Positions 1-59,369 of a DNA stretch of 59,369 bases are shown here, piece after piece. The stretch comes from a virus. Its lineage: Duplodnaviria; Caudoviricetes. Positions within the stretch are counted from its first letter, which is position 1, and each line of letters begins with the position of its first letter. Under the pieces are notes generated by a model. The model saw only the letters and a program-made list of their open reading frames with translations. It did not search any database and was not told the DNA's origin. The stretch is taken from the IMG/VR virus record IMGVR_UViG_3300010052_000002, positions 1-59,369 of that record, one strand, 5' to 3'. The position numbers were made by a program, and so were the translations under genes.

Positions 1-1
1 A

Positions 2-193
2 AGGCATGCGAGTCTGTATGCCCTGAACATCGTTGGCGGTTTCCGGGACGGCCTGCGCACCACCGGCGGACTTTCCGGGCGTCTTTCCGCGGACAGGATT
101 GGTTGGGTGCCACTGGGATACGCGGACCCGACGAAGGTCGAAGGGGACTGGCTGTTCGGTGCTCGATTCCTTGTCCAGGCACAGGGGATCTGA
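2..193 (+). CDS. C-terminal fragment of putative tail terminator/completion protein (probably continues from 58985..59369)
   Basis: Open frame RHASLYALNIVGG...VQAQGI* ends at TGA 191-193, directly before ATG 194. Confidence 0.55.
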   Translation, partial: RHASLYALNIVGGFRDGLRTTGGLSGRLSADRIGWVPLGYADPTKVEGDWLFGARFLVQAQGI

Positions 194-673
194 ATGGCCG
201 TCCCCATCGTTCGAGCCATCGTGATTGAGCAGTCCGAACTCGTCACGAACCGCAATCACCCCCGATTTGTTCGTGCCGCCTTGGAGCGTGTGGCCCGCTT
301 CCACGTCCGCGAGCGGATGCAGGAGTGGAAGTTTTCGAAGAACCCGCTCACAGCCCCCGGCGGACCCTACGGCTACAAGGCTCGCGGCAAGAAGTACCTA
401 GAGCGGAAGCGGCGGAAGTTCGGCACTGATGCCCCCTGGTATCGCACCGGACGGGCCAAAACGTACCTCGGCCGGAACTACCGCATCACGAAGACCCAAT
501 ACAGCGCGACGCTCTACCTCAAGAACTACTTCCCGATGAAGGACGAAATGCGGGCAGAGCTGGAGTCGATGACGCCGAGCGAGACCCGCGACATGGTCGT
601 CCAGGCTCACGAGTTCTACGCCGAAGAGATCACCAAACCCGAGAACCAACGGAAGCGGAAACGCCGCATTTAA
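194..673 (+). CDS. Putative neck/tail-completion protein
   Basis: Basic 159 aa protein lying between head-tail genes and the tail tube; call is by synteny only. Confidence 0.5.
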   Translation: MAVPIVRAIVIEQSELVTNRNHPRFVRAALERVARFHVRERMQEWKFSKNPLTAPGGPYGYKARGKKYLERKRRKFGTDAPWYRTGRAKTYLGRNYRITKTQYSATLYLKNYFPMKDEMRAELESMTPSETRDMVVQAHEFYAEEITKPENQRKRKRRI

Positions 674-682
674 GGAGCACCG

Positions 683-1621
683 ATGCCAGCAACCCTTTAC
701 GACGCGCTCCTCGGCGCCATCACCCTCCGTCAGTGCACGGCCGCGGAGTTTGCGGCCGGGAACGACATCATCATCGGTCGCCAGTCGGGCGCCCTCGATC
801 CGGATTCGTTCTATGTCCGTTCCGGCCAGCCGCGTTTGTCGTGGACGTCGTTCGACATGGACACGATCTTCGGCAACGGCGGGATCTCGGTCACGGCCGG
901 GCTGAACATCACCTCCGGCAACCTCCGGCTGCATTCGCAGGTGCGGGCCAGCGGCGGGGCGTTCCTCGGCTCGACGAGCCATCAGGTTATCTCTGCCACG
1001 AACACGAACTCGACGAATCGTCGCGGGCTCGTGATCGCGAACAGCTTCGAATGCTCGCAGACCGGCGAAGGCATGTCGGCTCAGTTGTCCGTGATGCCGA
1101 TCTCTGGAACCGGGCTGGCGAATGACCCGCCCATCTCGATTGCGACCAGCCAGTCTCTCCCGTCGAGCGGGTTCAACAACCGCTACTTCCTCGGTCCGGC
1201 ACTGCTGACGCCGGTGGGCGGTGAAGCAACGGAACTGCCGAAGGTGACGAGTTGGACGGTCAGTACCGGCATCGAGACGGAGCCGGAAATGTCGAGCGGG
1301 TCCGTGTGGGCCACTGACGACTACATCATTGCCCGCAACCCGATTATCGAAATCCGGACCCGCGATCAGGCGGCGCTCAACGCCTGGGGACCGCTGTTCA
1401 AGGCCCTCGATGCGGTGACGGTCATTGCCCGGAAGGGCGAGAAGGGCGGAGCCCGCGTCGGCGACGACCAGGACGAGCACATCGCGCTGTCGTTCGGCGG
1501 CTCGATCGTCGACGTCCAGACGCTCTCGGCTCAGGACACGCAGACGGGCGAGGTCGGCATCCGCATCCTCGGCAAGGTCCTGTCTGTCTCTAACACGTAC
1601 ACGATCACGCCCGGCGACTGA
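683..1621 (+). CDS. Putative major tail tube protein
   Basis: Strong RBS (AAGGAG), 312 aa, beta-rich S/T/G composition, two genes upstream of the tape measure. Confidence 0.65.
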   Translation: MPATLYDALLGAITLRQCTAAEFAAGNDIIIGRQSGALDPDSFYVRSGQPRLSWTSFDMDTIFGNGGISVTAGLNITSGNLRLHSQVRASGGAFLGSTSHQVISATNTNSTNRRGLVIANSFECSQTGEGMSAQLSVMPISGTGLANDPPISIATSQSLPSSGFNNRYFLGPALLTPVGGEATELPKVTSWTVSTGIETEPEMSSGSVWATDDYIIARNPIIEIRTRDQAALNAWGPLFKALDAVTVIARKGEKGGARVGDDQDEHIALSFGGSIVDVQTLSAQDTQTGEVGIRILGKVLSVSNTYTITPGD

Positions 1622-2265
1622 TGCACTTTCTGATCTTCGTCCCGCTGACGACCGACGCTCACTCGCTGGAGGCCGTGGGTCTGGAGAGCATTGCGCGCGG
1701 GGCTATGTCGACGACGATCGAGGTCGGCCCCGACGGCCGGCCGGGGACGATGTTCGGCTGGCAGCAAGAGCATCGACCGCCCGTGCTGGCGGTCCAGCCG
1801 AAGGAACAGGAGTGGATACCCGCCTGTGCCGCGCCGGGCTACGAAGCTGGCCGCTACCTCGTCGGGTTCTGGCGGAAGTTCCCGCCGACGCCTGGCGACT
1901 TGCTGCGGCCGCGGAACTACGGCGGGAACGTGGTGGTGCTCGGCGACGGTTACGAATGGCAGGTTCCGAACGTCAGCGACCTGCCGCACGCCTACGCGGT
2001 GGATGAGTCCGGCCGCTGGCGTCTCCGGGCGAAGCGGGCGTTTCGCGAGCTGATCGTCCAGGCTGCCGACATGAACCGCCGGTTCCAGCCGGGCGGGGAA
2101 GGTGTCGAGCAAGACGAAGCGATCAACTTTGCGATGCGGGCGTTGTCGCTGAACTACCGGATGACGCCGGAGGTGGCGAGCTATCGGGAACTGTGGACGA
2201 ACGGGAACAAGGGGACGTTGCAGTGCTGCTTTGAGCTTTGCGTCGGTGCCGGGGAGGAAGCCTGA
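1621..2265 (+). CDS. Putative tail assembly chaperone
   Basis: Between tube and tape measure, with TGATG coupling on both sides. Confidence 0.45.
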   Translation: MHFLIFVPLTTDAHSLEAVGLESIARGAMSTTIEVGPDGRPGTMFGWQQEHRPPVLAVQPKEQEWIPACAAPGYEAGRYLVGFWRKFPPTPGDLLRPRNYGGNVVVLGDGYEWQVPNVSDLPHAYAVDESGRWRLRAKRAFRELIVQAADMNRRFQPGGEGVEQDEAINFAMRALSLNYRMTPEVASYRELWTNGNKGTLQCCFELCVGAGEEA

Positions 2266-4766
2266 TGTCCACCGACACGGCGCGAATCAAATGGGTGTCC
2301 GACTCTGCCCAGATGCAGGCGGACTACGACAAGCTGGCCGCGAAGGTCGCGAAGCAAGACCAGATGCTGGCGCGGCTGAAGAAGTCGACCCGGGACGTCG
2401 GCGACGCCAGTTCCAGGATGACGGGCGGAGCAAAGCAGGCGCTCGACCAGGCGACGACGGCGGCGGAGAAGTATCGGCAGACGATGGCCGCGCTCCGCGC
2501 TCAGGTCGACGCCGGAACCCTGTCAACGGAGAAGTACGCCAAGGCTCGCCTGGCGGCACAGGCGACGTTCAAGGCCACGGATGGGGCCAGCATTGCGAAG
2601 GCTGCGGCGGCCGCAAAGAAGGCTGCTGACGAGCAGGCAGCCGCTGCCCAGCGTCAAGCGGCGGCCGCAAAGGTTGTCGATGCCGCTCAAGAGGAGGCCA
2701 ACAACGCTCTGCGGGCCGGGGCGGCGATCTTTGCCAAGACGAGGACGGAAGCGGAGAAGTACGCGGCGGAACTGGCTCACCTGAACGAACTCAAGAAACT
2801 CGGGGCCATCGACGACGACACGCACAGTCGCGCAAAGGCCGCGCTCGATTCGAACAGCCCGGAAGCCCAAGAGCGAGCCGCTGCCGCCATCAAGGCGAAG
2901 GCGGAGGCCACGCGACAGGCGGACGAGGCGCAGGAGGCGTGGAACTCTTCCGTGCGGGAGGCGAAGGCGATTGCCGACGCCCACGCGACCGCGGAGGAAC
3001 GGCACGCCGCTGAACTGGCGAAGCTGAATCGGCTCCGGCAGGACGGAACGCTGGAGGAAAAGCATTACGCCCGTGCGGTTGCCGCCGCCGATGAGCGCCT
3101 GAAGGAAGCCACCAAGGACACGAAGGCTCTGGCGGAAGCGGAGCGGGCCGAGAACAAGGCCAAGGCGGAAGCGGAGGCGATCACCAACCGGAACAAGACG
3201 GCCGTCGAGCGCCACGCCGAAGGACTGAAGGCAGCGAAAAAGGCGTACGACAGCAACCGCATCTCGCTCCAAACGTACAACCGGGAGGTTGCACGCCTCG
3301 ACGCTGAACTCGGCAAGACGAAAGGCGGTCTCAGCAGCTTCCTCGAGACTGCCGCGAAGCTCGGAGCGGTGGCGACGGCCGTCAAAGTGGTCGGTGCAGC
3401 CCTCGCACAAGAGGCTGACGTGCAGAGGGTTCGGGACCGTCAAGCGGCTGACGAACACGTTTCGTACGGCGAAGTTCTCGGTCGGACGATCAACAACTTC
3501 ACGGCCGACAAGACGGTCGGACAGGACCAGCTCGACGAGCGGTTCGCTGGCATCCAGGAACGGCAGAAGGTCCGCGACCGGAAGGCAATTGCCCGCGTGG
3601 CTGCAGAGGCGTTCTCTGCTCAAGGCTCACTCACGAACGATCAGGCTCTGCAGTTCGTCGAGTCCGGGTTCAAGTACGCCCCTGACGATGAGGCGACGGC
3701 GAACACGTTTACGACGCGGTCTCTCGACGTCGCCAAGGCCACAGGCGTCACCGACCCCAAGGCGATCATGGGCTTCCTGTCGCAAGCCCAGAAGGCGGCT
3801 CGTGTCGGCGACATCACTGCCCTTGGAAAGCAGGGCGTTCAAGCGATGCTCGGCGCGCAGGTCCATGGTGCGACTCCAGAGCAGTCGGCCGAACTGTTCT
3901 CGACGCTCAACTCGCTGATGGTCGATGTCGAGGGTGCGAACAGTAAGACGGCAATGCTGCAGCTGACCAGTCAGTTGATGGACCCGACGGAAATCAAGAA
4001 AGCGGGGTTCTCCAAGCAGTTCGAGGGCAAGGGGCTGATGGAGCGAATCGAGATGCTCCAGGCGGACCCCCAGCTGGCCGACAAATTCATGCAGGCGAAG
4101 GGGATCAGTTTCGAGGCTGCAGCAAAACCGTTCATCGGCCAGTTCCTCCGCGGCGACGCCACGGCGATGAAGGAATATCGAGCCATTCAGGATGCGATTC
4201 CGGCCCTGGATGCGAATGCAGCCAAAGACTTCGACAAGATGATTGCCGAGCGTGGCGAAGATCCGTTCGTCAAGTTGGCTGCAACCGACCGCGCGCGGGA
4301 GGCGAATCAGCAGGCGGAAGACCTGACCAACCGCCGCCAAGAGGCAATCACAGGTGAGGCCGACCGGATCTTCCAGGAGACCATCGAGAAGATCAATCTG
4401 CCCGGCTTCGACGAATCTCCCGGCATGTGGATCCCCGGCCAGCGGGAGATCATGAAGCGGAACGTCGACATCAACCGGAACATGAAGGGGAAGGGCGGCG
4501 CGGGAAGTGTTAAGGCCACGATGGAGATGATGGCCGAAGGCGGGATGTTCTCGGAACTCGGTGGCACGTTAGCGCAGGGTGACAAGGACTACCTCTTGAA
4601 GCAGCTCGTGGAGATCAACAAGCTCCAGCTTGAGGAAGCGAAGTTGGCTCGCGAGCGGGAAAAGAGGCAAGCCCCCCCGTCCCCGCCTCCGCCTCCGCCC
4701 CCCGCCGCTCCCGGCCAGCCCCTTCTTAACGGCGGCAACCCCGCCCTCGCGGGGGCTCCGCAATGA
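2265..4766 (+). CDS. Tail tape measure protein
   Basis: 833 aa, Ala/Lys/Glu-rich helical protein; four T.AE(K/R)(Y/H)...L...G..... type repeats; poly-Pro C-terminus; ATG overlaps the upstream TGA. Confidence 0.85.
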   Translation: MSTDTARIKWVSDSAQMQADYDKLAAKVAKQDQMLARLKKSTRDVGDASSRMTGGAKQALDQATTAAEKYRQTMAALRAQVDAGTLSTEKYAKARLAAQATFKATDGASIAKAAAAAKKAADEQAAAAQRQAAAAKVVDAAQEEANNALRAGAAIFAKTRTEAEKYAAELAHLNELKKLGAIDDDTHSRAKAALDSNSPEAQERAAAAIKAKAEATRQADEAQEAWNSSVREAKAIADAHATAEERHAAELAKLNRLRQDGTLEEKHYARAVAAADERLKEATKDTKALAEAERAENKAKAEAEAITNRNKTAVERHAEGLKAAKKAYDSNRISLQTYNREVARLDAELGKTKGGLSSFLETAAKLGAVATAVKVVGAALAQEADVQRVRDRQAADEHVSYGEVLGRTINNFTADKTVGQDQLDERFAGIQERQKVRDRKAIARVAAEAFSAQGSLTNDQALQFVESGFKYAPDDEATANTFTTRSLDVAKATGVTDPKAIMGFLSQAQKAARVGDITALGKQGVQAMLGAQVHGATPEQSAELFSTLNSLMVDVEGANSKTAMLQLTSQLMDPTEIKKAGFSKQFEGKGLMERIEMLQADPQLADKFMQAKGISFEAAAKPFIGQFLRGDATAMKEYRAIQDAIPALDANAAKDFDKMIAERGEDPFVKLAATDRAREANQQAEDLTNRRQEAITGEADRIFQETIEKINLPGFDESPGMWIPGQREIMKRNVDINRNMKGKGGAGSVKATMEMMAEGGMFSELGGTLAQGDKDYLLKQLVEINKLQLEEAKLAREREKRQAPPSPPPPPPPAAPGQPLLNGGNPALAGAPQ

Positions 4767-5176
4767 TCGTCCAAGACGGCTACACGTTCCCTGTCGCGGT
4801 GCACGGAAAGATGCAACAGGGGTCGCCGCCGGAGATTGGCCTGCAGGTGACGCGGTTCGCCGGCTGTCCGGGCGAGTCGCACATCGTCTCCCCGGCCGGC
4901 GGTCGCGATCTGTTCCTGACGGCGGTGTTTCGGAACTCGATTACGGCGATGAACACGTTCAACGTCGGGTTGGCGAACGTCAACACAAAGGTGGATGAGC
5001 CACTGACGGGCCGGGTGACGGTGACGATCGGGGCGGACGAAGAGTCCTTCGACAAATGCACGTTTATGGGCTTCACGCCTGACGGACCGCAGTGGTTTGA
5101 GCCGCACTACGGGTGGATGGTCCGGGGCGTTCTTCGCTGGCGGCAGCGCGACCCAAACACAATTCCTGAGGAGTGA
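4763..5176 (+). CDS. Putative distal tail protein
   Basis: Immediately follows the tape measure with ATGA overlap; beta-rich. Confidence 0.5.
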   Translation: MIVQDGYTFPVAVHGKMQQGSPPEIGLQVTRFAGCPGESHIVSPAGGRDLFLTAVFRNSITAMNTFNVGLANVNTKVDEPLTGRVTVTIGADEESFDKCTFMGFTPDGPQWFEPHYGWMVRGVLRWRQRDPNTIPEE

Positions 5177-5454
5177 GAACGATGAAACCTGAACTGCGGA
5201 AGACGCTCATCGGCCAGATTGATAGGGCCCTGAAGGACAACCCCAAGGCCGACTGCGACGCATCGTTCGCGGCGGCTGGCCACGTCGAGGGCAAGGACCC
5301 GCACGTCAACCTGACGAACTGGCGGAGGCTGTTCTTCGAACGTCGTGCGGCCCTGACGAAGCCGCCCGCACCGAAGAGCGAGCCCGCTCCCCCGGCCCCT
5401 CCGGCCGATCCTGCGGAGTCCACGGAAGCCACGGAACCGAAAGCCAACAAGTAA
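5173..5454 (+). CDS. Hypothetical protein with Pro-rich C-terminus
   Basis: Coupled ORF in the tail operon, GAGGAG RBS. Confidence 0.6.
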   Translation: MRTMKPELRKTLIGQIDRALKDNPKADCDASFAAAGHVEGKDPHVNLTNWRRLFFERRAALTKPPAPKSEPAPPAPPADPAESTEATEPKANK

Positions 5455-5457
5455 CCC

Positions 5458-6099
5458 ATGCCCCCCGAAGCTCTCCTCTCTGGCGTTCGTCCGACTCGCT
5501 CCTCGTGGGTGAGCCGTGGGACGCTGCAGGTGCGATTTGAGTCGATCTACACGGACCGGCTCTATCACCTGTACGCCGGCCGGGAGAAGGTCGGGCAGAC
5601 CTCCGCCGTCGGGGAACGGGTCATCACGGCGCGGCTCAAGCCGTCGCGGTGGCCGGCTCGCCTGACGCTCCTGGCGGTCCTGCCGTCTGTGAGCAACCGC
5701 GACTTCGGCGACCAGCTACCGCCTCGCGCGTACAACGCTCCGCGGATCCGGTTCACGGCGTCGGGCGAGAGTTGGGCGACGGCGAAGACGCTGGAGGTCC
5801 TAACGAGCGCCGCACCGGGCGATCCAATCGGGGAGGGCGTGGAACGGGCCCGAGCTGTGTTTGAGTGGCAGGGCGAATACGTGCTGCCCCTTCGGCCGCT
5901 GCCTGGATCCGGCTACTGGCCGGTGCGGGTTCAGGGACGGGATAACGCCCCGCCGACGGGCAACGTGGGGGCCGCTGCCGAGACGGTGGTACGTGTCGCC
6001 GCTCATCCGCCGGATCTCGTCCCGGTCAGCAGTTCGCGTCGCTTCGCGATCTCGGTGGCCGGGGGCGTGGCGACGATTGAATGCGAGATTGGAAGTTGA
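5458..6099 (+). CDS. Putative tail protein (Ig/FN3-like beta sandwich)
   Basis: Tail operon position and beta-strand pattern. Confidence 0.5.
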   Translation: MPPEALLSGVRPTRSSWVSRGTLQVRFESIYTDRLYHLYAGREKVGQTSAVGERVITARLKPSRWPARLTLLAVLPSVSNRDFGDQLPPRAYNAPRIRFTASGESWATAKTLEVLTSAAPGDPIGEGVERARAVFEWQGEYVLPLRPLPGSGYWPVRVQGRDNAPPTGNVGAAAETVVRVAAHPPDLVPVSSSRRFAISVAGGVATIECEIGS

Positions 6100-6124
6100 A
6101 CTGTCTTTGTGAAAGGAGAGTCGA

Positions 6125-6343
6125 GTGGTCATCAATGTTTCAGGCCCGGCAACCATCACTGACGGTTGCTGCCAGGATCCGCCGGACACCGGCGGTTCGT
6201 TCAATGTGCGGGTGAAGTTCCTGAACACTCAGGACGCCGGACACGTCTCCGGTCCGTTCTCGCGTTCCGAGGCAGGCAAGGCGGCAATCGCCGCACTCAG
6301 CCGCGCGGAAGTCCAGTCGGCCACGATTGAGGAGGTGGTGTAA
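6125..6343 (+). CDS. Hypothetical protein
   Basis: AAGGAG RBS before GTG; in operon. Confidence 0.55.
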   Translation: MVINVSGPATITDGCCQDPPDTGGSFNVRVKFLNTQDAGHVSGPFSRSEAGKAAIAALSRAEVQSATIEEVV

Positions 6344-6345
6344 TC

Positions 6346-6654
6346 ATGGCAGAGCTCTCCGAAGTCTGGACCCTGCTGAACGAAGCGTCCTTCCACGAGA
6401 AGGCGACGGCCGCAGCCCTGTCGCTCGCTCGTGACGTGAACAACGAAGAGGTCGAAACCGAGAACCATGCCAATCGGCTGAAGTGGGCCAAGGCCGTTCT
6501 CGCGAATCCCGTCGGCATGGGAACGGTGTGCAAGAACGCCGTCCTGTCGCGCTGGGGCGACGAGAAGACCGTCGAGCAACTGAACGCCCTGACGGACGCC
6601 GACATCAAGGCGGCCATCAGCGTCAACATCAACGTCCTTGCAGACGGAACCTGA
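6346..6654 (+). CDS. Hypothetical virion-associated protein
   Basis: GGAGGT RBS; helical 102 aa. Confidence 0.65.
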   Translation: MAELSEVWTLLNEASFHEKATAAALSLARDVNNEEVETENHANRLKWAKAVLANPVGMGTVCKNAVLSRWGDEKTVEQLNALTDADIKAAISVNINVLADGT

Positions 6655-6658
6655 TCCC

Positions 6659-7117
6659 ATGCTCGCGCCTGAGCTGAAGGCCCTGCTCCTCGCCGAACTC
6701 CGCAGCCCGGTTTATGCCGGGTTGTCGGAGTCGGAGGCGTTTGGGCGACTGAACGACCCGCAGCCGGTGACTGGGACGCGGGCAAAGCCGCTGACGGTCG
6801 CTGGCGTTATGTCCCTGCTGTCTCCGGCATCGGTTGCGAAGCTGTTGCCGCTCCCGTGCCTCATTGACGTGCGGGACAAGATCCAGGGGCAGGACCGTGA
6901 TGGCGTCGCCTTGTGGGCGCAGGTGCTCGCGATGGGAGCGGTCATCACGGCGGAGGAAGCCGGATCCGTCGTTGCGTCGCTGGAAGCTACGGAGGTGGTC
7001 GACGCCGGCACGTTGCCGCCTCGCATCAACACGGAGTTCGGCGGCGTTCCCGGCATGCCGAACCGCCTGAAGCCGGAAGTGTTCGCCGAACTGTGGGCGG
7101 AGGTGGCGCATGGCTAA
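6659..7117 (+). CDS. Hypothetical virion-associated protein
   Basis: ATG 6659 just after the upstream stop; overlaps the next gene. Confidence 0.65.
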   Translation: MLAPELKALLLAELRSPVYAGLSESEAFGRLNDPQPVTGTRAKPLTVAGVMSLLSPASVAKLLPLPCLIDVRDKIQGQDRDGVALWAQVLAMGAVITAEEAGSVVASLEATEVVDAGTLPPRINTEFGGVPGMPNRLKPEVFAELWAEVAHG

Positions 7118-7658
7118 GACGGTTGGACATTTTCAGGGTACACCCATCGTCTGGGGAGGCGCTGGGGCGCTGGTCCGCGGACAAAGCGTTCTGAAGACGC
7201 TCACACTCGATGCCCTCGCCAGCGGCTCTGGCCGAATGGGCGAATACGTCGACCTGCAGATCACGGTCAACGGCCAATCCCTGCTGCCGACGTTTTGCGC
7301 CGTCCTGTTCGCCGTCGAAACCGGGACGGCGCCCACGGCAGGCAACACGGCTGAGGCGTATCTGTCGGAGTCGGGCACCACGTCGAATTTCCCGGGCAAG
7401 GTGACAGGGGCCGACGCTGCGTATCCGACGACAGTCGCCGCGAACAAACTGCAACTCGGAATCCCTGCGTCGGTCCTCATCGCCACGAACGACGGCAACA
7501 CTGTCCTGTTCCAGGCGTCCCAAATCTGGACGCCCTCCTGTCGCTACGTTGCTCCCGTCGTCGTGAACCTGCTCGGTCAGGCTTTCCGGGACGAGACGAC
7601 GAACAGCGACAACAACTCGGGCATCGTCCTCATCCCGTACTACCCGGTGATCGCCTGA
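7110..7658 (+). CDS. Putative virion structural protein (beta-rich)
   Basis: GGAGG RBS; coupled to the LamG gene. Confidence 0.6.
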   Translation: MAKTVGHFQGTPIVWGGAGALVRGQSVLKTLTLDALASGSGRMGEYVDLQITVNGQSLLPTFCAVLFAVETGTAPTAGNTAEAYLSESGTTSNFPGKVTGADAAYPTTVAANKLQLGIPASVLIATNDGNTVLFQASQIWTPSCRYVAPVVVNLLGQAFRDETTNSDNNSGIVLIPYYPVIA

Positions 7659-8428
7659 TGCCCGCCGTCTCCCCCTATTTCCGCCGCAAGCTCGGCCAGC
7701 CGAAGTATCCCGGCCTGTGGGAGGGGTGCGCCTGGGCAGCCTGTCCGTCGGTGATGGGGCCTTGCGGTGAAACGCTGTTCGACCTTAGTGGCCGCGGGAA
7801 TCACGGCTCGCTGTCAGGCTTCACCCTGTCCGGTGCAGTGGCGATGAGCGGCGGCAGGTACTCACTCGTCCTGCCAGGCAATCGGTACATTCAAGCAGCC
7901 TCTCCGGTCTTTCAGTATCCGGTCAGCCTGGCGGCCTGGGTGAGGCCAACTGCCACTCCCGCGACTGTGCAGCGAGTGCTGTGTGTGGCTCAAAGCGCGG
8001 CAGTGGGACCGCTCCTGTCCATCCACATCAACGGCGCCGCCTTTGTCGCTCAGGCTTTCGGGGGCGGAACTGGCGACGCTCAGGGCGGCACGGTCACTGC
8101 GGGTGAGTGGCATCACATCGCAGGCGTCTTCGGACCAAGCAGCCAGGTGCTCTACGTTAACGGAATTCAGGCAGCCGCCACGTCGGTGGCTGTGTCCATT
8201 GCTGGGGTTAACGAGATTCAGGTCGGGGCGCTGGAGTTCGCAACAGGCATCCAGTATCTGACGGGCAACGTGGACGACCTTCGGGTCTATGGCCGTTACC
8301 TGTCTGCGGGTGAGATTCGTCTGCTGGCCCAATCCAGGGGAGTGGCGTACGACGTGTCGCCGCCCGTGTATGCCGATCCGCTGACAACCACTCTCCTCAA
8401 GCAACGCCGGGAGGCTGTCGTATGTTGA
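7658..8428 (+). CDS. LamG/concanavalin-A-like jellyroll protein (putative receptor-binding or decoration protein)
   Basis: Motifs DLSGRGNHG, SLAAWVRP, WHHIAGV, LYVNG, GNVDDLRVY.R.LS. Confidence 0.85.
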   Translation: MPAVSPYFRRKLGQPKYPGLWEGCAWAACPSVMGPCGETLFDLSGRGNHGSLSGFTLSGAVAMSGGRYSLVLPGNRYIQAASPVFQYPVSLAAWVRPTATPATVQRVLCVAQSAAVGPLLSIHINGAAFVAQAFGGGTGDAQGGTVTAGEWHHIAGVFGPSSQVLYVNGIQAAATSVAVSIAGVNEIQVGALEFATGIQYLTGNVDDLRVYGRYLSAGEIRLLAQSRGVAYDVSPPVYADPLTTTLLKQRREAVVC

Positions 8429-9141
8429 GCCTCGCAATCGGGGTATCGAATCCCCAAGTTATTGGCAGCCTGATTGACGATGAGGGACTTGCGGTCACTG
8501 GCGTCCTGGCATCTGCCATGCCGACGCTTTCGTGGGCAAAGGCCGGCGGGGTGGTTTCCATCATTTCGCTGTCTGATCTTGTGGCAGCTGATTCCGCGTG
8601 GACGCCGGGCGGCGTCATCCATCTTGGCGGTGGGCGTTATCGCCTGAACCTGCCGGTTGAACTGGTTGCAGCCGAAGGTATCTACGAAGTGTGGGGCGAG
8701 GAGGCTGGAAAACACTTCATCTGCCCGCCGATTCAGGTTGGGCTGCAGGATGCAATCACCACGGCACTTGTTGGTGCGGCGACACAGCCCTATTCCTCTC
8801 ATGCCCCGCAGCGGGTGGTCGGCACGAAGCTCACCGCATTTCTCGGCGAGGACTCGGACGTCTCGATTACCGTCACCTGCTACGACGCGGACAAGAACCT
8901 GCTCGACCTCACCGGCCGGTCACTCGCGCTCTACGTCGCGGCCGCCAGCGATCCCGACACGCCGCTTGCGCCACCGCAGGAATTCACCGGCAGCGGGTCG
9001 ACGTTCGACCTGACTCTGAACCTGGCGTTCACGGCCGCAGAAGCCATCGACGGGCAGGCTCATTTCTGGTCGCTCCGTGACGGGACGGAGGTCGTCCAGC
9101 ACGGGCGACTTGAAGTCAAGAAAACAGCGAGGTCTGCATGA
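8422..9141 (+). CDS. Putative tail/baseplate-associated protein
   Basis: Tail operon; C-terminal DLTG.S...W.LRD...G.LEV pattern reminiscent of BppU-like domains. Confidence 0.5.
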   Translation: MLSLAIGVSNPQVIGSLIDDEGLAVTGVLASAMPTLSWAKAGGVVSIISLSDLVAADSAWTPGGVIHLGGGRYRLNLPVELVAAEGIYEVWGEEAGKHFICPPIQVGLQDAITTALVGAATQPYSSHAPQRVVGTKLTAFLGEDSDVSITVTCYDADKNLLDLTGRSLALYVAAASDPDTPLAPPQEFTGSGSTFDLTLNLAFTAAEAIDGQAHFWSLRDGTEVVQHGRLEVKKTARSA

Positions 9142-10265
9142 ACGTCGAGCACTTCACCTTCAATCACACTGGCGCGGCCGCCCTGCGGTTCTTCGATCCG
9201 TCGAATGACAAGGTTCTCGATTTCAACGACGAAACGTGGAAGCTCATCGCATCCGCGACGACACCGTACATCAGCATGACCGCCCCGGGCGCGGCCAACC
9301 TGGGGACCGGCCGGCAACTGAACCGTTTGGCGTTCAACCTTGCCCGCCTCCACCGCGGTCCGCTGCCGAAGAAGTTCTGGGTGGGCAAATACGACGGGGC
9401 GACCCCGGCCGCAACCGTCAACCCGACCGAGGGCGAAGAGATCACCGTCCAACTTGGGCAGTTCGGGGACGCCCCGCTCTCTGTCGAGACCCGCATGTCT
9501 TGTCGGACTCTCGACGGCTACGCGATCCAACTGACGGCTGGCCTCAAGCGCAACGGGCGGCCCGCGAACCTGATGGCCTGTGGACGCGCGATGTTCACCG
9601 CGAACGCCGGGACGGACGTCATCACGTCGGCCGGGCACGGGCTCAGCGATGGCGACTTCGTTTGCTTCCACACGATTGTCGGCACCCTGCCGGGCGGAAT
9701 CAGCGCCAACACGGCCTACGAAGTCAGTGACGCGACGACGGACACGTTCAAGCTGGTCGGCGTCGACATCAGCAGCACCGGCACGGCCCCGAACTATTGG
9801 GACGCTCCGTCGGTCACGTTCACTGTCCGCGAACACGGCAGCGACGTCGCGTCGTTCACAAAGACCCTGACAGCCGCGGCGATCCGGGGGAACCAGTTCG
9901 AGGGCGAGACGCCGGAGGGGACTGCCTTCACGGTCGACGCCGGTACGGACACGATCGAGTCCACGGCCCACGGACTCAGTAACGGCAATCAGATTGCGGT
10001 CGCGACCGGAGCTGGAGGAACGCTCCCGGATGGCCTGGCTGAAGATGCGACCTACCACGTCGTCAACGCGGGGACGGACGACTTTCAGGTCGCACTCACG
10101 CCCGGCGGGGATCCGGTCGAGATCAACGACGCGGGGACGGGAGTGCACAAGTGGGTTCCGGCGACGGCGATGCTCACGCCGGACCGCCAGCACCAGGTCA
10201 AGGTGTCGATGACGCTGGCTGGGGAGACGATCGAAGACGACTGGCGGGAGTTGGTGATCGGATGA
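9138..10265 (+). CDS. Tail protein with two FT...GTD.I....HGLS.G...GTLP.G repeats
   Basis: Internal duplication visible in the translation (FTANAGTDVITSAGHGLSDG and FTVDAGTDTIESTAHGLSNG). Confidence 0.7.
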   Translation: MNVEHFTFNHTGAAALRFFDPSNDKVLDFNDETWKLIASATTPYISMTAPGAANLGTGRQLNRLAFNLARLHRGPLPKKFWVGKYDGATPAATVNPTEGEEITVQLGQFGDAPLSVETRMSCRTLDGYAIQLTAGLKRNGRPANLMACGRAMFTANAGTDVITSAGHGLSDGDFVCFHTIVGTLPGGISANTAYEVSDATTDTFKLVGVDISSTGTAPNYWDAPSVTFTVREHGSDVASFTKTLTAAAIRGNQFEGETPEGTAFTVDAGTDTIESTAHGLSNGNQIAVATGAGGTLPDGLAEDATYHVVNAGTDDFQVALTPGGDPVEINDAGTGVHKWVPATAMLTPDRQHQVKVSMTLAGETIEDDWRELVIG

Positions 10266-10453
10266 CAGTCAAAGATTACATGGATTGCCTCACGAAACTG
10301 GTTGAATCCGGTGAGGCGACGCTGGACACCGAAGTGGCCTCCGAGAGTCCAGTCTGGAACGAATGGATCGACGAACGGTTTCCAGTCGCGCGGGGGCCAG
10401 TTGTGGAGAAAGATCCAAGCGGCTCCGGCTATTCATGCGTGGTTCTGAAGTAA
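10262..10453 (+). CDS. Small hypothetical protein (MTVKDYMDCL...)
   Basis: ATGA coupling upstream and TAATG coupling downstream. Confidence 0.55.
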   Translation: MTVKDYMDCLTKLVESGEATLDTEVASESPVWNEWIDERFPVARGPVVEKDPSGSGYSCVVLK

Positions 10454-11127
10454 TGCAGACCCTCACCGGCAACATCCTGTCCAGCGATCGCCCCTACCAG
10501 GGCCAGGGGGCCAACGTCTACGTCGGCGTCGGCCGGGCCCGCTACCGGAAGACCCGCGTCATCAGCGGGCGCCTGACGCCCATGCGGAGCCGTTTCCGGG
10601 GCACCAAGACCGCCCGCGTCGCATCGCAGGCCGGCTCAGGCTCGCTGGAACTCTCCGTCAACCTGCCGCCGTCCCTGATCGACAACCCGCGAGCGGCATT
10701 CGACGTCCGCCCATACCGCGACGATTGCGAATGCGAGGTCGAGGCCCCGCAGTTGGTGGCGGTGGATTCCGACGGGGACGAGACATCGCACTTCAGCGGC
10801 CGGGCTGTCCTCATCACGGTTGAGACCCGCGTTGCCGGCAGCGTGCGACTGGCCTGGCGGTACATCCGCGGCACGGGAAGCCCGACCCGATTCCGCGTCT
10901 CGCGCGTGACGGGCCCGACATCCCCCGCGGCAGTGACCATCGGTTACGGCGCGCCGGGGGTCTACGAAGCCCGATTCAACGGCCTGTCCGCCGGGGCGTA
11001 CACGTTCCGGATCGTCGCGGAGAACGCCAACGGTTCCGTGACGCAGACGCTCATTGACGGGATCGCCGTGACGCCGGTTGTCGCCGGCCCGGCCGCGGTC
11101 ACTGGCCTTTCCGTGGAGGTGCGTTGA
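10453..11127 (+). CDS. Tail protein with C-terminal fibronectin type III-like domain
   Basis: Motifs VRLAW, GLSAGAYTFRIVAEN, PAAVTGL. Confidence 0.7.
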   Translation: MQTLTGNILSSDRPYQGQGANVYVGVGRARYRKTRVISGRLTPMRSRFRGTKTARVASQAGSGSLELSVNLPPSLIDNPRAAFDVRPYRDDCECEVEAPQLVAVDSDGDETSHFSGRAVLITVETRVAGSVRLAWRYIRGTGSPTRFRVSRVTGPTSPAAVTIGYGAPGVYEARFNGLSAGAYTFRIVAENANGSVTQTLIDGIAVTPVVAGPAAVTGLSVEVR

Positions 11128-13049
11128 TGAATCCCCCTCCGGTTCCGGACCCGACTATCCGCACGGCCGTCAAGCCGGTCGTCTACGGGAAGAACAAAGA
11201 GGCCCCGACCGCGAGCGATGAGCTCGAAGACTGGCGAGTGTTGGCGATTTCGAAGCCGGTCGGATCGGTTCCAACGTGCGAACTGATCCGCGACACCGGC
11301 ATCGATGGCGCGAACGTCCGCATCAAGGACATCCGCCTGGACGGCAAGGCCAACCACCGCATCGACGTTTGGGCCCTCAATGACGACGGCGAGCGAGAGA
11401 CGCTGTACTTCGCTGGTGAGGTGGTCGAAGAGCAGTTTGAAATCTCACCCGGAAACGAAGCGGAAACGGCCACGGCCACCGTGCCGCACTACTGGTTTGG
11501 GAAGTTCTGCAAAGGGCAGCCGGTTCTGGAGGGAGACCCGCCCGGGTCCCCGGCAACCTACGAAGAGGTCGAGGTCCACTATCCCATCGAGTTCAACCCG
11601 ATGGTCGATGGGAAGGTTATCAAGAATCGCAACCCCGGGGCCGGGAGGAGCTACAGCGTCTGCATCGACCCGGAGTCGACGCGAACAGAGGAAGCCCGCT
11701 CGATTCAGGGACTCGGCAGCAACGAAGCGTCGGAGTGGACGCTCCGAGAAGTCGTCCTGTTCCTGCTCAAGTACCTGAACCCGGACGAGGAGTTCATCAA
11801 GAACCCCGTCATCCCAGACGACTGGGCGGAAGAGGCCCCGCCGCTGAAGCACATCGTCATGGAGCCCGGGCACTACCTCTGCGACTACCTGACGATGGTT
11901 CTTCCGCCGTTTGGGTACGACTGGTGCCTCGACTTCATCATCGAGGGTGAAGCGGGTGAAGGGGAGGATGACAACCGCCACGGCAAGCCCATCATCCGGA
12001 TTATCGAGAAGACGGCCGGCGATAAGGTGACTCTCGACCTCGACGCCATTGGCGAGCCGATCGAGAAGTCGAACATGATCTCGTGCGCGATCGCGTACAA
12101 CATCGGAAACATCCGCAACAAGATCACCGGCCGCGGCAGCCTCATCGAGTACGAATTCACCCTGCCGCTGCATCGCGCGTGGGAGGAAAGTGCGGACGGT
12201 AGCTGGAACGAGGAAGTCACCACGGACCCCATCGGCCGCAAGCTCATCGCGAACATCTCCGGCGACTACACGGGCCTGCGACCGGAGATTAACGAAGTGG
12301 TCGACCTGGGAGTCGACTACATCCCCAAGCGGCGGCGACCGGAGGATTGCCTCCGCTGGCGAGACAGCGTTCGGGGGATGCGGATGCACCCGGTTCTGGA
12401 GTTCTCGGACGACGCCGGCGAAACGTGGACGGAGGTCACGTCGGACTGGCATCCGCTCCCTGATGAGATGGGCGTCTGGTTCAGCAAGCCGCCGACGGAG
12501 ATTCTGGACTTGGGCATTGCCGACGGGCGGTTCCGGCTGACCTGCACCATTCCCAGCGACTACTGCGTCGAAGCGGAGTACGACGACACCGAGCACAGCA
12601 TCAACGGTCGAACGGTCGAGGCGCTGGTCAACGTCGAGCGGCGGTTCCACTTCCGGCAGCGCAAGACGAGCGGGCCTTACGAATCGGTCACGACGGCCGG
12701 TAGTAGCGGCTCCGACATGGTCGACGATTCTGCCGACGTAGGCGAGGACCCAGGGCCCCTGCAGGAGTACGTAGACCGCATCGGAGAGATCATGGGGGCC
12801 GCCACTGTCGGCATCACGCCGGTGATCCACGGAATCGACCTGTTCTACCGCCTGGGCGACCTGGTGGCGGAGATCTCCGGCCGCAACATCTCCCTCAACT
12901 GCCTGAGCGCGTCGGCCGACAAGCGGCGTTACCCGCAGATTTCCGGCATCACTTACGACTTCAAGGAAGGGACTCAGCAGACCACGCTCACCGTCACGCC
13001 GTTCTCGTCCAACAACCCTGACGAGCGAATCCGGAGGCGGCACAAATGA
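11124..13049 (+). CDS. Putative baseplate hub/tail tip protein
   Basis: 641 aa acidic protein; C-terminal YRLGDLV...ISGITYD...TTL pattern typical of hub proteins. Confidence 0.6.
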   Translation: MMNPPPVPDPTIRTAVKPVVYGKNKEAPTASDELEDWRVLAISKPVGSVPTCELIRDTGIDGANVRIKDIRLDGKANHRIDVWALNDDGERETLYFAGEVVEEQFEISPGNEAETATATVPHYWFGKFCKGQPVLEGDPPGSPATYEEVEVHYPIEFNPMVDGKVIKNRNPGAGRSYSVCIDPESTRTEEARSIQGLGSNEASEWTLREVVLFLLKYLNPDEEFIKNPVIPDDWAEEAPPLKHIVMEPGHYLCDYLTMVLPPFGYDWCLDFIIEGEAGEGEDDNRHGKPIIRIIEKTAGDKVTLDLDAIGEPIEKSNMISCAIAYNIGNIRNKITGRGSLIEYEFTLPLHRAWEESADGSWNEEVTTDPIGRKLIANISGDYTGLRPEINEVVDLGVDYIPKRRRPEDCLRWRDSVRGMRMHPVLEFSDDAGETWTEVTSDWHPLPDEMGVWFSKPPTEILDLGIADGRFRLTCTIPSDYCVEAEYDDTEHSINGRTVEALVNVERRFHFRQRKTSGPYESVTTAGSSGSDMVDDSADVGEDPGPLQEYVDRIGEIMGAATVGITPVIHGIDLFYRLGDLVAEISGRNISLNCLSASADKRRYPQISGITYDFKEGTQQTTLTVTPFSSNNPDERIRRRHK

Positions 13050-13633
13050 GCGGGTACGAACAGCGCCTCAATCGCCACAGCGTCAGCCGTCGCACGGCTG
13101 GCGGCACGTCTCCGAATGAGCAGTTCACGAACCGCCGCGTCTACAGCCGACGGGAAGCCATCATTCCCCATTTCGGTGGCGGCGGGGGAGTCTCCGGCGA
13201 CGGCTGCGGTGATTGTTCGACGTTCGCCGGCGAACTGACTGTTGACCTGACGTTCCTTGAGACCGCGTTCTACGCCGCGGAGTACTACCGCTGGAATCCG
13301 TTCTGCAACGGGCAGGTCGACATCCTGTTCCGCTTCGACCCGGGGTCTAGCGCCGAAGTGGGAATCTGGCTGCCGACAGTGTCGTCCTCGCTGGAATGCG
13401 TGGCTGAGTCCACCGTGGCCTTCACGGCCTACATGCAGGTGACGAGCGGCCTGCCCGGCGACGTGAAAATCTTCCTGTCTGACGGCACGAACACCTGGCA
13501 CTTCGAAGCTGAAGTCGCGTGGCAGGGAGACCAGAACACGCCAATGCTGCTCAGCTCCGGCCCGCAAGGCTGCCCGTGCGCCCCGTTCAAGCAGTTCCCC
13601 TGCCTGCGGCCAGTGCCGCCGCCGGAGGAATAG
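13046..13633 (+). CDS. Putative tail tip protein
   Basis: Coupled ORF, Cys-containing. Confidence 0.55.
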   Translation: MSGYEQRLNRHSVSRRTAGGTSPNEQFTNRRVYSRREAIIPHFGGGGGVSGDGCGDCSTFAGELTVDLTFLETAFYAAEYYRWNPFCNGQVDILFRFDPGSSAEVGIWLPTVSSSLECVAESTVAFTAYMQVTSGLPGDVKIFLSDGTNTWHFEAEVAWQGDQNTPMLLSSGPQGCPCAPFKQFPCLRPVPPPEE

Positions 13634-13636
13634 CCC

Positions 13637-15316
13637 GTGCCTCATCCGGGGAAAAGGAAATCGTGCGGAGTGCTGGGGACGGCGGCGCTGGGCCGGATCC
13701 CGGTGTCGTCGAGCAACACTCAGGCGTGGCCGACCTACCTCGCTGAGATGCAATGCGTGGGGGCGTTCCCGCTTCGGCGCTGGGGCGATGAATGGTTGAA
13801 CGTCAGCCCGCACCCGGAAGAACCAATCGAGTTCGACGCGGTGCTGGTTGAGGACGCCCCCCCGACGCCGTGTGTTGTCCGAATGACGGAGACGGGAACG
13901 GCCCGCGGTGCCGTGAAACTTGAGATGGCCCGCGCAGCTGGCGGCATGGTTGCGGAATACCGGAACCTTGCCCTCTGGCAGCCGAATGTCGCGACGTGGT
14001 TCAAGCTGGTCAACTTCGACCGGGCGGCGACGGCCCTGAAGTGGGCTCCGTACATCCAGGTCTTGCCGCGGGCAGTCTACAACTGCCGAAACGTGCACGG
14101 CGGGGCGAAGGTCTATGGCTGGACGATTGGCATCCCTGACACTGGGCAGGGTGGCTTGGAGCCCTATGACGAGATTGACCATTCGTCGGAACCACCTGAT
14201 GAACTGGAGGATGGCGACTGCGGCGGCTGCGGCTTCAAGGGGGTCATTGGCGACGTTCGCGTCGACCTTTGTCTGGCATGGACGACATCGACCACCGGCA
14301 ATCTCTTGCTTCAGCTCGGCGACCTTGCAGGCGGTGCGGTGTTCAACGCCCCGATCGATGGCTCTCCCATCGAGATTGAATACGAATTCGTCGGGGGAGG
14401 CACAGTCACCGTCACGGCGACCCCGCTCCTGGAGGGCACGCCCTTCGGAAGCATCCCCTGCAACACGCCCGGGAGCTGCTACGGAATCTCGACGTGGATC
14501 ATGCGCCGGAGGTGCCACGCCGGCGGCTACGCGCAATACAAATGGGAACTGCAGTCCAGCGATTGCAGCGGCCGTTGCGAAACCCCGGTCTGCCGGCCGA
14601 AAGAGCCGTGGCCGTTGCTCCCGGGGCTAGTGTCGGATGAGGACGCGGAGGATCTCGGATACTTCGCCTACGTCGATGCTGAACCGGTCAACGGCGCGTG
14701 CCAGTGCGGACCGGAGCCGCCAGCACCGGACTGCGTAGAAGGGTGCTCCGCGTGGACGATGCGGAGATTACTCTGCACTGGCGCGCAGGTTCGATACATC
14801 TACCTGTGGGAACCGCTGCCCGAGAGCTGCGATGGCGTGTGTGGCAGCGGGAACCCCTGTTATCCAACGCCTCCGTTTGAGCTTCCCCTAGGGCCGCTGA
14901 CCGACGCGGAGGCGGAGGAGTGGTCTGGAGGAAACCTGCTGGAGATGGTCGACAGTGATTTTGCGGGCGGGTGCTCCTGCTCTGGCGATCCGTACGAAAG
15001 TCCGGAATGTCCGGTCGTTTGCGAAGGCGTGTGCGACTACAACATCGTGGGCTACGCCTCCGACAATGGCACGTTCGGAATCCAGACCGGCGACCGCACC
15101 GTCGCGATCACGCATGACGGCACTCCGTCGGGGAACGAGCAGGGGACGGTTTACCTTCAGTTGATTGCCAACAACTGCACCGACATGGAGGACTGCGGCT
15201 GCTCAAACGCCACGCTCTATAGCACGAAGGCGGCGTTCTGGCCTGGAGGGGAATTCCCGAGCGATGGGTCAGCACTCGGTCAGGGCCGCGTCTATGACTG
15301 CGAGGACCTTTCGTGA
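13637..15316 (+). CDS. Cysteine-rich tail/receptor-binding protein with tandem repeats of about 80 aa
   Basis: 30 Cys in 559 aa; two aligned W.MRR..C...W...C.G.C...G.C.C repeats. Confidence 0.65.
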   Translation: MPHPGKRKSCGVLGTAALGRIPVSSSNTQAWPTYLAEMQCVGAFPLRRWGDEWLNVSPHPEEPIEFDAVLVEDAPPTPCVVRMTETGTARGAVKLEMARAAGGMVAEYRNLALWQPNVATWFKLVNFDRAATALKWAPYIQVLPRAVYNCRNVHGGAKVYGWTIGIPDTGQGGLEPYDEIDHSSEPPDELEDGDCGGCGFKGVIGDVRVDLCLAWTTSTTGNLLLQLGDLAGGAVFNAPIDGSPIEIEYEFVGGGTVTVTATPLLEGTPFGSIPCNTPGSCYGISTWIMRRRCHAGGYAQYKWELQSSDCSGRCETPVCRPKEPWPLLPGLVSDEDAEDLGYFAYVDAEPVNGACQCGPEPPAPDCVEGCSAWTMRRLLCTGAQVRYIYLWEPLPESCDGVCGSGNPCYPTPPFELPLGPLTDAEAEEWSGGNLLEMVDSDFAGGCSCSGDPYESPECPVVCEGVCDYNIVGYASDNGTFGIQTGDRTVAITHDGTPSGNEQGTVYLQLIANNCTDMEDCGCSNATLYSTKAAFWPGGEFPSDGSALGQGRVYDCEDLS

Positions 15317-15864
15317 CCTGCCCGTACCTCACAGCCGGCCGATGCGCCCTCGCGGAAAGCGTTGTCCGGCGGGCGATCGGGATCCCTCTGGAATGTCCGG
15401 CCTCCGAGGCGTCATGCCGCCGATGCCAGACCGCAGGGCCAGCGGTGGAGGAATCGCCGTCGGTGGCCTGCCTCGGCTGCGCGACGCGGGTGATTCCGCC
15501 GGACCGGAAAGCTCAATGGTCAGCGGCGATGGCGGCGATGGTTATCGATAGCGGGCCGGTGACGGCGACGCCCGCCAGTCGGATCAGCCCGGAACGCCCA
15601 CGCTCGACGACGATCACGACGTGCATCCACCGTGGCGAGTCCATCGAAACTTTCGCCTGCGGCTGCTCAGGGTCCGGGCGGCGCGACATCTTCGCGTGTG
15701 CCGTCGCCGGGAAATGCTGCCTGGAGGGCAAGCACGTCGAGCGAGCCGTCGAGTATCTGCGGAAAGGCGGCCACGGAAAGGAAGACCGCAAGGTCCGCGG
15801 CTGCGACGCCTGCCCGGACGCACTTCCGCTGGTGAAGCTCAGCGACTTGCTATCACTCGGATAG
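15313..15864 (+). CDS. Cysteine-rich hypothetical protein (last gene of tail operon)
   Basis: 15 Cys in 183 aa with several CxxC; GTGA coupling. Confidence 0.65.
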   Translation: MTCPYLTAGRCALAESVVRRAIGIPLECPASEASCRRCQTAGPAVEESPSVACLGCATRVIPPDRKAQWSAAMAAMVIDSGPVTATPASRISPERPRSTTITTCIHRGESIETFACGCSGSGRRDIFACAVAGKCCLEGKHVERAVEYLRKGGHGKEDRKVRGCDACPDALPLVKLSDLLSLG

Positions 15865-16113
15865 CCAGTGCTCAATTGCCGCAGCCCACGACACGTCAGG
15901 CCGCGGTTCGCCGTAAAAGTCTTCGAGGCATTCCTGGCATTGATAGGCCGTACTCTCTGGGCTTGTCTGCCGGACGCCCGTCTTGTCGGACTGGCATCGC
16001 GGGCAGCGAGGTAGCCGTGGGCCGATCGCGACAAGGGACACAACAAGGACGAGGACTCCCGCCAGCAGCGCGGCTGCGGTTGCCCCGACGATCACACGAC
16101 GCCCGGTATTCAT
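15853..16113 (-). CDS. Small membrane protein with zinc ribbon
   Basis: N-terminal hydrophobic helix, then CPRC...CQEC. Confidence 0.6.
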   Translation of the reverse strand: MNTGRRVIVGATAAALLAGVLVLVVSLVAIGPRLPRCPRCQSDKTGVRQTSPESTAYQCQECLEDFYGEPRPDVSWAAAIEHWLSE

Positions 16114-16130
16114 AAGCCTGCCCTTTCAGT

Positions 16131-16139
16131 TGGTACAAT
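16131..16139 (+). promoter_or_regulatory. Possible extended -10 promoter for the 16258 moron
   Basis: TGGTACAAT fits TGnTAnnnT in a divergent intergenic region. Confidence 0.35.
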
Positions 16140-16257
16140 CACCGAGAACGCGGCCACCTGTCAACGAGGATCAAACAATCCGCCGCCGCTCTGGACCGAT
16201 AGCGGCCGAAAGTCACATAATCCCGGCCGGTGAACTATTCACACGAGGGCCCGGGCG

Positions 16258-17076
16258 ATGGCTGGCGGCGACACTTTCGTTTGGCGATGCCCGACGTGCG
16301 CGAAGGCGTTCCGGCTGAAGGCGGGGAAGAAGGCGCCGAAGCAGTGCCCGAAGTGTGACGAGGCGGACGCCATTCGGTTTTTCAATGAGGAGACCACGCC
16401 GGCGGAAGTGGCCCATCCTGCCCCGCCTCAGCCGCGGCAAACCTTCGACGTTGAAGAGCCACCGCCACGCCCGGTCAGCCCGCCAGCGAAGCCGGCCCGC
16501 GAAGTGGTGGTCAAAGAATTCGTCCCTCCCCCGAAGATCCACGGCCCAAGGCTGCCGGGGGCCGGACTCATCGTTCGGGTCATCACGCTGCCCCTGGCGC
16601 TCTTCGCGATGTGGTGGACCTGGGGGCATCCTCCGCAGTTCCCCCTCTACTACCTGACGTACGTGGCCGCAGTGGTACTCGCTGCCTGGGCAGGCTCGTG
16701 GCTGTGGCGGCGATCACTCACGTCTCGACTTCTCGCCGTGACGACCGCCATCGCTGTGTACGGTGCGACCTATCTCGTCATCCAGCGGAACGCGGCGTAT
16801 CGAATGCGGCAGTTCCTTGAGGGGCGGACCGTCACGACGTCATACCGTCGAAACGGCAAGCCGTACTTTCAGGTGATCGAGCTGCCGCGCGAGCCTGGCG
16901 AGACGGAGACTCGCGCGATGGGCTGGGGGCCGCTCAGCGAGAACGGCCGGTATCACGGCGTCTGTTACGTGCAGGTCCGCGAACAGGACGGCACAATCTC
17001 AACGAAGCAAATCTGGCGATGGGAGGGCGACGAGGTCACAGAGCAGGAGTGGAAGCTGCGTGACGAGGGAAAGTGA
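16258..17076 (+). CDS. Zn-ribbon, Pro-rich linker, 3-TM membrane protein (moron)
   Basis: CPTC...CPKC, Pro-rich stretch and three hydrophobic segments; an architecture common in planctomycetes. Confidence 0.75.
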   Translation: MAGGDTFVWRCPTCAKAFRLKAGKKAPKQCPKCDEADAIRFFNEETTPAEVAHPAPPQPRQTFDVEEPPPRPVSPPAKPAREVVVKEFVPPPKIHGPRLPGAGLIVRVITLPLALFAMWWTWGHPPQFPLYYLTYVAAVVLAAWAGSWLWRRSLTSRLLAVTTAIAVYGATYLVIQRNAAYRMRQFLEGRTVTTSYRRNGKPYFQVIELPREPGETETRAMGWGPLSENGRYHGVCYVQVREQDGTISTKQIWRWEGDEVTEQEWKLRDEGK

Positions 17077-18044
17077 GCCCCACAGCTTGCGTCTCTGTAC
17101 ACTACCGCGCGCTACATTTTGGCTAGAAGAAACGCTGGACAAGAGCGTCAGTTGCCGACATCTTGTACACCATCAAGAACGAGCTGAACGAACCTGCGAC
17201 GCTCCACGGCCTGGAGGCTCTGGCGTCGCGAAGCAGACGTAATCGAGGGCCGGGCCATGACGGTCAATGAGCTGTTGAAGAGGGCTGTTGTGCTGCCGCC
17301 GACGATTGCCGCCGCATGTGATCCGCGCCTCTGCCGCGGGCTGGCCAACCTGGGCAGGTCGGCAAACTCTCTGCGTTCTCGCGATGCTGCGGCCGGGGCC
17401 TGACGGGTTTCCCCGACACCGCCTCAGTTTCCACGCGGCGGCATATTGTCCGACCATTTCTCGCCTGTTCAGATGATGCCCTCGGGCTGTTCAATTACTT
17501 GAACTCTGCACACGAAGGGTCAACGCATGAACGCGAGAATCCTCTGGCGGAAGTGGCGGGCGAGGCTGCTGGTTGTGGTGCTGACGGGGCGATGATTCGG
17601 GGCGGTTGCAACTGAAACAAAGCGACCGTCACTTGACAATATGCCGCAGTTGAGCGAAGAAACGGCACGCCCCAGAAGGAGGTAGTTCACACCTCCAACG
17701 GGAGCGGGCTTTCGCACACCCCGGGTCGTGACACCCAGGAGCTGCCGTGTTTTCTCGGATGGATCCGACGAAGCGCATCTTCCATGCGCCGGGCCTCGCT
17801 CGACCGCCGCCGGTCTGTGATCGCGGTACGCCTATTCGGTCCGCTCCGCGATGTCCTGAAACGAGAAAACCCCCAAACGAATTTGCACTTCGCTTGAGGG
17901 CCTTGATTCTCGGTGATTCAACCCGCTGAACGATTTGCACTCGTCCAGCGGGGCATCTCTCAGGTTCGTTGCTCGCGGTTTGACTATTCCCTGCCAGGAA
18001 AAAATCACGTCCGTCGGGCGTGAACGTAGAGAGTGCGCGCGAAA

Positions 18045-18542
18045 ATGTCAACCACTTCTCAGAAACACAACCCTTTCCCCTACTGCCCGGAGCTGCCTCA
18101 GGACGGCAAGTGGACCGACTCGCAGTGGGCAAAGTTTTTGACCGACGCCCGCGTCGACGATTCGCCAAACAGGAAATCGCGGGTCGTAACGGTGCGTGCG
18201 TTTCGAGCCACGGTGAAGCGACTTGGAATCCGACATCGAATGCGATTCGGAGTGATGATTGTTGATGCAGAGGACTTCTATGACGACGCCATCGAGGACG
18301 CCGAAGAAGAAGACGAAGTCGAAGAGGGAGAACGGAGAGGGGACGTTCTGGAAGCGCCCAAACGGAACGTGGGTCGCGACCGTGACGATTCCCAACAGCG
18401 GGGGGAAACGCCTGAGCGTCTCGGCGCCAAGTCGGGACGCAATAAAAGTCGAACTGGACACGCTGAAGGATCTGGCGAGGCGCAAGGGAAGCGACCTCGC
18501 AAAGGCCGTGGAGCGAAAGAAGAACCGCCCGTTGACGGTTAG
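18045..18542 (+). CDS. Hypothetical protein overlapping the integrase 5' end (possible winged-helix/RDF-like N-terminus)
   Basis: ATG 18045; ordered N-terminal 80 aa, then a low-complexity tail inside int. Confidence 0.45.
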   Translation: MSTTSQKHNPFPYCPELPQDGKWTDSQWAKFLTDARVDDSPNRKSRVVTVRAFRATVKRLGIRHRMRFGVMIVDAEDFYDDAIEDAEEEDEVEEGERRGDVLEAPKRNVGRDRDDSQQRGETPERLGAKSGRNKSRTGHAEGSGEAQGKRPRKGRGAKEEPPVDG

Positions 18543-19503
18543 GGATGTCGCCACCGCCTACCTGAAGGATCTGCAGGCCGACACCGCGAAGGGTGAGGGA
18601 ACGCACGGGTGGTACAAGCGTTTCCTCACCTCGCTGTGCGAATACGAATTGACCCCCGGGCGGAAACTTGGGGATCGGCAGTTCGTTGACCTGCGCAAAG
18701 ACCACCTCAAGAAGTGGATTGCGACGAACACGTCGCCTCGCCCGGGGGAGCCCGGAAAGCCAGACAAGCCTCCACGCTGGAAGAAGTCGAACACCATCCG
18801 AGCGGCTGCCCGTTCGGTCGCCGCGATGTGCAACTGGGCAGTTGACTCGGATGGGGAGGACTACGAGCACGTCCACCGATCGCCGATTCATGGATTCGAA
18901 AAGGCGGCCGCTGAGGCTCGCGAATGCGACCTGTCCGCGGACGAGTGGAAAAGGCTGATTCGAAGCCAAGAGGGCAGTACGCAAATGAAGACGGATTTCC
19001 GCGAGGCAATCCTGTTCATGCGGCTGACGGGCTGCCGGCCGGGAGAGATGCGGCTCGCGGAGAAGCGGCACTTCGACCCAACCATTCCCGCGATCGTTTA
19101 TCCGGCGTCGGAGTGGAAGTGTGGAAAGAAATCCAAGTCGCCGAAGGATCGGGTGATTCGACTTCCGGGCGAGGCCCTGGTGATCATCCAGAAGCGTTGC
19201 TTGAAGTACCCGACCGGGAAGTTGTTCCGCGGGAAGAGCGACAAGCGATGGACCAAGGACATGCTTGCCCGGCGATTCAAGAGGCTCTCGGCTCCTGACA
19301 AGCTCAATATTCCGCACCTGGTGCCGTACAGCCTTCGACACACTTACGCGACGGACATGGCCTTCCGGATCGAGAATCCGATGATTCTGGCCGACCTGAT
19401 GGGAACGAGCGTGAAAATGCTCGAAACCGTCTATGCGAAGGTCCGCAAGCGGCAAGACCTGATGGGGCAGGCCGCCGCCAAGGCAATCGAGGGGATCGCG
19501 TGA
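18280..19503 (+). CDS. int: Tyrosine integrase
   Basis: N-terminal arm domain (RENGEGT...G.WVA), LTGCRPGE, YSLRHTYAT, LMGT, VYAK; adjacent to a tRNA-derived att site. Confidence 0.93.
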   Translation: MTTPSRTPKKKTKSKRENGEGTFWKRPNGTWVATVTIPNSGGKRLSVSAPSRDAIKVELDTLKDLARRKGSDLAKAVERKKNRPLTVRDVATAYLKDLQADTAKGEGTHGWYKRFLTSLCEYELTPGRKLGDRQFVDLRKDHLKKWIATNTSPRPGEPGKPDKPPRWKKSNTIRAAARSVAAMCNWAVDSDGEDYEHVHRSPIHGFEKAAAEARECDLSADEWKRLIRSQEGSTQMKTDFREAILFMRLTGCRPGEMRLAEKRHFDPTIPAIVYPASEWKCGKKSKSPKDRVIRLPGEALVIIQKRCLKYPTGKLFRGKSDKRWTKDMLARRFKRLSAPDKLNIPHLVPYSLRHTYATDMAFRIENPMILADLMGTSVKMLETVYAKVRKRQDLMGQAAAKAIEGIA

Positions 19504-19574
19504 ACCGCCCATTGCTTTCGCTGGAAAGAAACGACCCGGTTGCAACAGTGTTACAACCGAGTCGCCGTAAGTAG

Positions 19575-19619
19575 TCGGGCTGGCGGGATTTGAACCCACG
19601 ACCTCTTGCACCCCAAGCA
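19575..19619 (-). other. attP core: 3' half of tRNA-Pro(GGG)
   Basis: Reverse strand reads TGC-TTGGGGT-GCAAG AGGTC GTGGGTTCAAATCCCGC CAGCCCG A (anticodon loop, T-arm, acceptor 3' strand). No 5' half is present. Confidence 0.88.
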
Positions 19620-19938
19620 GGAGGTCAGTTGCGTTTTGGCTAGGCGAATTGCTAGCGCAACACGCCCCTTTCTTCCGGGATTCGTCAGCCGCCAACACCG
19701 CATAGTTCCGCACGTTTCCGCATCATTCACGATTCGTTGCAACATCGAGTTGCAGCGCGGTGCGGACCGATTCTTGAGGGCCGCTCGCCATTGCGGCGAA
19801 ACGCTGTCAACACCGCTTTCGACCTCGCGAGTACGCATGCAGACGCTCCCAGCACTCTTTTAAGCGCTGGCAGAACGCGATTGCGCCGACTCCCGGAAAC
19901 CGTGCTTACAACCCTCCTCACACGAGTGAGGGAAAGAC

Positions 19939-20199
19939 ATGACGAAGACGAAAGCAATCACTGAGCCGCTGGAAGACGAGATCGCTGCGGATGAGGCGAC
20001 TGACAGCACGTTCGAAGTTCCCGACAAGCTGCGGGAGAAGTGGGCCTCAATCGCGGACGCGATGTCGGAGCTGAAAGTGTCTCGCGACACAATCGACCGG
20101 TGGCGGAAGGAGAAGAAGCTGGCGTGGCGCTACTACTACGGCAACCGCGTCCTGATTGCACGGGCGAGCATGAAAGCCCTGCTTGCTCCTTTCCTCTAA
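19939..20199 (+). CDS. Excisionase-like helix-turn-helix protein
   Basis: WASIADAMSELKVSRDTIDRWRK...RVLIAR; first gene beyond attP. Confidence 0.75.
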   Translation: MTKTKAITEPLEDEIAADEATDSTFEVPDKLREKWASIADAMSELKVSRDTIDRWRKEKKLAWRYYYGNRVLIARASMKALLAPFL

Positions 20200-20295
20200 C
20201 CATCTGACCTCTTCACGGGCTTCCAACGAAACAACCCTCACGGGCAGGGATCGCGGTACGCGCGGAATCACCTCACCTCTAGCGGGAGAACGACA

Positions 20296-21741
20296 ATGCG
20301 AAGCATCTTCCGCTATCCGGGTGGAAAGACGAAGCGGCAGATTCAGGACTGCATCATCAGTCACAAGCCGCCGGTTGTTCGCGAGTACCGAGAGTGCTTT
20401 GTCGGCGGCGGCGGGATCTTCTTCGGCCTGGAAAGCCAGATCGAGAACGTCTGGCTGAACGACAAGCACGAAGGGTTGATGGCGGTCTACTTCGCACTCA
20501 AGCATCGCCCCGACCAGTTCATCAAGGCGTGCCGCGAGATCGCCCCCGCCTGTGAAACGGACGGGATGACGGAGATCGGCAAGCGGGGCGGTCAGCCAAA
20601 GAACAAACGGCTATCGGCGAAGTTCGACGAACTGAAACTGAACGAGGATTGCGACCAGGCCCTTCGCTACTTCTTCGTGAACCGGACCGTCCACGGCAGC
20701 GGGCGGGTGAACTACGACATTCCGTCGCGGCTGTATTTCAGCAATCCCGACGGCTGGAACATCACGACGACTGACCTGCTGGAGTGTGCGGCCGAACTGC
20801 TGAAGAACGCCAAGCTGACGAAGGGCGACTATGCGGCAGTGATGGACGCCCCTGGCGAGGACGTGTGGATCTACGCAGACCCGCCGTACGTCGTGAACGG
20901 GAACCTGACCCGCACGTCGCAGCTGTATCAACACAGTTTCGACGCGGCCGATCATCGCCGTTTCGCCGAAGTCGTTCGCCGCTGCAAGCACAACGTCTGC
21001 GTCAGCTACGACGCCGACGACGACGGCTTCGTCCGCTCCCTCTTTCCTGAACCCCAGTTCCGCTTCGTGGAGTGCTCGTGGAAATACTCCGGCACGAGTG
21101 AGGAAGTGAAACGCGAGGGGAAGGAACTGCTGATCCTGAACTACGACCCGCCGGAAGGCCGGATCGTCATCGGGAACACTGAAGTCATCGATGGCTTTGT
21201 GGCAGGCGAACGGGAGCAGCTTCGCCAGCTTGAGCAGGTTATTGCGACCGGCATCAAGCGGCAGGCGAAGTCTTTCGTCGACATCGGCAAAGCCCTGGCT
21301 GCAATCCGCGATAGTGGTCAGCCATCGAGGCGTCTGTACCGGGCCACGCACGCAAAGTTTGAGGACTACTGCCGCGACCGGTGGAACATCAACGCAAGCC
21401 GGGCGTCTCAGTACATCACGGGAGCGTCTCGCCACGAAGCAGTCAAAACGCTTACCACGGTAAGTGTTCTCCCAAACAACGAGCGGCAAGTCCGCGAACT
21501 CGCTCGCCTCGAATCAGACGAACAGGCCGCTGAAGTCTGGCAGAAGGTTGTCGACTCAGTCAGCGGCCCAAAGGCGATCACGGCTGCGGTCATCCGCAAG
21601 CACGTCAACGAAGCAATTGGCTACGAGCCACCGGCACCGGCCGACAAGGTCGAGGTTGCCCGGAAGGCTCTTCTGAAGTTGTCCGCCGAACAGCTGTCTT
21701 TGCTGTTGGCTGAGTTCCTTAAACAAGCGGAGGCAGCATGA
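20296..21741 (+). CDS. Dam-like (D12 class) DNA adenine methyltransferase fused to a C-terminal helical domain
   Basis: FRYPGGK, ECFVGGG, IYADPPY and ELLILNY, followed by about 190 aa (IG.AL..IRD..LYR..H..FEDYC..RW). Confidence 0.88.
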   Translation: MRSIFRYPGGKTKRQIQDCIISHKPPVVREYRECFVGGGGIFFGLESQIENVWLNDKHEGLMAVYFALKHRPDQFIKACREIAPACETDGMTEIGKRGGQPKNKRLSAKFDELKLNEDCDQALRYFFVNRTVHGSGRVNYDIPSRLYFSNPDGWNITTTDLLECAAELLKNAKLTKGDYAAVMDAPGEDVWIYADPPYVVNGNLTRTSQLYQHSFDAADHRRFAEVVRRCKHNVCVSYDADDDGFVRSLFPEPQFRFVECSWKYSGTSEEVKREGKELLILNYDPPEGRIVIGNTEVIDGFVAGEREQLRQLEQVIATGIKRQAKSFVDIGKALAAIRDSGQPSRRLYRATHAKFEDYCRDRWNINASRASQYITGASRHEAVKTLTTVSVLPNNERQVRELARLESDEQAAEVWQKVVDSVSGPKAITAAVIRKHVNEAIGYEPPAPADKVEVARKALLKLSAEQLSLLLAEFLKQAEAA

Positions 21742-22088
21742 GCGCGTTGTCAGGTCTTCGGAAGTTCATGGCGGTCGCAAAGCCCGCAGTGCTCTGTCAC
21801 GCGATCCTGAACACCCAGGATCAGTTCCGCCAGTCGAAGCCGCTGGGGCTCAAGGCGGGCAGCGACGCATGGCTCTATCACAGCCACTTCCGCTCGCTTC
21901 TGACGTCTCAGGTCCGCGTCAACTGGGCACAGCTTTCGGGGCTTGATTCCTACCAGTGCCCGTTCACTGACGACGCGATCGTCCATCAGTGGTGCGTCAT
22001 GCGAAAGGACGTGACGACCCATGAGGAGATCGACGGAATCGAACTGGACGGCATTGTCGGCGACCTGCCGGACGAGGACCCGGAATGA
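21738..22088 (+). CDS. Hypothetical protein
   Basis: ATGA-coupled on both sides. Confidence 0.6.
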   Translation: MSALSGLRKFMAVAKPAVLCHAILNTQDQFRQSKPLGLKAGSDAWLYHSHFRSLLTSQVRVNWAQLSGLDSYQCPFTDDAIVHQWCVMRKDVTTHEEIDGIELDGIVGDLPDEDPE

Positions 22089-22588
22089 CCACCCCAACCA
22101 TCTCCCTTCAAATCCGCTGGCTCATCCGCCGCGATATGCCCGAGGTCCTCCAGATCGAGCGGACGAGCTTCGCCACGGCCTGGTCTGACGAAGATTTCCT
22201 CTGCTGCTTGCGTCAGCGCAACTGCATCGGAATGGTGGCCGAAGCGAATCATCAGATCGTGGGTTTCATGATCTATGAGCTGCACAAGGCCAAGCTGCAC
22301 ATCCTGAACTTCGCGGTTGCTCCTGAGTTCCGCCGCATGGGCGTCGGACGGCAGATGGTTCAGCGGCTCGTGGACAATCTGTCTCAGCAGCGGCGGCGGG
22401 AGATTCGCGTCTCGCTGCGTGAGAGCAATCTGCCTGGGCAGTTGTTCTTCCGGGCTGTCGGCTTCAAGGCCGTGGCCGTGGATCGCGGCTGCTACGACGA
22501 CACGAACGAGGACGCCTACCTGTTTCGGTTCCTGCTGTCGGATGAGGTGGCGGCGGAGCCGGCGGCTGAGGGGAGGGCTGTGCAGTGA
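22085..22588 (+). CDS. rimI: RimI-like GNAT acetyltransferase
   Basis: IRWLIRRDMPEVLQIE, ILNFAVAPEFRRMGVG (acetyl-CoA motif A), RESN..Q.FF...GF, EDAY. Confidence 0.88.
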   Translation: MTTPTISLQIRWLIRRDMPEVLQIERTSFATAWSDEDFLCCLRQRNCIGMVAEANHQIVGFMIYELHKAKLHILNFAVAPEFRRMGVGRQMVQRLVDNLSQQRRREIRVSLRESNLPGQLFFRAVGFKAVAVDRGCYDDTNEDAYLFRFLLSDEVAAEPAAEGRAVQ

Positions 22589-23118
22589 GCAAGACGATCG
22601 AACTCTTGTTCGCCGTGCCCGTCCTGATCGTCGGATTGGTCTGGACGATTGACGTGCTGATCAAGTTCTGCGGCGACGCAGCGGGGCTGCTGTCGTGTGA
22701 CGAATCCGTGACTAACCAACCGAAGGGGGATGCGATGGGCAAGCAGGCGATTGGACCGAATCAGGAGAAGTGGCTGCAGGCGCTGGAGAGCGGGGAGTAT
22801 CGGCAGGGACAAAACCGGCTGGTGGAGTTCGACGAGTCGGGAATGAAGTGCTGCTGCCTCGGCGTTGGTGCATTGCAGTTTTGCGAGAGCCACCGTCGCG
22901 ATTGCGACCGCCTGATCTTCGGAGAAGACGAGGGCGAGTTTAGCACCGGGACTGCGCCTCCGGCGGTAATTAGGGCACTTGCCCTTCGTGGGCCTTGTGG
23001 CGACTTCGATGGGGGCTGCAACTCACTGGTCGGCATGAACGACAAGGGCGTGACCTTCGCCAACATCGCCGCCTTCTGCCGGGCCAATCCCGAAGCCGTC
23101 TTCACCGAACCCCGCTGA
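22585..23118 (+). CDS. Hypothetical phage protein (alternative start ATG 22735)
   Basis: KWLQALESGEYRQG...CCLGV motif seen in phage proteins. Confidence 0.65.
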   Translation: MSKTIELLFAVPVLIVGLVWTIDVLIKFCGDAAGLLSCDESVTNQPKGDAMGKQAIGPNQEKWLQALESGEYRQGQNRLVEFDESGMKCCCLGVGALQFCESHRRDCDRLIFGEDEGEFSTGTAPPAVIRALALRGPCGDFDGGCNSLVGMNDKGVTFANIAAFCRANPEAVFTEPR

Positions 23119-23227
23119 CCCCCACCGGCCGCCCCGTTGAGCGGCGAGCGTTGGCCCGCACTTGCTGCTCCGGGCGGCTGGCTGGGGATTGATGACACAC
23201 CTTTTCACGTTCCATGGAGATGCAGAG

Positions 23228-23512
23228 ATGGCGACGAAACGTAAGGCGGCGGTTGCGAAGCCGAAGACCGTGAAGTGTCGGATTCTGGTGGCGGTGGACA
23301 AGGAAGGCGGGGTCCTTGCCTGCAATGGCGACGACGCATGCTGCTATCGGCGACCCGGAGAAATGTCGGACGAGGAGGTGGTCGAGAACGCAGTCTTCAA
23401 CGCCGACGCCTCCCACGCATCGCAACTCACCCTCCGGTTCATCGAGGTCGAATTGCCCATTCCGACGCCGGAAGAACCGGCTGTCAAGACGCTGACCGTC
23501 ACCGACGTTTAG
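23228..23512 (+). CDS. Hypothetical protein
   Basis: GGAG RBS; follows a hairpin leader. Confidence 0.65.
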   Translation: MATKRKAAVAKPKTVKCRILVAVDKEGGVLACNGDDACCYRRPGEMSDEEVVENAVFNADASHASQLTLRFIEVELPIPTPEEPAVKTLTVTDV

Positions 23513-23614
23513 CCGCATTCCCATCAGGGCAGTCGAGCCTCTTGGGTTTAGCCCGCCTACTGCTGCTCCTGCCCTGGTGGGGATTTGAGACACCTTTTTT
23601 TCGAGGAGTGAGCG

Positions 23615-23923
23615 ATGTCGAAGCCCGTGAGTGCCGTCGCCGTGGCGGAACCAATGAAGCCAGGCGAAGCGGCTGCGTTCCACCTGCGAGTGCTGGGGAA
23701 GCCGTTCGGATCGTGGCACAAGCCGAAGGCGTTCAATGAGGCGCAACTGAAGTTTGGCGTCGGCATCCCGTTCAACGTCGGCAGCAATGAGGCGAAGCGT
23801 CGGCGACATGCGGTCCGCGGCACTCAATGCGGCTGCGGTCGCATGCAGAAGAACTGCGGTCTGCATTGCCCGTACCGGATTGGGCGATCCTCTTTCGCCA
23901 GCTATCAGCCTGAACAGAAGTAA
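23615..23923 (+). CDS. Hypothetical protein
   Basis: GAGGAG RBS; follows a hairpin leader. Confidence 0.55.
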   Translation: MSKPVSAVAVAEPMKPGEAAAFHLRVLGKPFGSWHKPKAFNEAQLKFGVGIPFNVGSNEAKRRRHAVRGTQCGCGRMQKNCGLHCPYRIGRSSFASYQPEQK

Positions 23924-23980
23924 CCGGACCCACGGACGGCCGCTGCGCACGGATGCACTTTTTCTCACAGGACCAATGCG

Positions 23981-24277
23981 ATGCACCGCTACGAGTTTGA
24001 ACTGTCCGTTGACCTCGGCAAGGCGATTCCAGAGGTCGGTTCGTTGTGCAGCGAACTGAATAGCCACATGTCCAGTGTGGGTTTCGACGAGCAGCTTTCC
24101 ATTTCCGCCCGCGTCGGTTGCATGACGCTGGAATCGTCAAGGCTTCTCACCAAAGAGGAGGAGAGCGAAATCGTGAAGCATCTCAATGCTGAATGTCACG
24201 AGCGTTTTTCGAGCCTTGGTATCCGCTGCACGAACGTGCGTCGTCAGCCGGGTAACGCCCCGCAGTCAGCCTCATAA
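23981..24277 (+). CDS. Hypothetical protein
   Basis: AGGA RBS; 98 aa. Confidence 0.55.
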   Translation: MHRYEFELSVDLGKAIPEVGSLCSELNSHMSSVGFDEQLSISARVGCMTLESSRLLTKEEESEIVKHLNAECHERFSSLGIRCTNVRRQPGNAPQSAS

Positions 24278-24299
24278 GTCGCTGCCAATGAAATGAGGC

Positions 24300-24712
24300 T
24301 ATATGCCGCTCGCGGCTGAAGTCTCGCCATAGCGCTGAGCAGTTAGTCGGGTTCCGCAGTAATTCGCTGGATTACGGCGGTGGATACCAAGAGGCGAGTT
24401 TGAAGCGTGCACGGACGCACTTACTGACCCGCCGCCCTCGGGCGCGTAGCTGCTGTGAATTCCTACCCAAGTCTTGGGTGTCAGCAACGGGGGCGGCGGG
24501 GTTTCTGAAATTGAAGGCGTATGTGGCGGCTGGGACTGAGTGACCCAGCCCGAACGCGGGGATAGAGACTCGTGGGGAATCGACGCTGCGGCCGTGTAAG
24601 TCGGTGGATTCCGATGGTCCGACGGCGCGATGCAATGACCCCTCAAAAACCATGACACCCCGACACAGGAAACGTGATGGAGAACCTGACAGCCGGGAAA
24701 GACCGGCACTTT
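24300..24712 (+). ncRNA. Candidate structured non-coding RNA region
   Basis: No credible ORF. Hairpins CCCGCCGCCC/GGGCGGCGGG (about 24428-24500), GGCTGGG/CCCAGCC and GCCGG-GAAAGA-CCGGC. Confidence 0.45.
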
Positions 24713-24714
24713 GA

Positions 24715-24812
24715 CCCGGGGCGGGACGCCGTGTGTTGATGACACCGGTCGGGAGTCCCGTGACCGCCCTCTCATCAGGGGCGATACGGCCGTTCGACTC
24801 GGCCCCCCGGAA
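24715..24812 (+). ncRNA. tRNA-like element, CAT anticodon, oversized D-arm
   Basis: Acceptor CCCGGGG/CCCCGGA; anticodon arm GCCCT-CTCATCA-GGGGC; variable loop GATAC; T-arm GGCCG-TTCGACT-CGGCC. Confidence 0.6.
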
Positions 24813-24839
24813 CTTTCACCAACCAACAGGAGACGAGCG

Positions 24840-25220
24840 ATGGCTGAGATGACGCCGCTTCAGAAGCGATGCCAGGAGTTGCTGCCGGTGATTCAGGCCG
24901 GGGCGGAGGGGAAGGCGATTCAGTGGAAGATTTCCGGCGATGAGTGGAATGACAACGAACCGTGCGACGCGAACTTCGTCGAGTGCTCCAAATACCGCAT
25001 CAAGCCGGAGTCGAAGTACCGGCCGTTCACGCCAGTGGAGGCCGCTCGTGAACTGCTGGGACACCTCATCGCCCGGGCAGGTGAGTGCGGCCACTCATTC
25101 GTCACAGCCATCAATGAGGGAGGCGTCTTGACCAACCTTCACGGCGACATTTCTTACCAGGAACTCGCGTCATCGTTCCTGAAGAACGGCGCCCCCTGCG
25201 GCGTCCTCGTCCAGGAATAA
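24840..25220 (+). CDS. Hypothetical phage protein
   Basis: AGGAG RBS; IQA.AEGK.IQ...YRIKPE..YRPF motif. Confidence 0.7.
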   Translation: MAEMTPLQKRCQELLPVIQAGAEGKAIQWKISGDEWNDNEPCDANFVECSKYRIKPESKYRPFTPVEAARELLGHLIARAGECGHSFVTAINEGGVLTNLHGDISYQELASSFLKNGAPCGVLVQE

Positions 25221-25268
25221 CCCCAGCGGCCGCGGCGGGGACGAAACACCTTTCAGGAGGAGAGGCGA

Positions 25269-25460
25269 ATGTTGGTTCTGAGCAGGAAGCAAGGCGAAGG
25301 GATCGTCATCGACAACAACGTCGTGATCACAGTCTCAAGCGTCAACGGCGGTCGTGTGAAGCTCGCGATCGACGCACCAGGCCACAAGAGCATTTACCGA
25401 CAGGAAGTGTGGCTGGAGTTGCAGGAAGAGCTGTCAACGAAACCAGGTGACGACCAATGA
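25269..25460 (+). CDS. csrA: Carbon storage regulator CsrA homolog
   Basis: MLVLSRK.GE.IVI...V.ITV......VKLAIDAP....IYRQEV. Confidence 0.92.
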   Translation: MLVLSRKQGEGIVIDNNVVITVSSVNGGRVKLAIDAPGHKSIYRQEVWLELQEELSTKPGDDQ

Positions 25461-26083
25461 CCAACCTCGACTTCGCGAGCTACCTGAACAGCGGTTGGAT
25501 TCAGACCTTCAGCGGTCATCGGATCTGGCCGTTTGCCCCAGAGCACGCAGAGAACCACTTCGACATCGAGGACATCGCCCATCACCTGGCGATGCAGGTT
25601 CGGTGGTCGGGCGCCGTCCGTCGGTTCTACAGCGTCGCCGAGCATTGCGTGCTTGGGTCCAAGATCGTCATGCAGCCGCTAGCCCTCCGATTCCTGATGC
25701 ACGACGCGGAAGAGGCTTATATCGGTGATATCTGCCGGCCCGTGAAGTTGCAGTTGTGGGTTGGTGCGCCGCTCTGCGAGCCGCTGATTCAGCTGAAGGA
25801 AGCCGGAGACCTGCTTCGTGCAGCAATTCTTCGCCAGCTCGGCATTGGCCCAATCGACGGATCGATCGAAGCATTCATCAAGGACGTCGATGACCAATTG
25901 ATGGTCCGCGAGGCCCTGGAGTTACTGAAGGGCGGCCCACATCGCGACTTCGCCATGCAGCCGAAAAACGGCTGGCCAGCCGCCGACGTCGTGCCGCTGT
26001 GTTGGTCTCCGGAAATTGCCGAACGGAAGTTCTTGGAACGGTTCGCGGAGCTGGCCGGTCGGGTGCCGGCCGCGATCGCCTGA
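25457..26083 (+). CDS. HD-domain phosphohydrolase (YfdR/YfbR-like nucleotidase)
   Basis: IEDIAHHLA...YSVAEHC...LMHDAEEAYIGD. Confidence 0.88.
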   Translation: MTNLDFASYLNSGWIQTFSGHRIWPFAPEHAENHFDIEDIAHHLAMQVRWSGAVRRFYSVAEHCVLGSKIVMQPLALRFLMHDAEEAYIGDICRPVKLQLWVGAPLCEPLIQLKEAGDLLRAAILRQLGIGPIDGSIEAFIKDVDDQLMVREALELLKGGPHRDFAMQPKNGWPAADVVPLCWSPEIAERKFLERFAELAGRVPAAIA

Positions 26084-26157
26084 GTTCTTGTGACTACGGA
26101 AATCCTTAGATGCGAACCGTCACCTTTCCACCTCAACTCCCCGACATGAGTCACCCC

Positions 26158-26898
26158 ATGGCTAAGAAGACCGCTGAATCTGAAGTTGCCGTCGCAGAAC
26201 CTTCGCAGGCCACTCCCCCAAAGGAAGACCCCGCCGTCATCCGCCAGCGGATGCTCGACGCTGTTCGTGATGAGGCACAGGAGGAGATTCGTCAATTCAC
26301 GCCAACGGTTCGTCAGTCGGTTGAAGACTACCTCGCGGCAAAGGAACACGCGGCCTCCTTGAAGAAAATCATGGAGGGCAATCAGAAGCAACTCGGCATG
26401 CTCTGCGACCGCATGACGGACGCGATGGACGGAACGTATCAGTTCCCGCCGCCGCCGGCCCCGACGCTGCCGTTCCCGGAGAACAAGGAAGACGCCAGGG
26501 GCAAGCCGCGGCTGTCCAGGCCTGATCACGGTGCCACGCTCCCGATCGACGCCCTGATGGAATTCGGCCTGACGGAGAAGATGTGCGAAACGCTGGAATC
26601 GCACGACATTAAGACGATCAGCGATCTCGAAACACTGATGCGAGTCGATCCCTGGTGGCACAAGAAGATCAAGGGTTTCGGCGGCGAACGGGTCGACAAA
26701 ACGAGCGACGCCCTCGTGGACTTTCGCCGAAAATATCCGGTTCCGTCTGCTAGTGACGTCGAACCGGCAGCGGACGAGTCGCCTTCAACGAACAACGGGA
26801 CGTCGACGTCAGAGACCGCCACGGCCAAGAGCAATCCCGACCCGGCCGAGGATGCGGCGGACGACGACGAAGGGGAGGGCGACGACGGCGAGGAGTGA
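26158..26898 (+). CDS. Hypothetical protein with RNA polymerase alpha-CTD-like HhH domain and acidic tail
   Basis: PIDAL...GLTEKMCETLESHDIKTISDL...IKGFG resembles the alpha-CTD pattern; start uncertain. Confidence 0.6.
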   Translation: MAKKTAESEVAVAEPSQATPPKEDPAVIRQRMLDAVRDEAQEEIRQFTPTVRQSVEDYLAAKEHAASLKKIMEGNQKQLGMLCDRMTDAMDGTYQFPPPPAPTLPFPENKEDARGKPRLSRPDHGATLPIDALMEFGLTEKMCETLESHDIKTISDLETLMRVDPWWHKKIKGFGGERVDKTSDALVDFRRKYPVPSASDVEPAADESPSTNNGTSTSETATAKSNPDPAEDAADDDEGEGDDGEE

Positions 26899-26977
26899 TC
26901 CGCTAGTTGTCGTTGCCTTGGCCATGGAGGGCCACCTTTTTCTTTTCTCTCACAACTCTTGAGTTGAGGCACTTCAG

Positions 26978-28117
26978 ATGGCTGTTTTCCAGAAGGCTAC
27001 GCGCAAGCAAGTTCGGTTGCGGATGGCTCTCGACGGACTGCCCGGCGCGGGAAAAACGTTCACGGCCCTGCGATTCGCAACCGCTCTTACCCAGCACTTT
27101 GGCGGCCGGATCGCTGTCATCAACACAGAGTCCGGAGCCGTCGAGAAGTACCTCGGCCTCAACCCTGATGGCATCCCGTTCGACTTCGACATCCTCACGC
27201 TGACGGATTTCGCACCGACGTCCTACACGTCGGCGATCCAGGCCGCCGGCCGCGAGGGCTACACAGTCTGCATCGTCGATTCACTGTCCCATGCCTGGGA
27301 GGGCGAGGGCGGCGCGCTCGATCAGGTCGATCGCAAGTCCGAGAAGAACAAGTTCACGGCATGGAAGGACGTCACACCTCAGCATCGCGGGATGATTGAG
27401 TCGCTGCTGCGGTCTCCCTGTCACGTCATTGTGACGATGCGGACCAAGATGGATTACGTGCTGGAAGAAGACGAACGGGGAAAGAAGGTCCCCCGCAAAG
27501 TCGGCTTGAAGCCCGTCCAGCGAGAGGGCATGGAGTACGAATTCGACATCATCATGGATCTCGACGAATTGCATCTGGGCCGAGTCTCAAAAAGCCGCTG
27601 CCCCGACGTCGATGGCCTGCGGGTGATGAAGCCTGACGCGACGTTCCTATCGCCCGTCATCCGATGGCTGAACGAAGGCTCAGAAGTCGACGCCGGACAC
27701 TTCGCGACGAAAGAGTCGGACCTAAAGGCCCTCCAGGATCGCGACCGTCGCGAAGCCGCCCAGCAACCCCAGAAGCCCGTCAACTTCCGCGACCAACTGA
27801 CCGGCGGTGGAACGTCATCTGCCTCCACACAGGTGGCGTCTCCCCCGTCCGCTGCGGATAGCAATGAACCTCTCGCCGAGGAAGGTCAGATCCTCCACAT
27901 CCGCAGTCTGTTCGAACAGTGCGAGATTCCCCCGGAAGCCGCAAAAGGCATCATCGCGAAGCGCGGCGTCACGGCGATCAAGGACCTGACTCAGGCCCAA
28001 GCGAAGGAACTGATCGACGGGCTGTTGGCAATGCACAAGAAGGTTGTCGCGGAGAAGCGGGCGGCGCAGGACGCGGCGGATCTGGCTGCGAAAGAAGCCG
28101 CTGGCGTTCCCTGGTGA
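26978..28117 (+). CDS. Sak4-like AAA ATPase (single-strand annealing protein)
   Basis: Walker A GLPGAGKT, IVDSLSHAW, EYEFD. Confidence 0.85.
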   Translation: MAVFQKATRKQVRLRMALDGLPGAGKTFTALRFATALTQHFGGRIAVINTESGAVEKYLGLNPDGIPFDFDILTLTDFAPTSYTSAIQAAGREGYTVCIVDSLSHAWEGEGGALDQVDRKSEKNKFTAWKDVTPQHRGMIESLLRSPCHVIVTMRTKMDYVLEEDERGKKVPRKVGLKPVQREGMEYEFDIIMDLDELHLGRVSKSRCPDVDGLRVMKPDATFLSPVIRWLNEGSEVDAGHFATKESDLKALQDRDRREAAQQPQKPVNFRDQLTGGGTSSASTQVASPPSAADSNEPLAEEGQILHIRSLFEQCEIPPEAAKGIIAKRGVTAIKDLTQAQAKELIDGLLAMHKKVVAEKRAAQDAADLAAKEAAGVPW

Positions 28118-28208
28118 TCACTGATTGTTGAGTGCTGACTCTGAAGAAATCACGTCGCTCGTTGCGCGTGAAAAGTCCCGAGGTCGTTTGTTTGAGAAGG
28201 GTGTTTCC

Positions 28209-28847
28209 ATGGCTGTTGAAAGTTTCGATGCGTCCGACTTCGGGTCCGTTGAGGACTTGAAGGGTTCACAGTTCCTTGAAGTCAAGGGGCAATACCATCT
28301 CGTCATTGTCGAGGTTGACGAGAGCCGATCCACAGGCAACGGCATCAAGATCAAATTCGGCGTTCTCGCTGGCACTGCTCCTGGACAACAGAACAAGTCC
28401 TTCCGCGACATGTTCTGGGATCCCAGGGCAGACAGCAAAGACGGTGGCAAATTCGCAAAGGCTCGCCGCCTGTCTCTGCTGTTGGCAACGGGCTACATCA
28501 CCGAAGACCAGATCGGGAAGTCGTTCACGGTCGACTGGCAAGCCATTCTTGAACGGCAACTGAAAGCGGCCGTCGACGTGAAGGAGTCGGCATCGACGAC
28601 CGATTCCACGAAGACGTACCTCAACGCCGGAATCAAAGGTACTGACATGTGGGGCCCGCTGGACGATGCTGCCCAGCACATTCCTCATGACGATGCCTGT
28701 ATCGAGGCGGCCGTTCGCGCCGGTCAGGCGAACGTCGTGTCGAAGTACAAGGGTGCAGCGGTGTCGAACGCACCCGCGACGACAACGAAACCTGCCACCA
28801 CCACGGCCGCTCCGGTTGCCGGAGCCGACAAGTACGCCGGCCTCTAA
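28209..28847 (+). CDS. Putative single-stranded DNA-binding protein (DUF669-like)
   Basis: Follows Sak4; G.YHLVI.EV OB-fold pattern and flexible tail. Confidence 0.6.
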   Translation: MAVESFDASDFGSVEDLKGSQFLEVKGQYHLVIVEVDESRSTGNGIKIKFGVLAGTAPGQQNKSFRDMFWDPRADSKDGGKFAKARRLSLLLATGYITEDQIGKSFTVDWQAILERQLKAAVDVKESASTTDSTKTYLNAGIKGTDMWGPLDDAAQHIPHDDACIEAAVRAGQANVVSKYKGAAVSNAPATTTKPATTTAAPVAGADKYAGL

Positions 28848-28877
28848 CCGACGACGTTCTCGTCGTCGGTTCACTTT
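28848..28877 (+). terminator. Putative intrinsic terminator
   Basis: Perfect 9-bp stem CCGACGACG-TTCT-CGTCGTCGG followed by TTCACTTT. Confidence 0.55.
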
Positions 28878-28961
28878 CTCCTGTCCTCTTGCCTGCTGCG
28901 GGCGGACGCTTCGGTCTTCACGCCGACGGTCCGCCCCCTCTTTACCTGAACTGCAACTGAC

Positions 28962-31364
28962 ATGAGTCGCGAGAAGGAAGAGATCACCGGCACCTACGTC
29001 ATCGAGAAGATGCGGTGGGACAACACTGCGATCGCGACGATCCGCGACACGAACAACAAGGTCGTCACGATCAAAGGCCCATGTGAACCGGAAGATCTGA
29101 CCCCCTCAACAACCTATCGGTTCTACGGCTCATTCAAGCCCTATACGAACCCCCGCACAAAAGTCACCGAACAGCAGTTCCACTTCACAACGTTCGTGAA
29201 GACTGCCCCGCATGGCCGGGCTGGCACGATCAGCTACCTCCGCGAGGTCGAAGGCATTGGCCAGAAGACTGCGGAAAAGCTCTACGACACATACGGCGGA
29301 AATGCCGTCCAGACTCTTCGGGAGATACCGGACGTCGTCTGCGACACGATTTGCATGCCGCACTTCACTCATGAGAAGGCCCGCCGAGCGGCGGAGTACC
29401 TGGTCGAGCAGAAGGCGATGGAAGGATGCACGATCGACCTGATCGACGCCCTTGCCGGACGCGGGTTCCCGAAAGTCACCGCCCGCGCCGCTGTCGCGAA
29501 ATGGGGCAACCGAGCAGCCGACGTCATTAAGCGGTGCCCGTACTACCTGATGGCGTTTCGTGGCTGTGGATTCCTGAAGACGGACGCGATGTATTGCGAC
29601 CTCGGCAAGAACCCGGCCGCTCTTCGTCGGCAGGGGTTGTGTGCCTGGCACTTTCTCGCGACCGAGTCGTCTGGGAATACGTGGCAGCCGGTCGCGAAGG
29701 TTGAGGAAGCGTTGCGGCAGAAGATCGGCGGAACTCGCGTCGATCCTGTCAGCGCCCTCCGGTTCGCGAAGCGGGCCCGGATGATCGCGACCCGTCGGGA
29801 TGAGCATGGCCGGTTGTGGATCGCAGAAAAGAAGGACGCGGACCACGAGGGGCGAATTGCGGGATACCTGGCAGCCGCACGCGATTGGACGTGCCAATGG
29901 CCGGACCTGGCCAGCCTCGACGGAATCTCCGATCACCAGCGCGCCGAACTGGCTGCAGCCTTGCGGGGGTCGATCGCAATCCTCGGTGGAGCACCGGGGA
30001 CCGGAAAGACCTTTACCGCGGCCGCCCTCATCAAGACTTTGGTGGAATTGATCGGCGAAGAGTGGATCGGCGTCGCCGCCCCGACCGGGAAGGCTGCGGT
30101 TCGCGTCACGGAGAACCTCCAGAAATACAACCTGCCGGTCCGCGCCCGCACGATCCACTCAATGCTCGGCGTGAAGAAGAACGATTCCACTGACGGTTGG
30201 TCGTTCGAACACAACGAGGGCAACGTTCTCCCGTACCGCGTGATCATCATCGACGAGTCATCGATGATCGATAACGGATTGATGTGCTCATTCCTGGCGG
30301 CAGTTGCTCCCGGAACCTTGGTCCTTTTCGTCGGCGACACGAACCAACTCCCACCAGTCGGCCGCGGGGCCCCCCTCCGCGACATGACCACCGCCGGCGT
30401 CCCTACGGGAGTTCTGACGGAGATACGTCGGAACTCCGGTGCGATCGTTCGTGCGTGTCACGCGATCAAGGACGGGAAGCCATTCGAGACCTCAACCAGA
30501 ATCGACGTCAATGGGGATGATCCGGCGAACCTGTACCTCGTCCAGGCCGGCGCCCCGGAACATCAGATCGAGCGAATGTTCGCGGGCATCGAAGCCGGCC
30601 GGGCGGATGGATTGAATCCAATCTGGGACTGCCAGGTCCTCGTCGGCGTCAACGCGAAGAGCAAGTTGAGCCGGAAGGACCTCAATCGAGTTCTCCAAGA
30701 GCGGCTGAATCCCCACGGCGAACAGGCCCAGGGGAATCCGTTCCGGGCCGGCGACAAGATCGTCTGCCTGAAGAATGGGTTCGTCGAAGTGGATGGCGAG
30801 GGTGGTCCGCAGCCGCAGTCGTTCCCTCCAGATCCAGTCGAAACAGAAGAACCCGAAACCGACGACGACGGCAAGGTCTACGTTGCGAACGGGGAGCTCG
30901 CCGAGGTCCTCCGCGTCGAAGAGAAACTGACGATCGCGAAGCTCTCGAATCCACTGCGGATCGTGAAGATCCCTCGTGGCGTCGCTAAGGGTGGCGAAGG
31001 GGACGACGGTGGGAAAGTAGGAGCGGACGGTGCAGGTGGGTCAGGTGATGGGGCCGCCAGTGACACCGGCTGTTCCTGGGACCTCGGCTACGCCCTCTCC
31101 TGTCACAAGTCGCAGGGAAGCGAATGGCCGCTTGTCCTGGTGATGCTCGACGAATACCCGGGCGCCCGGATGGTGTGTTCGCGAGAGTGGCTGTACACGG
31201 CAATCAGCCGGGCGAAACGGCTGTGCCTTCTCGTCGGGAAGATGGGGACGGCGACTGGGATGTGCCGGCGCCAGGCCTTGGGTTTGAGGAAGACGTTTTT
31301 GGTCGAGGAGATCCGGGGTGCGATGACGTCAGCGGTGACTTCAACGGAGGTGACCACCCCGTGA
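28962..31364 (+). CDS. recD2: RecD2-like SF1B helicase
   Basis: HhH (EGIGQKTAEK), GAPGTGKT, IIDESSM, VGD.NQLPPVG, HKSQGSE, LYTAISRA. Confidence 0.92.
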   Translation: MSREKEEITGTYVIEKMRWDNTAIATIRDTNNKVVTIKGPCEPEDLTPSTTYRFYGSFKPYTNPRTKVTEQQFHFTTFVKTAPHGRAGTISYLREVEGIGQKTAEKLYDTYGGNAVQTLREIPDVVCDTICMPHFTHEKARRAAEYLVEQKAMEGCTIDLIDALAGRGFPKVTARAAVAKWGNRAADVIKRCPYYLMAFRGCGFLKTDAMYCDLGKNPAALRRQGLCAWHFLATESSGNTWQPVAKVEEALRQKIGGTRVDPVSALRFAKRARMIATRRDEHGRLWIAEKKDADHEGRIAGYLAAARDWTCQWPDLASLDGISDHQRAELAAALRGSIAILGGAPGTGKTFTAAALIKTLVELIGEEWIGVAAPTGKAAVRVTENLQKYNLPVRARTIHSMLGVKKNDSTDGWSFEHNEGNVLPYRVIIIDESSMIDNGLMCSFLAAVAPGTLVLFVGDTNQLPPVGRGAPLRDMTTAGVPTGVLTEIRRNSGAIVRACHAIKDGKPFETSTRIDVNGDDPANLYLVQAGAPEHQIERMFAGIEAGRADGLNPIWDCQVLVGVNAKSKLSRKDLNRVLQERLNPHGEQAQGNPFRAGDKIVCLKNGFVEVDGEGGPQPQSFPPDPVETEEPETDDDGKVYVANGELAEVLRVEEKLTIAKLSNPLRIVKIPRGVAKGGEGDDGGKVGADGAGGSGDGAASDTGCSWDLGYALSCHKSQGSEWPLVLVMLDEYPGARMVCSREWLYTAISRAKRLCLLVGKMGTATGMCRRQALGLRKTFLVEEIRGAMTSAVTSTEVTTP

Positions 31365-31948
31365 CGAACTCCACCACTACCTCAAACATTCCGATCGCCT
31401 GCCCGTTCATTGTCCTTATCGATTCCATGGAGAAGCACCCCTTTTCCTTCTCCGGGATGCTCTCCGACTCAGACGACGACTACCGCCCGATCGTTGTGAA
31501 GCACGCCTGGCAGTCGCTCGGCGTCTCAAACGGCGACTACTCGATCGCTGGCCACCACCCGAACCCAGACAAGAACGCCAACTTCCACGCCCCGCGGATC
31601 TCAATCGAACGGAAATCGATCGATGACTGCATTGGGACGATCCTCGGCTTCGCCGATCGCCGGCCCCGCTTTGAACGTGAACTCGCTAGCTTGGCAAGCA
31701 TCATTGACACCGGCGGCTCAGCCGTCGTGATCGTCGAGGGATCGATCGGCATGGTGCTCGACGCAGTTCAGGAGCACGGAAAAAAGTCGATCGAGGAAAA
31801 CCGGAAGTCTCTCAATCGATCGTTCATCTCGTTCATGCAGGACTACCGAGTCCCCTGGATGTTCTGCGACTGCCGGCGGATGGCGGAAGTGGAATGCTTT
31901 CAGTGGATGGCAAGGTTCTGGCGGAAGCACGGAAAGAAGAAGGCCTAA
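31361..31948 (+). CDS. ERCC4-like nuclease (possible resolvase)
   Basis: IDSMEK.P, GDYSI, IERKS..D, VIVEG. Confidence 0.8.
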   Translation: MTNSTTTSNIPIACPFIVLIDSMEKHPFSFSGMLSDSDDDYRPIVVKHAWQSLGVSNGDYSIAGHHPNPDKNANFHAPRISIERKSIDDCIGTILGFADRRPRFERELASLASIIDTGGSAVVIVEGSIGMVLDAVQEHGKKSIEENRKSLNRSFISFMQDYRVPWMFCDCRRMAEVECFQWMARFWRKHGKKKA

Positions 31949-31954
31949 TCGAGC

Positions 31955-34294
31955 ATGGCGACCCCGATTCACGAACGAATCCAAGACATCCTTTCCCGAC
32001 TCGGCGATGTAAACGTCGAGAAGGAGGGTGTTGAATGGGGTGCACTCTGTCCCGCGCACGACGACACTCGTCGATCGCTGTCGATCGGCGTTGGCGACGA
32101 TGAGCGGCTTCTCATTTCATGCCACGCAGGCTGTTCGGCCGCGGCGGTCATGTGTGCGATCAACCTCCCGATCTCGACGCTTTTTGCCGGAGGCGATGGG
32201 CGAGACAAATCGAAGCCCGCGACGGCGAGGGGAAAAAAGCAAAAGGGTCTCGGCAAAATCGTCGCGACCTACGACTACACGGATGCGGCCGGCACGCTGC
32301 TGTTTCAAGTCGTCAGATACGATCCGAAGGACTTCCGTCAGCGTCGCCCCCGTGTCGCCGGCACAACACCCGCCGCCGACGATTCGGCCGGCTGGTCGTG
32401 GTCCGTCAAAGACGAGCAGAAGGTTCCGTACCGTCTCCCGTCGATCGTCAACGCCCCGCCAGGCTCGACGATTCATATCGTCGAGGGCGAAAAGGACGCC
32501 GATCGTTTGGTGGCGTTGGGGTTGATTGCAACCACAAGTCCCGGCGGAGCGGGCGGAACCAAGAAAGACAAAAGCGAAGTCGGCGGAAAATGGCTCACCA
32601 CGCCAGCGTTCACAGACTCTTTTCGTGGTCGCCACGTCGTCATTCTTCCCGATAACGACGACGTCGGCCGGCAGCACGCCCACGACGTCGCGTCGAAGCT
32701 CCTGCCGATCGCGGCCTCAGTCAAGGTTGTCGCCTTGCCTGGTCTTCCGAACAAGGGCGACGTCAGCGACTTCCTGACGGCTGGCGGCACGTCATCGCAG
32801 CTCGAGGTGATTGTCGCTGAGGCTCCTCTTTGGGATCCGGCACCGGTCAAGCCTGTTGAGAAACGTGACGACCCGCACCGCCTGGCGAGGATTGTCATCG
32901 CCGAATACCGCCGCGTGATCTTCTGGCGGGAAGAGTTCTACGTCATGCGATTTGAATCGCCTCGTCGGCCAGCAGATCGATGCTACGTCCGAATGGAGAA
33001 GTCGAAATGGCGGTCGAACGTCAATCAAATCATCAAGCGGGAGTTCGACCGGCTGAACACTGAGGACACGCGGGCGAACCCTGGAAAGATCCATTACTGC
33101 GAGAAGGTGACGACACAGCTCGTTTCGAACGTCATCTGCGCGATTCAATCTCTGACGGCGATGAGCGGCGAAGTGGAGCTCGGGTCCTGGCTGTCCGATA
33201 CCGGACCAGCAGTGAAGCGACCGTGGGTCTCACTCACGAACGGGATATTCAAGGTTGACGTCGCGATCGAGGGCCGGCCCGTCGAAGAGTTTCTGTTGGA
33301 GCATGATCACCGGTGGTTCTCGACGACGACGCTGCCGTTTGCGTTCGACTGGGATGCAGCTTGCCCAAAGTTCGATGCTTACTTGCGGAGCTCCCTCGAA
33401 GCGGACCAAGAACGAATCACGCTCCTGCAGCAATGGGCCGGCTACCTCCTGACTCCTGACACGAATCAACAGAAGTTTCTCATCCTGGAAGGTGAAGGCG
33501 CCAATGGCAAATCCGTCTATCTGGCCGCCATGGAAGCTCTCTTGGGGAAGGACAACGTCTCGCACGTCGCCCTCGAAATCTTCGGCCAGCGATTCCAGTT
33601 GACCTCTACCCTCGGAAAGCTCGCCAACGTCTGTGCGGACTGTGGGGAAATCGACGCGGTCGCAGAAGGCTACCTGAAGTCGTTCACGTCGGGCGATCGG
33701 ATGCAGTTCGATCGGAAGGGGCTGTCCGCGATCGATGTCACGCCGACCGCCCGCCTCATGATTGCCACCAACAACCGCCCACGCTTTTCGGATAAGTCAT
33801 CAGGGATCTGGCGCCGCATGCTCCTCATCCCGTTCACCTACGAAATCCCTGTCGAGGATCGCGTTGCCGGCATGGACAAACCTGAGTTCTGGGCGGAGCA
33901 AGGTGAGCTCTCTGGGATCTTTAATTGGGCACTGGCCGGACTCCAACTCCTCCGGGCAGAGCGGCGGTTCATCGTCCCGGCAATCTGTCGCGCCGCCCTG
34001 GAGGAGTACCGCCTCGAGGTAAATCCGGCCCGGGCCTTCCTCTTGGAAGCCTATAAGCCGGCAGACACCGAGGACCAATTTGTCTCCTGCATGGACGTCT
34101 ATGAGTCCTATTCAAAGTTCTGCGAGTCCCACGGATACCGCCGGCTCGGCCAGGCGTCATTCGGGAAAGAGTTTTCGCGGGTGTTTCCTATGTCGTTGAA
34201 AGTGCGTCGCGGATCACACGCTGAGAGGTTCTGGGCGTATGGGAAGCTCCAAAAGAATGAGGAGACTTCCTTGTTCGACAAGACGAGTTTTTGA
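31955..34294 (+). CDS. Primase-helicase (Zn finger, TOPRIM, D5/P4-type SF3 helicase)
   Basis: CPAHDD...CHAGC, IVEGEKD, PDND, GEGANGKS, ATNNRP, IWRR. Confidence 0.92.
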   Translation: MATPIHERIQDILSRLGDVNVEKEGVEWGALCPAHDDTRRSLSIGVGDDERLLISCHAGCSAAAVMCAINLPISTLFAGGDGRDKSKPATARGKKQKGLGKIVATYDYTDAAGTLLFQVVRYDPKDFRQRRPRVAGTTPAADDSAGWSWSVKDEQKVPYRLPSIVNAPPGSTIHIVEGEKDADRLVALGLIATTSPGGAGGTKKDKSEVGGKWLTTPAFTDSFRGRHVVILPDNDDVGRQHAHDVASKLLPIAASVKVVALPGLPNKGDVSDFLTAGGTSSQLEVIVAEAPLWDPAPVKPVEKRDDPHRLARIVIAEYRRVIFWREEFYVMRFESPRRPADRCYVRMEKSKWRSNVNQIIKREFDRLNTEDTRANPGKIHYCEKVTTQLVSNVICAIQSLTAMSGEVELGSWLSDTGPAVKRPWVSLTNGIFKVDVAIEGRPVEEFLLEHDHRWFSTTTLPFAFDWDAACPKFDAYLRSSLEADQERITLLQQWAGYLLTPDTNQQKFLILEGEGANGKSVYLAAMEALLGKDNVSHVALEIFGQRFQLTSTLGKLANVCADCGEIDAVAEGYLKSFTSGDRMQFDRKGLSAIDVTPTARLMIATNNRPRFSDKSSGIWRRMLLIPFTYEIPVEDRVAGMDKPEFWAEQGELSGIFNWALAGLQLLRAERRFIVPAICRAALEEYRLEVNPARAFLLEAYKPADTEDQFVSCMDVYESYSKFCESHGYRRLGQASFGKEFSRVFPMSLKVRRGSHAERFWAYGKLQKNEETSLFDKTSF

Positions 34295-34308
34295 CCGGAA
34301 GCGGCGAA

Positions 34309-34622
34309 GTGTCCTAGGAGACACCTAAATGTCCTAGGAATGTCCTAGGAGAATCGCCTTCCTAGGACACACTTTATGGCAGTCATAGCAATGACTTATG
34401 GAAACGTGTCCTAGGTGTCCTAGGTAATCCTTACTTACTAAAGAAAAAGAGAATGAAATGAATAATAGGAAGGAAAGGGTACGTAGGACACGCGCGCAAG
34501 GCCTGGATACGAGCGGCTAGTTTTCGTCGGTCTGCTAGGACACGAGTGGGCCAAAATCGACACTAAGGCATTATGAGGCAGTGGGTTACACGGAAAAGTC
34601 TCCTAGGACACTCCTAGGACAC
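34309..34622. repeat. Putative replication origin with TGTCCTAGG/CCTAGGACA iterons around an A-rich core
   Basis: About 10 full or partial copies in both orientations directly after the primase-helicase; AT-rich 34425-34480. Confidence 0.8.
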
Positions 34623-34749
34623 AGTGAATTAGATAGCCCACGCTTCTTATTTCGCCTTAATTAACAACCTCAAGTGGTCCCGCCGCCCGCCGCCCGCAGT
34701 CGGGTCAGGGTCAGTGGTGGAGTGGGGATTCAAACAGGGAGAGAGCGAG

Positions 34750-35832
34750 ATGGCTGAGAACTCGAAGATCGAGTGGACGGATCACACCGTAAATTTCTGG
34801 TGGGGCTGCGAAAAGGTCCACCCCGGCTGCGCCCACTGCTATGCGGAGGCATGGTCGAAGCGGTGGGGGCGCAGGCTCTGGGGGCCCGGCTCCGTCCGCC
34901 TGAAGATGGACGGCGCCATCGACACCGCCCACAAGCTGAACCGCAAGGCGGCCAAGGAGGGTCGGCGGTTCCTCGTTTTCTCGGAGTCGATGTCGGACAT
35001 GTTCGAGGACTTCCGTGGGGAGGTCGTCAACAAGTCGAACGAGGTCATCGGCGACAGCCTGGATGTGCTGCGCCGCGAAGCGTTCGAGTGCATCGATGCC
35101 ACGCCTCATCTGATCTGGCTCGTGCTGACGAAGCGGCCGGAGAACGTGCGGCGGATGTGGCCGGACATCGACGAAGAGTCTGAGCTTTGGTTCTTCAACG
35201 AAGAGGACCAAAAGGCTCGGGGACTCACTCACGCCGGGCCGCACAAGGGGCGATTGATTCGCGGCAACAGCGAACGGAAGAACGTCTGGCTCGGCACCTC
35301 CCCCTGCAATCAGGAGACGGCGGACAGGTCGATCCCGGAACTGCTGAAGGTCCGTGACCTGTGCGGCGGAACGTTTCTGTCGTGCGAGCCGTTACTGGGC
35401 GGGATTGATCTTCGGCGTGTCGGGAAGACGCTTCGGGGTAACGACCACGATGTGATGTGCGGCTGGGAAATGTCGTATCGCTACAAGGCTCGAAATCCCT
35501 CCGAGGGGTCGATGGGGTCGTACTCTTGGATGACCGACGATCGCATCGACTGGGTCATCGCCGGTGGCGAGTCCGGCCCCAAGGCCCGACCGATGCACCA
35601 GGATTGGGTTCGCGGCCTTCGCGATCAGTGCCAGGCGGCGGGCGTGCCGTTCCTGTTCAAGCAGTGGGGGGAGCATCGCCCTGTCGGGAACCGCGCGCCG
35701 GACGGAACGCTGATCGACTTCGTCGGCATGGAAAAGGTCGGAAAAGCCGCCGCCGGCCGCACGCTCGACGGCCGTGAGTGGAACGAGTTCCCCGCGGCAT
35801 TCAATCGCGTCGATGTGACCGCATCCGTCTGA
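34750..35832 (+). CDS. Phage Gp37/Gp68 family (DUF5131) radical-SAM-like protein
   Basis: SKIEWTD, GC..VHPGCAHCYA, SMSDMF, LTKRP, SCEPLL, WVIAGGESG, FKQWG. Confidence 0.92.
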   Translation: MAENSKIEWTDHTVNFWWGCEKVHPGCAHCYAEAWSKRWGRRLWGPGSVRLKMDGAIDTAHKLNRKAAKEGRRFLVFSESMSDMFEDFRGEVVNKSNEVIGDSLDVLRREAFECIDATPHLIWLVLTKRPENVRRMWPDIDEESELWFFNEEDQKARGLTHAGPHKGRLIRGNSERKNVWLGTSPCNQETADRSIPELLKVRDLCGGTFLSCEPLLGGIDLRRVGKTLRGNDHDVMCGWEMSYRYKARNPSEGSMGSYSWMTDDRIDWVIAGGESGPKARPMHQDWVRGLRDQCQAAGVPFLFKQWGEHRPVGNRAPDGTLIDFVGMEKVGKAAAGRTLDGREWNEFPAAFNRVDVTASV

Positions 35833-35871
35833 ACGCCCCCGTCCCCCAATCCCCCGAAACGGAGAACTGCG

Positions 35872-37143
35872 ATGAGCGTTGACATGAGTCTGGCTGAGGT
35901 TGGTGACATGGTTGAGTATCGCGACGGCGAATCAGGCGTGATCGTGGAAATTGCGGACCCCGACTATGGGTCGCCGAGATGGCAATGCTCTCGCGGCTGG
36001 TGGCACTACCGCAACGGAATGATCTGCCGTTCCCCCCAGTGGCCAGAGGACATCATCCGTATCGAGCGTGCCGGCGTCGTGATCTCGCCCGTCCCGGCAC
36101 CTGCCGCGGGCGACTCTCCGGCCGTCCCGGAGACGGAGCCGGCGGCGGAGGTGCTGATTCGTGTCGACGAGGAGGATTGTCCTCACTGGTCACAGCGGGC
36201 GAGCAACGGTTGGACGGTCCTTTATGGGTCGGCTGGATACCTCGAGCCGCACCGCTACCCGGTCGGCACTCGCATCGAGATTCATCGCCCGGCACCCGCC
36301 CCCGTCCCGTCGCCCCCGGAGGAGGGCTGCGAAAGCCCCAGCGATGTGAGCAGCCCGAAGTCGTACTCATTCGAGGACGTGAATCACTGGGTCCACAAAG
36401 AGGACCCGTCGATCGACGAACTCGGTTGGGCGTGTCTGGGTCTGGCGACGGAGTTGGAGAGGGTGAAGGCAGCGGAGGAGAGCGGGGACGCGGGGGAGGT
36501 CAATCCCTTCGAGGCCGCACTGCGCCGCCGACACAACGGCTACTGCGAGGCCGCTCGCGAGGCGATGCCGACGTTGAGGGAGCCGCAGTCTCCGGATCAG
36601 GCTCTTGACGAGTTGATCGAAGAGGCTCGTGAGCTTGCCATCTCCGAAATGAAGATTCTCGCGGAGTACGACAATTCCACTCCGCCCGCCGCCCCCACCG
36701 GCGACATCCAGCCAGCAGCTCCCGTAGAGCCGGAGAGGGCGGTGCTGAAGATCACGCAGTCGGACATCGGTCGTCGCGTGCGACTCCGCGATTCACGGAC
36801 GGGGCGGATCACCTGTGTCGGTCAATGGTCTGCCACACACCCTGTGACGATCCATCTCGATGTTCCAGAAGGAACCAGGCGTGGGTTCGGTGTGCGTGTT
36901 GACGGTCTATGCAGGTACGGGGAAGTGAATGTGGATGACGTTGTTGCGTTTGCAGACCTCACCGGCCCCTTCGTGCCGCCGACGCCCGTGACGCCTGTGC
37001 TGACGATTGAGGAGGCGGCCATCGCGGTCGTAAATCGGTGGAGCGGGATCACACCCGACTGCATCGACGAAGATGCGTGGGACTCTCTGGTTGCTGCTGT
37101 TCAGGCCCAGGTGAACGCGGCTGGGAAGGCGGTGGGAGCGTGA
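35872..37143 (+). CDS. Mosaic hypothetical protein
   Basis: Pro-rich linkers and two similar small domains (VGDMVEYRDGESGVI and IGRRVRLRDSRTGRI). Confidence 0.65.
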   Translation: MSVDMSLAEVGDMVEYRDGESGVIVEIADPDYGSPRWQCSRGWWHYRNGMICRSPQWPEDIIRIERAGVVISPVPAPAAGDSPAVPETEPAAEVLIRVDEEDCPHWSQRASNGWTVLYGSAGYLEPHRYPVGTRIEIHRPAPAPVPSPPEEGCESPSDVSSPKSYSFEDVNHWVHKEDPSIDELGWACLGLATELERVKAAEESGDAGEVNPFEAALRRRHNGYCEAAREAMPTLREPQSPDQALDELIEEARELAISEMKILAEYDNSTPPAAPTGDIQPAAPVEPERAVLKITQSDIGRRVRLRDSRTGRITCVGQWSATHPVTIHLDVPEGTRRGFGVRVDGLCRYGEVNVDDVVAFADLTGPFVPPTPVTPVLTIEEAAIAVVNRWSGITPDCIDEDAWDSLVAAVQAQVNAAGKAVGA

Positions 37144-37168
37144 GCCAGCAAAGCTATATATGAATGTA

Positions 37169-37197
37169 TTGACGCCGAATGAGACGATATATAGAAT
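37169..37197 (+). promoter_or_regulatory. Sigma70-type promoter
   Basis: TTGACG-17 nt-TAGAAT in an AT-rich island; AGGAG RBS downstream. Confidence 0.75.
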
Positions 37198-37218
37198 TGA
37201 GGCGTCCAACAGGAGAGA

Positions 37219-37602
37219 GTGGTGAGCGAATTCAAGAAGACTGGTCGTCGGTGCGATGTGTGCGGGAAGTTCAGCATGGAGCGACTGGGCGAGTATCTGC
37301 GTGCTGATGGCTCGGCTGGATACATCAACCAGCAGGAAGGCGAATCGTGCGATACGTGCAGCGATTGCCGCGACAAGGCCCGCAGGACGCCTGACGAGGT
37401 GGTGGCGGTCATGAAGCAGGAGATCGCGGCAGACATCGCAGCGGGTCGCGTCCCGGCAAGCGTGTCGTCGTTCTCGGAGCTTCATGACTACGTGGACGCC
37501 AATGACTACGGGGCATGCAAGGACTACCACGCCTTCGACTTTGCCTTCTGGAATCAAGTTCAAACGGAGATTGATTCATGGATCAAGGCGGGTCGCCCAT
37601 GA
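37219..37602 (+). CDS. Hypothetical protein with N-terminal Zn finger
   Basis: CDVC...CSDC; SFSELHDYVDAN. Confidence 0.7.
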   Translation: MVSEFKKTGRRCDVCGKFSMERLGEYLRADGSAGYINQQEGESCDTCSDCRDKARRTPDEVVAVMKQEIAADIAAGRVPASVSSFSELHDYVDANDYGACKDYHAFDFAFWNQVQTEIDSWIKAGRP

Positions 37603-38279
37603 ACGTGCTGCTTGCTGGTGAGTGCAGCGGTGTCGTCCGCGACGCCTTTCGGCGCAGAGGTCACGACGCCATTTCCTGCGACCTCAAGCCTACTGAAGTC
37701 GAGGGGCCGCACATCATCTGTAATTACATGCTGCTGGACTGGCGAAATTTCGAACTCATCATCATTCACCCGGACTGCACCTACCTGTGTTCGTCTGGAC
37801 TGCACTGGAATGCCAGACGGCCGGAGCGTGCGATCTTGACCGAGAAGGCGGTGGAGTTCGTCTTCAAGGTTCGCGACAAGCTGGACGAATCCGGGGCCGA
37901 CTGGGCACTGGAGAATCCCATTGGCTGCCTCAGTTCTCGGTGGCGGAAGCCTGACCAGATCGTTCAGCCATGGCAGTTTGGCGACGACGCCAGCAAGGCC
38001 ACGTGTCTTTGGACGAAGGGGTTGCCAGCCCTGCGACATACCGGCGTGTTCCCGCCGCGGATCGTGGATGGGAAGCGGAGGTGGGGCAATCAGACGGACA
38101 GCGGCCAGAACAAGTTGGCCCCGAGTGACAACAGACCTGCCGACCGGGCACGAACATATCCCGGAATCGCAGAGGCGATGGCTGACCAGTGGGGGAACCA
38201 TCGCGAGGCCCCTCGGCAGCCGCGACTGCTGGATGTTGACCCTTCCCGCGTTACTCTTTCAGGATGCCAAAGACTGTGA
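37599..38279 (+). CDS. Putative phage DNA methyltransferase-like protein (Rossmann fold)
   Basis: VLLAGECSGVVRDAF...SCDL, HPDCTYL, ENP, K.TCLW, R..TYPGIA.AMA.QW; resembles short phage cytosine MTase-like proteins. Confidence 0.7.
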   Translation: MNVLLAGECSGVVRDAFRRRGHDAISCDLKPTEVEGPHIICNYMLLDWRNFELIIIHPDCTYLCSSGLHWNARRPERAILTEKAVEFVFKVRDKLDESGADWALENPIGCLSSRWRKPDQIVQPWQFGDDASKATCLWTKGLPALRHTGVFPPRIVDGKRRWGNQTDSGQNKLAPSDNRPADRARTYPGIAEAMADQWGNHREAPRQPRLLDVDPSRVTLSGCQRL

Positions 38280-38479
38280 CCGTACTCGTCAATCTCCCCG
38301 AAGATCACCGCGCAGCGTGGAAGGCTGCGGCGGATGCCCAGGACGTGACCCTGTCGGAATGGATACGCAGTGCGTGCTCCGAGGCACTTCCAGTGAAGGT
38401 GCGGGCGAATCTCTCAGAGTTGGCGAAGCCCGGTAATCCTGCCTTCCAGAAGCAGAAGAAGCGGGCTCCCCGGAAGTAG
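38264..38479 (+). CDS. Ribbon-helix-helix DNA-binding protein
   Basis: TVTVLVNLP...WKAAA.....LSEWIR. Confidence 0.7.
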   Translation: MPKTVTVLVNLPEDHRAAWKAAADAQDVTLSEWIRSACSEALPVKVRANLSELAKPGNPAFQKQKKRAPRK

Positions 38480-38585
38480 CCGAATCGTTCGGCGAAGCGT
38501 CTGAAACGTCCTCGCGTGCATCGCGTCTGGCTGATGCTGCGCGCCCACTCCCTGACATCCCCGACCCCCTAGATGCGAGCAGAAG

Positions 38586-38924
38586 ATGAGCGACGACTTT
38601 CAACCCGACGTGAAGATTGCGGAGACCTACGTCCGCCACGGCGAATTGGAGTTTCAGGTTTACACCTTCGAGCGGAGTTCGTCGGCCGCCGGGCATGGCG
38701 GCAGCCGCTTCCAAGAGACGCATGTCTACGAGTGGAACCGCACGGAGCGAAAGCGTGGTGAATGGCTCAATCAGCTTTACGGCCACGGGATTGAGTTCCA
38801 CTGCATTGTCGTGGCCGAATTGGCGAGGAACGGCAAGTACGACGCGGAAGAGTACGAGGCGAGCAGCTACGAAGCGGCTCGTCGCATTTTGAACGAGGCT
38901 GCAAGAAAGGCGGTGGCAGGATGA
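38586..38924 (+). CDS. Hypothetical protein
   Basis: ORF coupled to the next gene. Confidence 0.6.
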   Translation: MSDDFQPDVKIAETYVRHGELEFQVYTFERSSSAAGHGGSRFQETHVYEWNRTERKRGEWLNQLYGHGIEFHCIVVAELARNGKYDAEEYEASSYEAARRILNEAARKAVAG

Positions 38925-39256
38925 ACAGGCTTCCCGACAACTGGCGGGTCAGTCCTCACAACAGTGGCCTTGTTGTGGCCGGGGACGAGTTCGGTCAAGG
39001 CAACTTCCTGATTGCGGACGCTTCGTTCAGCAGTCCTTGGGGAAACCTCTTGCCCAAAGAGCAGCGGGCATTGGTGGCCAGCTTGATTGCCAAGATTCCC
39101 GTGTTGCTCGACGCACTTGAGGAGATCGCGAAAGGTGGCGGACCGTTCAATCGCGATCCACTGATCTTCGCGGGGAACTGCGTCGAGCATGCCGTCAAAA
39201 CCGCGAAAGCGGCACTAATGGAGATCGGAGTCGAGCCTGCTGAAACGGCCCCGTAA
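38921..39256 (+). CDS. Hypothetical protein
   Basis: ATGA coupling; LIA..P.LLDALE phage motif. Confidence 0.65.
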   Translation: MNRLPDNWRVSPHNSGLVVAGDEFGQGNFLIADASFSSPWGNLLPKEQRALVASLIAKIPVLLDALEEIAKGGGPFNRDPLIFAGNCVEHAVKTAKAALMEIGVEPAETAP

Positions 39257-39287
39257 ACACCAAGCCCACCCAAGTCAGTGATCGCAA

Positions 39288-39500
39288 ATGAAAACTTCTG
39301 TCGCAAGAACATGCCGAGTGCTGAGACAAAATCTGAAGGAATACGAATGGGGCCGCCGCGAAGAACTGCTGGAGGACATTGCCCGGCATTGCGAGGCTAG
39401 TACAAACGCGGAATCAACAATCGAGGCGATCCTGAGGCTGATTAGGGATGCCAAGTCGGACATTCGAAGGAAGCGAAACACCCACCTCGTGACCCCCTGA
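39288..39500 (+). CDS. Hypothetical protein
   Basis: Short ORF in the same-strand array. Confidence 0.45.
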   Translation: MKTSVARTCRVLRQNLKEYEWGRREELLEDIARHCEASTNAESTIEAILRLIRDAKSDIRRKRNTHLVTP

Positions 39501-39528
39501 CCCCAACACGTTTGCAGAGGAGAGAGCG

Positions 39529-39756
39529 GTGGCGAACACGGAACAACCATTGGTGAGCTTGGCGGAGCGTATCGCGGATCGGATTGCGGCTGACCTCAAT
39601 GATCGTCGCGGCTTCCATCTCGACACGCTCGACGACGAACTCCAGCGTGAGATTCGAGACAAGTGGATGGGCATCATCGAGGCGGAACTGGCCGTACCGG
39701 TTGTGCACCGCAATGAATGGCGGGTGCGAGGGTTCTTTTTCGACTCAGAAGAGTAA
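39529..39756 (+). CDS. Hypothetical protein
   Basis: GAGGAG RBS. Confidence 0.6.
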   Translation: MANTEQPLVSLAERIADRIAADLNDRRGFHLDTLDDELQREIRDKWMGIIEAELAVPVVHRNEWRVRGFFFDSEE

Positions 39757-39805
39757 TCCCCCGCCGCGGTCAACAGCCGAGGACGGGTTTGGTTTCTAGG
39801 GAGAG

Positions 39806-40786
39806 GTGGAGGCGATGAAGGACGCGGAGCAAATCGTTGATGAGATGATCGCAGACGGAAAGCGGGTGATGGCGGAAGTCATCGCCGCCGTGAGGCCTGT
39901 GCAGATCGTCGCGGCGTACTCATCTGGCGATGACTCGATCGTCTCGACACACTTTGCCATGTCGAACTACGGCGATGCGTTCGTGTTCAACGCCGACACG
40001 CTCACTGGCTTGGAGCCATCGCGATGCCACCTGCGGAGCGTGTGCCAGAAGCTGAAGTGGCAACTCGAAATCAACGAGGCCCACGCCGAAGGGCCGCCCA
40101 AAAAGATGCGGCAAGGTGGAAGAATGGTCCCGTTTGATGCCAAGTTCGTTTGCCCGACTGGCGTCTGGAATGACGGAGCTAGTGCCTATGAAGAGTATTG
40201 CCTGAACTTTGGATTTCCGGGCCGCGGGAAGCCTCAACACGCACGAATGTATCAGCGGCTGAAAGAGCGGCCATTTCGCAGGATGCTGAAACAGTTCGAC
40301 GCCCGAAAGCGTGTCGGTGGAAACAAAGTCCTGATCATCAGCGGCATCCGCCACGACGAGAGCAGCAATCGAGCGGGATACCAACGGGCGTGGGCTGAAG
40401 GCTACTTCGGTGACGTGTGGGTGAATCCGTTTTACTGGCGGACAAAAGCAGACTTCGAGATGTACCGCCAGGAGTTCGGCCTGCCTCGCAATCCAGTGAA
40501 GCGGCTGACGGGGATCTCCGGTGAATGCACCTGCGGGACATTCGGAGACGCCGACGAACGGCAAGCCTACCGCGTGGCTGACCCGGCGTACTCCGCGAAG
40601 CTGGACGCCCTCGAAGCGGATGTGAAGGCACTGGGATTCCCGTGGGGATGGGGCGAGTCCCCACCGCGATGGTGGGTCCAGGAGCAGGAGCGCCGAAAGC
40701 GAGGACAACCCCTGTTGTTCGACGACTCAGGAACGCCTGAAGGATTCCAGCCAATGTGCGTCGGCTGCAACAACGGACGTCGCTGA
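39806..40786 (+). CDS. PAPS-reductase-like (PP-loop adenine nucleotide alpha-hydrolase) protein
   Basis: AYSSGDDS, DT, LKERP, SGIRHDES..R, VNP..W, SGECTCG. Confidence 0.8.
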   Translation: MEAMKDAEQIVDEMIADGKRVMAEVIAAVRPVQIVAAYSSGDDSIVSTHFAMSNYGDAFVFNADTLTGLEPSRCHLRSVCQKLKWQLEINEAHAEGPPKKMRQGGRMVPFDAKFVCPTGVWNDGASAYEEYCLNFGFPGRGKPQHARMYQRLKERPFRRMLKQFDARKRVGGNKVLIISGIRHDESSNRAGYQRAWAEGYFGDVWVNPFYWRTKADFEMYRQEFGLPRNPVKRLTGISGECTCGTFGDADERQAYRVADPAYSAKLDALEADVKALGFPWGWGESPPRWWVQEQERRKRGQPLLFDDSGTPEGFQPMCVGCNNGRR

Positions 40787-40864
40787 CAGCCCCGTCCCCA
40801 GCAACAGCCGAGGACGTAGGGCGTGGCGTGGGGAGTGGGATTTCAACCAGGGGAGGGAGAGGCG

Positions 40865-41242
40865 ATGGATACGAACATTCCAAAGGCATCGAGATATGGC
40901 GCATGCGGAGACTCCGCATGCCCGACTTGTGGCAACAGTCTTCAGAACGCCATTCCTGCCGACCGTCACGACCTGCGGAGATGTGCGTCCTGCAAGCTGG
41001 TGTTCGAGCCCCTGGCAGAGCATCCAGAACTCGCGAAGCGGCGGCTCGTCCAGACCGAGGACGCGATCACCGCACTTCTGAGAGACGGCAAACTGCCTGA
41101 GATTGATTACGTCCCGCTGTCCACAACCGACCGTGCGAGTGCTTTGCGATTACTCCTTAATGCCCGCAACCGATTCCGTCGGGCAATCGACGCCACCCCA
41201 GCACCACCACCCAACCCCCAGCCCGGAGAGCCCCGTGACTGA
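40865..41242 (+). CDS. Zn-ribbon hypothetical protein
   Basis: CPTC...CASC; GGAG RBS. Confidence 0.6.
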   Translation: MDTNIPKASRYGACGDSACPTCGNSLQNAIPADRHDLRRCASCKLVFEPLAEHPELAKRRLVQTEDAITALLRDGKLPEIDYVPLSTTDRASALRLLLNARNRFRRAIDATPAPPPNPQPGEPRD

Positions 41243-41480
41243 GCACGACTGGCGGCCGATTGCTTCGGCGCCGAAGGATGGACGAATGATCCTGCTGTTC
41301 CGCCCAACTGGCGGAGGATGGATGAATATCGCCACAGGAAGTTGGAACGACGATCGCTACGCAACTCGCCCACATCCGTACTGGGAGTCATGGCTGCGCA
41401 TCGGAGTGGATTGGCGCGAGCTTCCGCCGTCGCATTGGATGCCCCTTCCCCCGCCGCCGAAGTCAGGAGAGACGACGTGA
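41235..41480 (+). CDS. DUF551-like phage protein
   Basis: WRPIASAPKDG..ILL...PSHWMPLP.PP. Confidence 0.85.
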   Translation: MTEHDWRPIASAPKDGRMILLFRPTGGGWMNIATGSWNDDRYATRPHPYWESWLRIGVDWRELPPSHWMPLPPPPKSGETT

Positions 41481-41608
41481 CACCTGAGCAAAAACTGCAG
41501 GTCAGGGCCGACGCATTTCAAGACCAGGAGATTGAGGCGGCACGAGAGTGGTTTCGTGAGAGCGATGCGGCCAGCGTTCTCTCGATTTGGCTGCGTGTCC
41601 GTCTCTGA
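41477..41608 (+). CDS. Small hypothetical protein
   Basis: GTGA coupling and AGGAG RBS; 43 aa. Confidence 0.4.
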   Translation: MTPEQKLQVRADAFQDQEIEAAREWFRESDAASVLSIWLRVRL

Positions 41609-41809
41609 GTGGTTGCGCGGAGTGGCGATCGGAGAGTACCCGCCGCTGTCGGCGCGGGTACGGAAGTCGCTGTCGACTCCGAGGGGGCGCGGTCCCCGGC
41701 CGAAGGCGATGAGACAACCGACCAGCGACGCAGGAGAATGAGACGATGCGTGGCGTCTGGATAAGGATGCGCGGCGGTGTATCAACCGAGTTCGGAGCGC
41801 GGTGAAGCA

Positions 41810-42280
41810 ATGAGCCACAAGCCCGAAAGTTTCGAAGAATTTCTCGCCAAGTTCTTCACCGCCAGTGCGTCCGCGAACCTGACCTTCAACGCCACAGGCA
41901 GTTCGTCTCCGCCAGTGCTTACTCCAGGCGAACTGCTGAAGATTAAAAAGGACTGGGCCAAGAAGTGCGGAGAGCAGCCGTCTTCGTCATTGTGGCTGGA
42001 CGGTTTGCCGAAGTTTGAATGTGTGTCGCCAAAGCCGAAGGACTTCCACTTCTTGGACTGCGTAGGGATGTTGTGCGGAGAGCCGCCCGCCTATTCGCAG
42101 GTCGACGTTGATTTCGACGGGCAGCCGAACCATGCGGTCGTGAAGATCCCCGGCGGCATCGCCATTGTTCGCAAGCTCGACGAGCACCTTGCGTCGCTGC
42201 GTCGGCAGAGGGACGCGGAGTTTGACGAGGGGCTGCGGGAATTGCGGACGGCGATGCGAGGCGGTGTATGGGGCGGGTGA
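41810..42280 (+). CDS. Hypothetical protein
   Basis: ORF in the same-strand array. Confidence 0.6.
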   Translation: MSHKPESFEEFLAKFFTASASANLTFNATGSSSPPVLTPGELLKIKKDWAKKCGEQPSSSLWLDGLPKFECVSPKPKDFHFLDCVGMLCGEPPAYSQVDVDFDGQPNHAVVKIPGGIAIVRKLDEHLASLRRQRDAEFDEGLRELRTAMRGGVWGG

Positions 42281-42313
42281 GGGTGGAGGCGGGGAAACCA
42301 GACTGACGTCGCG

Positions 42314-42347
42314 TTACGAGGCGACGTAATATTACGAGTGGACGTAA
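42314..42347. promoter_or_regulatory. Tandem palindromic operator-like sites TTACG-N6-CGTAA x2
   Basis: TTACGAGGCGACGTAA (42314-42329) and TTACGAGTGGACGTAA (42332-42347). Confidence 0.55.
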
Positions 42348-42357
42348 TGGTTCATGC

Positions 42358-42669
42358 GTGGAGCTAGCCGTGCCAAGGCGGAACAAGGGCGAGTGGTCTC
42401 AAGGGCTCATTGAGCGGTTCCATCGCGAAGAGAAGATTTCGCGTCGCTTGCGGAACAACGGAAAGGCGTCGCACTCTCTCGCGATGCTGGTTGCTGACGA
42501 GATGCACGCAGCCGAGCACGGGATCCACTGTGGCTGCATCCACTGCATTCAGGACACGCCGTTCTGGTTCGACGATGATGGGCCAATCGCCAAACTGTCG
42601 ACCATCGTCGGGGAGTCGTGCATCGACCACTCCGACCCAGTCGGCAGCTATCGCTGGCATCGGAGATGA
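42358..42669 (+). CDS. Hypothetical protein
   Basis: His/Cys cluster HCGCIHC; weak start signals. Confidence 0.4.
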   Translation: MELAVPRRNKGEWSQGLIERFHREEKISRRLRNNGKASHSLAMLVADEMHAAEHGIHCGCIHCIQDTPFWFDDDGPIAKLSTIVGESCIDHSDPVGSYRWHRR

Positions 42670-42670
42670 G

Positions 42671-42856
42671 TCACCCTGACCGCGTCTCGCCCCGGCACGC
42701 TTCGTCGAGGAGCCTCAGTTGCCGCAGGGCAATCTCGTTCTTGCTCTTGCCCTCCTGTCGAGCCAACTGCTCAATCAGCAGTTCGAGACTCCGTGGCAAG
42801 TAGACCGTCATCCGCCGGGTTAGCGTTCCGGCTGGACTCTTCTGGAAGGCTGGCAT
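42671..42856 (-). CDS. Arc/CopG-like ribbon-helix-helix regulator
   Basis: RRMTVYLPRSLELLIEQLARQEGKSKNEI; one of only two credible minus-strand genes. Confidence 0.75.
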   Translation of the reverse strand: MPAFQKSPAGTLTRRMTVYLPRSLELLIEQLARQEGKSKNEIALRQLRLLDEACRGETRSG

Positions 42857-43060
42857 CGCGCGCTGGTCCCTGCGTCGTGTGCGCGGTCCGTGCGCCGATT
42901 GGTCGGGGAAGGATCTCTTGACAACGGCTTCGCACCTTGTCGAAGCCTGCTGGCTGTGTCGGGGGACACATCGGTGCCCGAGCGGCTGGGTTAGCCTCCA
43001 GTCGCCGGGCCTCTCTCCCAATTGTCACGAGTCCGCCAGTCACGTTCAAGGCCGCTTCCG

Positions 43061-43507
43061 ATGTCCGATCGTGTGCAAACTGTCATCGCGTGGCTCACGT
43101 GGGCCGCAAAGATCATCGGAGTAATCCTGACGCTCATCGGCGGCGGTCAGGCGGTCCAGATCGCGTCCTCGCCGGAGGCGTACGGATCGGCCGACAACAT
43201 TGGCACAAGCGGCACGCTGACGGTCGCTGGCATCCTGACGACGTTCCTCGCACCGCTGATTGCGAAGGGCGTGTCGGCGTTTTGGTCATGGAAGCGGGGA
43301 CGCAAGGCGACTCCCGTGCTCGATTACGGCTTTGCCCTCGGGTGTGTCGCGAATCTCCGCGAATACCTGGTTGACGTTCCGGCTGCGACGGCGCCGCTCG
43401 ACACACTGAAGGAGCTGGTCGCGAAGGTTGAAAGCGACCGGATTGACCCTCCCGCCCCAACGCCCGACCCGGCCCCGGCCTCGGTCGTCGCCGTGGGGGT
43501 GAAATGA
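43061..43507 (+). CDS. Two-TM membrane protein (holin candidate)
   Basis: Two hydrophobic helices; first gene of the putative lysis/late block. Confidence 0.6.
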   Translation: MSDRVQTVIAWLTWAAKIIGVILTLIGGGQAVQIASSPEAYGSADNIGTSGTLTVAGILTTFLAPLIAKGVSAFWSWKRGRKATPVLDYGFALGCVANLREYLVDVPAATAPLDTLKELVAKVESDRIDPPAPTPDPAPASVVAVGVK

Positions 43508-43734
43508 GTGGTGCAATCGCCATTTTCGCAGAGTCAGCAAGCTGCACATTCGAATGTGTTTTGTGCGGGTTTCGCCGGATGACGACATCGGCGGTGAATC
43601 GCAAGGGGATTTGCATTCCATGTCGACGTGCTGGCCTGAACACCGAGGCCGACGTGGCGGCACGCACGATGCCGAAGTGCCGTGTGGAGCAGTTTCGGCG
43701 GATGGGGCACGACGAAGGGGACGCCCGCTCATGA
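43504..43734 (+). CDS. Small Zn-finger protein
   Basis: CVLC...CIPC; coupled on both sides. Confidence 0.55.
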   Translation: MSGAIAIFAESASCTFECVLCGFRRMTTSAVNRKGICIPCRRAGLNTEADVAARTMPKCRVEQFRRMGHDEGDARS

Positions 43735-44093
43735 CCCGCCTCGCCCTCCTACTCGCCCTCCTGCTCTGCGGCTGCCTCAAGCCCCGGCCCGTCGACCCGC
43801 CGGCCCCGGAGCCGGACGTGGTTGCTCCGGTTGCTGGAACAGAGATGGACCGCTACTTCGCGGCGTTCCGCACCAACATCGGGCGGGCGCTCGGCGAGAC
43901 GGCTGCAAAGGTTGACGGGCTCAGTGAAGCGGCTGCCCGCGATCTTCTGGCCGCAAAGCTGCTCGATGCCGTTACCCGGTCGCACGGTGAACTGTCGGCC
44001 GCAGACGCGGCCCTGAGTGCCAGCGGCTTCACCACCGAGAAGTTCAAGGCGGTACTGCTTCGCCGTCAGCAGGAGGCGCTCCGTGGTCAATAA
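43731..44093 (+). CDS. Lipoprotein
   Basis: Signal peptide MTRLALLLALLLCG|C, Pro-rich linker, helical body. Confidence 0.7.
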   Translation: MTRLALLLALLLCGCLKPRPVDPPAPEPDVVAPVAGTEMDRYFAAFRTNIGRALGETAAKVDGLSEAAARDLLAAKLLDAVTRSHGELSAADAALSASGFTTEKFKAVLLRRQQEALRGQ

Positions 44094-44871
44094 CTGTCGC
44101 CTGGATCTTGAGGACTACGAGTACCTGGCAGCCCTTCCGCAAGGGACTCCGGACACGTTCGCGTCGTTCGACGCCCCGCCCGAAGTGACTGTTGAGTGGC
44201 ACCGGAATGAAAATCAGGGTGCCTTGGGGTCGTGTAATGGAACGGCGGGAGCCTCATGCCTGGAACGCGCTGCATGGGTGAGGGACCGCCAGAAGGTTCA
44301 GCTTTCCAAGATCTTCGCGTATCTCGGCTCGCAGAAGGTTGGTGGGCTTCTCGGCTACGACCAAGGCAGTCGGCCGACCGACTTCATCAAGCTCGCGATG
44401 AGCACGGGCGTCTGCCCTGAGTCGATGACCGGATACCCGGCCGCGTATCCAAATGGCGTTCAGATCAAGACCTACCTGTCGGCCGCGAACTATGCCGCAG
44501 GCGCCCCGTTCAAGGCTCAATCGGTTTGCGTGTTCCGCAAGGACTCGACGATTGATGAGTTCAAGCAGTTCATTGGGGGTGGCGGTTCGATCCTGTTTGG
44601 CTGCCGCTGGTACAGGATGATTCCGGCCGACCGTGTCGTGCGATCGTATTCACCGCCGGCCACGGCCCGTCTTGGGCACGCGATGTCCATCCTCGGCTAT
44701 CGCCAGAATCTCATCGGCCTGAATTCGCACAACGACGGGGCCTATGAGATCACCGCGAAAGCGCTGGAGCAGTTGCTCCGTTACCCCGGCAACGTATTCG
44801 TCGGCCTGATGGGCAACGAAGGCAAGCCGGTTGACTGGGTCAAGGATTCCCCATGGAACTTCAAAGGATGA
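44083..44871 (+). CDS. Papain-like (C1 family) cysteine peptidase
   Basis: NQGALGSC (oxyanion Gln and catalytic Cys), GHAMSILGY (His), LNSH (Asn); AGGAGG RBS before GTG 44083. Confidence 0.85.
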   Translation: MVNNCRLDLEDYEYLAALPQGTPDTFASFDAPPEVTVEWHRNENQGALGSCNGTAGASCLERAAWVRDRQKVQLSKIFAYLGSQKVGGLLGYDQGSRPTDFIKLAMSTGVCPESMTGYPAAYPNGVQIKTYLSAANYAAGAPFKAQSVCVFRKDSTIDEFKQFIGGGGSILFGCRWYRMIPADRVVRSYSPPATARLGHAMSILGYRQNLIGLNSHNDGAYEITAKALEQLLRYPGNVFVGLMGNEGKPVDWVKDSPWNFKG

Positions 44872-44876
44872 CTGCC

Positions 44877-45572
44877 ATGCGATACTTGCTGTTCCTCGCC
44901 ATGCTCGCCCTGTTCGGCTGCGGCCCCGGTCCGAAGTCTGCGAAAGCTGACGACAAGACCGCCGCGCCGAAGAAGGAAACCTACACCGCGGCCATCCAGC
45001 GTTTCGAGGCGACGGTCTCAGGCTTGTCCGCCACGCTCGGCAACAACAACGCCGAACTGGACGCCGTGAAGGGTGAACTCAGTGCGGTGAAGGCCGACGT
45101 CAACGCCATCAAGGCCGGTGTCGCGGAGATCAAATCGCTGCTGACGGTGGACACGGAGATCTCGGTGGAGGTGCCGAAGGTTGAGTCGCCGCCAGCGGAG
45201 CCGGATGCAGTGACCATCAACGGCAAGTCTGAAAATCTCGCGGCCTTCATCAAAAAGTGGTATCGGCCGAACACCGGGTTCCACGACCCCGACGATGGGC
45301 AGGTGTTGAGCGAGCATCTTGTTAAGCACGGTGTCGCTGCCGAAGACGTGGCGAGGCTGAACTACGCCACGCAGCACGTCCTGCATGTTGCGGTCCACCT
45401 GAGAGAGAAGGCGGAGGGCATCCCTGCCCCAAAGGCCAAGGCGGTTGTTGTGAAAGCCGCGGCCCCGGTTGTGAGCGTTCCGATTCAGAACTGCCCCAAC
45501 GGTCAGTGCCCCAACATCCAACAGTACGGCGTGAAGCAGGGTCGCGCACGGCTGTTCGGGAGGTGGAGGTGA
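44877..45572 (+). CDS. Coiled-coil lipoprotein (spanin-like candidate)
   Basis: MRYLLFLAMLALFG|C, heptad region, C-terminal CPNGQCP. Confidence 0.7.
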   Translation: MRYLLFLAMLALFGCGPGPKSAKADDKTAAPKKETYTAAIQRFEATVSGLSATLGNNNAELDAVKGELSAVKADVNAIKAGVAEIKSLLTVDTEISVEVPKVESPPAEPDAVTINGKSENLAAFIKKWYRPNTGFHDPDDGQVLSEHLVKHGVAAEDVARLNYATQHVLHVAVHLREKAEGIPAPKAKAVVVKAAAPVVSVPIQNCPNGQCPNIQQYGVKQGRARLFGRWR

Positions 45573-45745
45573 TGTCCGCCCGCCGGGAACAGCTCGACAA
45601 GCCAACGTTCAAGGGGCCGAAGCAGCGGAAGCGATGGTCCTACCGTGAGGCGAAAACCGCTTTCAATCGCACCGTGCGACGTGCGGCGAAACGTGATCCT
45701 GAAGACGCTCCCCGCAAACGAGAGTTTCACGGCTGGTACTGGTAG
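45572..45745 (+). CDS. Small basic protein
   Basis: TGATG coupling, GGAGG RBS. Confidence 0.55.
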   Translation: MSARREQLDKPTFKGPKQRKRWSYREAKTAFNRTVRRAAKRDPEDAPRKREFHGWYW

Positions 45746-45806
45746 CCAATGACCACCCCCACCCGCACGCTGACCGCCGCCCGAAGCGACTTCCTGTCGT
45801 GACCTC

Positions 45807-46412
45807 ATGCTCGAACACCTCCTCAGCCTCCCATGCCAGATGCTCGACGCGGGCCGGACCGTTCCGGACTCCGCGTCTGATGGCACGTTCAAGGGGCCGC
45901 TGTGGGACGTGACGCTGCCGAACACGAAGCCGCTCATCCCGTTCATTCTCGACTTCGCCCGGCTGGGGCAGGCGATCAACCTGGACGTCAATGCCCGCCG
46001 CGTCGGGACGGTCCATCTGCGGGAGCAGCCGACGGCCGGGAGCAACGGGCTTCTCGTGCCGTATGAGATGGTCGACCTGTTCGGCGCCATCAAGCGGGAC
46101 GTGCGGTCGATTCCGTTCGTGCACCCCAAGGCGGAATCGCTTCTCAATGGCGATTGGACGACGTTCGGGCCGGTGCAGGTGCGGTTCGACTACTCGTGCA
46201 TCCTGCCGACGGTGACGTACCGCGACGGGAACGCCTTCATCACATGGGCCACGCCACCGACGATTCGCTCGACATCGACGGGATGGCTCGGTGTGCGGCA
46301 GAAGATCACGACGACAACCATCAAGCATTTCCGCATCGGTGAGTTTGATGGCGAGGTTGTGACCACGAGCCGGCTCAAGAACTTCATTCTCCCGGACGTG
46401 AAATGGTCATGA
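45807..46412 (+). CDS. Hypothetical protein
   Basis: 201 aa beta-rich ORF with phage-like codon use. Confidence 0.65.
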   Translation: MLEHLLSLPCQMLDAGRTVPDSASDGTFKGPLWDVTLPNTKPLIPFILDFARLGQAINLDVNARRVGTVHLREQPTAGSNGLLVPYEMVDLFGAIKRDVRSIPFVHPKAESLLNGDWTTFGPVQVRFDYSCILPTVTYRDGNAFITWATPPTIRSTSTGWLGVRQKITTTTIKHFRIGEFDGEVVTTSRLKNFILPDVKWS

Positions 46413-46507
46413 CTCGCCGCCGCCGTTCCGCCCTCATCCTCCTGAGCATCGCCGTCGGGCTGGTGTGTTTGTGGCTGGTTGGGTGTGAGCAGGGAGCGCC
46501 GCTGTGA
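46409..46507 (+). CDS. 32-aa micro-lipoprotein (not in the ORF track)
   Basis: MTRRRRSALILLSIAVGLVCLWLVG|CEQGAPL*; ATGA overlap upstream and TGATG overlap downstream. Confidence 0.6.
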   Translation: MTRRRRSALILLSIAVGLVCLWLVGCEQGAPL

Positions 46508-46983
46508 TGAGAATGCTCGCATGGATCGTCGCAATCGTCGTAGGACAGGTCGCCTTAACGTGGGTGTTCCTGTGGGCGCTGCGCAACACCATGCCAGAGC
46601 CCGGCCAGTTCGAACGTGGAGTGAGCCAAGTGACAGCCGAAAAGCGAACCCTCGGTCAGCACATCCTCGCCCTTGGCTTGAAGCCGAACGAAGAGCTGGT
46701 CTTCGAGATCGATTTCGAGACGGTCAGCGGCTTCAGTGTTACCGCCTTCGACGGCAAGTTCGAACAGACGGTTGGGGCCGGGCCGGAGAGTGCCATTGCC
46801 AGCGACACGAAGGACAAGGCGTTTGAACTGGCCGCGGAAGCCCTGCGGACGGTCCGAATGAGTTCGGCAGCATGGCCGGGCCCTGTGCCGCCTGCGGGGA
46901 CGCCAGAGGCCGCAGCGATGCACGATGCATTGCATGCGGCGCACGAGGCGTACATGCAGGAGCGGAAGGGGGGCGTAGAGTGA
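46504..46983 (+). CDS. Membrane-anchored hypothetical protein
   Basis: N-terminal TM helix. Confidence 0.6.
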   Translation: MMRMLAWIVAIVVGQVALTWVFLWALRNTMPEPGQFERGVSQVTAEKRTLGQHILALGLKPNEELVFEIDFETVSGFSVTAFDGKFEQTVGAGPESAIASDTKDKAFELAAEALRTVRMSSAAWPGPVPPAGTPEAAAMHDALHAAHEAYMQERKGGVE

Positions 46984-47765
46984 TAGGGCCGACCCGAGAA
47001 CAACTTCAGCAGTGGGCGGAGCAAGAGGACGCTGTGGGCGGTCACGTGTCTGTTGGTGGCATGGCTGCCGACTGCGGACAGCCTGTTCGCCCAGCTCTCC
47101 CCCCGTTTTTCATGGTATTCGACGTCGAATCCATCGGCCTTCACGGCGAGGGGTTCGCGGCCGGGTTCGTCGTCATTGACAGTGAGGGCAAGGAGCACGA
47201 GGCGGGCGTTTTCGCCTGTCGCCCAATTGACGCCAGTGGCAGCCAGGAAGACCGGCTGTGGGTCGCGAACAACATCCCCGCACTGGAAGTGACACATGAT
47301 GGCCCAGAAGGCGTCAGGGCGGCGTTCTTCGGCCGCTGGTTGCACTGGAAGGAGCGAGGGGCGGTTCTGGTCGCCGATTGCTGCTGGCCCGTGGAGGCCA
47401 GATTTCTGATTCACTGCATCAACGATCAGCCAGACGAGCGGAAGTGGCAGGGCCCGTACCCGCTGCACGACGTCGCTTCGATGCTCTTGATGGCCGGGCT
47501 CGATCCTGTTGGTTCGTACTGGGAGGAGCAAGACGGCGAGAAACATCACCCGATGTGTGACGCTCGCCAGTCCTCGCGACTGCTGAAGCAAGTGTTGCTT
47601 GTGTCACAAGGTTCGCCGTCCTTTTCCCCATCGCCGCGCTGCCGGCGGTGTGGATTTGATCGAGGAGTCAACGAGCAGGGGTGTTGCCCGGTATGCCACA
47701 CAAAGCCTGCACCGGAAGCGTATGGGCGAATCGAAGTTGGCCAGTCGTATGCGAGGCCGCAATGA
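46980..47765 (+). CDS. DEDDh-like 3'-5' exonuclease with C-terminal Zn ribbon
   Basis: FDVESIG (Exo I), LHDVAS, HHPMCDA (Exo III). Confidence 0.75.
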   Translation: MIGPTREQLQQWAEQEDAVGGHVSVGGMAADCGQPVRPALPPFFMVFDVESIGLHGEGFAAGFVVIDSEGKEHEAGVFACRPIDASGSQEDRLWVANNIPALEVTHDGPEGVRAAFFGRWLHWKERGAVLVADCCWPVEARFLIHCINDQPDERKWQGPYPLHDVASMLLMAGLDPVGSYWEEQDGEKHHPMCDARQSSRLLKQVLLVSQGSPSFSPSPRCRRCGFDRGVNEQGCCPVCHTKPAPEAYGRIEVGQSYARPQ

Positions 47766-48130
47766 CGCCCGAAGAGTTCTTCATCTGGCAGATTCATTTC
47801 GAGCATCTGGCCCGTCCGCAGGTCATCGAGCCGCGCGGCGCGTTCATCCGCCACGAACTGACCAATCCGCCACAGCCCAAGCCGGCAACCGAAGCGGCTC
47901 ACTGGCTCAGCGTCGCGTGGCTTGTCCTGATGCTGTGGCTGCTGATGTCGCTGTTCAGCACGGCCCACGGCGGTGAAGTCGGCCGGGCTCGACGCCTGAC
48001 GCGCATCACTGTGCTGCGGCCCGTGCGAGTGAAGGCCCGTGCGGAGGCGGGCTACCCCCTGCTGTCCACGATGGCGAACACGACGCGTGTGGCGGCGAAT
48101 CTCACGAGTCCACTGTCCTGGTTTTTCTGA
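47762..48130 (+). CDS. Membrane hypothetical protein
   Basis: ATGA coupling; one TM segment. Confidence 0.55.
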   Translation: MTPEEFFIWQIHFEHLARPQVIEPRGAFIRHELTNPPQPKPATEAAHWLSVAWLVLMLWLLMSLFSTAHGGEVGRARRLTRITVLRPVRVKARAEAGYPLLSTMANTTRVAANLTSPLSWFF

Positions 48131-48268
48131 AAACTCAACACCGACCTGCATCGTCGAGATGACCAATGACGTTCTTCGAGACCCTGTATCAGATCGGCGT
48201 GTTCGGATTGGCCATTCTTGTGGCCGTCGTCATTGCTGATAAACGCACCAACCGAATGAGGTCTCGCT

Positions 48269-48559
48269 GTGGACTGGATCGACGGAATTGCACGGCTCGG
48301 GTTCCCTGTGATGGCCTCGGTCGCACTGGCATGGGCGTTCAACGCCTTCATCCAAAGGCGCGAAAAGGAAGCGGCGGATCGCGAAGCGGCATTGATTGCA
48401 TCCCTGGTTAAAGAGCGAGAGTTCAAGGACGGCAAGCTGGTCGAGCTGATCATTGGATACTCCAAGGATCACGACGACACGCTGGAGATGAACAGCCGTG
48501 CCAAGACGCTCTTGGAGGACCTGTTGAGCAGGCGGGGATCATGGCCAGAAAAGTCGTGA
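48269..48559 (+). CDS. Single-TM holin-like protein
   Basis: N-terminal GFPV hydrophobic helix followed by a charged coiled coil (BhlA-like layout). Confidence 0.5.
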   Translation: MDWIDGIARLGFPVMASVALAWAFNAFIQRREKEAADREAALIASLVKEREFKDGKLVELIIGYSKDHDDTLEMNSRAKTLLEDLLSRRGSWPEKS

Positions 48560-48753
48560 AGACGGCCCCGCCACCACGAGCCTGCCAGTCCCCCGCCTAC
48601 GTCCCAACCCCAGCCCAGATCGCAGCCGAGTGCGAGGCCATCAGGGCGGAATGGACGCGGGCGGAACATCGCAGGCGAGAGCACAAGTGCCGTGGCAGGA
48701 TTGAACGCGACGTCAGGGTGTGCCGGTTCGGGGATGAGGTGGAGGAGGTTTGA
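48541..48753 (+). CDS. Hypothetical protein
   Basis: PTPAQIAAECEAIRAEW...E.RRR motif. Confidence 0.6.
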   Translation: MARKVVKTAPPPRACQSPAYVPTPAQIAAECEAIRAEWTRAEHRRREHKCRGRIERDVRVCRFGDEVEEV

Positions 48754-48755
48754 GG

Positions 48756-49538
48756 ATGGAGGGTCCACGCGGTGGTCGCCGTCAGGCATGTGTTGTGTGC
48801 GGCAAGGAATGCAAACCTCGCAGTTATCAAAGGAAGAGGCCGCTGTGTTCGAGGGCGTGCCGGTATCAAGCACGCAATATTCTCTGGAAGCGAACGTGTG
48901 ATTACTGCGGCAAGCAGTATCCCAACCGCGATAAGCGAAATCGATTTTGTGGCGCTGAATGCCGAGGCCGGGTTCGGAAGCAGCGAGGGGAGGAATTGCG
49001 AAGGCGAACGTACTTGGTGTTGTGTGATTGGTGCGGGAAGCAATTGCGGCGTCAGCCATATATCCAGAAGCGAAACGCGGGCAACTACTGCAACGCCCAA
49101 TGTCAAATAAAACGGAGACGGAATGATCGGTACGGTTCACCAGACGGCCCGACACCAGTTGTCCGACGAGTGCGATCAGATTGGGAACAGCTCGCCGACA
49201 GGGCAGCTAGGGCAATTGTGCCCAAAGAACGAGATGAGTGGCGAGATCGGTGTCGTTCAGCAGCAGCATGCTTGCGACACAGAGGAGCAGAGCGTGGACG
49301 ATCGATTCCCGAATCGCGTCGAGAGACATCTTGGGATGCAAGGGCAGAGAAAGAGATCAGACGAATCGTGCTCGGGAGTGAGTGGTCGCGGAAAGGAGAG
49401 TGGGAGCGAATGTGCACCAACCGAGCCAACAACCTGCGAAAGCGAGCTCGCAGGATCAGCCACAAGCGCAGAACTGCTGACCTTGCTCAAGGTTCAGCAG
49501 TTCAGGTGCGCGATGACAGGGGTGGAGATTACGCCTAG
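48756..49538 (+). CDS. Arg-rich protein with three C2-C2 zinc fingers
   Basis: CVVCGK..CSRAC, CDYCGK..CGAEC, CDWCGK..CNAQC. Confidence 0.7.
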   Translation: MEGPRGGRRQACVVCGKECKPRSYQRKRPLCSRACRYQARNILWKRTCDYCGKQYPNRDKRNRFCGAECRGRVRKQRGEELRRRTYLVLCDWCGKQLRRQPYIQKRNAGNYCNAQCQIKRRRNDRYGSPDGPTPVVRRVRSDWEQLADRAARAIVPKERDEWRDRCRSAAACLRHRGAERGRSIPESRRETSWDARAEKEIRRIVLGSEWSRKGEWERMCTNRANNLRKRARRISHKRRTADLAQGSAVQVRDDRGGDYA

Positions 49539-49713
49539 CTCAGCACGCCTAGACCATAAGAGGCCTGCATCTGATGGTGGTGGGCATGGCGTCGACAATC
49601 TGCAGTGGGTGCATGCGATTGTGAATCGAATGAAGGGCACGATGAGCGAGGCAGAGTTCGTGGAATGGTGTCGAAAGGTGGCAAAAAAGCTGGGTCCTTC
49701 CGGCCCCCTGTAA
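49336..49713 (+). CDS. HNH endonuclease (terminase-associated)
   Basis: Q.FRCAMTG...LDH..P.S.GG.H..DNLQWV...VN.MKG; start uncertain; overlaps the upstream ORF. Confidence 0.85.
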   Translation: MQGQRKRSDESCSGVSGRGKESGSECAPTEPTTCESELAGSATSAELLTLLKVQQFRCAMTGVEITPSSARLDHKRPASDGGGHGVDNLQWVHAIVNRMKGTMSEAEFVEWCRKVAKKLGPSGPL

Positions 49714-49745
49714 CCCCAGGCGGGTCGCCGCATCGGGGGTTTTTT
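49713..49745 (+). terminator. Possible intrinsic terminator
   Basis: ACCCC...GGGGT imperfect stem followed by a T run. Confidence 0.4.
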
Positions 49746-50295
49746 GTCAATAAGCAGCGCAAATCCGGTTGTTGTTGAGAGGAGAGCACGCATTGCCAGT
49801 GGAAGACGACGCGAACGAGCCCGCACCACGCGAATCGTCGAGATGGCGGAGTTCGCAGGCGTCTCGGAGCAGGCGCTGCGGGCGTGGATGCGTTTGCCTG
49901 GATTCCCGCGGGCCCCAGACGGCTCGGTATGCCTGTGGGACCTCGCCATCTGGAAGCACCGCTACGACAAGGGCGGTGACGTGTCGGAAGAGATTCCCGA
50001 CGGCGTTGACTCCCCGGCTCTTGAGGAGTTTCGCCGGGCCCGGGCGGAGCAGGAAAAGATCAAGCTGCTTCGGATGCAGGGGGAGTTTGTTTCGCTGGAG
50101 GACGTTCACGCGGCGATGGCGGAAACAGCATCGGTGATGAAGTCCACTGCCGAGCGGATCATGCGAGACGCCGGCAATGATGTTGCGTTGATGCTGAATG
50201 AGGCTTGGGACGAGGTCGAGCGGCGACTGGAGCACCTTTTCAAAGATGGTCGTGGTGGCGGAGAGGACGACAGCTCGAACGGCGCTGCTGAATGA
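49744..50295 (+). CDS. terS: Terminase small subunit (Nu1-like)
   Basis: HTH (MAEFAGVSEQALRAW...GFP), coiled coil, GEFV; start codon uncertain. Confidence 0.8.
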   Translation: MSISSANPVVVERRARIASGRRRERARTTRIVEMAEFAGVSEQALRAWMRLPGFPRAPDGSVCLWDLAIWKHRYDKGGDVSEEIPDGVDSPALEEFRRARAEQEKIKLLRMQGEFVSLEDVHAAMAETASVMKSTAERIMRDAGNDVALMLNEAWDEVERRLEHLFKDGRGGGEDDSSNGAAE

Positions 50296-52228
50296 GTGGC
50301 GCTGGTGGGCGAGGTCGTGTGCGGTTCAGCCACTTAGGGGAATGCGTGCATTCGCTGAGGCCGAGGTTGTCATTCCTGACGGCCCGTTCCAGGGGCGACG
50401 ATTTCGTTGTGACCGCCAGCCGTGGTCCGGCCTGTGGTTCGATGCGATTGACTCTGACAAGTACCAGCGATTCGCGGCGACTGGACCAAGCCAGAGCGGG
50501 AAGACGCTGTCCTGTTACGTGATCCCGACCATGTACCACCTGTTCGAGATCGGAGAAACGGTGGTCTGCGGCGTGCCGAAGATGGACATGGCCCACGACA
50601 AGTGGGAGCAGGATTTCCTGCCGGCCATCCGGGCATCGCGGTTCGCCGACCTGCTGCCGACGAAGGGGCGAGGCTCGCGAGGTGGAACGTTTGATTCGAT
50701 CACGTTTCGGAATGGCGCGACGCTGCGGTTTATGACCGGCGGAGGTGACGACAAGAGCCGTGCTGGGTTTACGTCCCGGGTCGTCGTGGTGACGGAGGTG
50801 GATGGCCTGGATAAGTCGTCAGAGTTGTCCCGCGAGGCCGACCCGATCAAGCAGTTGGAGGCGAGGACGCGGGCCTACGGCAGTCGCCGGCGGATCTACC
50901 TGGAATGCACGGTGTCGACCAAAGACGGTCGCATCTGGCAGGAGTATAGCCAGGGCACGGAATCGAAGATCGTCGCGCCCTGCCCGCACTGTGGCCGATG
51001 GATCACTCCAGAGCGGAAGGACATGCTCGGCTGGGATGGGGCGGTGAGTGAGTTTGAGGCGGAGGAACGAGGACAGTTCTTCTGCCCGCTGGATGGTTGT
51101 GCGGCCGGATTGTCCGAGCAGCAGCGAGTTGAGGCGAATCGGGCGGCGAGGTTGATTCATCGAGGACAGGTGGTCGGTGCGGACGGCGAGGTTGCCGGGG
51201 AGATGCCGCAGACGCGGACGCTGGGCTTTCGGTGGTCGGCGTTCAACAACCTGTTCATCTCGTCGGGGGAGCTTGCGGCGGAGGAGTGGAAATCGTCACG
51301 GGAAGCGGACGAGGAGAACGCGAACCGCGAGCGGAATCAATTCGTGTGGTGTGTTCCGGCCGATGCTGCCGAGCAATCGGTGACGGAGCTCCATCCACGG
51401 GACATCATCCAGCGGCAGGGGGAGTTCGAGCGAGGGGTGCTGCCGACCGGCTGTCAGGCGGTGACGGCGTTCATCGACGTGGGTAAGCACCTGTTGCACT
51501 GGACCGCGAAGGGCTGGTCTCCGGAGCCGTTTGGATACACGGTCGATTACGGAGTGGAGGACGTCTACTCGCGGGAAATGGGCGAGGAAGTGGCGATCCT
51601 GTCGGCGATCCGTAAGTGCATAGAGACCCTGATGGGCGGGTTCCCTCAGGGCGACGTGATGCGGAAGCCGGCCGCGATCCTGGTGGACTCCGGCAACTGG
51701 ACAACGACAGTCTACGCCGCGTGCCTGGAGGCTCGTGCGGCCGGTTATCCGGTGTGGCCGGCAAAGGGGTTCGGAAGCGGCGTGTTCGGCCGCATCAACT
51801 ACTCGAAACCGAGCGGGGTTGGGCAGAAGGTGACGTGGATCGGCGACGGGATGCACGTTGTCCGCGAGACGATTGATGGACGGCGACTGGAGCTCGTCGA
51901 GATCAACGCAGATGAGTGGAAATCCAAGACCCATTCGCGGCTCGAATGCGACAAGTCGAAGCCCGGGGCGATCCTGCTGTTCAAGGCGGATTCGAAAGAG
52001 CACTGGAAGTACTCGCAGCACCTGACCGCAGAAAAGAAAACGGAAGAGTTCGTGGTCGGCAAGGGCTGGCAGACGAAGTGGGCCAAGGTGTCGAAGGCGA
52101 ATCACTGGCTTGATAGCGAGGCTGGTGCGAATGCGGCTGCCGAGTTGATCGGCGTGCGTGTCGTGCAGCTCGTGAAGACCGTGAAGCCGCGAATGAGTTT
52201 GTCCGCAATCCAGGCGTCAAAGCGATGA
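50246..52228 (+). CDS. terL: Terminase large subunit (lambda GpA family)
   Basis: SQSGKT, VTEVD, PCPHCG, IDVG, VDSG, NHWLD. Confidence 0.92.
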   Translation: MVVVAERTTARTALLNEWRWWARSCAVQPLRGMRAFAEAEVVIPDGPFQGRRFRCDRQPWSGLWFDAIDSDKYQRFAATGPSQSGKTLSCYVIPTMYHLFEIGETVVCGVPKMDMAHDKWEQDFLPAIRASRFADLLPTKGRGSRGGTFDSITFRNGATLRFMTGGGDDKSRAGFTSRVVVVTEVDGLDKSSELSREADPIKQLEARTRAYGSRRRIYLECTVSTKDGRIWQEYSQGTESKIVAPCPHCGRWITPERKDMLGWDGAVSEFEAEERGQFFCPLDGCAAGLSEQQRVEANRAARLIHRGQVVGADGEVAGEMPQTRTLGFRWSAFNNLFISSGELAAEEWKSSREADEENANRERNQFVWCVPADAAEQSVTELHPRDIIQRQGEFERGVLPTGCQAVTAFIDVGKHLLHWTAKGWSPEPFGYTVDYGVEDVYSREMGEEVAILSAIRKCIETLMGGFPQGDVMRKPAAILVDSGNWTTTVYAACLEARAAGYPVWPAKGFGSGVFGRINYSKPSGVGQKVTWIGDGMHVVRETIDGRRLELVEINADEWKSKTHSRLECDKSKPGAILLFKADSKEHWKYSQHLTAEKKTEEFVVGKGWQTKWAKVSKANHWLDSEAGANAAAELIGVRVVQLVKTVKPRMSLSAIQASKR

Positions 52229-52458
52229 ACCTCACACTTGAACCGCTGCCCACCGGTGACCGCCTGACGCCCATGCCAAACGAGACCCGCGATAAAGGCG
52301 TGCGATGCCCGGTCTGTCATTGCCGGCTGTGCCCGGTGATGTGGACTAGGCACACGGTCAATTCGACACGCCGGCGCCGGAAGTGCCGAAACTGTCTGAA
52401 GGAATTCACGGAGTTGGCGATTGTTGTTCAAGACCTTCCAGATGATGGAGACGAGTGA
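52225..52458 (+). CDS. Zn-ribbon protein (NrdR-N/Ogr-like; possible late regulator)
   Basis: CPVC...RRRRKCRNC...FT. Confidence 0.7.
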   Translation: MNLTLEPLPTGDRLTPMPNETRDKGVRCPVCHCRLCPVMWTRHTVNSTRRRRKCRNCLKEFTELAIVVQDLPDDGDE

Positions 52459-53033
52459 TGCTTCGACGCAATTTTGTGACGGCGATGTTTGGTTCGCTGG
52501 CAGCCATGTTTACGGGCAGGGCTGCGAAAGCTGGTTCGGCAGGAACGGACTGGCGGGAGATGATGTTGGCGGCTGAGCGGGCCAGATTGGGTCGGCCGTT
52601 CAAGTCGTTCGCTGACCTCGGCCCCGACGCCAAGTTTCGAATGGAGATTCCAGCATCGTTCGACTGGAACGGAGAAAAGTGTGACATGACTCTCAGGGTT
52701 CCGTCGCCGGCCAACGTCCACCACAAGGTCATCGCCGACGGTGACTGCCTGTTCGTCGGAACCTATATCGCCCCTCACGGAAAGACCGTCGAGCCGGCCA
52801 AGCGGGCGGCCATGCTGTGCGCTGACGCCTCGCCCGCAATGAACGTCGTCGTCCTCGATGTGAACGGGACGCTCGTGAAGATCTCGACGTTGGGGATTGC
52901 AGATCGGCACGACTTCGGCGTCAACGTCGTGAATGGGCCGTCGGACGCCGTGAAGATTGTGAGTTGCAGCAATGAGCCGTACACGCCACGGCGGGTCAAG
53001 TATCGGGATTTGGATGGCGTGGTGCATGGTTAA
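52455..53033 (+). CDS. Hypothetical protein with twin-arginine-like signal
   Basis: MLRRNFVTAMFGSLAAMF...AKA. Confidence 0.6.
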   Translation: MMLRRNFVTAMFGSLAAMFTGRAAKAGSAGTDWREMMLAAERARLGRPFKSFADLGPDAKFRMEIPASFDWNGEKCDMTLRVPSPANVHHKVIADGDCLFVGTYIAPHGKTVEPAKRAAMLCADASPAMNVVVLDVNGTLVKISTLGIADRHDFGVNVVNGPSDAVKIVSCSNEPYTPRRVKYRDLDGVVHG

Positions 53034-53235
53034 ATCGATCTGGAGAGCATGGCGTACAGGGGGTGTACGGATTTTGTGATTCGGCTGACGATTGTCGTCG
53101 ACCTGACATTCCGGCAAACCTTCATTCACTGTTGAATTGCTGCCATGGGACCGCGCCTGACGCGCGATCTCCAAAGCACGCCTGAACCGGAGTAATTAAC
53201 CGGGAGAGGCCATCAAGACTCGCTGGCTCGTGATG

Positions 53236-53268
53236 GGGGCCGCGCGACGAGCGCGGTCCCTTTTCGTT
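53236..53268 (+). terminator. Terminator-like hairpin in the head operon leader
   Basis: GGGCCGCGC-GACGA-GCGCGGTCC stem followed by CTTTTCGTTT. Confidence 0.5.
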
Positions 53269-53282
53269 TGCCGGTTCGAGAC

Positions 53283-53480
53283 ATGGCCAAGCTGACGCCG
53301 GAACAACTCGCCGAGCTCGCTCTCACCCCGAAAGAGGATGAGATCGAGGACCGTCGCACGCTTCAACGCGACGCAAAGGATGTTCTCGCGCTCGACCAGG
53401 CTGCCAGCGAGACGGCTGCGGCCACCCGCTCACGACTCCCGATTCGCTTCATGCAGACCCGGCCCCCGGGTGCTTCCTGA
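53283..53480 (+). CDS. gpW-like head-completion protein
   Basis: Small ORF directly before the lambda-type portal, TGATG coupled. Confidence 0.6.
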   Translation: MAKLTPEQLAELALTPKEDEIEDRRTLQRDAKDVLALDQAASETAAATRSRLPIRFMQTRPPGAS

Positions 53481-54988
53481 TGTCCGCAGTTGCCGCATCG
53501 CCGATTGTCGTTGAGGCGAAGCAGCCCGCGGAACCGCTGCGCCTGTCGGAGATCTCGCCGACGACCCGCATTCGCCAGAAGTACGACGCGGCCGCAACGA
53601 CCAATGAGAACGCTCGGCACTGGGCAAATGCTGACGGACTTGGCCCTGATTCCGCATTGGACCCCGGTGTCCGCCGAATCCTTCGGAATCGGGCTCGGTA
53701 CGAAGTCGCAAACGACACGTACGCCGCCGGAATCATCAACACGCTGGCCAACGACACGATTGGCCGCGGGCCGATGCTCCAGGTCTTCGACCTCCCGAAA
53801 GAGGAAGCGAAGACGGTTGAGCTCCTTTTCTGGCAGTGGTCCGTTGCGACTAAGTTCGCCCTGAAATTGCGGACGATGCGACGCGCCAAGGCCGTCGATG
53901 GCGAGTCTTTTGCCTCATTTTTCACCAATCCGAGGGTCAAAAACCCGGTTCGGCTCGATTTGCAGCTCCACGAGGCGGAAATGATCGCCTCCCCAAAGTG
54001 GAAGCCGGACGACACGAGCCTCGCGGACGGAATCATCTTCGACGACTTCGGTAACGTCGCCGGCTACACGGTGCTCCGCGAGCATCCGGGCGAGATGCGG
54101 TCGATTGGCGCGAACGACTACGAAACCGTTCGCGCCGACGAAATGATCCACCTGTTCAACGCCGATCGGCCCTCTCAGTCGCGTGGTGCGCCTGAAATTG
54201 CGGCCGCTTTGCCCCTGTTTGCCCTCCGTCGGCGGTACTCACTGGCTGTTTTGAGGGCTGCCGAGAACGCTGCCCTGCATTCGGGCATCATTCACACGCA
54301 GGCGAACGCCGCCGACCCGCAAGAGCTTGAGCCGCTTGAGGCAATCGACCTTGAACGCGGCATGCAGACGGTGCTGCCGAAGGGTTGGGAGTACAGCCAA
54401 CTCAAAGCGGAGCAGCCGACCGCGTCGTTCGATCCGTTCACGAAGGCAATCATCAGGGAGGTCGGTCGATGCGTGAACATGCCGTTCAACATCGCCGCGG
54501 GTGATTCGTCTGGATACAACTATTCGTCCGGCCGGATGGACCACCAGGTCTATTTCAAGGCCAATGACGTCGAGCGGGCCGTCGTCTTTGAGGCTGGCGC
54601 CTGCGATCCTACGTTCTCTCGCTGGTGGGCTGAGGCCCGCCTCATCCCGGGCTATCTGCCACCGACGGCTCAGTCGCGCACGTCGCCGCCTCTGCATTCC
54701 TGGAGGTGGGACGGACGCGAACACGTCGACCCGCAGAAGGAAGCGAGTGCTCAGGCGACCAAATTGAGCAGTGGTTCGACCCATTTGCGAACGGAATACG
54801 CCAAAGAGGGCAAGGACTTCGACGACGAAGTCGCCGCCATGGCTCGCGACTACGGCGTGAGCGAGGCTGAGGTGCGGCGTGCTCTGTTCGTGAAGCATCT
54901 CGGTGGGGCGGTGCCGGCTCAGTCCGCCGCGACTGCTCCGGTTGCGGAAGACGATGAAGACGAGATTCCGGAGGACGCCGATGAGTAA
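53480..54988 (+). CDS. Portal protein (lambda family)
   Basis: LRNRARY..AND.YA.G, DGE.F, R..Q.RG.P, NYSS.R, VDP.KE. Confidence 0.93.
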   Translation: MSAVAASPIVVEAKQPAEPLRLSEISPTTRIRQKYDAAATTNENARHWANADGLGPDSALDPGVRRILRNRARYEVANDTYAAGIINTLANDTIGRGPMLQVFDLPKEEAKTVELLFWQWSVATKFALKLRTMRRAKAVDGESFASFFTNPRVKNPVRLDLQLHEAEMIASPKWKPDDTSLADGIIFDDFGNVAGYTVLREHPGEMRSIGANDYETVRADEMIHLFNADRPSQSRGAPEIAAALPLFALRRRYSLAVLRAAENAALHSGIIHTQANAADPQELEPLEAIDLERGMQTVLPKGWEYSQLKAEQPTASFDPFTKAIIREVGRCVNMPFNIAAGDSSGYNYSSGRMDHQVYFKANDVERAVVFEAGACDPTFSRWWAEARLIPGYLPPTAQSRTSPPLHSWRWDGREHVDPQKEASAQATKLSSGSTHLRTEYAKEGKDFDDEVAAMARDYGVSEAEVRRALFVKHLGGAVPAQSAATAPVAEDDEDEIPEDADE

Positions 54989-57062
54989 TCGAGTTCCCTC
55001 CGAGATCCGTTTCCGCGCCGATTCGGGCAATATTGCGTTCGCAAAAGCCGCCGAAGGCGATGAAAAGCAGCTCCGGACGTTCGAAGGCGTGGCTTACACC
55101 GGCGCGCTTGTTGGCGTTGGCGGCTGGCCCTATCCGGTCATCACGGAATTGAAGGGCGGGCGAGTTTCGAAGAAGCCGCGGCCGTCCCTCCGCGATCACG
55201 ACACGTCGAAGATTGTTGGCCACTCGACGTCCATCGACCTCTCGGCGACTCAGCTCACGATCAGTGGCGTCGTGTCGGCGGTCAATGAGCACGCGCGGGA
55301 GGTTATTGAGTCTGCCGACAACGGTTTCCCGTGGCAGATGTCGATCGGCGCGTCGGTCAAAAAGGTTGTGAAGCTTGAAGAGGGCGAGTCGGCCGTGGTC
55401 AACGGCCGGAAGGTCTCTGGTCCTGTGTACATCGTTCGGCAATGGGAGCTGAACGAGGTGTCTTTCGTTGCCCTTGGTGCTGACGACGACACGTCGGCGA
55501 AGGTTGCGGCCTCCGCCGCGTGTTCAACCCTAGGAGTTCTTTCAATGACTTACGAAAAATGGGCGGCGGACAAGGGATTCGACGACGTCTCGATCCTCTC
55601 TCAAAAGGCTCAGGACTCGCTCAAGCAGCAGTTCGAGATTGAGCAGAACGTTGCCAGCGACCCGCCGCCGACCCAACAAAAGAAGGCTTCCAGTGGCGAC
55701 GGCAATTCGCTCGACGACATTGCCGCGCAGGTGCGTCTCAACCAGGCTCGCAAGCAGCAGATTACGCAGCTCGCCGGCCGGTTCATCACCGAGAACCCCA
55801 GCCGGCTGGATGAGATCCAGAAGCGCGCGAATCTGGCGATGGAAGGCGGCACGTCGCCGACGGAGTTCGAGCTGGAAATGCTCCGCGAGATGCGTCCGCA
55901 GACCGGTGGCCTCTCCGGCCGGCGCCGCGACGGCGGTCAGGTGACGAACAAGGTCATCGAGGCGGCTGTTTGCAAGGCGGGCGGTCTCAGCAGCCTCGAA
56001 AAGGAGTTCGATGCCCAGACGCTCGAACTGTCCGACAAGCATTTCCGGAACGGCATCGGCCTGTGCGAGATGCTGCAGATCGTCGGCCGCGAGAACGGCT
56101 GCCACGAGTCTTCGGTGAAGCAGAACCTGGGGGAATACCTCCAGTTCGCGTTCCCCGGCCGGATTCAGCAGAGCGGATTCTCGACGCTCAGCCTTCCCGG
56201 CATTCTGTCAGCGGTGGCGAACAAGTTTGTTCGCGTCGCCTTCAACAACGTCGAGTCGGTGTGGCGTGCGATCGCGGCGATTCGGTCTGTGACCGACTTC
56301 AAGCAGATCAACACGTACTCGCTGACCGGCGACCTGACCTACGAAAAGGTCGGTCCGAGCGGCGACATCAAGCACGGGACGCTTGGGGAGATCGGCTACA
56401 CGAACCAGGCTGAGACGTTCGCCAAGATGCTGGCGATCACTCGGCGGGACTGGATCAACGACGACCTCGGCGCCTTCATCACCGTGCTCATGCGGCTCGG
56501 TCGCGGCGGAGCTCTCGCGGTCTGCGAGGCGTTCTGGACCGAGTTCATGGACAACTCCACGTTCTTCACCGCGGGCCGCAACAACTTCGACGACGGCGGC
56601 ACCGACACGCCCTTCAACGCCGACAACCTGATCCGCGCGGACGAGATGTTCCGGAATCAGACGGATCCGGACGGAAAGCCGCTCGGCGCGATGCCGCGAA
56701 TCCTGCTTGTTCCTCCGGCACTGCGAATTCCCGCTCTGCGGCTGATGAACAGCCAGACGGTCTACAAGGACACCGACAACGGCGGGTCGAACCCGTGGGC
56801 CGGTGCGTTCCGCGTCGAATCGTCGCTGTACCTCTCGAACGCGAGCTTTACCGGGAATTCGAGCAAGGCGTGGTACTTGCTGGCCGATCCGAGCGACATC
56901 CCGGTCATCGAGGGCGTGTTCCTCAATGGACGCCAGGAGCCGCTCATCGAGTCGGCCGATGCCGATTTCAACACGCTCGGCGTCCAGATGCGCGGCGTTC
57001 ACGACTTCGGGTTCCGGAAGCAGGAATACCGCGGCGGTGTGAAGTTCAAGGGCGAAGCCTGA
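54981..57062 (+). CDS. Fused prohead protease, scaffold and major capsid protein
   Basis: N-terminal protease motifs (DHD..IVG, WQMSIG, EVSFV.LGAD); C-terminal capsid motifs (INDDLGAF, P.ILLVP, WYLLAD, HDFG). Confidence 0.9.
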   Translation: MSNRVPSEIRFRADSGNIAFAKAAEGDEKQLRTFEGVAYTGALVGVGGWPYPVITELKGGRVSKKPRPSLRDHDTSKIVGHSTSIDLSATQLTISGVVSAVNEHAREVIESADNGFPWQMSIGASVKKVVKLEEGESAVVNGRKVSGPVYIVRQWELNEVSFVALGADDDTSAKVAASAACSTLGVLSMTYEKWAADKGFDDVSILSQKAQDSLKQQFEIEQNVASDPPPTQQKKASSGDGNSLDDIAAQVRLNQARKQQITQLAGRFITENPSRLDEIQKRANLAMEGGTSPTEFELEMLREMRPQTGGLSGRRRDGGQVTNKVIEAAVCKAGGLSSLEKEFDAQTLELSDKHFRNGIGLCEMLQIVGRENGCHESSVKQNLGEYLQFAFPGRIQQSGFSTLSLPGILSAVANKFVRVAFNNVESVWRAIAAIRSVTDFKQINTYSLTGDLTYEKVGPSGDIKHGTLGEIGYTNQAETFAKMLAITRRDWINDDLGAFITVLMRLGRGGALAVCEAFWTEFMDNSTFFTAGRNNFDDGGTDTPFNADNLIRADEMFRNQTDPDGKPLGAMPRILLVPPALRIPALRLMNSQTVYKDTDNGGSNPWAGAFRVESSLYLSNASFTGNSSKAWYLLADPSDIPVIEGVFLNGRQEPLIESADADFNTLGVQMRGVHDFGFRKQEYRGGVKFKGEA

Positions 57063-57075
57063 TCGGCTCCCTGTG

Positions 57076-57106
57076 GCGCGGCGGGTGTTCACGATGAACG
57101 CTCGCC
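57076..57106 (+). terminator. Hairpin after the capsid gene
   Basis: GCGGCGGGTGTTCA-CGA-TGAACGCTCGCCGC; weak U-tract. Confidence 0.4.
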
Positions 57107-57151
57107 GCTGTCTGATTCCTCTCCCTTTCATTCCATCACAGGACAGGCTCA

Positions 57152-57457
57152 ATGGCTGCGTTCAATATCACCCTCCCGCCCGCCGTGGACGGCTCTCCAA
57201 AGACCAGAACCGTCAAGGTGGGCTGGAACCAGGAATCGGCATCGCAGGAGGTCGAGTCGTCGAAGAAGACGGCCATCGTCGAAGTGCCGGACGGTGTGTC
57301 GTTCGCGGTCATCTGCGACGACGTCCGCCAGTCATTCAATCCGGCTGGCGAACCGATCGGCGTGGCCAAGAGCCGTCAGCCGGCCATGTCGGCGACGCCA
57401 GCGAAAGCCAAGGCCAGCGACAAGCCGACCGTCGAGGGCCCGACCAGTGGAAAGTAA
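57152..57457 (+). CDS. Hypothetical head-operon protein
   Basis: Between the capsid and the glycosyltransferase. Confidence 0.65.
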   Translation: MAAFNITLPPAVDGSPKTRTVKVGWNQESASQEVESSKKTAIVEVPDGVSFAVICDDVRQSFNPAGEPIGVAKSRQPAMSATPAKAKASDKPTVEGPTSGK

Positions 57458-58256
57458 CGCGCAGAAGCTGGCATTCCTGGGGATGCCCGGGTACGGCCAA
57501 CCAACCGCTGGCGCTTCGCAGGGCTTCTGGCTCTGCAGCGGCGGCGGCCTGCGCGTTCGTCGGTGCTACCAGTCCGGCTCGCTCCTTGCCCAGAACTTCA
57601 ACGCCCTGTGGTGTGCTGCCCTGACACTGAAGGGGAGGGACGGCGAGCCGATCGAATACTTCGCGATGCAGCACGACGACATCGAGCCGGAGATGCACTG
57701 GCTCGACAAGCTCGTCGCGGAGATGGAGGCGAACAATCTCGACGTGCTCGGGGTCGTCTCCCCCATCAAAGACCAGAACGGACTTACCAGCATCGCGCTG
57801 CACGATCCGGATGGCGACAACTGGGCGCCGAAGTGCCGGCTGACGATGCGTGAGGTCTGCGGGCTTCCGGAGACGTTCACGAGCAAGGATGTCGGCTATC
57901 CGTTGCTGTTGAATACCGGCCTTTGGGTCTGCCGTCTCAACATGGATTGGGCGGACCAGGTCCATTTCACCATCAACGACCGGATCGTCCTCGACCGCAA
58001 GACGGGCGCGTACAAGGCGCAAGTCGAATCCGAGGACTGGTTTTTCTCGCGACTGCTCCACGAGCTCGGCCTGCGAGTCGGCTGCACCCGCAAGGTGTCG
58101 TTGGCTCATGTCGGCCGAATGAAGTTCGGGAACAACACGCCTTGGGGTTCTCAAGACTTCGACAGCGACATGATTGCCGAGAGCGTGATCGGCAGGTGTG
58201 ACCTTGAATTGCCGAAGGCGTCCAGCCTCCCGGCTGACACTCTTTTGGAGACCTGA
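57447..58256 (+). CDS. GT-A fold (GT2-like) glycosyltransferase
   Basis: FLGMP, N.N.L, YFAMQHDDI (DxD-like), TGL, SEDW.FS...LG, L.H.G. Confidence 0.75.
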   Translation: MESNAQKLAFLGMPGYGQPTAGASQGFWLCSGGGLRVRRCYQSGSLLAQNFNALWCAALTLKGRDGEPIEYFAMQHDDIEPEMHWLDKLVAEMEANNLDVLGVVSPIKDQNGLTSIALHDPDGDNWAPKCRLTMREVCGLPETFTSKDVGYPLLLNTGLWVCRLNMDWADQVHFTINDRIVLDRKTGAYKAQVESEDWFFSRLLHELGLRVGCTRKVSLAHVGRMKFGNNTPWGSQDFDSDMIAESVIGRCDLELPKASSLPADTLLET

Positions 58257-58258
58257 AG

Positions 58259-58618
58259 ATGCCTGCAGCAACGTTTCGTCACGGCAAGCCGCTGATGATT
58301 GACCACACGCCCGCGTCGGGAAACCTCACCGCCGGCGACATCGTGCTCCTCGCGACCACCACCGGCCTCACGTGTGGCATCGCGCACGTTGACATCGCCA
58401 ACGACACCAAAGGTGCGCTTGCCGTCGGCGGCGGCGTCTACGACTGCAAGATTGCGGCCAACGCCACAAAGGGCGCGAAGCTGTACGTCGACGCGACGAA
58501 CACGAACGCCGCCCTCACGGCGACCAGCACAAACAACGCCCTGTTCGGCTACCTCGCGGAAACGAATGCCTTGGGCGCGAACGCGGTCTGCGAAGTCGTT
58601 CACGAGCCGTACGTCTAA
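58259..58618 (+). CDS. Capsid cement/decoration protein (DUF2190-like)
   Basis: G..ID.TP....AGD.V, GIA..DIA....GAL...GVY, G.KLY.D. Confidence 0.8.
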   Translation: MPAATFRHGKPLMIDHTPASGNLTAGDIVLLATTTGLTCGIAHVDIANDTKGALAVGGGVYDCKIAANATKGAKLYVDATNTNAALTATSTNNALFGYLAETNALGANAVCEVVHEPYV

Positions 58619-58639
58619 CCACGGCGAGGCACCTCTCTC

Positions 58640-58984
58640 GTGGCAATCCTCGATCGCATGGCGGCGCGTGCTGCCCGGTATCTGGCCGAGTTCGGCGAGC
58701 CGGTGACGCATCGCCGCCATGGTGATTGTCCGGCCGACGAAACCGTCCAGGCGGTGGCGATCGAGGAGAAGCCTGAGCGTGACCGACAGGCAGGCGACGA
58801 AAACCTCCGTGTTATGCGGATTCAGGTCGCTGCGGGCCTGGAGGTCACAAAGGGCACGGAATGGGTCATCCGTGGCGAGAAATGGATAACGGAGCGAATC
58901 GGGACGCCGGTGGCCGGGCTCCTGAAACTCTGGGCAACCCGAACCGACAAAGGTCTCCGCACCAAGGCACGAGCAGGAATCTAG
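58640..58984 (+). CDS. Putative head-tail joining (head closure) protein
   Basis: FGEPVT, IRGEKW; synteny. Confidence 0.65.
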   Translation: MAILDRMAARAARYLAEFGEPVTHRRHGDCPADETVQAVAIEEKPERDRQAGDENLRVMRIQVAAGLEVTKGTEWVIRGEKWITERIGTPVAGLLKLWATRTDKGLRTKARAGI

Positions 58985-59369
58985 GTGGCCGTCGATCCCG
59001 TCCCCGCCGACTCCTCCGAAGCGCGAGAGCTTTACAACCTCTCGCAGCTTTGTTTGGACAATGCGTGGTTTCGGGCGATCGTCGCGAACCCTGACGCTCA
59101 GTACGCGACTGTGAAGGCGTGGGTGGAGGCCAATGGGGACGACGTCACCATCGGGCGCGACGAGGCGGCCGCGAAGATCGGCTGGCTTGTCGTCGACGAA
59201 CAACTGCACCCGGAAGACGAGAGCAGCGAGCCGCCGCGAATCATCATTGACCACGAACTCGACGACCAATCGGCGGAGCGTAACGGCGGCGACGACTGGA
59301 CGCAGAGATGCAACCTGGTCGTCGAGTTCGAACTGTGGATTCCTGAGTGCTACCGGAAGTCCGCGAGCC
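58985..59369 (+). CDS. N-terminal part of putative tail terminator/completion protein (runs off the window end)
   Basis: GTG immediately after the upstream TAG; open for 128 codons (MAVDPVPADSS...CYRKSAS). Confidence 0.7.
   Translation, partial: MAVDPVPADSSEARELYNLSQLCLDNAWFRAIVANPDAQYATVKAWVEANGDDVTIGRDEAAAKIGWLVVDEQLHPEDESSEPPRIIIDHELDDQSAERNGGDDWTQRCNLVVEFELWIPECYRKSAS

Follow-up and report, generated by a model that had tools for sequence, protein, structure and literature searches.

The DNA analysed here, 59,369 nucleotides of a tailed phage (IMG/VR record IMGVR_UViG_3300010052_000002; hereafter the window), contains a stretch that folds like a tRNA with a CAU anticodon and an over-long D region, and the question raised by this locus is whether the element is a tRNA, the remains of one, or a tRNA-shaped RNA put to another use. 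ARAGORN reported no tRNA in the whole window, Rfam gave no match there at the gathering score, and the Rfam tRNA model (RF00005) did not match 24500-25000 even at E ≤ 10. The sole sub-threshold Rfam match, to a Tymovirus tRNA-like element (11.3 bits, gathering score 40, E 9.9), was taken as chance.

Table 1. Features of the element and its surroundings, in window coordinates.
Feature	Position	Strand	Remarks
Integrase gene	18259-19503		
att-type tRNA-Pro(GGG) fragment	19619-19575	-	45-nt 3′ part of the tRNA, adjoining the integrase gene
rimI-type GNAT	22085-22588		TIGR01575, 90.3 bits (cut-off 86.4)
Leader motif TGACAGCCGGGAAAGACCGGCA	24687..24708	+	22 nt; GACA plus 5-bp hairpin with GAAAGA loop
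tRNA-Met-derived tRNA-shaped RNA gene	24715..24812	+	98 nt including discriminator A24812; no CCA encoded
Acceptor 5′ strand CCCGGGG	24715..24721	+	pairs with CCCCGGA, 24805-24811
Expanded D-arm	24722..24760	+	fold from RNAfold
Anticodon arm	24765..24783	+	6-bp stem including one U·G pair; 7-nt loop CTCATCA
T-arm GGCCG-TTCGACT-CGGCC	24788..24804	+	abuts the acceptor 3′ strand (24805-24811) directly
Downstream ORF, 126 aa	24840..25220	+	starts 27 nt after the element; GGAG ribosome-binding site
csrA-like ORF	25269-25460		TIGR00202, 66.6 bits, just below cut-off 70.1; E 1.6e-18

A check of the sequence together with RNAfold confirmed the structural observation made for this stretch in the preliminary description: the minimum free energy and centroid structures are both the cloverleaf, and the same fold is kept when the flanks (24680-24845) are included. 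The acceptor stem consists of six Watson-Crick pairs and a C1·A72 mismatch (C24715 against A24811), and the discriminator is followed by ACTTTC, so that CCA is absent from the genomic sequence. The D region measures 43-44 nt (24722-24764) and contains a nested hairpin. Its 6-bp outer stem (CGGGAC/GTCCCG, 24722-24727 with 24755-24760) encloses an inserted inner hairpin (24728-24749; 4 + 5 bp, 3-nt loop), which adds nine base pairs of its own, coaxial with the D-stem, and an internal loop CGGGA (24750-24754), which retains GG-N-A, as found in the 3′ half of a D-loop, at the place where G18, G19 and A21 would be expected. No linker separates the acceptor from the D-stem; a linker TGAC (24761-24764) joins the D-arm to the anticodon arm, and four to five extra bases precede the anticodon stem. 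The anticodon CAT occupies 24773-24775, with U33 present and C37 at 24776, and the variable region is 4-5 nt long. The seven-nucleotide T-loop, flanked by G and C, conforms to T54-T55-C56-R57-A58 with the G53:C61 pair; the window contains four 5-bp stems with a TTCRANY loop, both strands counted. Read on the minus strand, the element would have an anticodon loop without U33; nearly all genes of the window lie on the plus strand.

All five helices are unbroken, two of them carrying one G·U each, and the earlier remark that stems so intact speak against simple decay is fair in the light of the sequence and the fold. Thermodynamic support for the element alone is weak (z-score -2.10, with 7 of 200 shuffles folding equally well), and with the flanks the z-score is -1.18, 22 of 200 shuffles being as good. 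The element also departs from the near-universal tRNA core in having C8 instead of U8, no A14, and C37 at a position which in nearly all tRNAs is a purine.

The tRNA identity of the element was revealed by deletions made in silico. A single deletion in the D region resulted in an ARAGORN tRNA call in 187 of 611 trials, and all 60 calls listed were tRNA-Met(cat) beginning at 24715, the first base given in the preliminary description. All 25 ARAGORN calls in a second deletion series were likewise tRNA-Met(cat); the deletions behind them started at tRNA positions 5-31 and removed 20-32 nt. Loss of 21-32 nt from the D region brought out the tRNA-Met(cat) call, and the ends called after deletion were exactly those given for the element before. 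As a control, 88,680 deletions were tiled over the whole window and the junction-spanning ARAGORN calls were counted; these fell at two places only, 32 at the element, of which 28 read tRNA-Met(cat), and a further 2 near 27846. The tRNA-specific pattern of the element is well above chance. Furthermore, a covariance model built from the element (R1) matched ordinary phage tRNA-Met genes in contigs L040 (1976-2050, 30.7 bits, E 0.0013) and L044 (4648-4721, 27.4 bits, E 0.0067), with every arm aligned and the D region alone deleted. Since R1 matches such ordinary genes, the element descends from a tRNA-Met gene, and both the deletions and the R1 alignment support the earlier suggestion of a tRNA with an insertion in its D-arm. 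Ordinary phage tRNA-Met(CAU) genes, such as those of L040, L044 and L001 (2710-2783), have the acceptor, the CAU anticodon arm and the T-arm in common with the element (the shared part of the L040 gene is GTTCGACTC), and they sit in early regions, sometimes after the same leader hairpin. They differ from the element in a D region of about 17-19 nt rather than 43-44 nt, whereas the element has C37, C8 and the C·A at 1:72 and is missed by ARAGORN and Rfam.

The element also resembles bacterial initiator tRNA in its C1·A72, C3:G70, G4-G7:C66-C69, discriminator A and CAU, and it was compared with four initiator tRNA genes from candidate host genomes. A C·A at 1:72 is found in two of these four genes, and a C stands opposite C1 in the other two. 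The C2:G71 pair of the element is flipped relative to the G:C of all four, with C3:G70 kept. Bacterial initiator tRNAs close their anticodon stem with three consecutive G:C pairs (29-31:39-41); the full GGG/CCC is present in one of the four genes, and GG/CC next to the loop in the other three. In the element the corresponding pairs are, toward the loop, C:G, C:G and U·G, inverted relative to the three G:C pairs of the initiator. This inversion relative to initiator tRNA, now checked against the candidate-host genes, had been described correctly, as had the C37 and the missing CCA. The T-arm sequence, the C37 and the enlarged D region set the element further apart from initiator tRNA. Archaeal tRNA genes are known with enzyme-spliced introns in the D-arm; they are similar to the element in that the D region is interrupted and standard finders miss them, but the host of the element is bacterial, judged by the attachment site, and the splicing endonuclease is not known from bacteria.

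The phage of the window is temperate, and its host is probably a member of the Planctomycetota. The att-type fragment beside the integrase gene (Table 1) has the same sequence as tRNA-Pro genes in Planctomycetota genomes and points to a bacterial host from this phylum. The element lies 5.2 kb away from the integrase gene, in the early/replication region of the phage. The leader hairpin, the temperate nature of the phage and its real, tRNA-derived attachment site had all escaped the preliminary description, which had on the other hand named csrA and rimI as neighbours in a possible translation-control module; profile searches found both, with nothing that ties either gene to the RNA. The GNAT was also considered as an aminoacyl-tRNA-acetylating toxin, a candidate that was dropped, its best matches being RimI. 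Homologues of the downstream ORF begin at its ATG, and the tRNA-like stretch is therefore non-coding; the ORF itself had no match in Pfam, PHROGs or NCBIfam.

The leader hairpin ends 7 nt 5′ of base 1 of the element. Its stem (24692-24696 with 24703-24707) is present in the minimum free energy fold, and the motif is single-copy in the window even when three mismatches or a relaxed hairpin pattern are allowed. Its 19-base core has at least 117 exact matches in IMG/VR, on unrelated viral contigs, and matches to the motif region are present in 35 phage records, named or deposited, the sequence being identical across phages whose hosts differ widely. Phage mEp390 carries the 22-mer unchanged. There are stem variants in which the changes compensate each other, the GACA 5′ of the stem is invariant, and the window carries exactly the commonest variant of the GACA-hairpin(GAAAGA) unit. 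Among 108 distinct IMG/VR contexts, a canonical tRNA begins 3-13 nt past the core in 21, and an acceptor/T-arm frame follows the core in 31 (at 5-9 nt in 29 and at 17-18 nt in two), several of the framed contexts having over-long or over-short bodies; in the related phage L001, a tRNA-Thr comes directly after the same 22-mer. A shared neighbouring protein was rejected as a partner of the leader, the largest family being present at only 8 of the 108 loci. A likeness to P4 of RNase P RNA (10 of 11 bases agree with GGAAAGTCCGG in four genomes) was also rejected, since shuffles do as well: 61-87 of 300 shuffled motifs reach the score, and 7 of 300 in one genome. Neither a sigma-70 promoter nor an intrinsic terminator was found in 23500-25300. 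The leader hairpin was in no Rfam match to the stretches scanned, no paper with the motif was found in the searchable literature, and nothing on a GAAAGA hairpin together with phage and tRNA was relevant by title or abstract.

In addition to the window, the leader hairpin and the element were found as a unit in a run from a second study (X2), which matches 24687-24740 with no differences and 24721-24870 with three. The 97 nt before 24687 in X2 are unrelated to the window, placing the unit in a second context. X2 is labelled RNA-Seq, may be DNA, and is stored as contigs, so that it cannot show RNA ends; its copy is nearly identical and therefore shows presence, not selection. No diverged homologue of the element was found in the IMG/VR, metagenome, host-genome and R1 searches. 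The 23-mer of T-arm plus acceptor had no exact match in IMG/VR or in genome_contigs (GTDB; one genome per species, 185,579 prokaryote species). BLAST of the element against five candidate host genomes gave a best E of 0.13, and R1 gave no match at E ≤ 0.001 in 151 genomes of the candidate host's order, a search run without a positive control; over 130 sources in all, R1 yielded ordinary tRNAs or weak matches and nothing else. The literature on D-arm or D-loop insertions contained no phage paper among the matches listed.

The neighbouring genes were followed in the same way. The downstream ORF had no relative in IMG/VR and 339 in metagenome contigs, of which 80 loci were kept; the leader motif (≤4 substitutions) was in none of these 80, and 79 of them have a G+C of ≤0.48. 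The one G+C-rich locus (L121) had no tRNA and no T-arm. The AAA_24 gene has one relative in IMG/VR, in L001 (62% identity), a phage that matches just 2 of the 18 window proteins tested, and no relative of the helicase gene was found. Of 401 Planctomycetota genomes, five also have a match to the AAA_24 protein, with 42-48% identity, and the upstream regions of four of these matches contained neither the leader nor a tRNA-like RNA.

For comparison with known tRNA-shaped RNAs, phage T5 (GenBank AY543070) encodes RNA1 (144 nt) and RNA2 (125 nt), both annotated as 'tRNA-like stable RNA with unknown functions'. Like the element, they are phage-encoded, have an acceptor/T-arm frame round an over-long body, and are called by ARAGORN only after deletion in silico. 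Their extra material follows a normal D-arm, however, and they have no clear anticodon arm, whereas the element keeps one; the inconsistent identities that ARAGORN assigns to them after deletion are due to this lack. There is no sequence likeness either, as R1 had no match at E ≤ 10 in the T5 locus, and the 40 nt upstream of RNA1 and of RNA2 contain no GAAAGA leader. The host of T5 is E. coli, and that of the element's phage probably a planctomycete. The two T5 RNAs are a precedent for the accumulation of such phage RNAs. A further parallel is provided by the t-elements of plant mitochondria, which are reported to be tRNA-like and non-decoding and are proposed to direct tRNA-processing enzymes in forming mRNA ends (PMC1920247). 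The element is similar to them in being tRNA-like and in lying 27 nt before an ORF, but they are organellar, and the element keeps a complete anticodon arm.

We favour, at about an even prospect, the reading that the element, which goes back to a phage tRNA-Met(CAU) gene, gives a tRNA-shaped RNA that is processed but not used in decoding, akin to the 'tRNA-like stable RNAs' of T5. Within the 5′ half of its D-loop the gene would have acquired a structured hairpin of ~22-25 nt, with a few additional bases ahead of the anticodon stem, and it would fill the slot 5-9 nt behind the GACA-hairpin(GAAAGA) where unrelated phages keep tRNAs or look-alikes. It would be transcribed from the plus strand together with its neighbours, and host RNase P would then read the intact 7+5-bp acceptor/T-arm stack and cut between 24714 and 24715. 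Trimming of the 3′ side after A24812 and addition of CCA by the host enzyme would give a released RNA of ~100 nt, leaving an upstream fragment with the leader hairpin at its end and a downstream mRNA with its ribosome-binding site ~20 nt from the new 5′ end. The minimal role of the RNA would be that of a cutting signal; it may in addition act as a decoy or ligand for proteins handling initiator or methionine tRNA. A use in decoding is unlikely because of C37, C8, the remodelled core and the bulky D-arm, and the element is therefore read as a processed, non-decoding tRNA mimic. Several observations count against this reading: an A stands just before the predicted cut site, where most leader-linked tRNAs have T; ordinary tRNAs occupy the same slot in other phages, so that the odd form is not required; the searches yielded no diverged homologue in which stem covariation could be seen; and the folding energy is modest relative to shuffles, with the core positions C8, A14 and C37 changed.

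A serious rival to the processed RNA is a young pseudogene, that is, a tRNA-Met gene recently disabled by a D-loop insertion and a few point changes, the rest of which has had too little time to decay. Such a gene would account for the failure of ARAGORN and Rfam to detect the element and for the C8 and the loss of A14 and purine 37 at near-universal positions; the occurrence of the element in one lineage only, plus the nearly identical X2 copy, and the normal tRNAs that a related phage has in the same slot are also in its favour. Interrupted tRNA-like sequences do recur in phage contigs at low frequency, in about 7 distinct places (9 clusters) with at least 6 deletion calls in 934 kb, where there are 139 native tRNAs. 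We nevertheless consider a pseudogene somewhat unlikely, in view of the five intact helices with one G·U in each of two, the untouched T-loop and GG-N-A of the D-loop, an insert that forms its own 9-bp helix continuing the D-stem, not a necessary outcome of random insertion, and the retention of hairpin and element as a unit in the second genomic context of X2. Quite unlikely, in our opinion, is a working tRNA (initiator-like, elongator Met or Ile2) that tolerates the expansion of its D-loop: position 37 is C where nearly all tRNAs carry a purine, the anticodon-stem G:C pairs of the initiator are inverted with a closing U·G, C:G is found at 2:71 where the four candidate-host initiators have G:C, U8 and A14 are lacking, 4-5 extra bases stand before the anticodon stem, and a 22-nt hairpin would project from the elbow region. 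On its side are CAU, U33, A73, a C1·A72 as in bacterial initiators and a canonical T-arm, and C37 might give insensitivity to host anticodon nucleases. Passages of one report describe phage tRNAs with anticodon-loop changes that are predicted to escape host tRNases, and name VapC-LT2 as targeting tRNA-fMet (PMC10264068).

Two further explanations can be given far less weight. It is very improbable that the element is a chance cloverleaf in GC-rich non-coding DNA; the folding z-scores of only -2.1 and -1.2 would fit, but among the 88,680 control deletions there were 32 calls at the element against 2 elsewhere, the T-loop is canonical, R1 matches tRNA-Met genes, and the leader ahead of the element is one that many phages have before tRNAs. 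Hardly credible at all is a tRNA-targeted attachment-site remnant (an attP or the scar of an earlier att). In its favour, the phage carries an integrase and is temperate, and tRNA 3′ halves are common att cores; however, the 23-mer of T-arm plus acceptor has no exact match in genome_contigs or IMG/VR, the element includes the 5′ acceptor strand and the full anticodon stem, and the att-type tRNA-Pro(GGG) fragment sits elsewhere, which disposes of the old att remnant put forward as an alternative in the preliminary description.

Stable phage RNAs shaped like tRNAs and without an assigned function have been known for decades, and those of T5 are still so annotated. The present element is an unusually clean example, since its tRNA-Met ancestry is unambiguous and only the D-arm is altered, by a single structured insertion; this clean single change therefore makes it a simple substrate for finding out which of the enzymes that act on tRNA (RNase P, the CCA-adding enzyme, MetRS, nucleases) can still use an RNA of this form. 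It also ties these RNAs to a 22-nt leader that is letter-identical across phages of very different hosts. Should the element be a dead gene only, it would still be a caution that tRNA finders overlook interrupted phage tRNA genes.

A more speculative extension, which we regard as improbable, is that the leader hairpin marks a slot in very different phages where recombination at the 22-mer exchanges RNA cassettes. The cassette here would be an RNase P-released mimic of initiator tRNA, with the acceptor end and CAU arm kept and the core rebuilt round a hairpin, and it might act as a decoy or inhibitor of a host factor, for example a VapC-type anticodon nuclease, in a takeover set with the CsrA and RimI homologues. 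The leader itself can be likened to boxB, the hairpin of lambda-type nut sites: both have a 5-bp G+C-rich stem and a purine-rich, G-A-rich loop, and both lie near the starts of transcription units, sometimes before terminator-like hairpins. Unlike boxB, the leader has a six-base loop and an invariant GACA 5′ of its stem, and it occurs in phages of very different hosts.

Sequence inspection together with RNAfold reproduced every structural detail that the preliminary description had read for the element, a tRNA-shaped RNA gene with a CAU anticodon and an enlarged D-arm (24715-24812, plus strand). The acceptor strands CCCGGGG and CCCCGGA pair below a C1·A72 mismatch, GGCCG-TTCGACT-CGGCC forms the T-arm, and the anticodon loop CTCATCA presents U33, CAT and C37; the variable region measures 4-5 nt, and the 3′ side carries a discriminator A without an encoded CCA. 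Within the D region (43-44 nt), a second hairpin lies inside the outer stem CGGGAC/GTCCCG, and the inserted piece (24728-24749) was predicted by RNAfold to prolong the D-stem by 4 + 5 base pairs. The loop CGGGA right after the insert retains GG-N-A at the normal D-loop sites of G18, G19 and A21, and positions 8, 14, 26 and 37 are non-canonical. The cloverleaf is both the MFE and the centroid structure, and persists when the flanks are included. Its folding energy is modestly better than that of shuffled sequences (z −2.10, 7 of 200 shuffles as good; with flanks, z −1.18 and 22 of 200). Thermodynamics by itself would not suffice for the tRNA-like claim; the tRNA-specific evidence does.

ARAGORN found no tRNA in the window, and Rfam gave no hit there at the gathering score, with none for its tRNA model even at E ≤ 10. 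The native element thus goes uncalled by ARAGORN, and deleting part of its D region in silico brings back a tRNA-Met(cat): 187 of 611 trial sequences with a single such deletion were called as a tRNA, and all 60 calls listed were tRNA-Met(cat) starting at the very base proposed initially. As a control, 88,680 deletions of 22, 25 or 30 nt were tiled across the whole window, giving junction-spanning calls at two places only, namely the element, with 32 calls (tRNA-Met cat in 28), and a site near 27846, with 2. We have also run R1, a covariance model made from the element and its fold, over 130 sources. The element itself scores 124 bits, and the next best matches are ordinary phage tRNA-Met(CAU) genes on two contigs, L040 (1976-2050, 30.7 bits, E 0.0013) and L044 (4648-4721, 27.4 bits, E 0.0067), which align to R1 across all arms with the D region as the sole deletion. 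The element is therefore a derivative of a tRNA-Met-type gene, and the earlier reading of a D-arm insertion is borne out by both the restored ARAGORN call and the R1 alignments lacking the D region.

The complete assembly is one virus record of 59,369 bases, and crude gene calling placed nearly all genes on the plus strand. From the genes found by family search, including the integrase, terminase and capsid-protease fusion, the window is a temperate tailed phage. Within the early/replication region, the element sits in an ORF-free gap of ~900 nt (23923-24840), and the rimI and csrA genes named in the preliminary description are both present in the neighbourhood, as a RimI-like GNAT gene and a CsrA-like ORF; this concerns their presence only. 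The last 4 nt of a small ORF (21738-22088) are shared with the start of the acetyltransferase gene.

Features located in the window, with the basis of each assignment
Feature	Position	Strand	Basis or remark
Tyrosine integrase	18259-19503		family search
Probable attP core, 45-nt 3′ part of a tRNA-Pro(GGG) gene	19619-19575	minus	adjoins the integrase (18259-19503)
Excisionase-family match, weak	19939-20199		
D12 DNA methyltransferase	20296-21741		family search
GNAT acetyltransferase, RimI-like, 167 aa	22085-22588		best PDB match E 5.9e-18; TIGR01575 above cut-off
126-aa ORF, downstream of the element	24840-25220		
CsrA-like ORF, 63 aa	25269-25460		family search
dNMP phosphatase	25457-26083		family search
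AAA_24/Sak4-like protein	26978-28117		family search
RecD/Dda-like helicase	28962-31364		family search
Primase	31955-34294		family search
Large terminase	50198-52228		family search
Capsid-protease fusion	54903-57062		family search

A T-arm pattern scan also picked out, immediately 3′ of the integrase, another tRNA-like T-arm on the minus strand; it belongs to the tRNA-Pro fragment that is probably the attachment site of the phage. At least 120 genome contigs contain an exact copy of the fragment's 29-base core, and 7 loci are identical over the full 45 bases; of five of these loci, four are Planctomyces, Planctomycetia or Planctomycetaceae genomes and one is labelled Alcaligenaceae. In one genome locus, L282, the copy lacks its 5′ half, resembling a prophage junction. 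This identity suggests a host among the Planctomycetota. Four initiator tRNA genes from the candidate host genomes have in common with the element only general initiator features (C1 unpaired, G4-G7 matching), whereas the 2:71 pair is flipped and neither the T-arm nor the anticodon stem agrees.

Ending 7 nt before the element is a 22-nt leader, TGACAGCCGGGAAAGACCGGCA, in which GACA precedes a 5-bp hairpin stem capped by a GAAAGA loop (window 24687-24708) and present as a single copy in the window. It recurs at 2820-2841 of L001, the sole IMG/VR relative found via the AAA_24 gene (62% identity), which carries a tRNA-Met and a tRNA-Thr ~3 kb upstream of that gene; the DNA that L001 shares with the gap is limited to this 22-mer, and its tRNA-Thr starts 4 nt beyond the 22-mer's end. 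Exact copies of the 19-base core GACAGCCGGGAAAGACCGG number at least 117 in IMG/VR. A 30-base stretch containing the 22-mer matched 35 deposited phage records (≥99% identity in 16), with hosts including E. coli (mEp390), Klebsiella, Cronobacter, Pseudomonas, Stenotrophomonas, Acinetobacter and cyanobacteria. Neither the window nor the leader-holding mEp390 stretch matched any Rfam family, and literature text searches returned nothing in print on the leader hairpin.

Stem variants with compensatory changes (TGCGG/CCGCA, GTCCG/CGGGC, GCCCG/CGGGC) keep both GACA and the GAAAGA loop, and are evidence that the leader acts as a structured strand. For 6,210 of 6,328 instance pairs the motif is the only thing in common, and the most frequent neighbouring protein family occurs at no more than 8 of 108 loci, which is evidence that the leader is portable; 18 pairs are alike upstream but unlike downstream, and 2 show the reverse. 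When we surveyed what follows the core in 108 distinct contexts, an ARAGORN tRNA began 3-13 nt past it in 21, and an acceptor/T-arm finder detected a tRNA frame in 31, 29 of which start 5-9 nt past the core; body lengths are 61-198 nt in about ten of these 31 and 29-35 nt in two. One in-silico deletion restored an ARAGORN call in 10 of 87 non-canonical contexts, with a consistent identity only for the window's element (25/25 tRNA-Met). Other copies precede terminator-like hairpins, long-range-helix RNAs or ribosome-binding sites.

Two sequencing runs match the window. X1 contains the stretch in full and may be where it came from, and X2, from another study and labelled metagenomic RNA-Seq though possibly DNA, yielded two 151-nt contigs. 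One covers 24687-24740 with 0 differences, preceded by 97 nt unlike the window, and the other covers 24721-24870 with 3 differences; thus, the unit of leader, tRNA-like RNA and start of the next ORF is present in a second genomic context. Since the homology starts exactly at base 1 of the leader, with unrelated sequence upstream, the leader behaves as a mosaic boundary. The X2 contigs demonstrate presence and modularity of the unit, as distinct from expression or selection.

Taken together, the element is not a product of chance; it is an RNA gene derived from tRNA-Met, its D-loop expanded by a hairpin, and it follows a leader common to very different phages. The main alternative is a young pseudogene, that is, a newly dead tRNA gene. 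In its favour are the observation of the element in one lineage only, the loss of canonical core positions, and the recurrence of interrupted tRNA-like sequences, detected at ~7 separate places (9 clusters) across 934 kb of phage contigs bearing 139 native tRNAs; against it, no helix of the element is broken, and the inserted segment forms a clean helix of its own, coaxial with the D-stem. A tRNA that is odd yet working is less likely, since decoding fits poorly with C37, the remodelled core and the projecting hairpin, as judged from the sequence. A chance cloverleaf, for which the modest folding z scores speak and against which the clustering of control calls at the element counts, is also less likely. 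So is the old att remnant considered in the preliminary description: the element's T-arm plus acceptor 23-mer has 0 exact matches in IMG/VR and the genome collection, the actual att-type fragment is the one at 19575-19619 (minus strand), and the element was rejected as an att site.

For the tRNA-Met-derived RNA gene, we infer the following as the most likely course as a whole. A plus-strand transcript would pass through the gap; RNase P, which requires little beyond an acceptor/T-arm stack, would cut before C24715; and the 3′ end would be trimmed after A24812, followed by CCA addition. This would release a tRNA-shaped RNA of ~100 nt, an upstream RNA with the leader hairpin at its end, and the mRNA of the 126-aa ORF with a short leader. 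The acceptor, T-arm and CAU arm, all untouched, would still fit binding by tRNA-handling proteins. Phages do accumulate tRNA-shaped RNAs of such kind: the T5 record annotates RNA1 and RNA2 as ‘tRNA-like stable RNA with unknown functions’; we confirmed that both have acceptor/T-arm frames, as in the element. Phage tRNA-like RNAs are thus a known, unexplained kind, to which the element adds a variant with a D-loop hairpin expansion. One published analysis argues that anticodon-loop changes in phage tRNAs serve escape from host tRNases (PMC10264068), and together with the T5 RNAs this provides context for a decoy or escape role of the element, which is speculative.

About 190 nt upstream of the leader, window 24428-24500 holds a 13-bp inverted repeat (12/13 complementary, 47 nt between arms) followed by GTTTCTG, which may be a terminator or a structured RNA; a simple terminator scan made no call on it. 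Leader-bearing phage contigs contain the Rfam families D12-methyl RNA (82.8 bits) and DUF805b RNA (47.5 bits) (L069 13359-13422; L082 3595-3629), and the former has no match in the window, though a D12 methyltransferase gene is present. In enterobacterial phages (E. coli phage mEp390, L329, 2501-2700; Klebsiella phage P7641, L353, 702-800; L078) a long-range helix closes an RNA of ~80-100 nt that comes after the leader; Rfam gave no match for it. In mEp390 the leader belongs to the leftward operon, past the repressor gene and a small ORF, and the RNA there is followed by a terminator-like hairpin. Relatives of Stenotrophomonas phages BUCT708/709 (L046, L059, L067, L085, L087, L116) have 2-3 leader copies within ~300 nt, their stems different but compensating, alternating with short hairpins and a conserved segment that also occurs before the mEp390 terminator-like hairpin. 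Leader-linked tRNA look-alikes that either reduce to acceptor, D-arm and T-arm, the anticodon arm being absent, or have a malformed anticodon loop, reported by ARAGORN as ‘tRNA-???’, were seen in L052, L014, L044 (first element past the leader), L010, L073 and L083. Cryptic tRNA-like genes that ARAGORN calls once 22-30 nt are deleted occur in L034 (~3131), L055 (~6961), L062 (~3445), L068, L072, L100 and L111, for example tRNA-Lys(ttt) and tRNA-Ser(tga), the insertion being mostly in the anticodon or variable region, not in the D-arm.

Follow-up and report, generated by a model that had tools for sequence, protein, structure and literature searches.

The window (i.e., the whole 59,369-nucleotide stretch of phage DNA analyzed) carries a block of five tightly coupled ORFs on its plus strand at positions 43061 to 45572, as seen from the ORF listing and by reading of the DNA; one of the five, a possible zinc-ribbon gene, is doubtful (Table 1). 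The other four are those named in the initial annotation, whose coordinates and orientation the ORF listing confirmed, and public gene calls for P1, P2, the peptidase, and P4 are concordant with them. The peptidase ORF of that first reading spanned positions 44017 to 44871; its start is most likely the GTG at 44083, which has AGGAGG 7 nt 5' of it and yields the 262-aa product P0001 of the protein collection. The genes had been described as overlapping in series. Their coupling was borne out, including an ATGA overlap that joins the peptidase stop to the P4 start, but P1 and P2 do not overlap: a 224-nt gap separates them, within which lies the CxxC...CxxC zinc-ribbon ORF with an ATGA overlap on each side. 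This ORF has a GC3 of 0.65, versus 0.58 for the other frames and 0.74 to 0.80 for the neighboring genes; it is absent from the public protein collection and had no tblastn match among 81 loci. The first reading had overlooked both this possible gene and a divergent ribbon-helix-helix (RHH)-like gene upstream.

Table 1. Features of the block and of the region immediately upstream
Feature	Position	Strand	Description	Basis or remark
RHH-like ORF	42671..42811	-	46 aa, MTVYLPRSLELL...; divergent from the cassette	RHH by eye
Divergent intergenic region	42812..43060	.	249 bp; presumed start of the transcription unit	DNA reading
P1	43061..43507	+	148 aa; two predicted transmembrane (TM) segments	ORF listing, hydropathy heuristic
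Possible zinc-ribbon ORF	43504..43734	+	76 aa, CVLC...CIPC; uncertain gene	ATGA overlaps
P2	43731..44093	+	120-aa predicted lipoprotein, LLLCGC	ORF listing, public gene calls
Xylellain-type papain-fold cysteine peptidase	44083..44871	+	262 aa, without signal peptide	
P4	44868..45572	+	234-aa predicted lipoprotein, lipobox LFGC	Alternative start ATG 44877

The RHH-like ORF, whose exact product is absent from the public protein collection, may encode a regulator and is treated here as context, outside the cassette proper. The divergent intergenic region contains TTGACA at 42918 to 42923 and the inverted repeat GGCTTCG-N8-CGAAGCC at 42926 to 42947. Since a consensus promoter scan of positions 41500 to 50500 returned no sigma-70-like sites, a promoter function of this region can only be presumed; terminator-like sites were no more common in the same interval than in shuffled sequences. 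The GC content of the cassette is similar to that of the surrounding DNA. For positions 42600 to 46500, a lookup of sequencing runs listed one DNA run, probably the source of the record, and no RNA run. Pfam and PHROGs detected terminase gpA and lambda-type portal families among the ORFs of positions 28962 to 58984, and the ORF at 50198 to 52228, which starts 4.6 kb downstream of the cassette end, was assigned as the terminase from its size and its tblastn matches to annotated terminases (the nearest cultured-phage terminases being approximately 24% identical). The cassette thus lies approximately 5 kb upstream of the gpA-type terminase and the lambda-type portal, at the head of the late region and beside the packaging genes, in agreement with the initial annotation. 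For three ORFs downstream of the cassette (45807 to 46412, 46504 to 46983, and 46872 to 47765), sequence searches of the PDB gave nothing below E=0.04. An integrase family is also present among the window ORFs, and the phage is temperate-like.

Profile and structure searches identified the peptidase as a xylellain-type papain-fold C1 enzyme with predicted catalytic activity. Xylellain (PDB 3OIS) was matched at E=3.4e-9 with the single sequence and at E=1.2e-23 with a profile, and the catalytic residues align to QGRIGSC, GGHA, and NSW of 3OIS. An AF2 model (pLDDT 92.2) placed 3OIS at the top of the Foldseek matches (5.5e-17, probability 1.00; 253 aligned columns of the 262-residue model, with an identity of about 22%), followed by cathepsins S, K, and L, papain, and Der p 1. 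The protein collection contains 35 homologs; across 34 aligned sequences, there is no variation at Q45, C51, H199, S215, or D218, and conservation of N214 reaches at least 90%; the Q/C/H/N residues reported at the outset are accordingly intact. The designation as a C1 peptidase holds by fold, catalytic residues, and PDB profile, but the window protein itself fails the family model PF00112: the ORF had no Pfam match at E<=1, and PF00112 had no six-frame match at E<=10 across the whole record. Five relatives matching the family profile at E<=1e-31 (P0061, P0062, P0064, P0068, and P0106) do pass PF00112, with E values of 3.7e-8 to 2.8e-13. Identification as a CHAP or NlpC/P60 enzyme was rejected, given that C1 enzymes come first in the fold search and that neither model (PF05257 and PF00877) had a match in the window at E<=0.01. 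A role in head maturation was likewise rejected because a separate S78 prohead protease/capsid-protease protein is present. Searches of phage databases were negative, both for positions 43000 to 46000 by megablast against GenBank phages and when the peptidase was compared by tblastn with 50,697 phage records (E<=1e-3).

Variant forms of the peptidase bear on where it works. An N-terminal TM anchor and a Pro-rich linker are fused ahead of the peptidase in 5 of the 149 best family representatives, with basic residues preceding the anchor in 4 of these 5, whereas none of the 131 short representatives has an N-terminal TM segment or signal peptide. Because some relatives are fused to a membrane anchor in this way, the peptidase most likely acts outside the cytoplasm. 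The fused N terminus resembles the upstream partner family described below in architecture only, an HMM of that family having no match to the N-terminal parts of the anchored fusions. In three representatives, an intein sits immediately ahead of the catalytic Cys; inteins typically occupy conserved sites of important genes.

The partner proteins had no holin or spanin family match in Pfam or PHROGs. P1, whose cluster in the protein collection has two members, contains two hydrophobic segments linked by an acidic loop, with basic residues (KRGRK) following the second; the predicted N-in, C-in architecture is holin-like. P2 begins with MTRLALLLALLLCGC, followed by a Pro-rich linker and a helical body, and stands where related loci have the conserved upstream partner family. 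Its membership in that family was undetectable with the HMM (alignment A7; 2.9 bits), and hhalign aligned the anchor, the Pro-rich stretch, and the helical body of the two in register at a probability of 15% (E 0.0017); jackhmmer from P2 matched only P2. P4 was modeled by AF2 (pLDDT 70.8) with a 56-residue helix at residues 39 to 94, a predicted coiled coil, and it has a small domain with invariant HLxxH and HxxxH and a C-terminal tail with an invariant CPxGxC and the terminus RLFGRWR. It contains no CxxC and had no thioredoxin match in Pfam, no Foldseek match in the PDB at E<=0.001, and no usable feature match in the ESM Atlas, where all structure rows had TM<0.4. A complex prediction for the peptidase with P4 residues 125 to 234 scored 0.00 and informs neither way. 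As a spanin pair, P2 and P4 lack a C-terminal TM domain, and they flank the enzyme on both sides. The likeness to a holin-lysin-spanin series proposed in the initial annotation is one of architecture; it finds no counterpart in Pfam or PHROG matches, and the downstream partner appears to be of a redox type rather than a spanin type.

Conservation of the cluster was evident once an alignment was used as the query: relatives of the peptidase are encoded on 244 viral stretches, whereas a locus search with the single protein returned one weak locus. Of the nine loci from the genome collection, eight are in Planctomycetota bins and have the same gene order. The +1 gene product has an N-terminal anchor or a lipobox in 16 of the 34 peptidase clusters taken from related loci, and the -1 product has one in 12 of 33, against 54 of the 513 ORFs that served as background (binomial p=8e-8 and p=8e-5, respectively; TM segments and lipoboxes were called by simple heuristics). 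Exported neighbors around the peptidase exceed chance. A single upstream family adjoins the peptidase or lies close upstream of it in 43 loci. Downstream, CGPC or CxPC motifs occur in the +1 partners of eight clusters, and Pfam thioredoxin families matched four of nine scanned +1 partners at E<1e-4 (L015, L054, L056, and G003), of which three reach the Thioredoxin cut-off and one (L056, Thioredoxin_2) falls just below its own. CPxGxC was found in 10 of 34 +1 proteins versus 2 of 891 other ORFs, and the C termini of the +1 proteins are basic tails of the RLF type. These motifs point to a downstream partner that would be an exported thiol-redox or dithiol-motif protein and not a classical spanin, and the comparison as a whole supports the prediction that the block is a conserved envelope-directed cassette of Planctomycetes-associated phages.

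The cassette also occurs in genomes of 157 to 205 kb, and in one group of relatives (L019-L043) it is embedded in the structural module, with head-completion genes on one side and tail genes on the other. Distant homologs have heterogeneous contexts (e.g., transposases, methylases, RecA, and queuosine genes) and occur alongside canonical lysins, so the papain fold is not specific to lysis. In the Mu-like provirus L078, GemA and Mor lie upstream of a distant homolog, and the genes next in line after it encode a GH108 endolysin and a TM coiled-coil protein; L078 apart, the 121 neighboring ORFs of intermediate and distant homologs had no lysis family among the best 25 of 71 PHROG families.

The claim that no endolysin can be recognized in the window holds as far as Pfam, PHROGs, and thirteen six-frame families were searched. 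Pfam analysis of 71 ORFs plus the four cassette ORFs found no peptidoglycan hydrolase at E<=0.01 (for one batch, among the best 25 of 32 families), six-frame searches with thirteen lysin families found none in the window, and PHROGs gave no lysis family among the best 25 of 37 and the best 25 of 49 families. The window record is linear, with a CheckV completeness of 77% and ORFs cut at both ends, and the part that is missing could thus encode a lysin; many window ORFs also have no family assignment. A relative with a complete genome (G003; 54,888 bp with a 123-bp terminal repeat) likewise had no lysin among its 81 ORFs at a Pfam E<=1e-4, and its +1 gene encodes a lipoprotein with Thioredoxin and Trypsin_2 domains. 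G003 shares four proteins with the window and is not syntenic with it; it is therefore an independent complete genome and no guide to the missing part of the window. Seven lysin families were found in 0 of 15 close-clade versus 7 of 10 distant-clade records (Fisher p=2.5e-4, with a close/distant threshold chosen post hoc and records that are not independent), and none of the 5 records searched with six further families contained any of them. The original reading of a lysis module thus gains partial backing from these comparisons, which place a conserved, apparently envelope-directed cassette in genomes without a recognizable endolysin.

The closest organizational parallel is lambda, whose late operon opens with the holin S, the endolysin R, and the spanins Rz/Rz1 ahead of the terminase genes. 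Both cassettes consist of tightly coupled genes that begin with a 2-TM protein, continue with a signal-less enzyme accompanied by exported lipoprotein and coiled-coil proteins, and precede a gpA-type terminase and a lambda-family portal. Unlike in lambda, the enzyme here is a C1 papain-fold peptidase rather than a muramidase, transglycosylase, or amidase, the lipoproteins flank it instead of following it, the downstream partner has redox-type Cys motifs, no holin or spanin family matches, and the lysis role is a predicted one. In sequence and fold, the best match is xylellain, a short bacterial C1A peptidase of Xylella fastidiosa; both proteins have an N-terminal extension ahead of the catalytic domain. 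Xylellain-type peptidases have been acquired by Myoviridae and Siphoviridae, and the accessible text of the source gives them no function in phages (PMC10380794). The present enzyme differs from xylellain itself in being phage-borne, within a fixed cassette with exported partners.

Other enzymes offer partial precedents. Cwp84 of Clostridioides difficile, a C1A peptidase that acts on surface-layer protein, was among the fold matches (rank 24, E=8.3e-10) and illustrates the action of this fold on an envelope protein; unlike the window peptidase, it is a housekeeping enzyme of the host, secreted by means of a signal peptide and equipped with additional domains, and it lies outside any phage lysis block. 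The pseudomurein endoisopeptidases PeiW and PeiP are a precedent for a cysteine-peptidase lysin directed against an atypical wall. The accessible portion of one account lists NlpC/P60, CHAP, Amidase_5, and PeiW/PeiP as papain-like lysins and describes clan CA phage lysins as cysteine peptidases that cut wall peptide links (PMC10318531). The window peptidase belongs to a different family from all of these. In SAR endolysins of the P1 Lyz type, activity is tied to periplasmic thiol-disulfide chemistry or to a signal anchor; here, by contrast, an anchor is present in only the 5 fused forms among the 149 peptidase representatives. Mycobacteriophage LysB is, according to an excerpt of PMC6116114, a precedent for phage enzymes matched to unusual envelope layers. 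Whereas P1 Lyz and LysB are muramidases or esterases, the present arrangement sets a separate exported thioredoxin or dithiol protein beside a cysteine protease.

With moderate confidence, we favor the explanation that the block is a protease-based lysis cassette typical of Planctomycetes-associated phages, the host of this uncultured phage probably being a planctomycete. The signal-less peptidase would build up in the cytoplasm until P1, judged from its architecture, permeabilized the inner membrane and let it enter the periplasm, where it would work with two lipoproteins exported beforehand. Of these, P2 would be the counterpart of the conserved upstream partner and P4 that of the downstream partner, which in relatives is a thioredoxin or a CPxGxC dithiol protein. 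The partners would probably dock the peptidase at the envelope and probably keep its catalytic thiol, or disulfide-linked substrates, reduced. Cleavage of envelope proteins or peptide links by the peptidase would then burst the cell. C1 peptidases are not known to hydrolyze peptidoglycan. Planctomycetes do possess peptidoglycan, according to the accessible text of PMC4432640, so a muralytic step may still be needed.

A further-reaching proposal, which we advance only tentatively, is that a protease and a thiol-redox system have replaced the muralytic endolysin in phages of Planctomycetes and suffice for lysis. A papain-family peptidase, released or anchored into the periplasm beside an exported thioredoxin or CPxGxC partner and joined in some phages by a second, trypsin-like protease, would dismantle a protein-rich, possibly disulfide-linked envelope layer. 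A cystine-rich planctomycete wall is a background idea here, for which a literature search returned no matching paper. Less likely, in our judgment, is an accessory role, in which the peptidase aids lysis while an unrecognized muralytic enzyme encoded elsewhere in the genome cuts the peptidoglycan; as such an accessory, it could cut outer-membrane tethers or a protein layer, or mature a membrane-active partner. This would fit the L078 homolog, which stands beside a GH108 endolysin and a spanin-like protein and not in their place, the window ORFs without family assignment, the presence of planctomycete peptidoglycan (PMC4432640, in the part accessible), and, speculatively, the RLF-type tails of the +1 proteins, which could be membrane active. 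Known muralytic families are nevertheless missing from all close-clade records and from G003, as are the six further families from the records searched, and the way in which the cassette and canonical lysins complement each other from clade to clade would be expected of a replacement rather than of an addition.

An envelope-directed but nonlytic role (i.e., remodeling of surface proteins, as in superinfection exclusion or receptor destruction) seems improbable. Lipoproteins adjoining phage structural genes can serve exclusion, as in T5 Llp, and both the temperate-like character of the phage and the location of the cassette within the structural module of the L019-L043 group are compatible with such a role. 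A peptidase without a signal peptide, as in all 131 short representatives, would however require membrane permeabilization to meet its exported partners; in addition, the cassette occurs also in the 157- to 205-kb genomes, in the window it is translationally coupled, belongs to the late region, and resembles its surroundings in GC content, and complementarity with canonical lysins is unexpected for an exclusion system. The same missing signal peptide, together with the varied genomic contexts of distant family members, would suit a cytoplasmic protease that processes phage or host proteins and has membrane-protein genes as mere neighbors. We consider this very improbable in view of the strong enrichment of exported neighbors on both sides, the recurrent exported thioredoxin or dithiol partners, the fused forms with an N-terminal membrane anchor, and the separate prohead protease.

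Almost nothing is in print on the workings of Planctomycetota phages; in the accessible text of a review of the phylum from 2025, the word "phage" appears a single time (PMC12673574). The literature searched contained no C1 peptidase in a phage lysis role. The planctomycete envelope itself has long been debated, having been described at first as protein dominated and shown later to contain peptidoglycan, at least as recounted in the accessible sources. If replacement by a protease and thiol-redox system is true, it would represent a lysis chemistry not described for any phage. The cassette would provide a testable handle on which envelope layer holds planctomycete cells together, as well as a new class of enzymes with which to open cells resistant to agents that target peptidoglycan. 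An annotation of "no lysis genes" in such phage genomes, moreover, need not imply nonlytic release.

All four genes proposed in the initial annotation, namely, those for the two-transmembrane-segment protein P1, the predicted lipoprotein P2, the peptidase, and the coiled-coil lipoprotein P4, were present in the ORF listing of the window, and products identical to each of them occur in the protein collection. A 76-aa ORF between P1 and P2 is possibly a real gene; its GC3 is only 0.65, it is absent from the protein collection, and no homolog was found in the 81 loci searched. Upstream of P1, a 249-bp intergenic region extending to position 43060 and containing two sequence motifs separates the cassette from a 46-aa ORF; this region and the 46-aa ORF may be the operator and regulator of the cassette and late operon. 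A consensus promoter scan found no site in the cassette region. Between the cassette and the terminase gene lie three more small ORFs, each with one predicted transmembrane (TM) segment, which may be part of the same lysis region; in one of these, a 96-aa product, the TM segment is N-terminal and is paired with a helical tail.

Features of the cassette and of related loci (window positions unless a locus or contig is named)
Feature	Location	Remarks
46-aa ORF	42671 on, opposite strand	Upstream of P1; ribbon-helix-helix-like by appearance
TTGACA	42918-42923	Intergenic region
Inverted repeat	42926-42947	GGCTTCG-N8-CGAAGCC; intergenic region
P1	43061-43507	Two hydrophobic segments, acidic loop between; KRGRK past the second
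76-aa ORF	43504-43734	CVLC...CIPC (two CxxC pairs); ATGA overlap with both neighbors
P2	43731-44093	N terminus MTRLALLLALLLCGC, then Pro-rich stretch
Peptidase	Start most likely GTG 44083	AGGAGG 7 nt 5' of start; overlaps P2 end
P4	ATG 44868	ATGA overlap with peptidase stop; alternative ATG 44877 gives an MRY... start as in homologs
HLxxH(G) and HxxxH	45300-45410	P4 residues ~150-177
P4 tail	45330-45572	CPNGQCP...RARLFGRWR
Small TM ORFs	46504-46983, 47681-48130, 48269-48559	
Terminase ORF	50198-52228	Matches annotated large terminases
Free-standing P4-tail-like ORFs	L031:8810-8995, L022:8816-9025, L043:7154-7342, L029:8810-9013	Downstream of peptidase
C-(E/Q)-x-D-R-x-x-L proteins	L022:9010-9192, L045:3736-3945, L048:8831-9073, L054:5748-6107, L062:1557-2045	Among others
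G003 gene downstream of peptidase	L093:6905-8662 (contig 46905-48662)	Lipoprotein
Split peptidase	L089:7833-8709	Two overlapping ORFs

The window peptidase is a divergent xylellain-type C1 peptidase and falls firmly within the papain family. Pfam gave no match to it, either as an ORF (E ≤ 1) or in six frames (E ≤ 10), and its best PHROG was a weak "peptidase" family (E = 0.018); its sequence matched xylellain (PDB 3OIS) at E = 3.4e-9. The profile of 34 aligned homologs (35 were found, of which P0024, a 173-aa fragment, was omitted) matched 3OIS at E = 1.2e-23 and no other PDB entry at E ≤ 0.01. Q45, C51, H199, S215, and D218 are invariant in this alignment, and N214 is nearly so. The N-terminal extension contains a further conserved cysteine, Cys5, within NNCRLDLED. 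The AlphaFold2 model (pLDDT 92.2) likewise matched 3OIS best (5.5e-17; 253 aligned columns), followed by cathepsins, papain, and Der p 1, with Cwp84 at rank 24. The conserved Q/C/H/N residues, the xylellain match, and the papain fold of the model thus bear out the C1-type peptidase recognized initially. Searched against 1.84 billion representatives, the profile retrieved 68, 817, and 4,595 proteins at E values of up to 1e-30, 1e-10, and 0.001, respectively, and five relatives with E ≤ 1e-31 to it passed PF00112. Xylellain-type C1A peptidases are reported to have been acquired by tailed phages, with no function assigned to them (PMC10380794). Three homologs of 640 to 688 aa (P0086, P0097, and P0122) contain an intein, composed of Hint and a LAGLIDADG homing endonuclease, immediately preceding the catalytic Cys (...GS / intein / CQG...), so that this Cys would serve as the +1 splicing residue.

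An alignment-based scan of viral contigs yielded 244 relatives (80 retained), and a scan limited to a single genome for each species yielded nine loci, eight in Gemmataceae, Planctomycetaceae, or Bythopirellula bins and one in a Hyphomonadaceae bin; GenBank phage records searched with the peptidase gave no match. With ORFs of all loci predicted by a simple caller, 74 of 82 sequences yielded a peptidase ORF, and these formed 34 clusters at 70% identity. The peptidase in a 4.0-Mb contig of a Planctomycetaceae bin, which is broken into two ORFs and adjoins a lipoprotein of the upstream family described below and a CAPC protein, looks like a decaying prophage copy.

Conservation of the gene cluster in related phages, a check proposed in the initial annotation, was found in viral contigs as a recurrence of exported-type neighbors on both sides of the peptidase. 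An N-terminal TM segment or lipobox was predicted for the gene directly downstream in 16 of 34 clusters (P = 8e-8), compared with 54 of 513 background genes located more than three genes away, and for the genes one and two positions upstream in 12 of 33 (P = 8e-5) and 9 of 32 (P = 0.005) clusters, respectively; membrane calls were heuristic, and the clusters are non-independent lineages. These counts err on the low side, because incorrectly called starts hid two true lipoproteins, P2 of the window and the downstream neighbor in the complete relative G003. The upstream partner is a single family, found in 43 loci and in five loci of Planctomycetota bins, whose members combine an anchor or lipobox with a Pro-rich linker and a helical body of ~90 aa. 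P2 shares this architecture, yet profile comparisons did not detect its membership in the family.

The downstream partner is modular. P4-like proteins occur in eleven loci, including the window, with HLxxH, HxxxH, and CPxGxC invariant, whereas the downstream proteins of eight clusters carry CGPC or CxPC; thioredoxin families were matched (Pfam, E < 1e-4) by four of the nine downstream proteins scanned. CPxGxC, a motif that was defined on these same sequences, was found in 10 of 34 downstream proteins and in 2 of the 891 remaining ORFs, and either dithiol motif was found in 18 of 34 downstream proteins overall. The two histidine motifs are invariant in 12 P4-family proteins and are also visible in thioredoxin-type partners (L054 and L002); the sequence suggests that the four conserved His residues of P4 form a metal site. 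P4 matched no PDB fold. The P4 tail recurs as a separate ORF of 61 to 69 aa in another phage group (L019 to L043), where a signal-like start precedes CPxGxC and a basic RLF tail resembling the P4 C terminus; this element may act as a redox loop, as a docking or pseudo-substrate motif, or as a membrane-active peptide. The downstream lipoprotein of G003 combines a thioredoxin domain (WCGPC; E = 1.2e-7) with a C-terminal Trypsin_2 domain (E = 7.3e-34), which is predicted to be a second protease. Small single-pass membrane proteins that carry C-(E/Q)-x-D-R-x-x-L after the TM segment form a family encoded within 1 to 2.5 kb of the peptidase in several loci and ~6.5 kb from it in L033 to L040.

No signal peptide was predicted for the window peptidase, and an N-terminal TM segment is lacking from all 131 short representatives, a pattern in keeping with a cytoplasmic protease, which we nevertheless regard as very improbable: the exported partners, the thioredoxin/dithiol partner, and a set of anchored fusions point to action outside the cytoplasm. 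In these fusions (5 of the 149 best representatives, i.e., P0061, P0062, P0064, P0068, and P0106; 466 to 524 aa), the peptidase is preceded by an N-terminal TM segment, a long linker rich in Pro and Asp, and a helical region of ~150 aa. Basic residues before the TM segment in four of the five predict a periplasmic enzyme domain. The N-terminal parts resemble the separate upstream partner in architecture, and no homology between them was detectable. P0105, in which the peptidase and a TM-CPPC protein form one chain, could be a true fusion or reflect a one-base error across overlapping genes. We infer that the recurrent thioredoxin/dithiol partner suits a thiol enzyme in an oxidizing compartment, or disulfide-linked substrates. 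The planctomycete wall may be cystine-rich; a literature search for such a wall found nothing.

An envelope function without lysis appears improbable to us. The cassette starts a coupled gene string ending 4.6 kb upstream of the terminase ORF; the order in the window mirrors that of lambda, whose lysis genes also lie upstream of the terminase. In provirus L078, a distant homolog lies downstream of GemA and Mor, and the genes directly after it encode an endolysin of family GH108 (E = 5.7e-14 in Pfam and 8e-20 for the PHROG "endolysin") and a coiled-coil protein with a TM segment. The neighbors of other distant homologs are unrelated, and the link to lysis therefore belongs to the clade and L078 and not to the fold. 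In the L019 to L043 group, the cassette sits between head completion and tail genes.

The principal alternative, itself rather unlikely, is that the peptidase is an accessory and that a muralytic enzyme of unrecognized type breaks the wall. The absence of an endolysin claimed initially held up among the called window ORFs (Pfam; for 28962-58984, among the best 25 of 32 families) and in a six-frame search with 13 lysin families. Batch scans covered 71 ORFs outside the cassette. The 34 ORFs of 194-28847 matched 17 Pfam families, including D12 methylase, CsrA, AAA_24, GNAT, Phage_integrase, and Laminin_G_3; the best 25 of 32 families for the 37 ORFs of 28962-58984 included RecD-like helicase, DUF5906/D5 primase, DUF5131, gpA-type terminase, lambda-family portal, S78 prohead protease, and capsid and cement proteins. 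PHROGs were concordant (integrase, primase, "major head and protease protein," portal, and terminase; best 25 of 37 and 25 of 49 families). The plus strand carries nearly all ORFs whose GC3 signal is strong. The record (linear class; 59,369 bp; CheckV completeness, 77%) has truncated ORFs at both ends (1-193 and 58985-59369) whose reading frames cannot be joined; it thus represents either a fragment or a circle that was broken, the assembly having ended within head-tail genes, and part of the genome is missing from it. The complete relative G003 (54,888 bp; 123-bp terminal repeat), which has four proteins in common with the window, encodes no peptidoglycan hydrolase family among 81 ORFs (Pfam, E ≤ 1e-4). 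Seven lysin families were searched for in 26 records, each 40 kb or longer. Matches over the cutoff came from eight of them, in every case a record whose peptidase homolog is distant: Phage_lysozyme in G020; SLT in G011, G014, G017, and G025; GH19 in G018, G022, and G025; and GH108 in G024. Proteins of 2,391 to 4,698 aa account for three of the matches. With records divided at a peptidase E value of <1e-30 against the family profile and L050 (without a called peptidase ORF) omitted, canonical lysins were absent from all 15 close records and present in 7 of 10 distant ones (Fisher P = 2.5e-4), a contrast that is only descriptive because the threshold was chosen after the data were seen and the records are related to one another. 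Six further lysin families were absent from five close-clade records, four of which are at least 92% complete. The accessory-protease alternative matters because Planctomycetes are reported to possess peptidoglycan (PMC4432640), although one account notes that their envelope was long described as protein-dominated (PMC12673574).

We favor, with moderate confidence, the reading of 43061-45572 as a lysis cassette in which a P1-gated cysteine peptidase, aided by exported partners with thiol-redox chemistry, attacks the envelope. P1 would gate the release of the cytoplasmic peptidase, the exported partners would dock the released enzyme and provide thiol-redox chemistry, and the peptidase would cut envelope proteins or peptide links. 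Our literature search found no link of a C1 peptidase to phage lysis and no account of Planctomycetota phage lysis genes, and the wall-directed papain-like phage enzymes named in the relevant part of one survey are only CHAP, NlpC/P60, Amidase_5, and PeiW/PeiP (PMC10318531). What is new in such a cassette would be an altered enzyme chemistry within a retained lysis-cassette logic.
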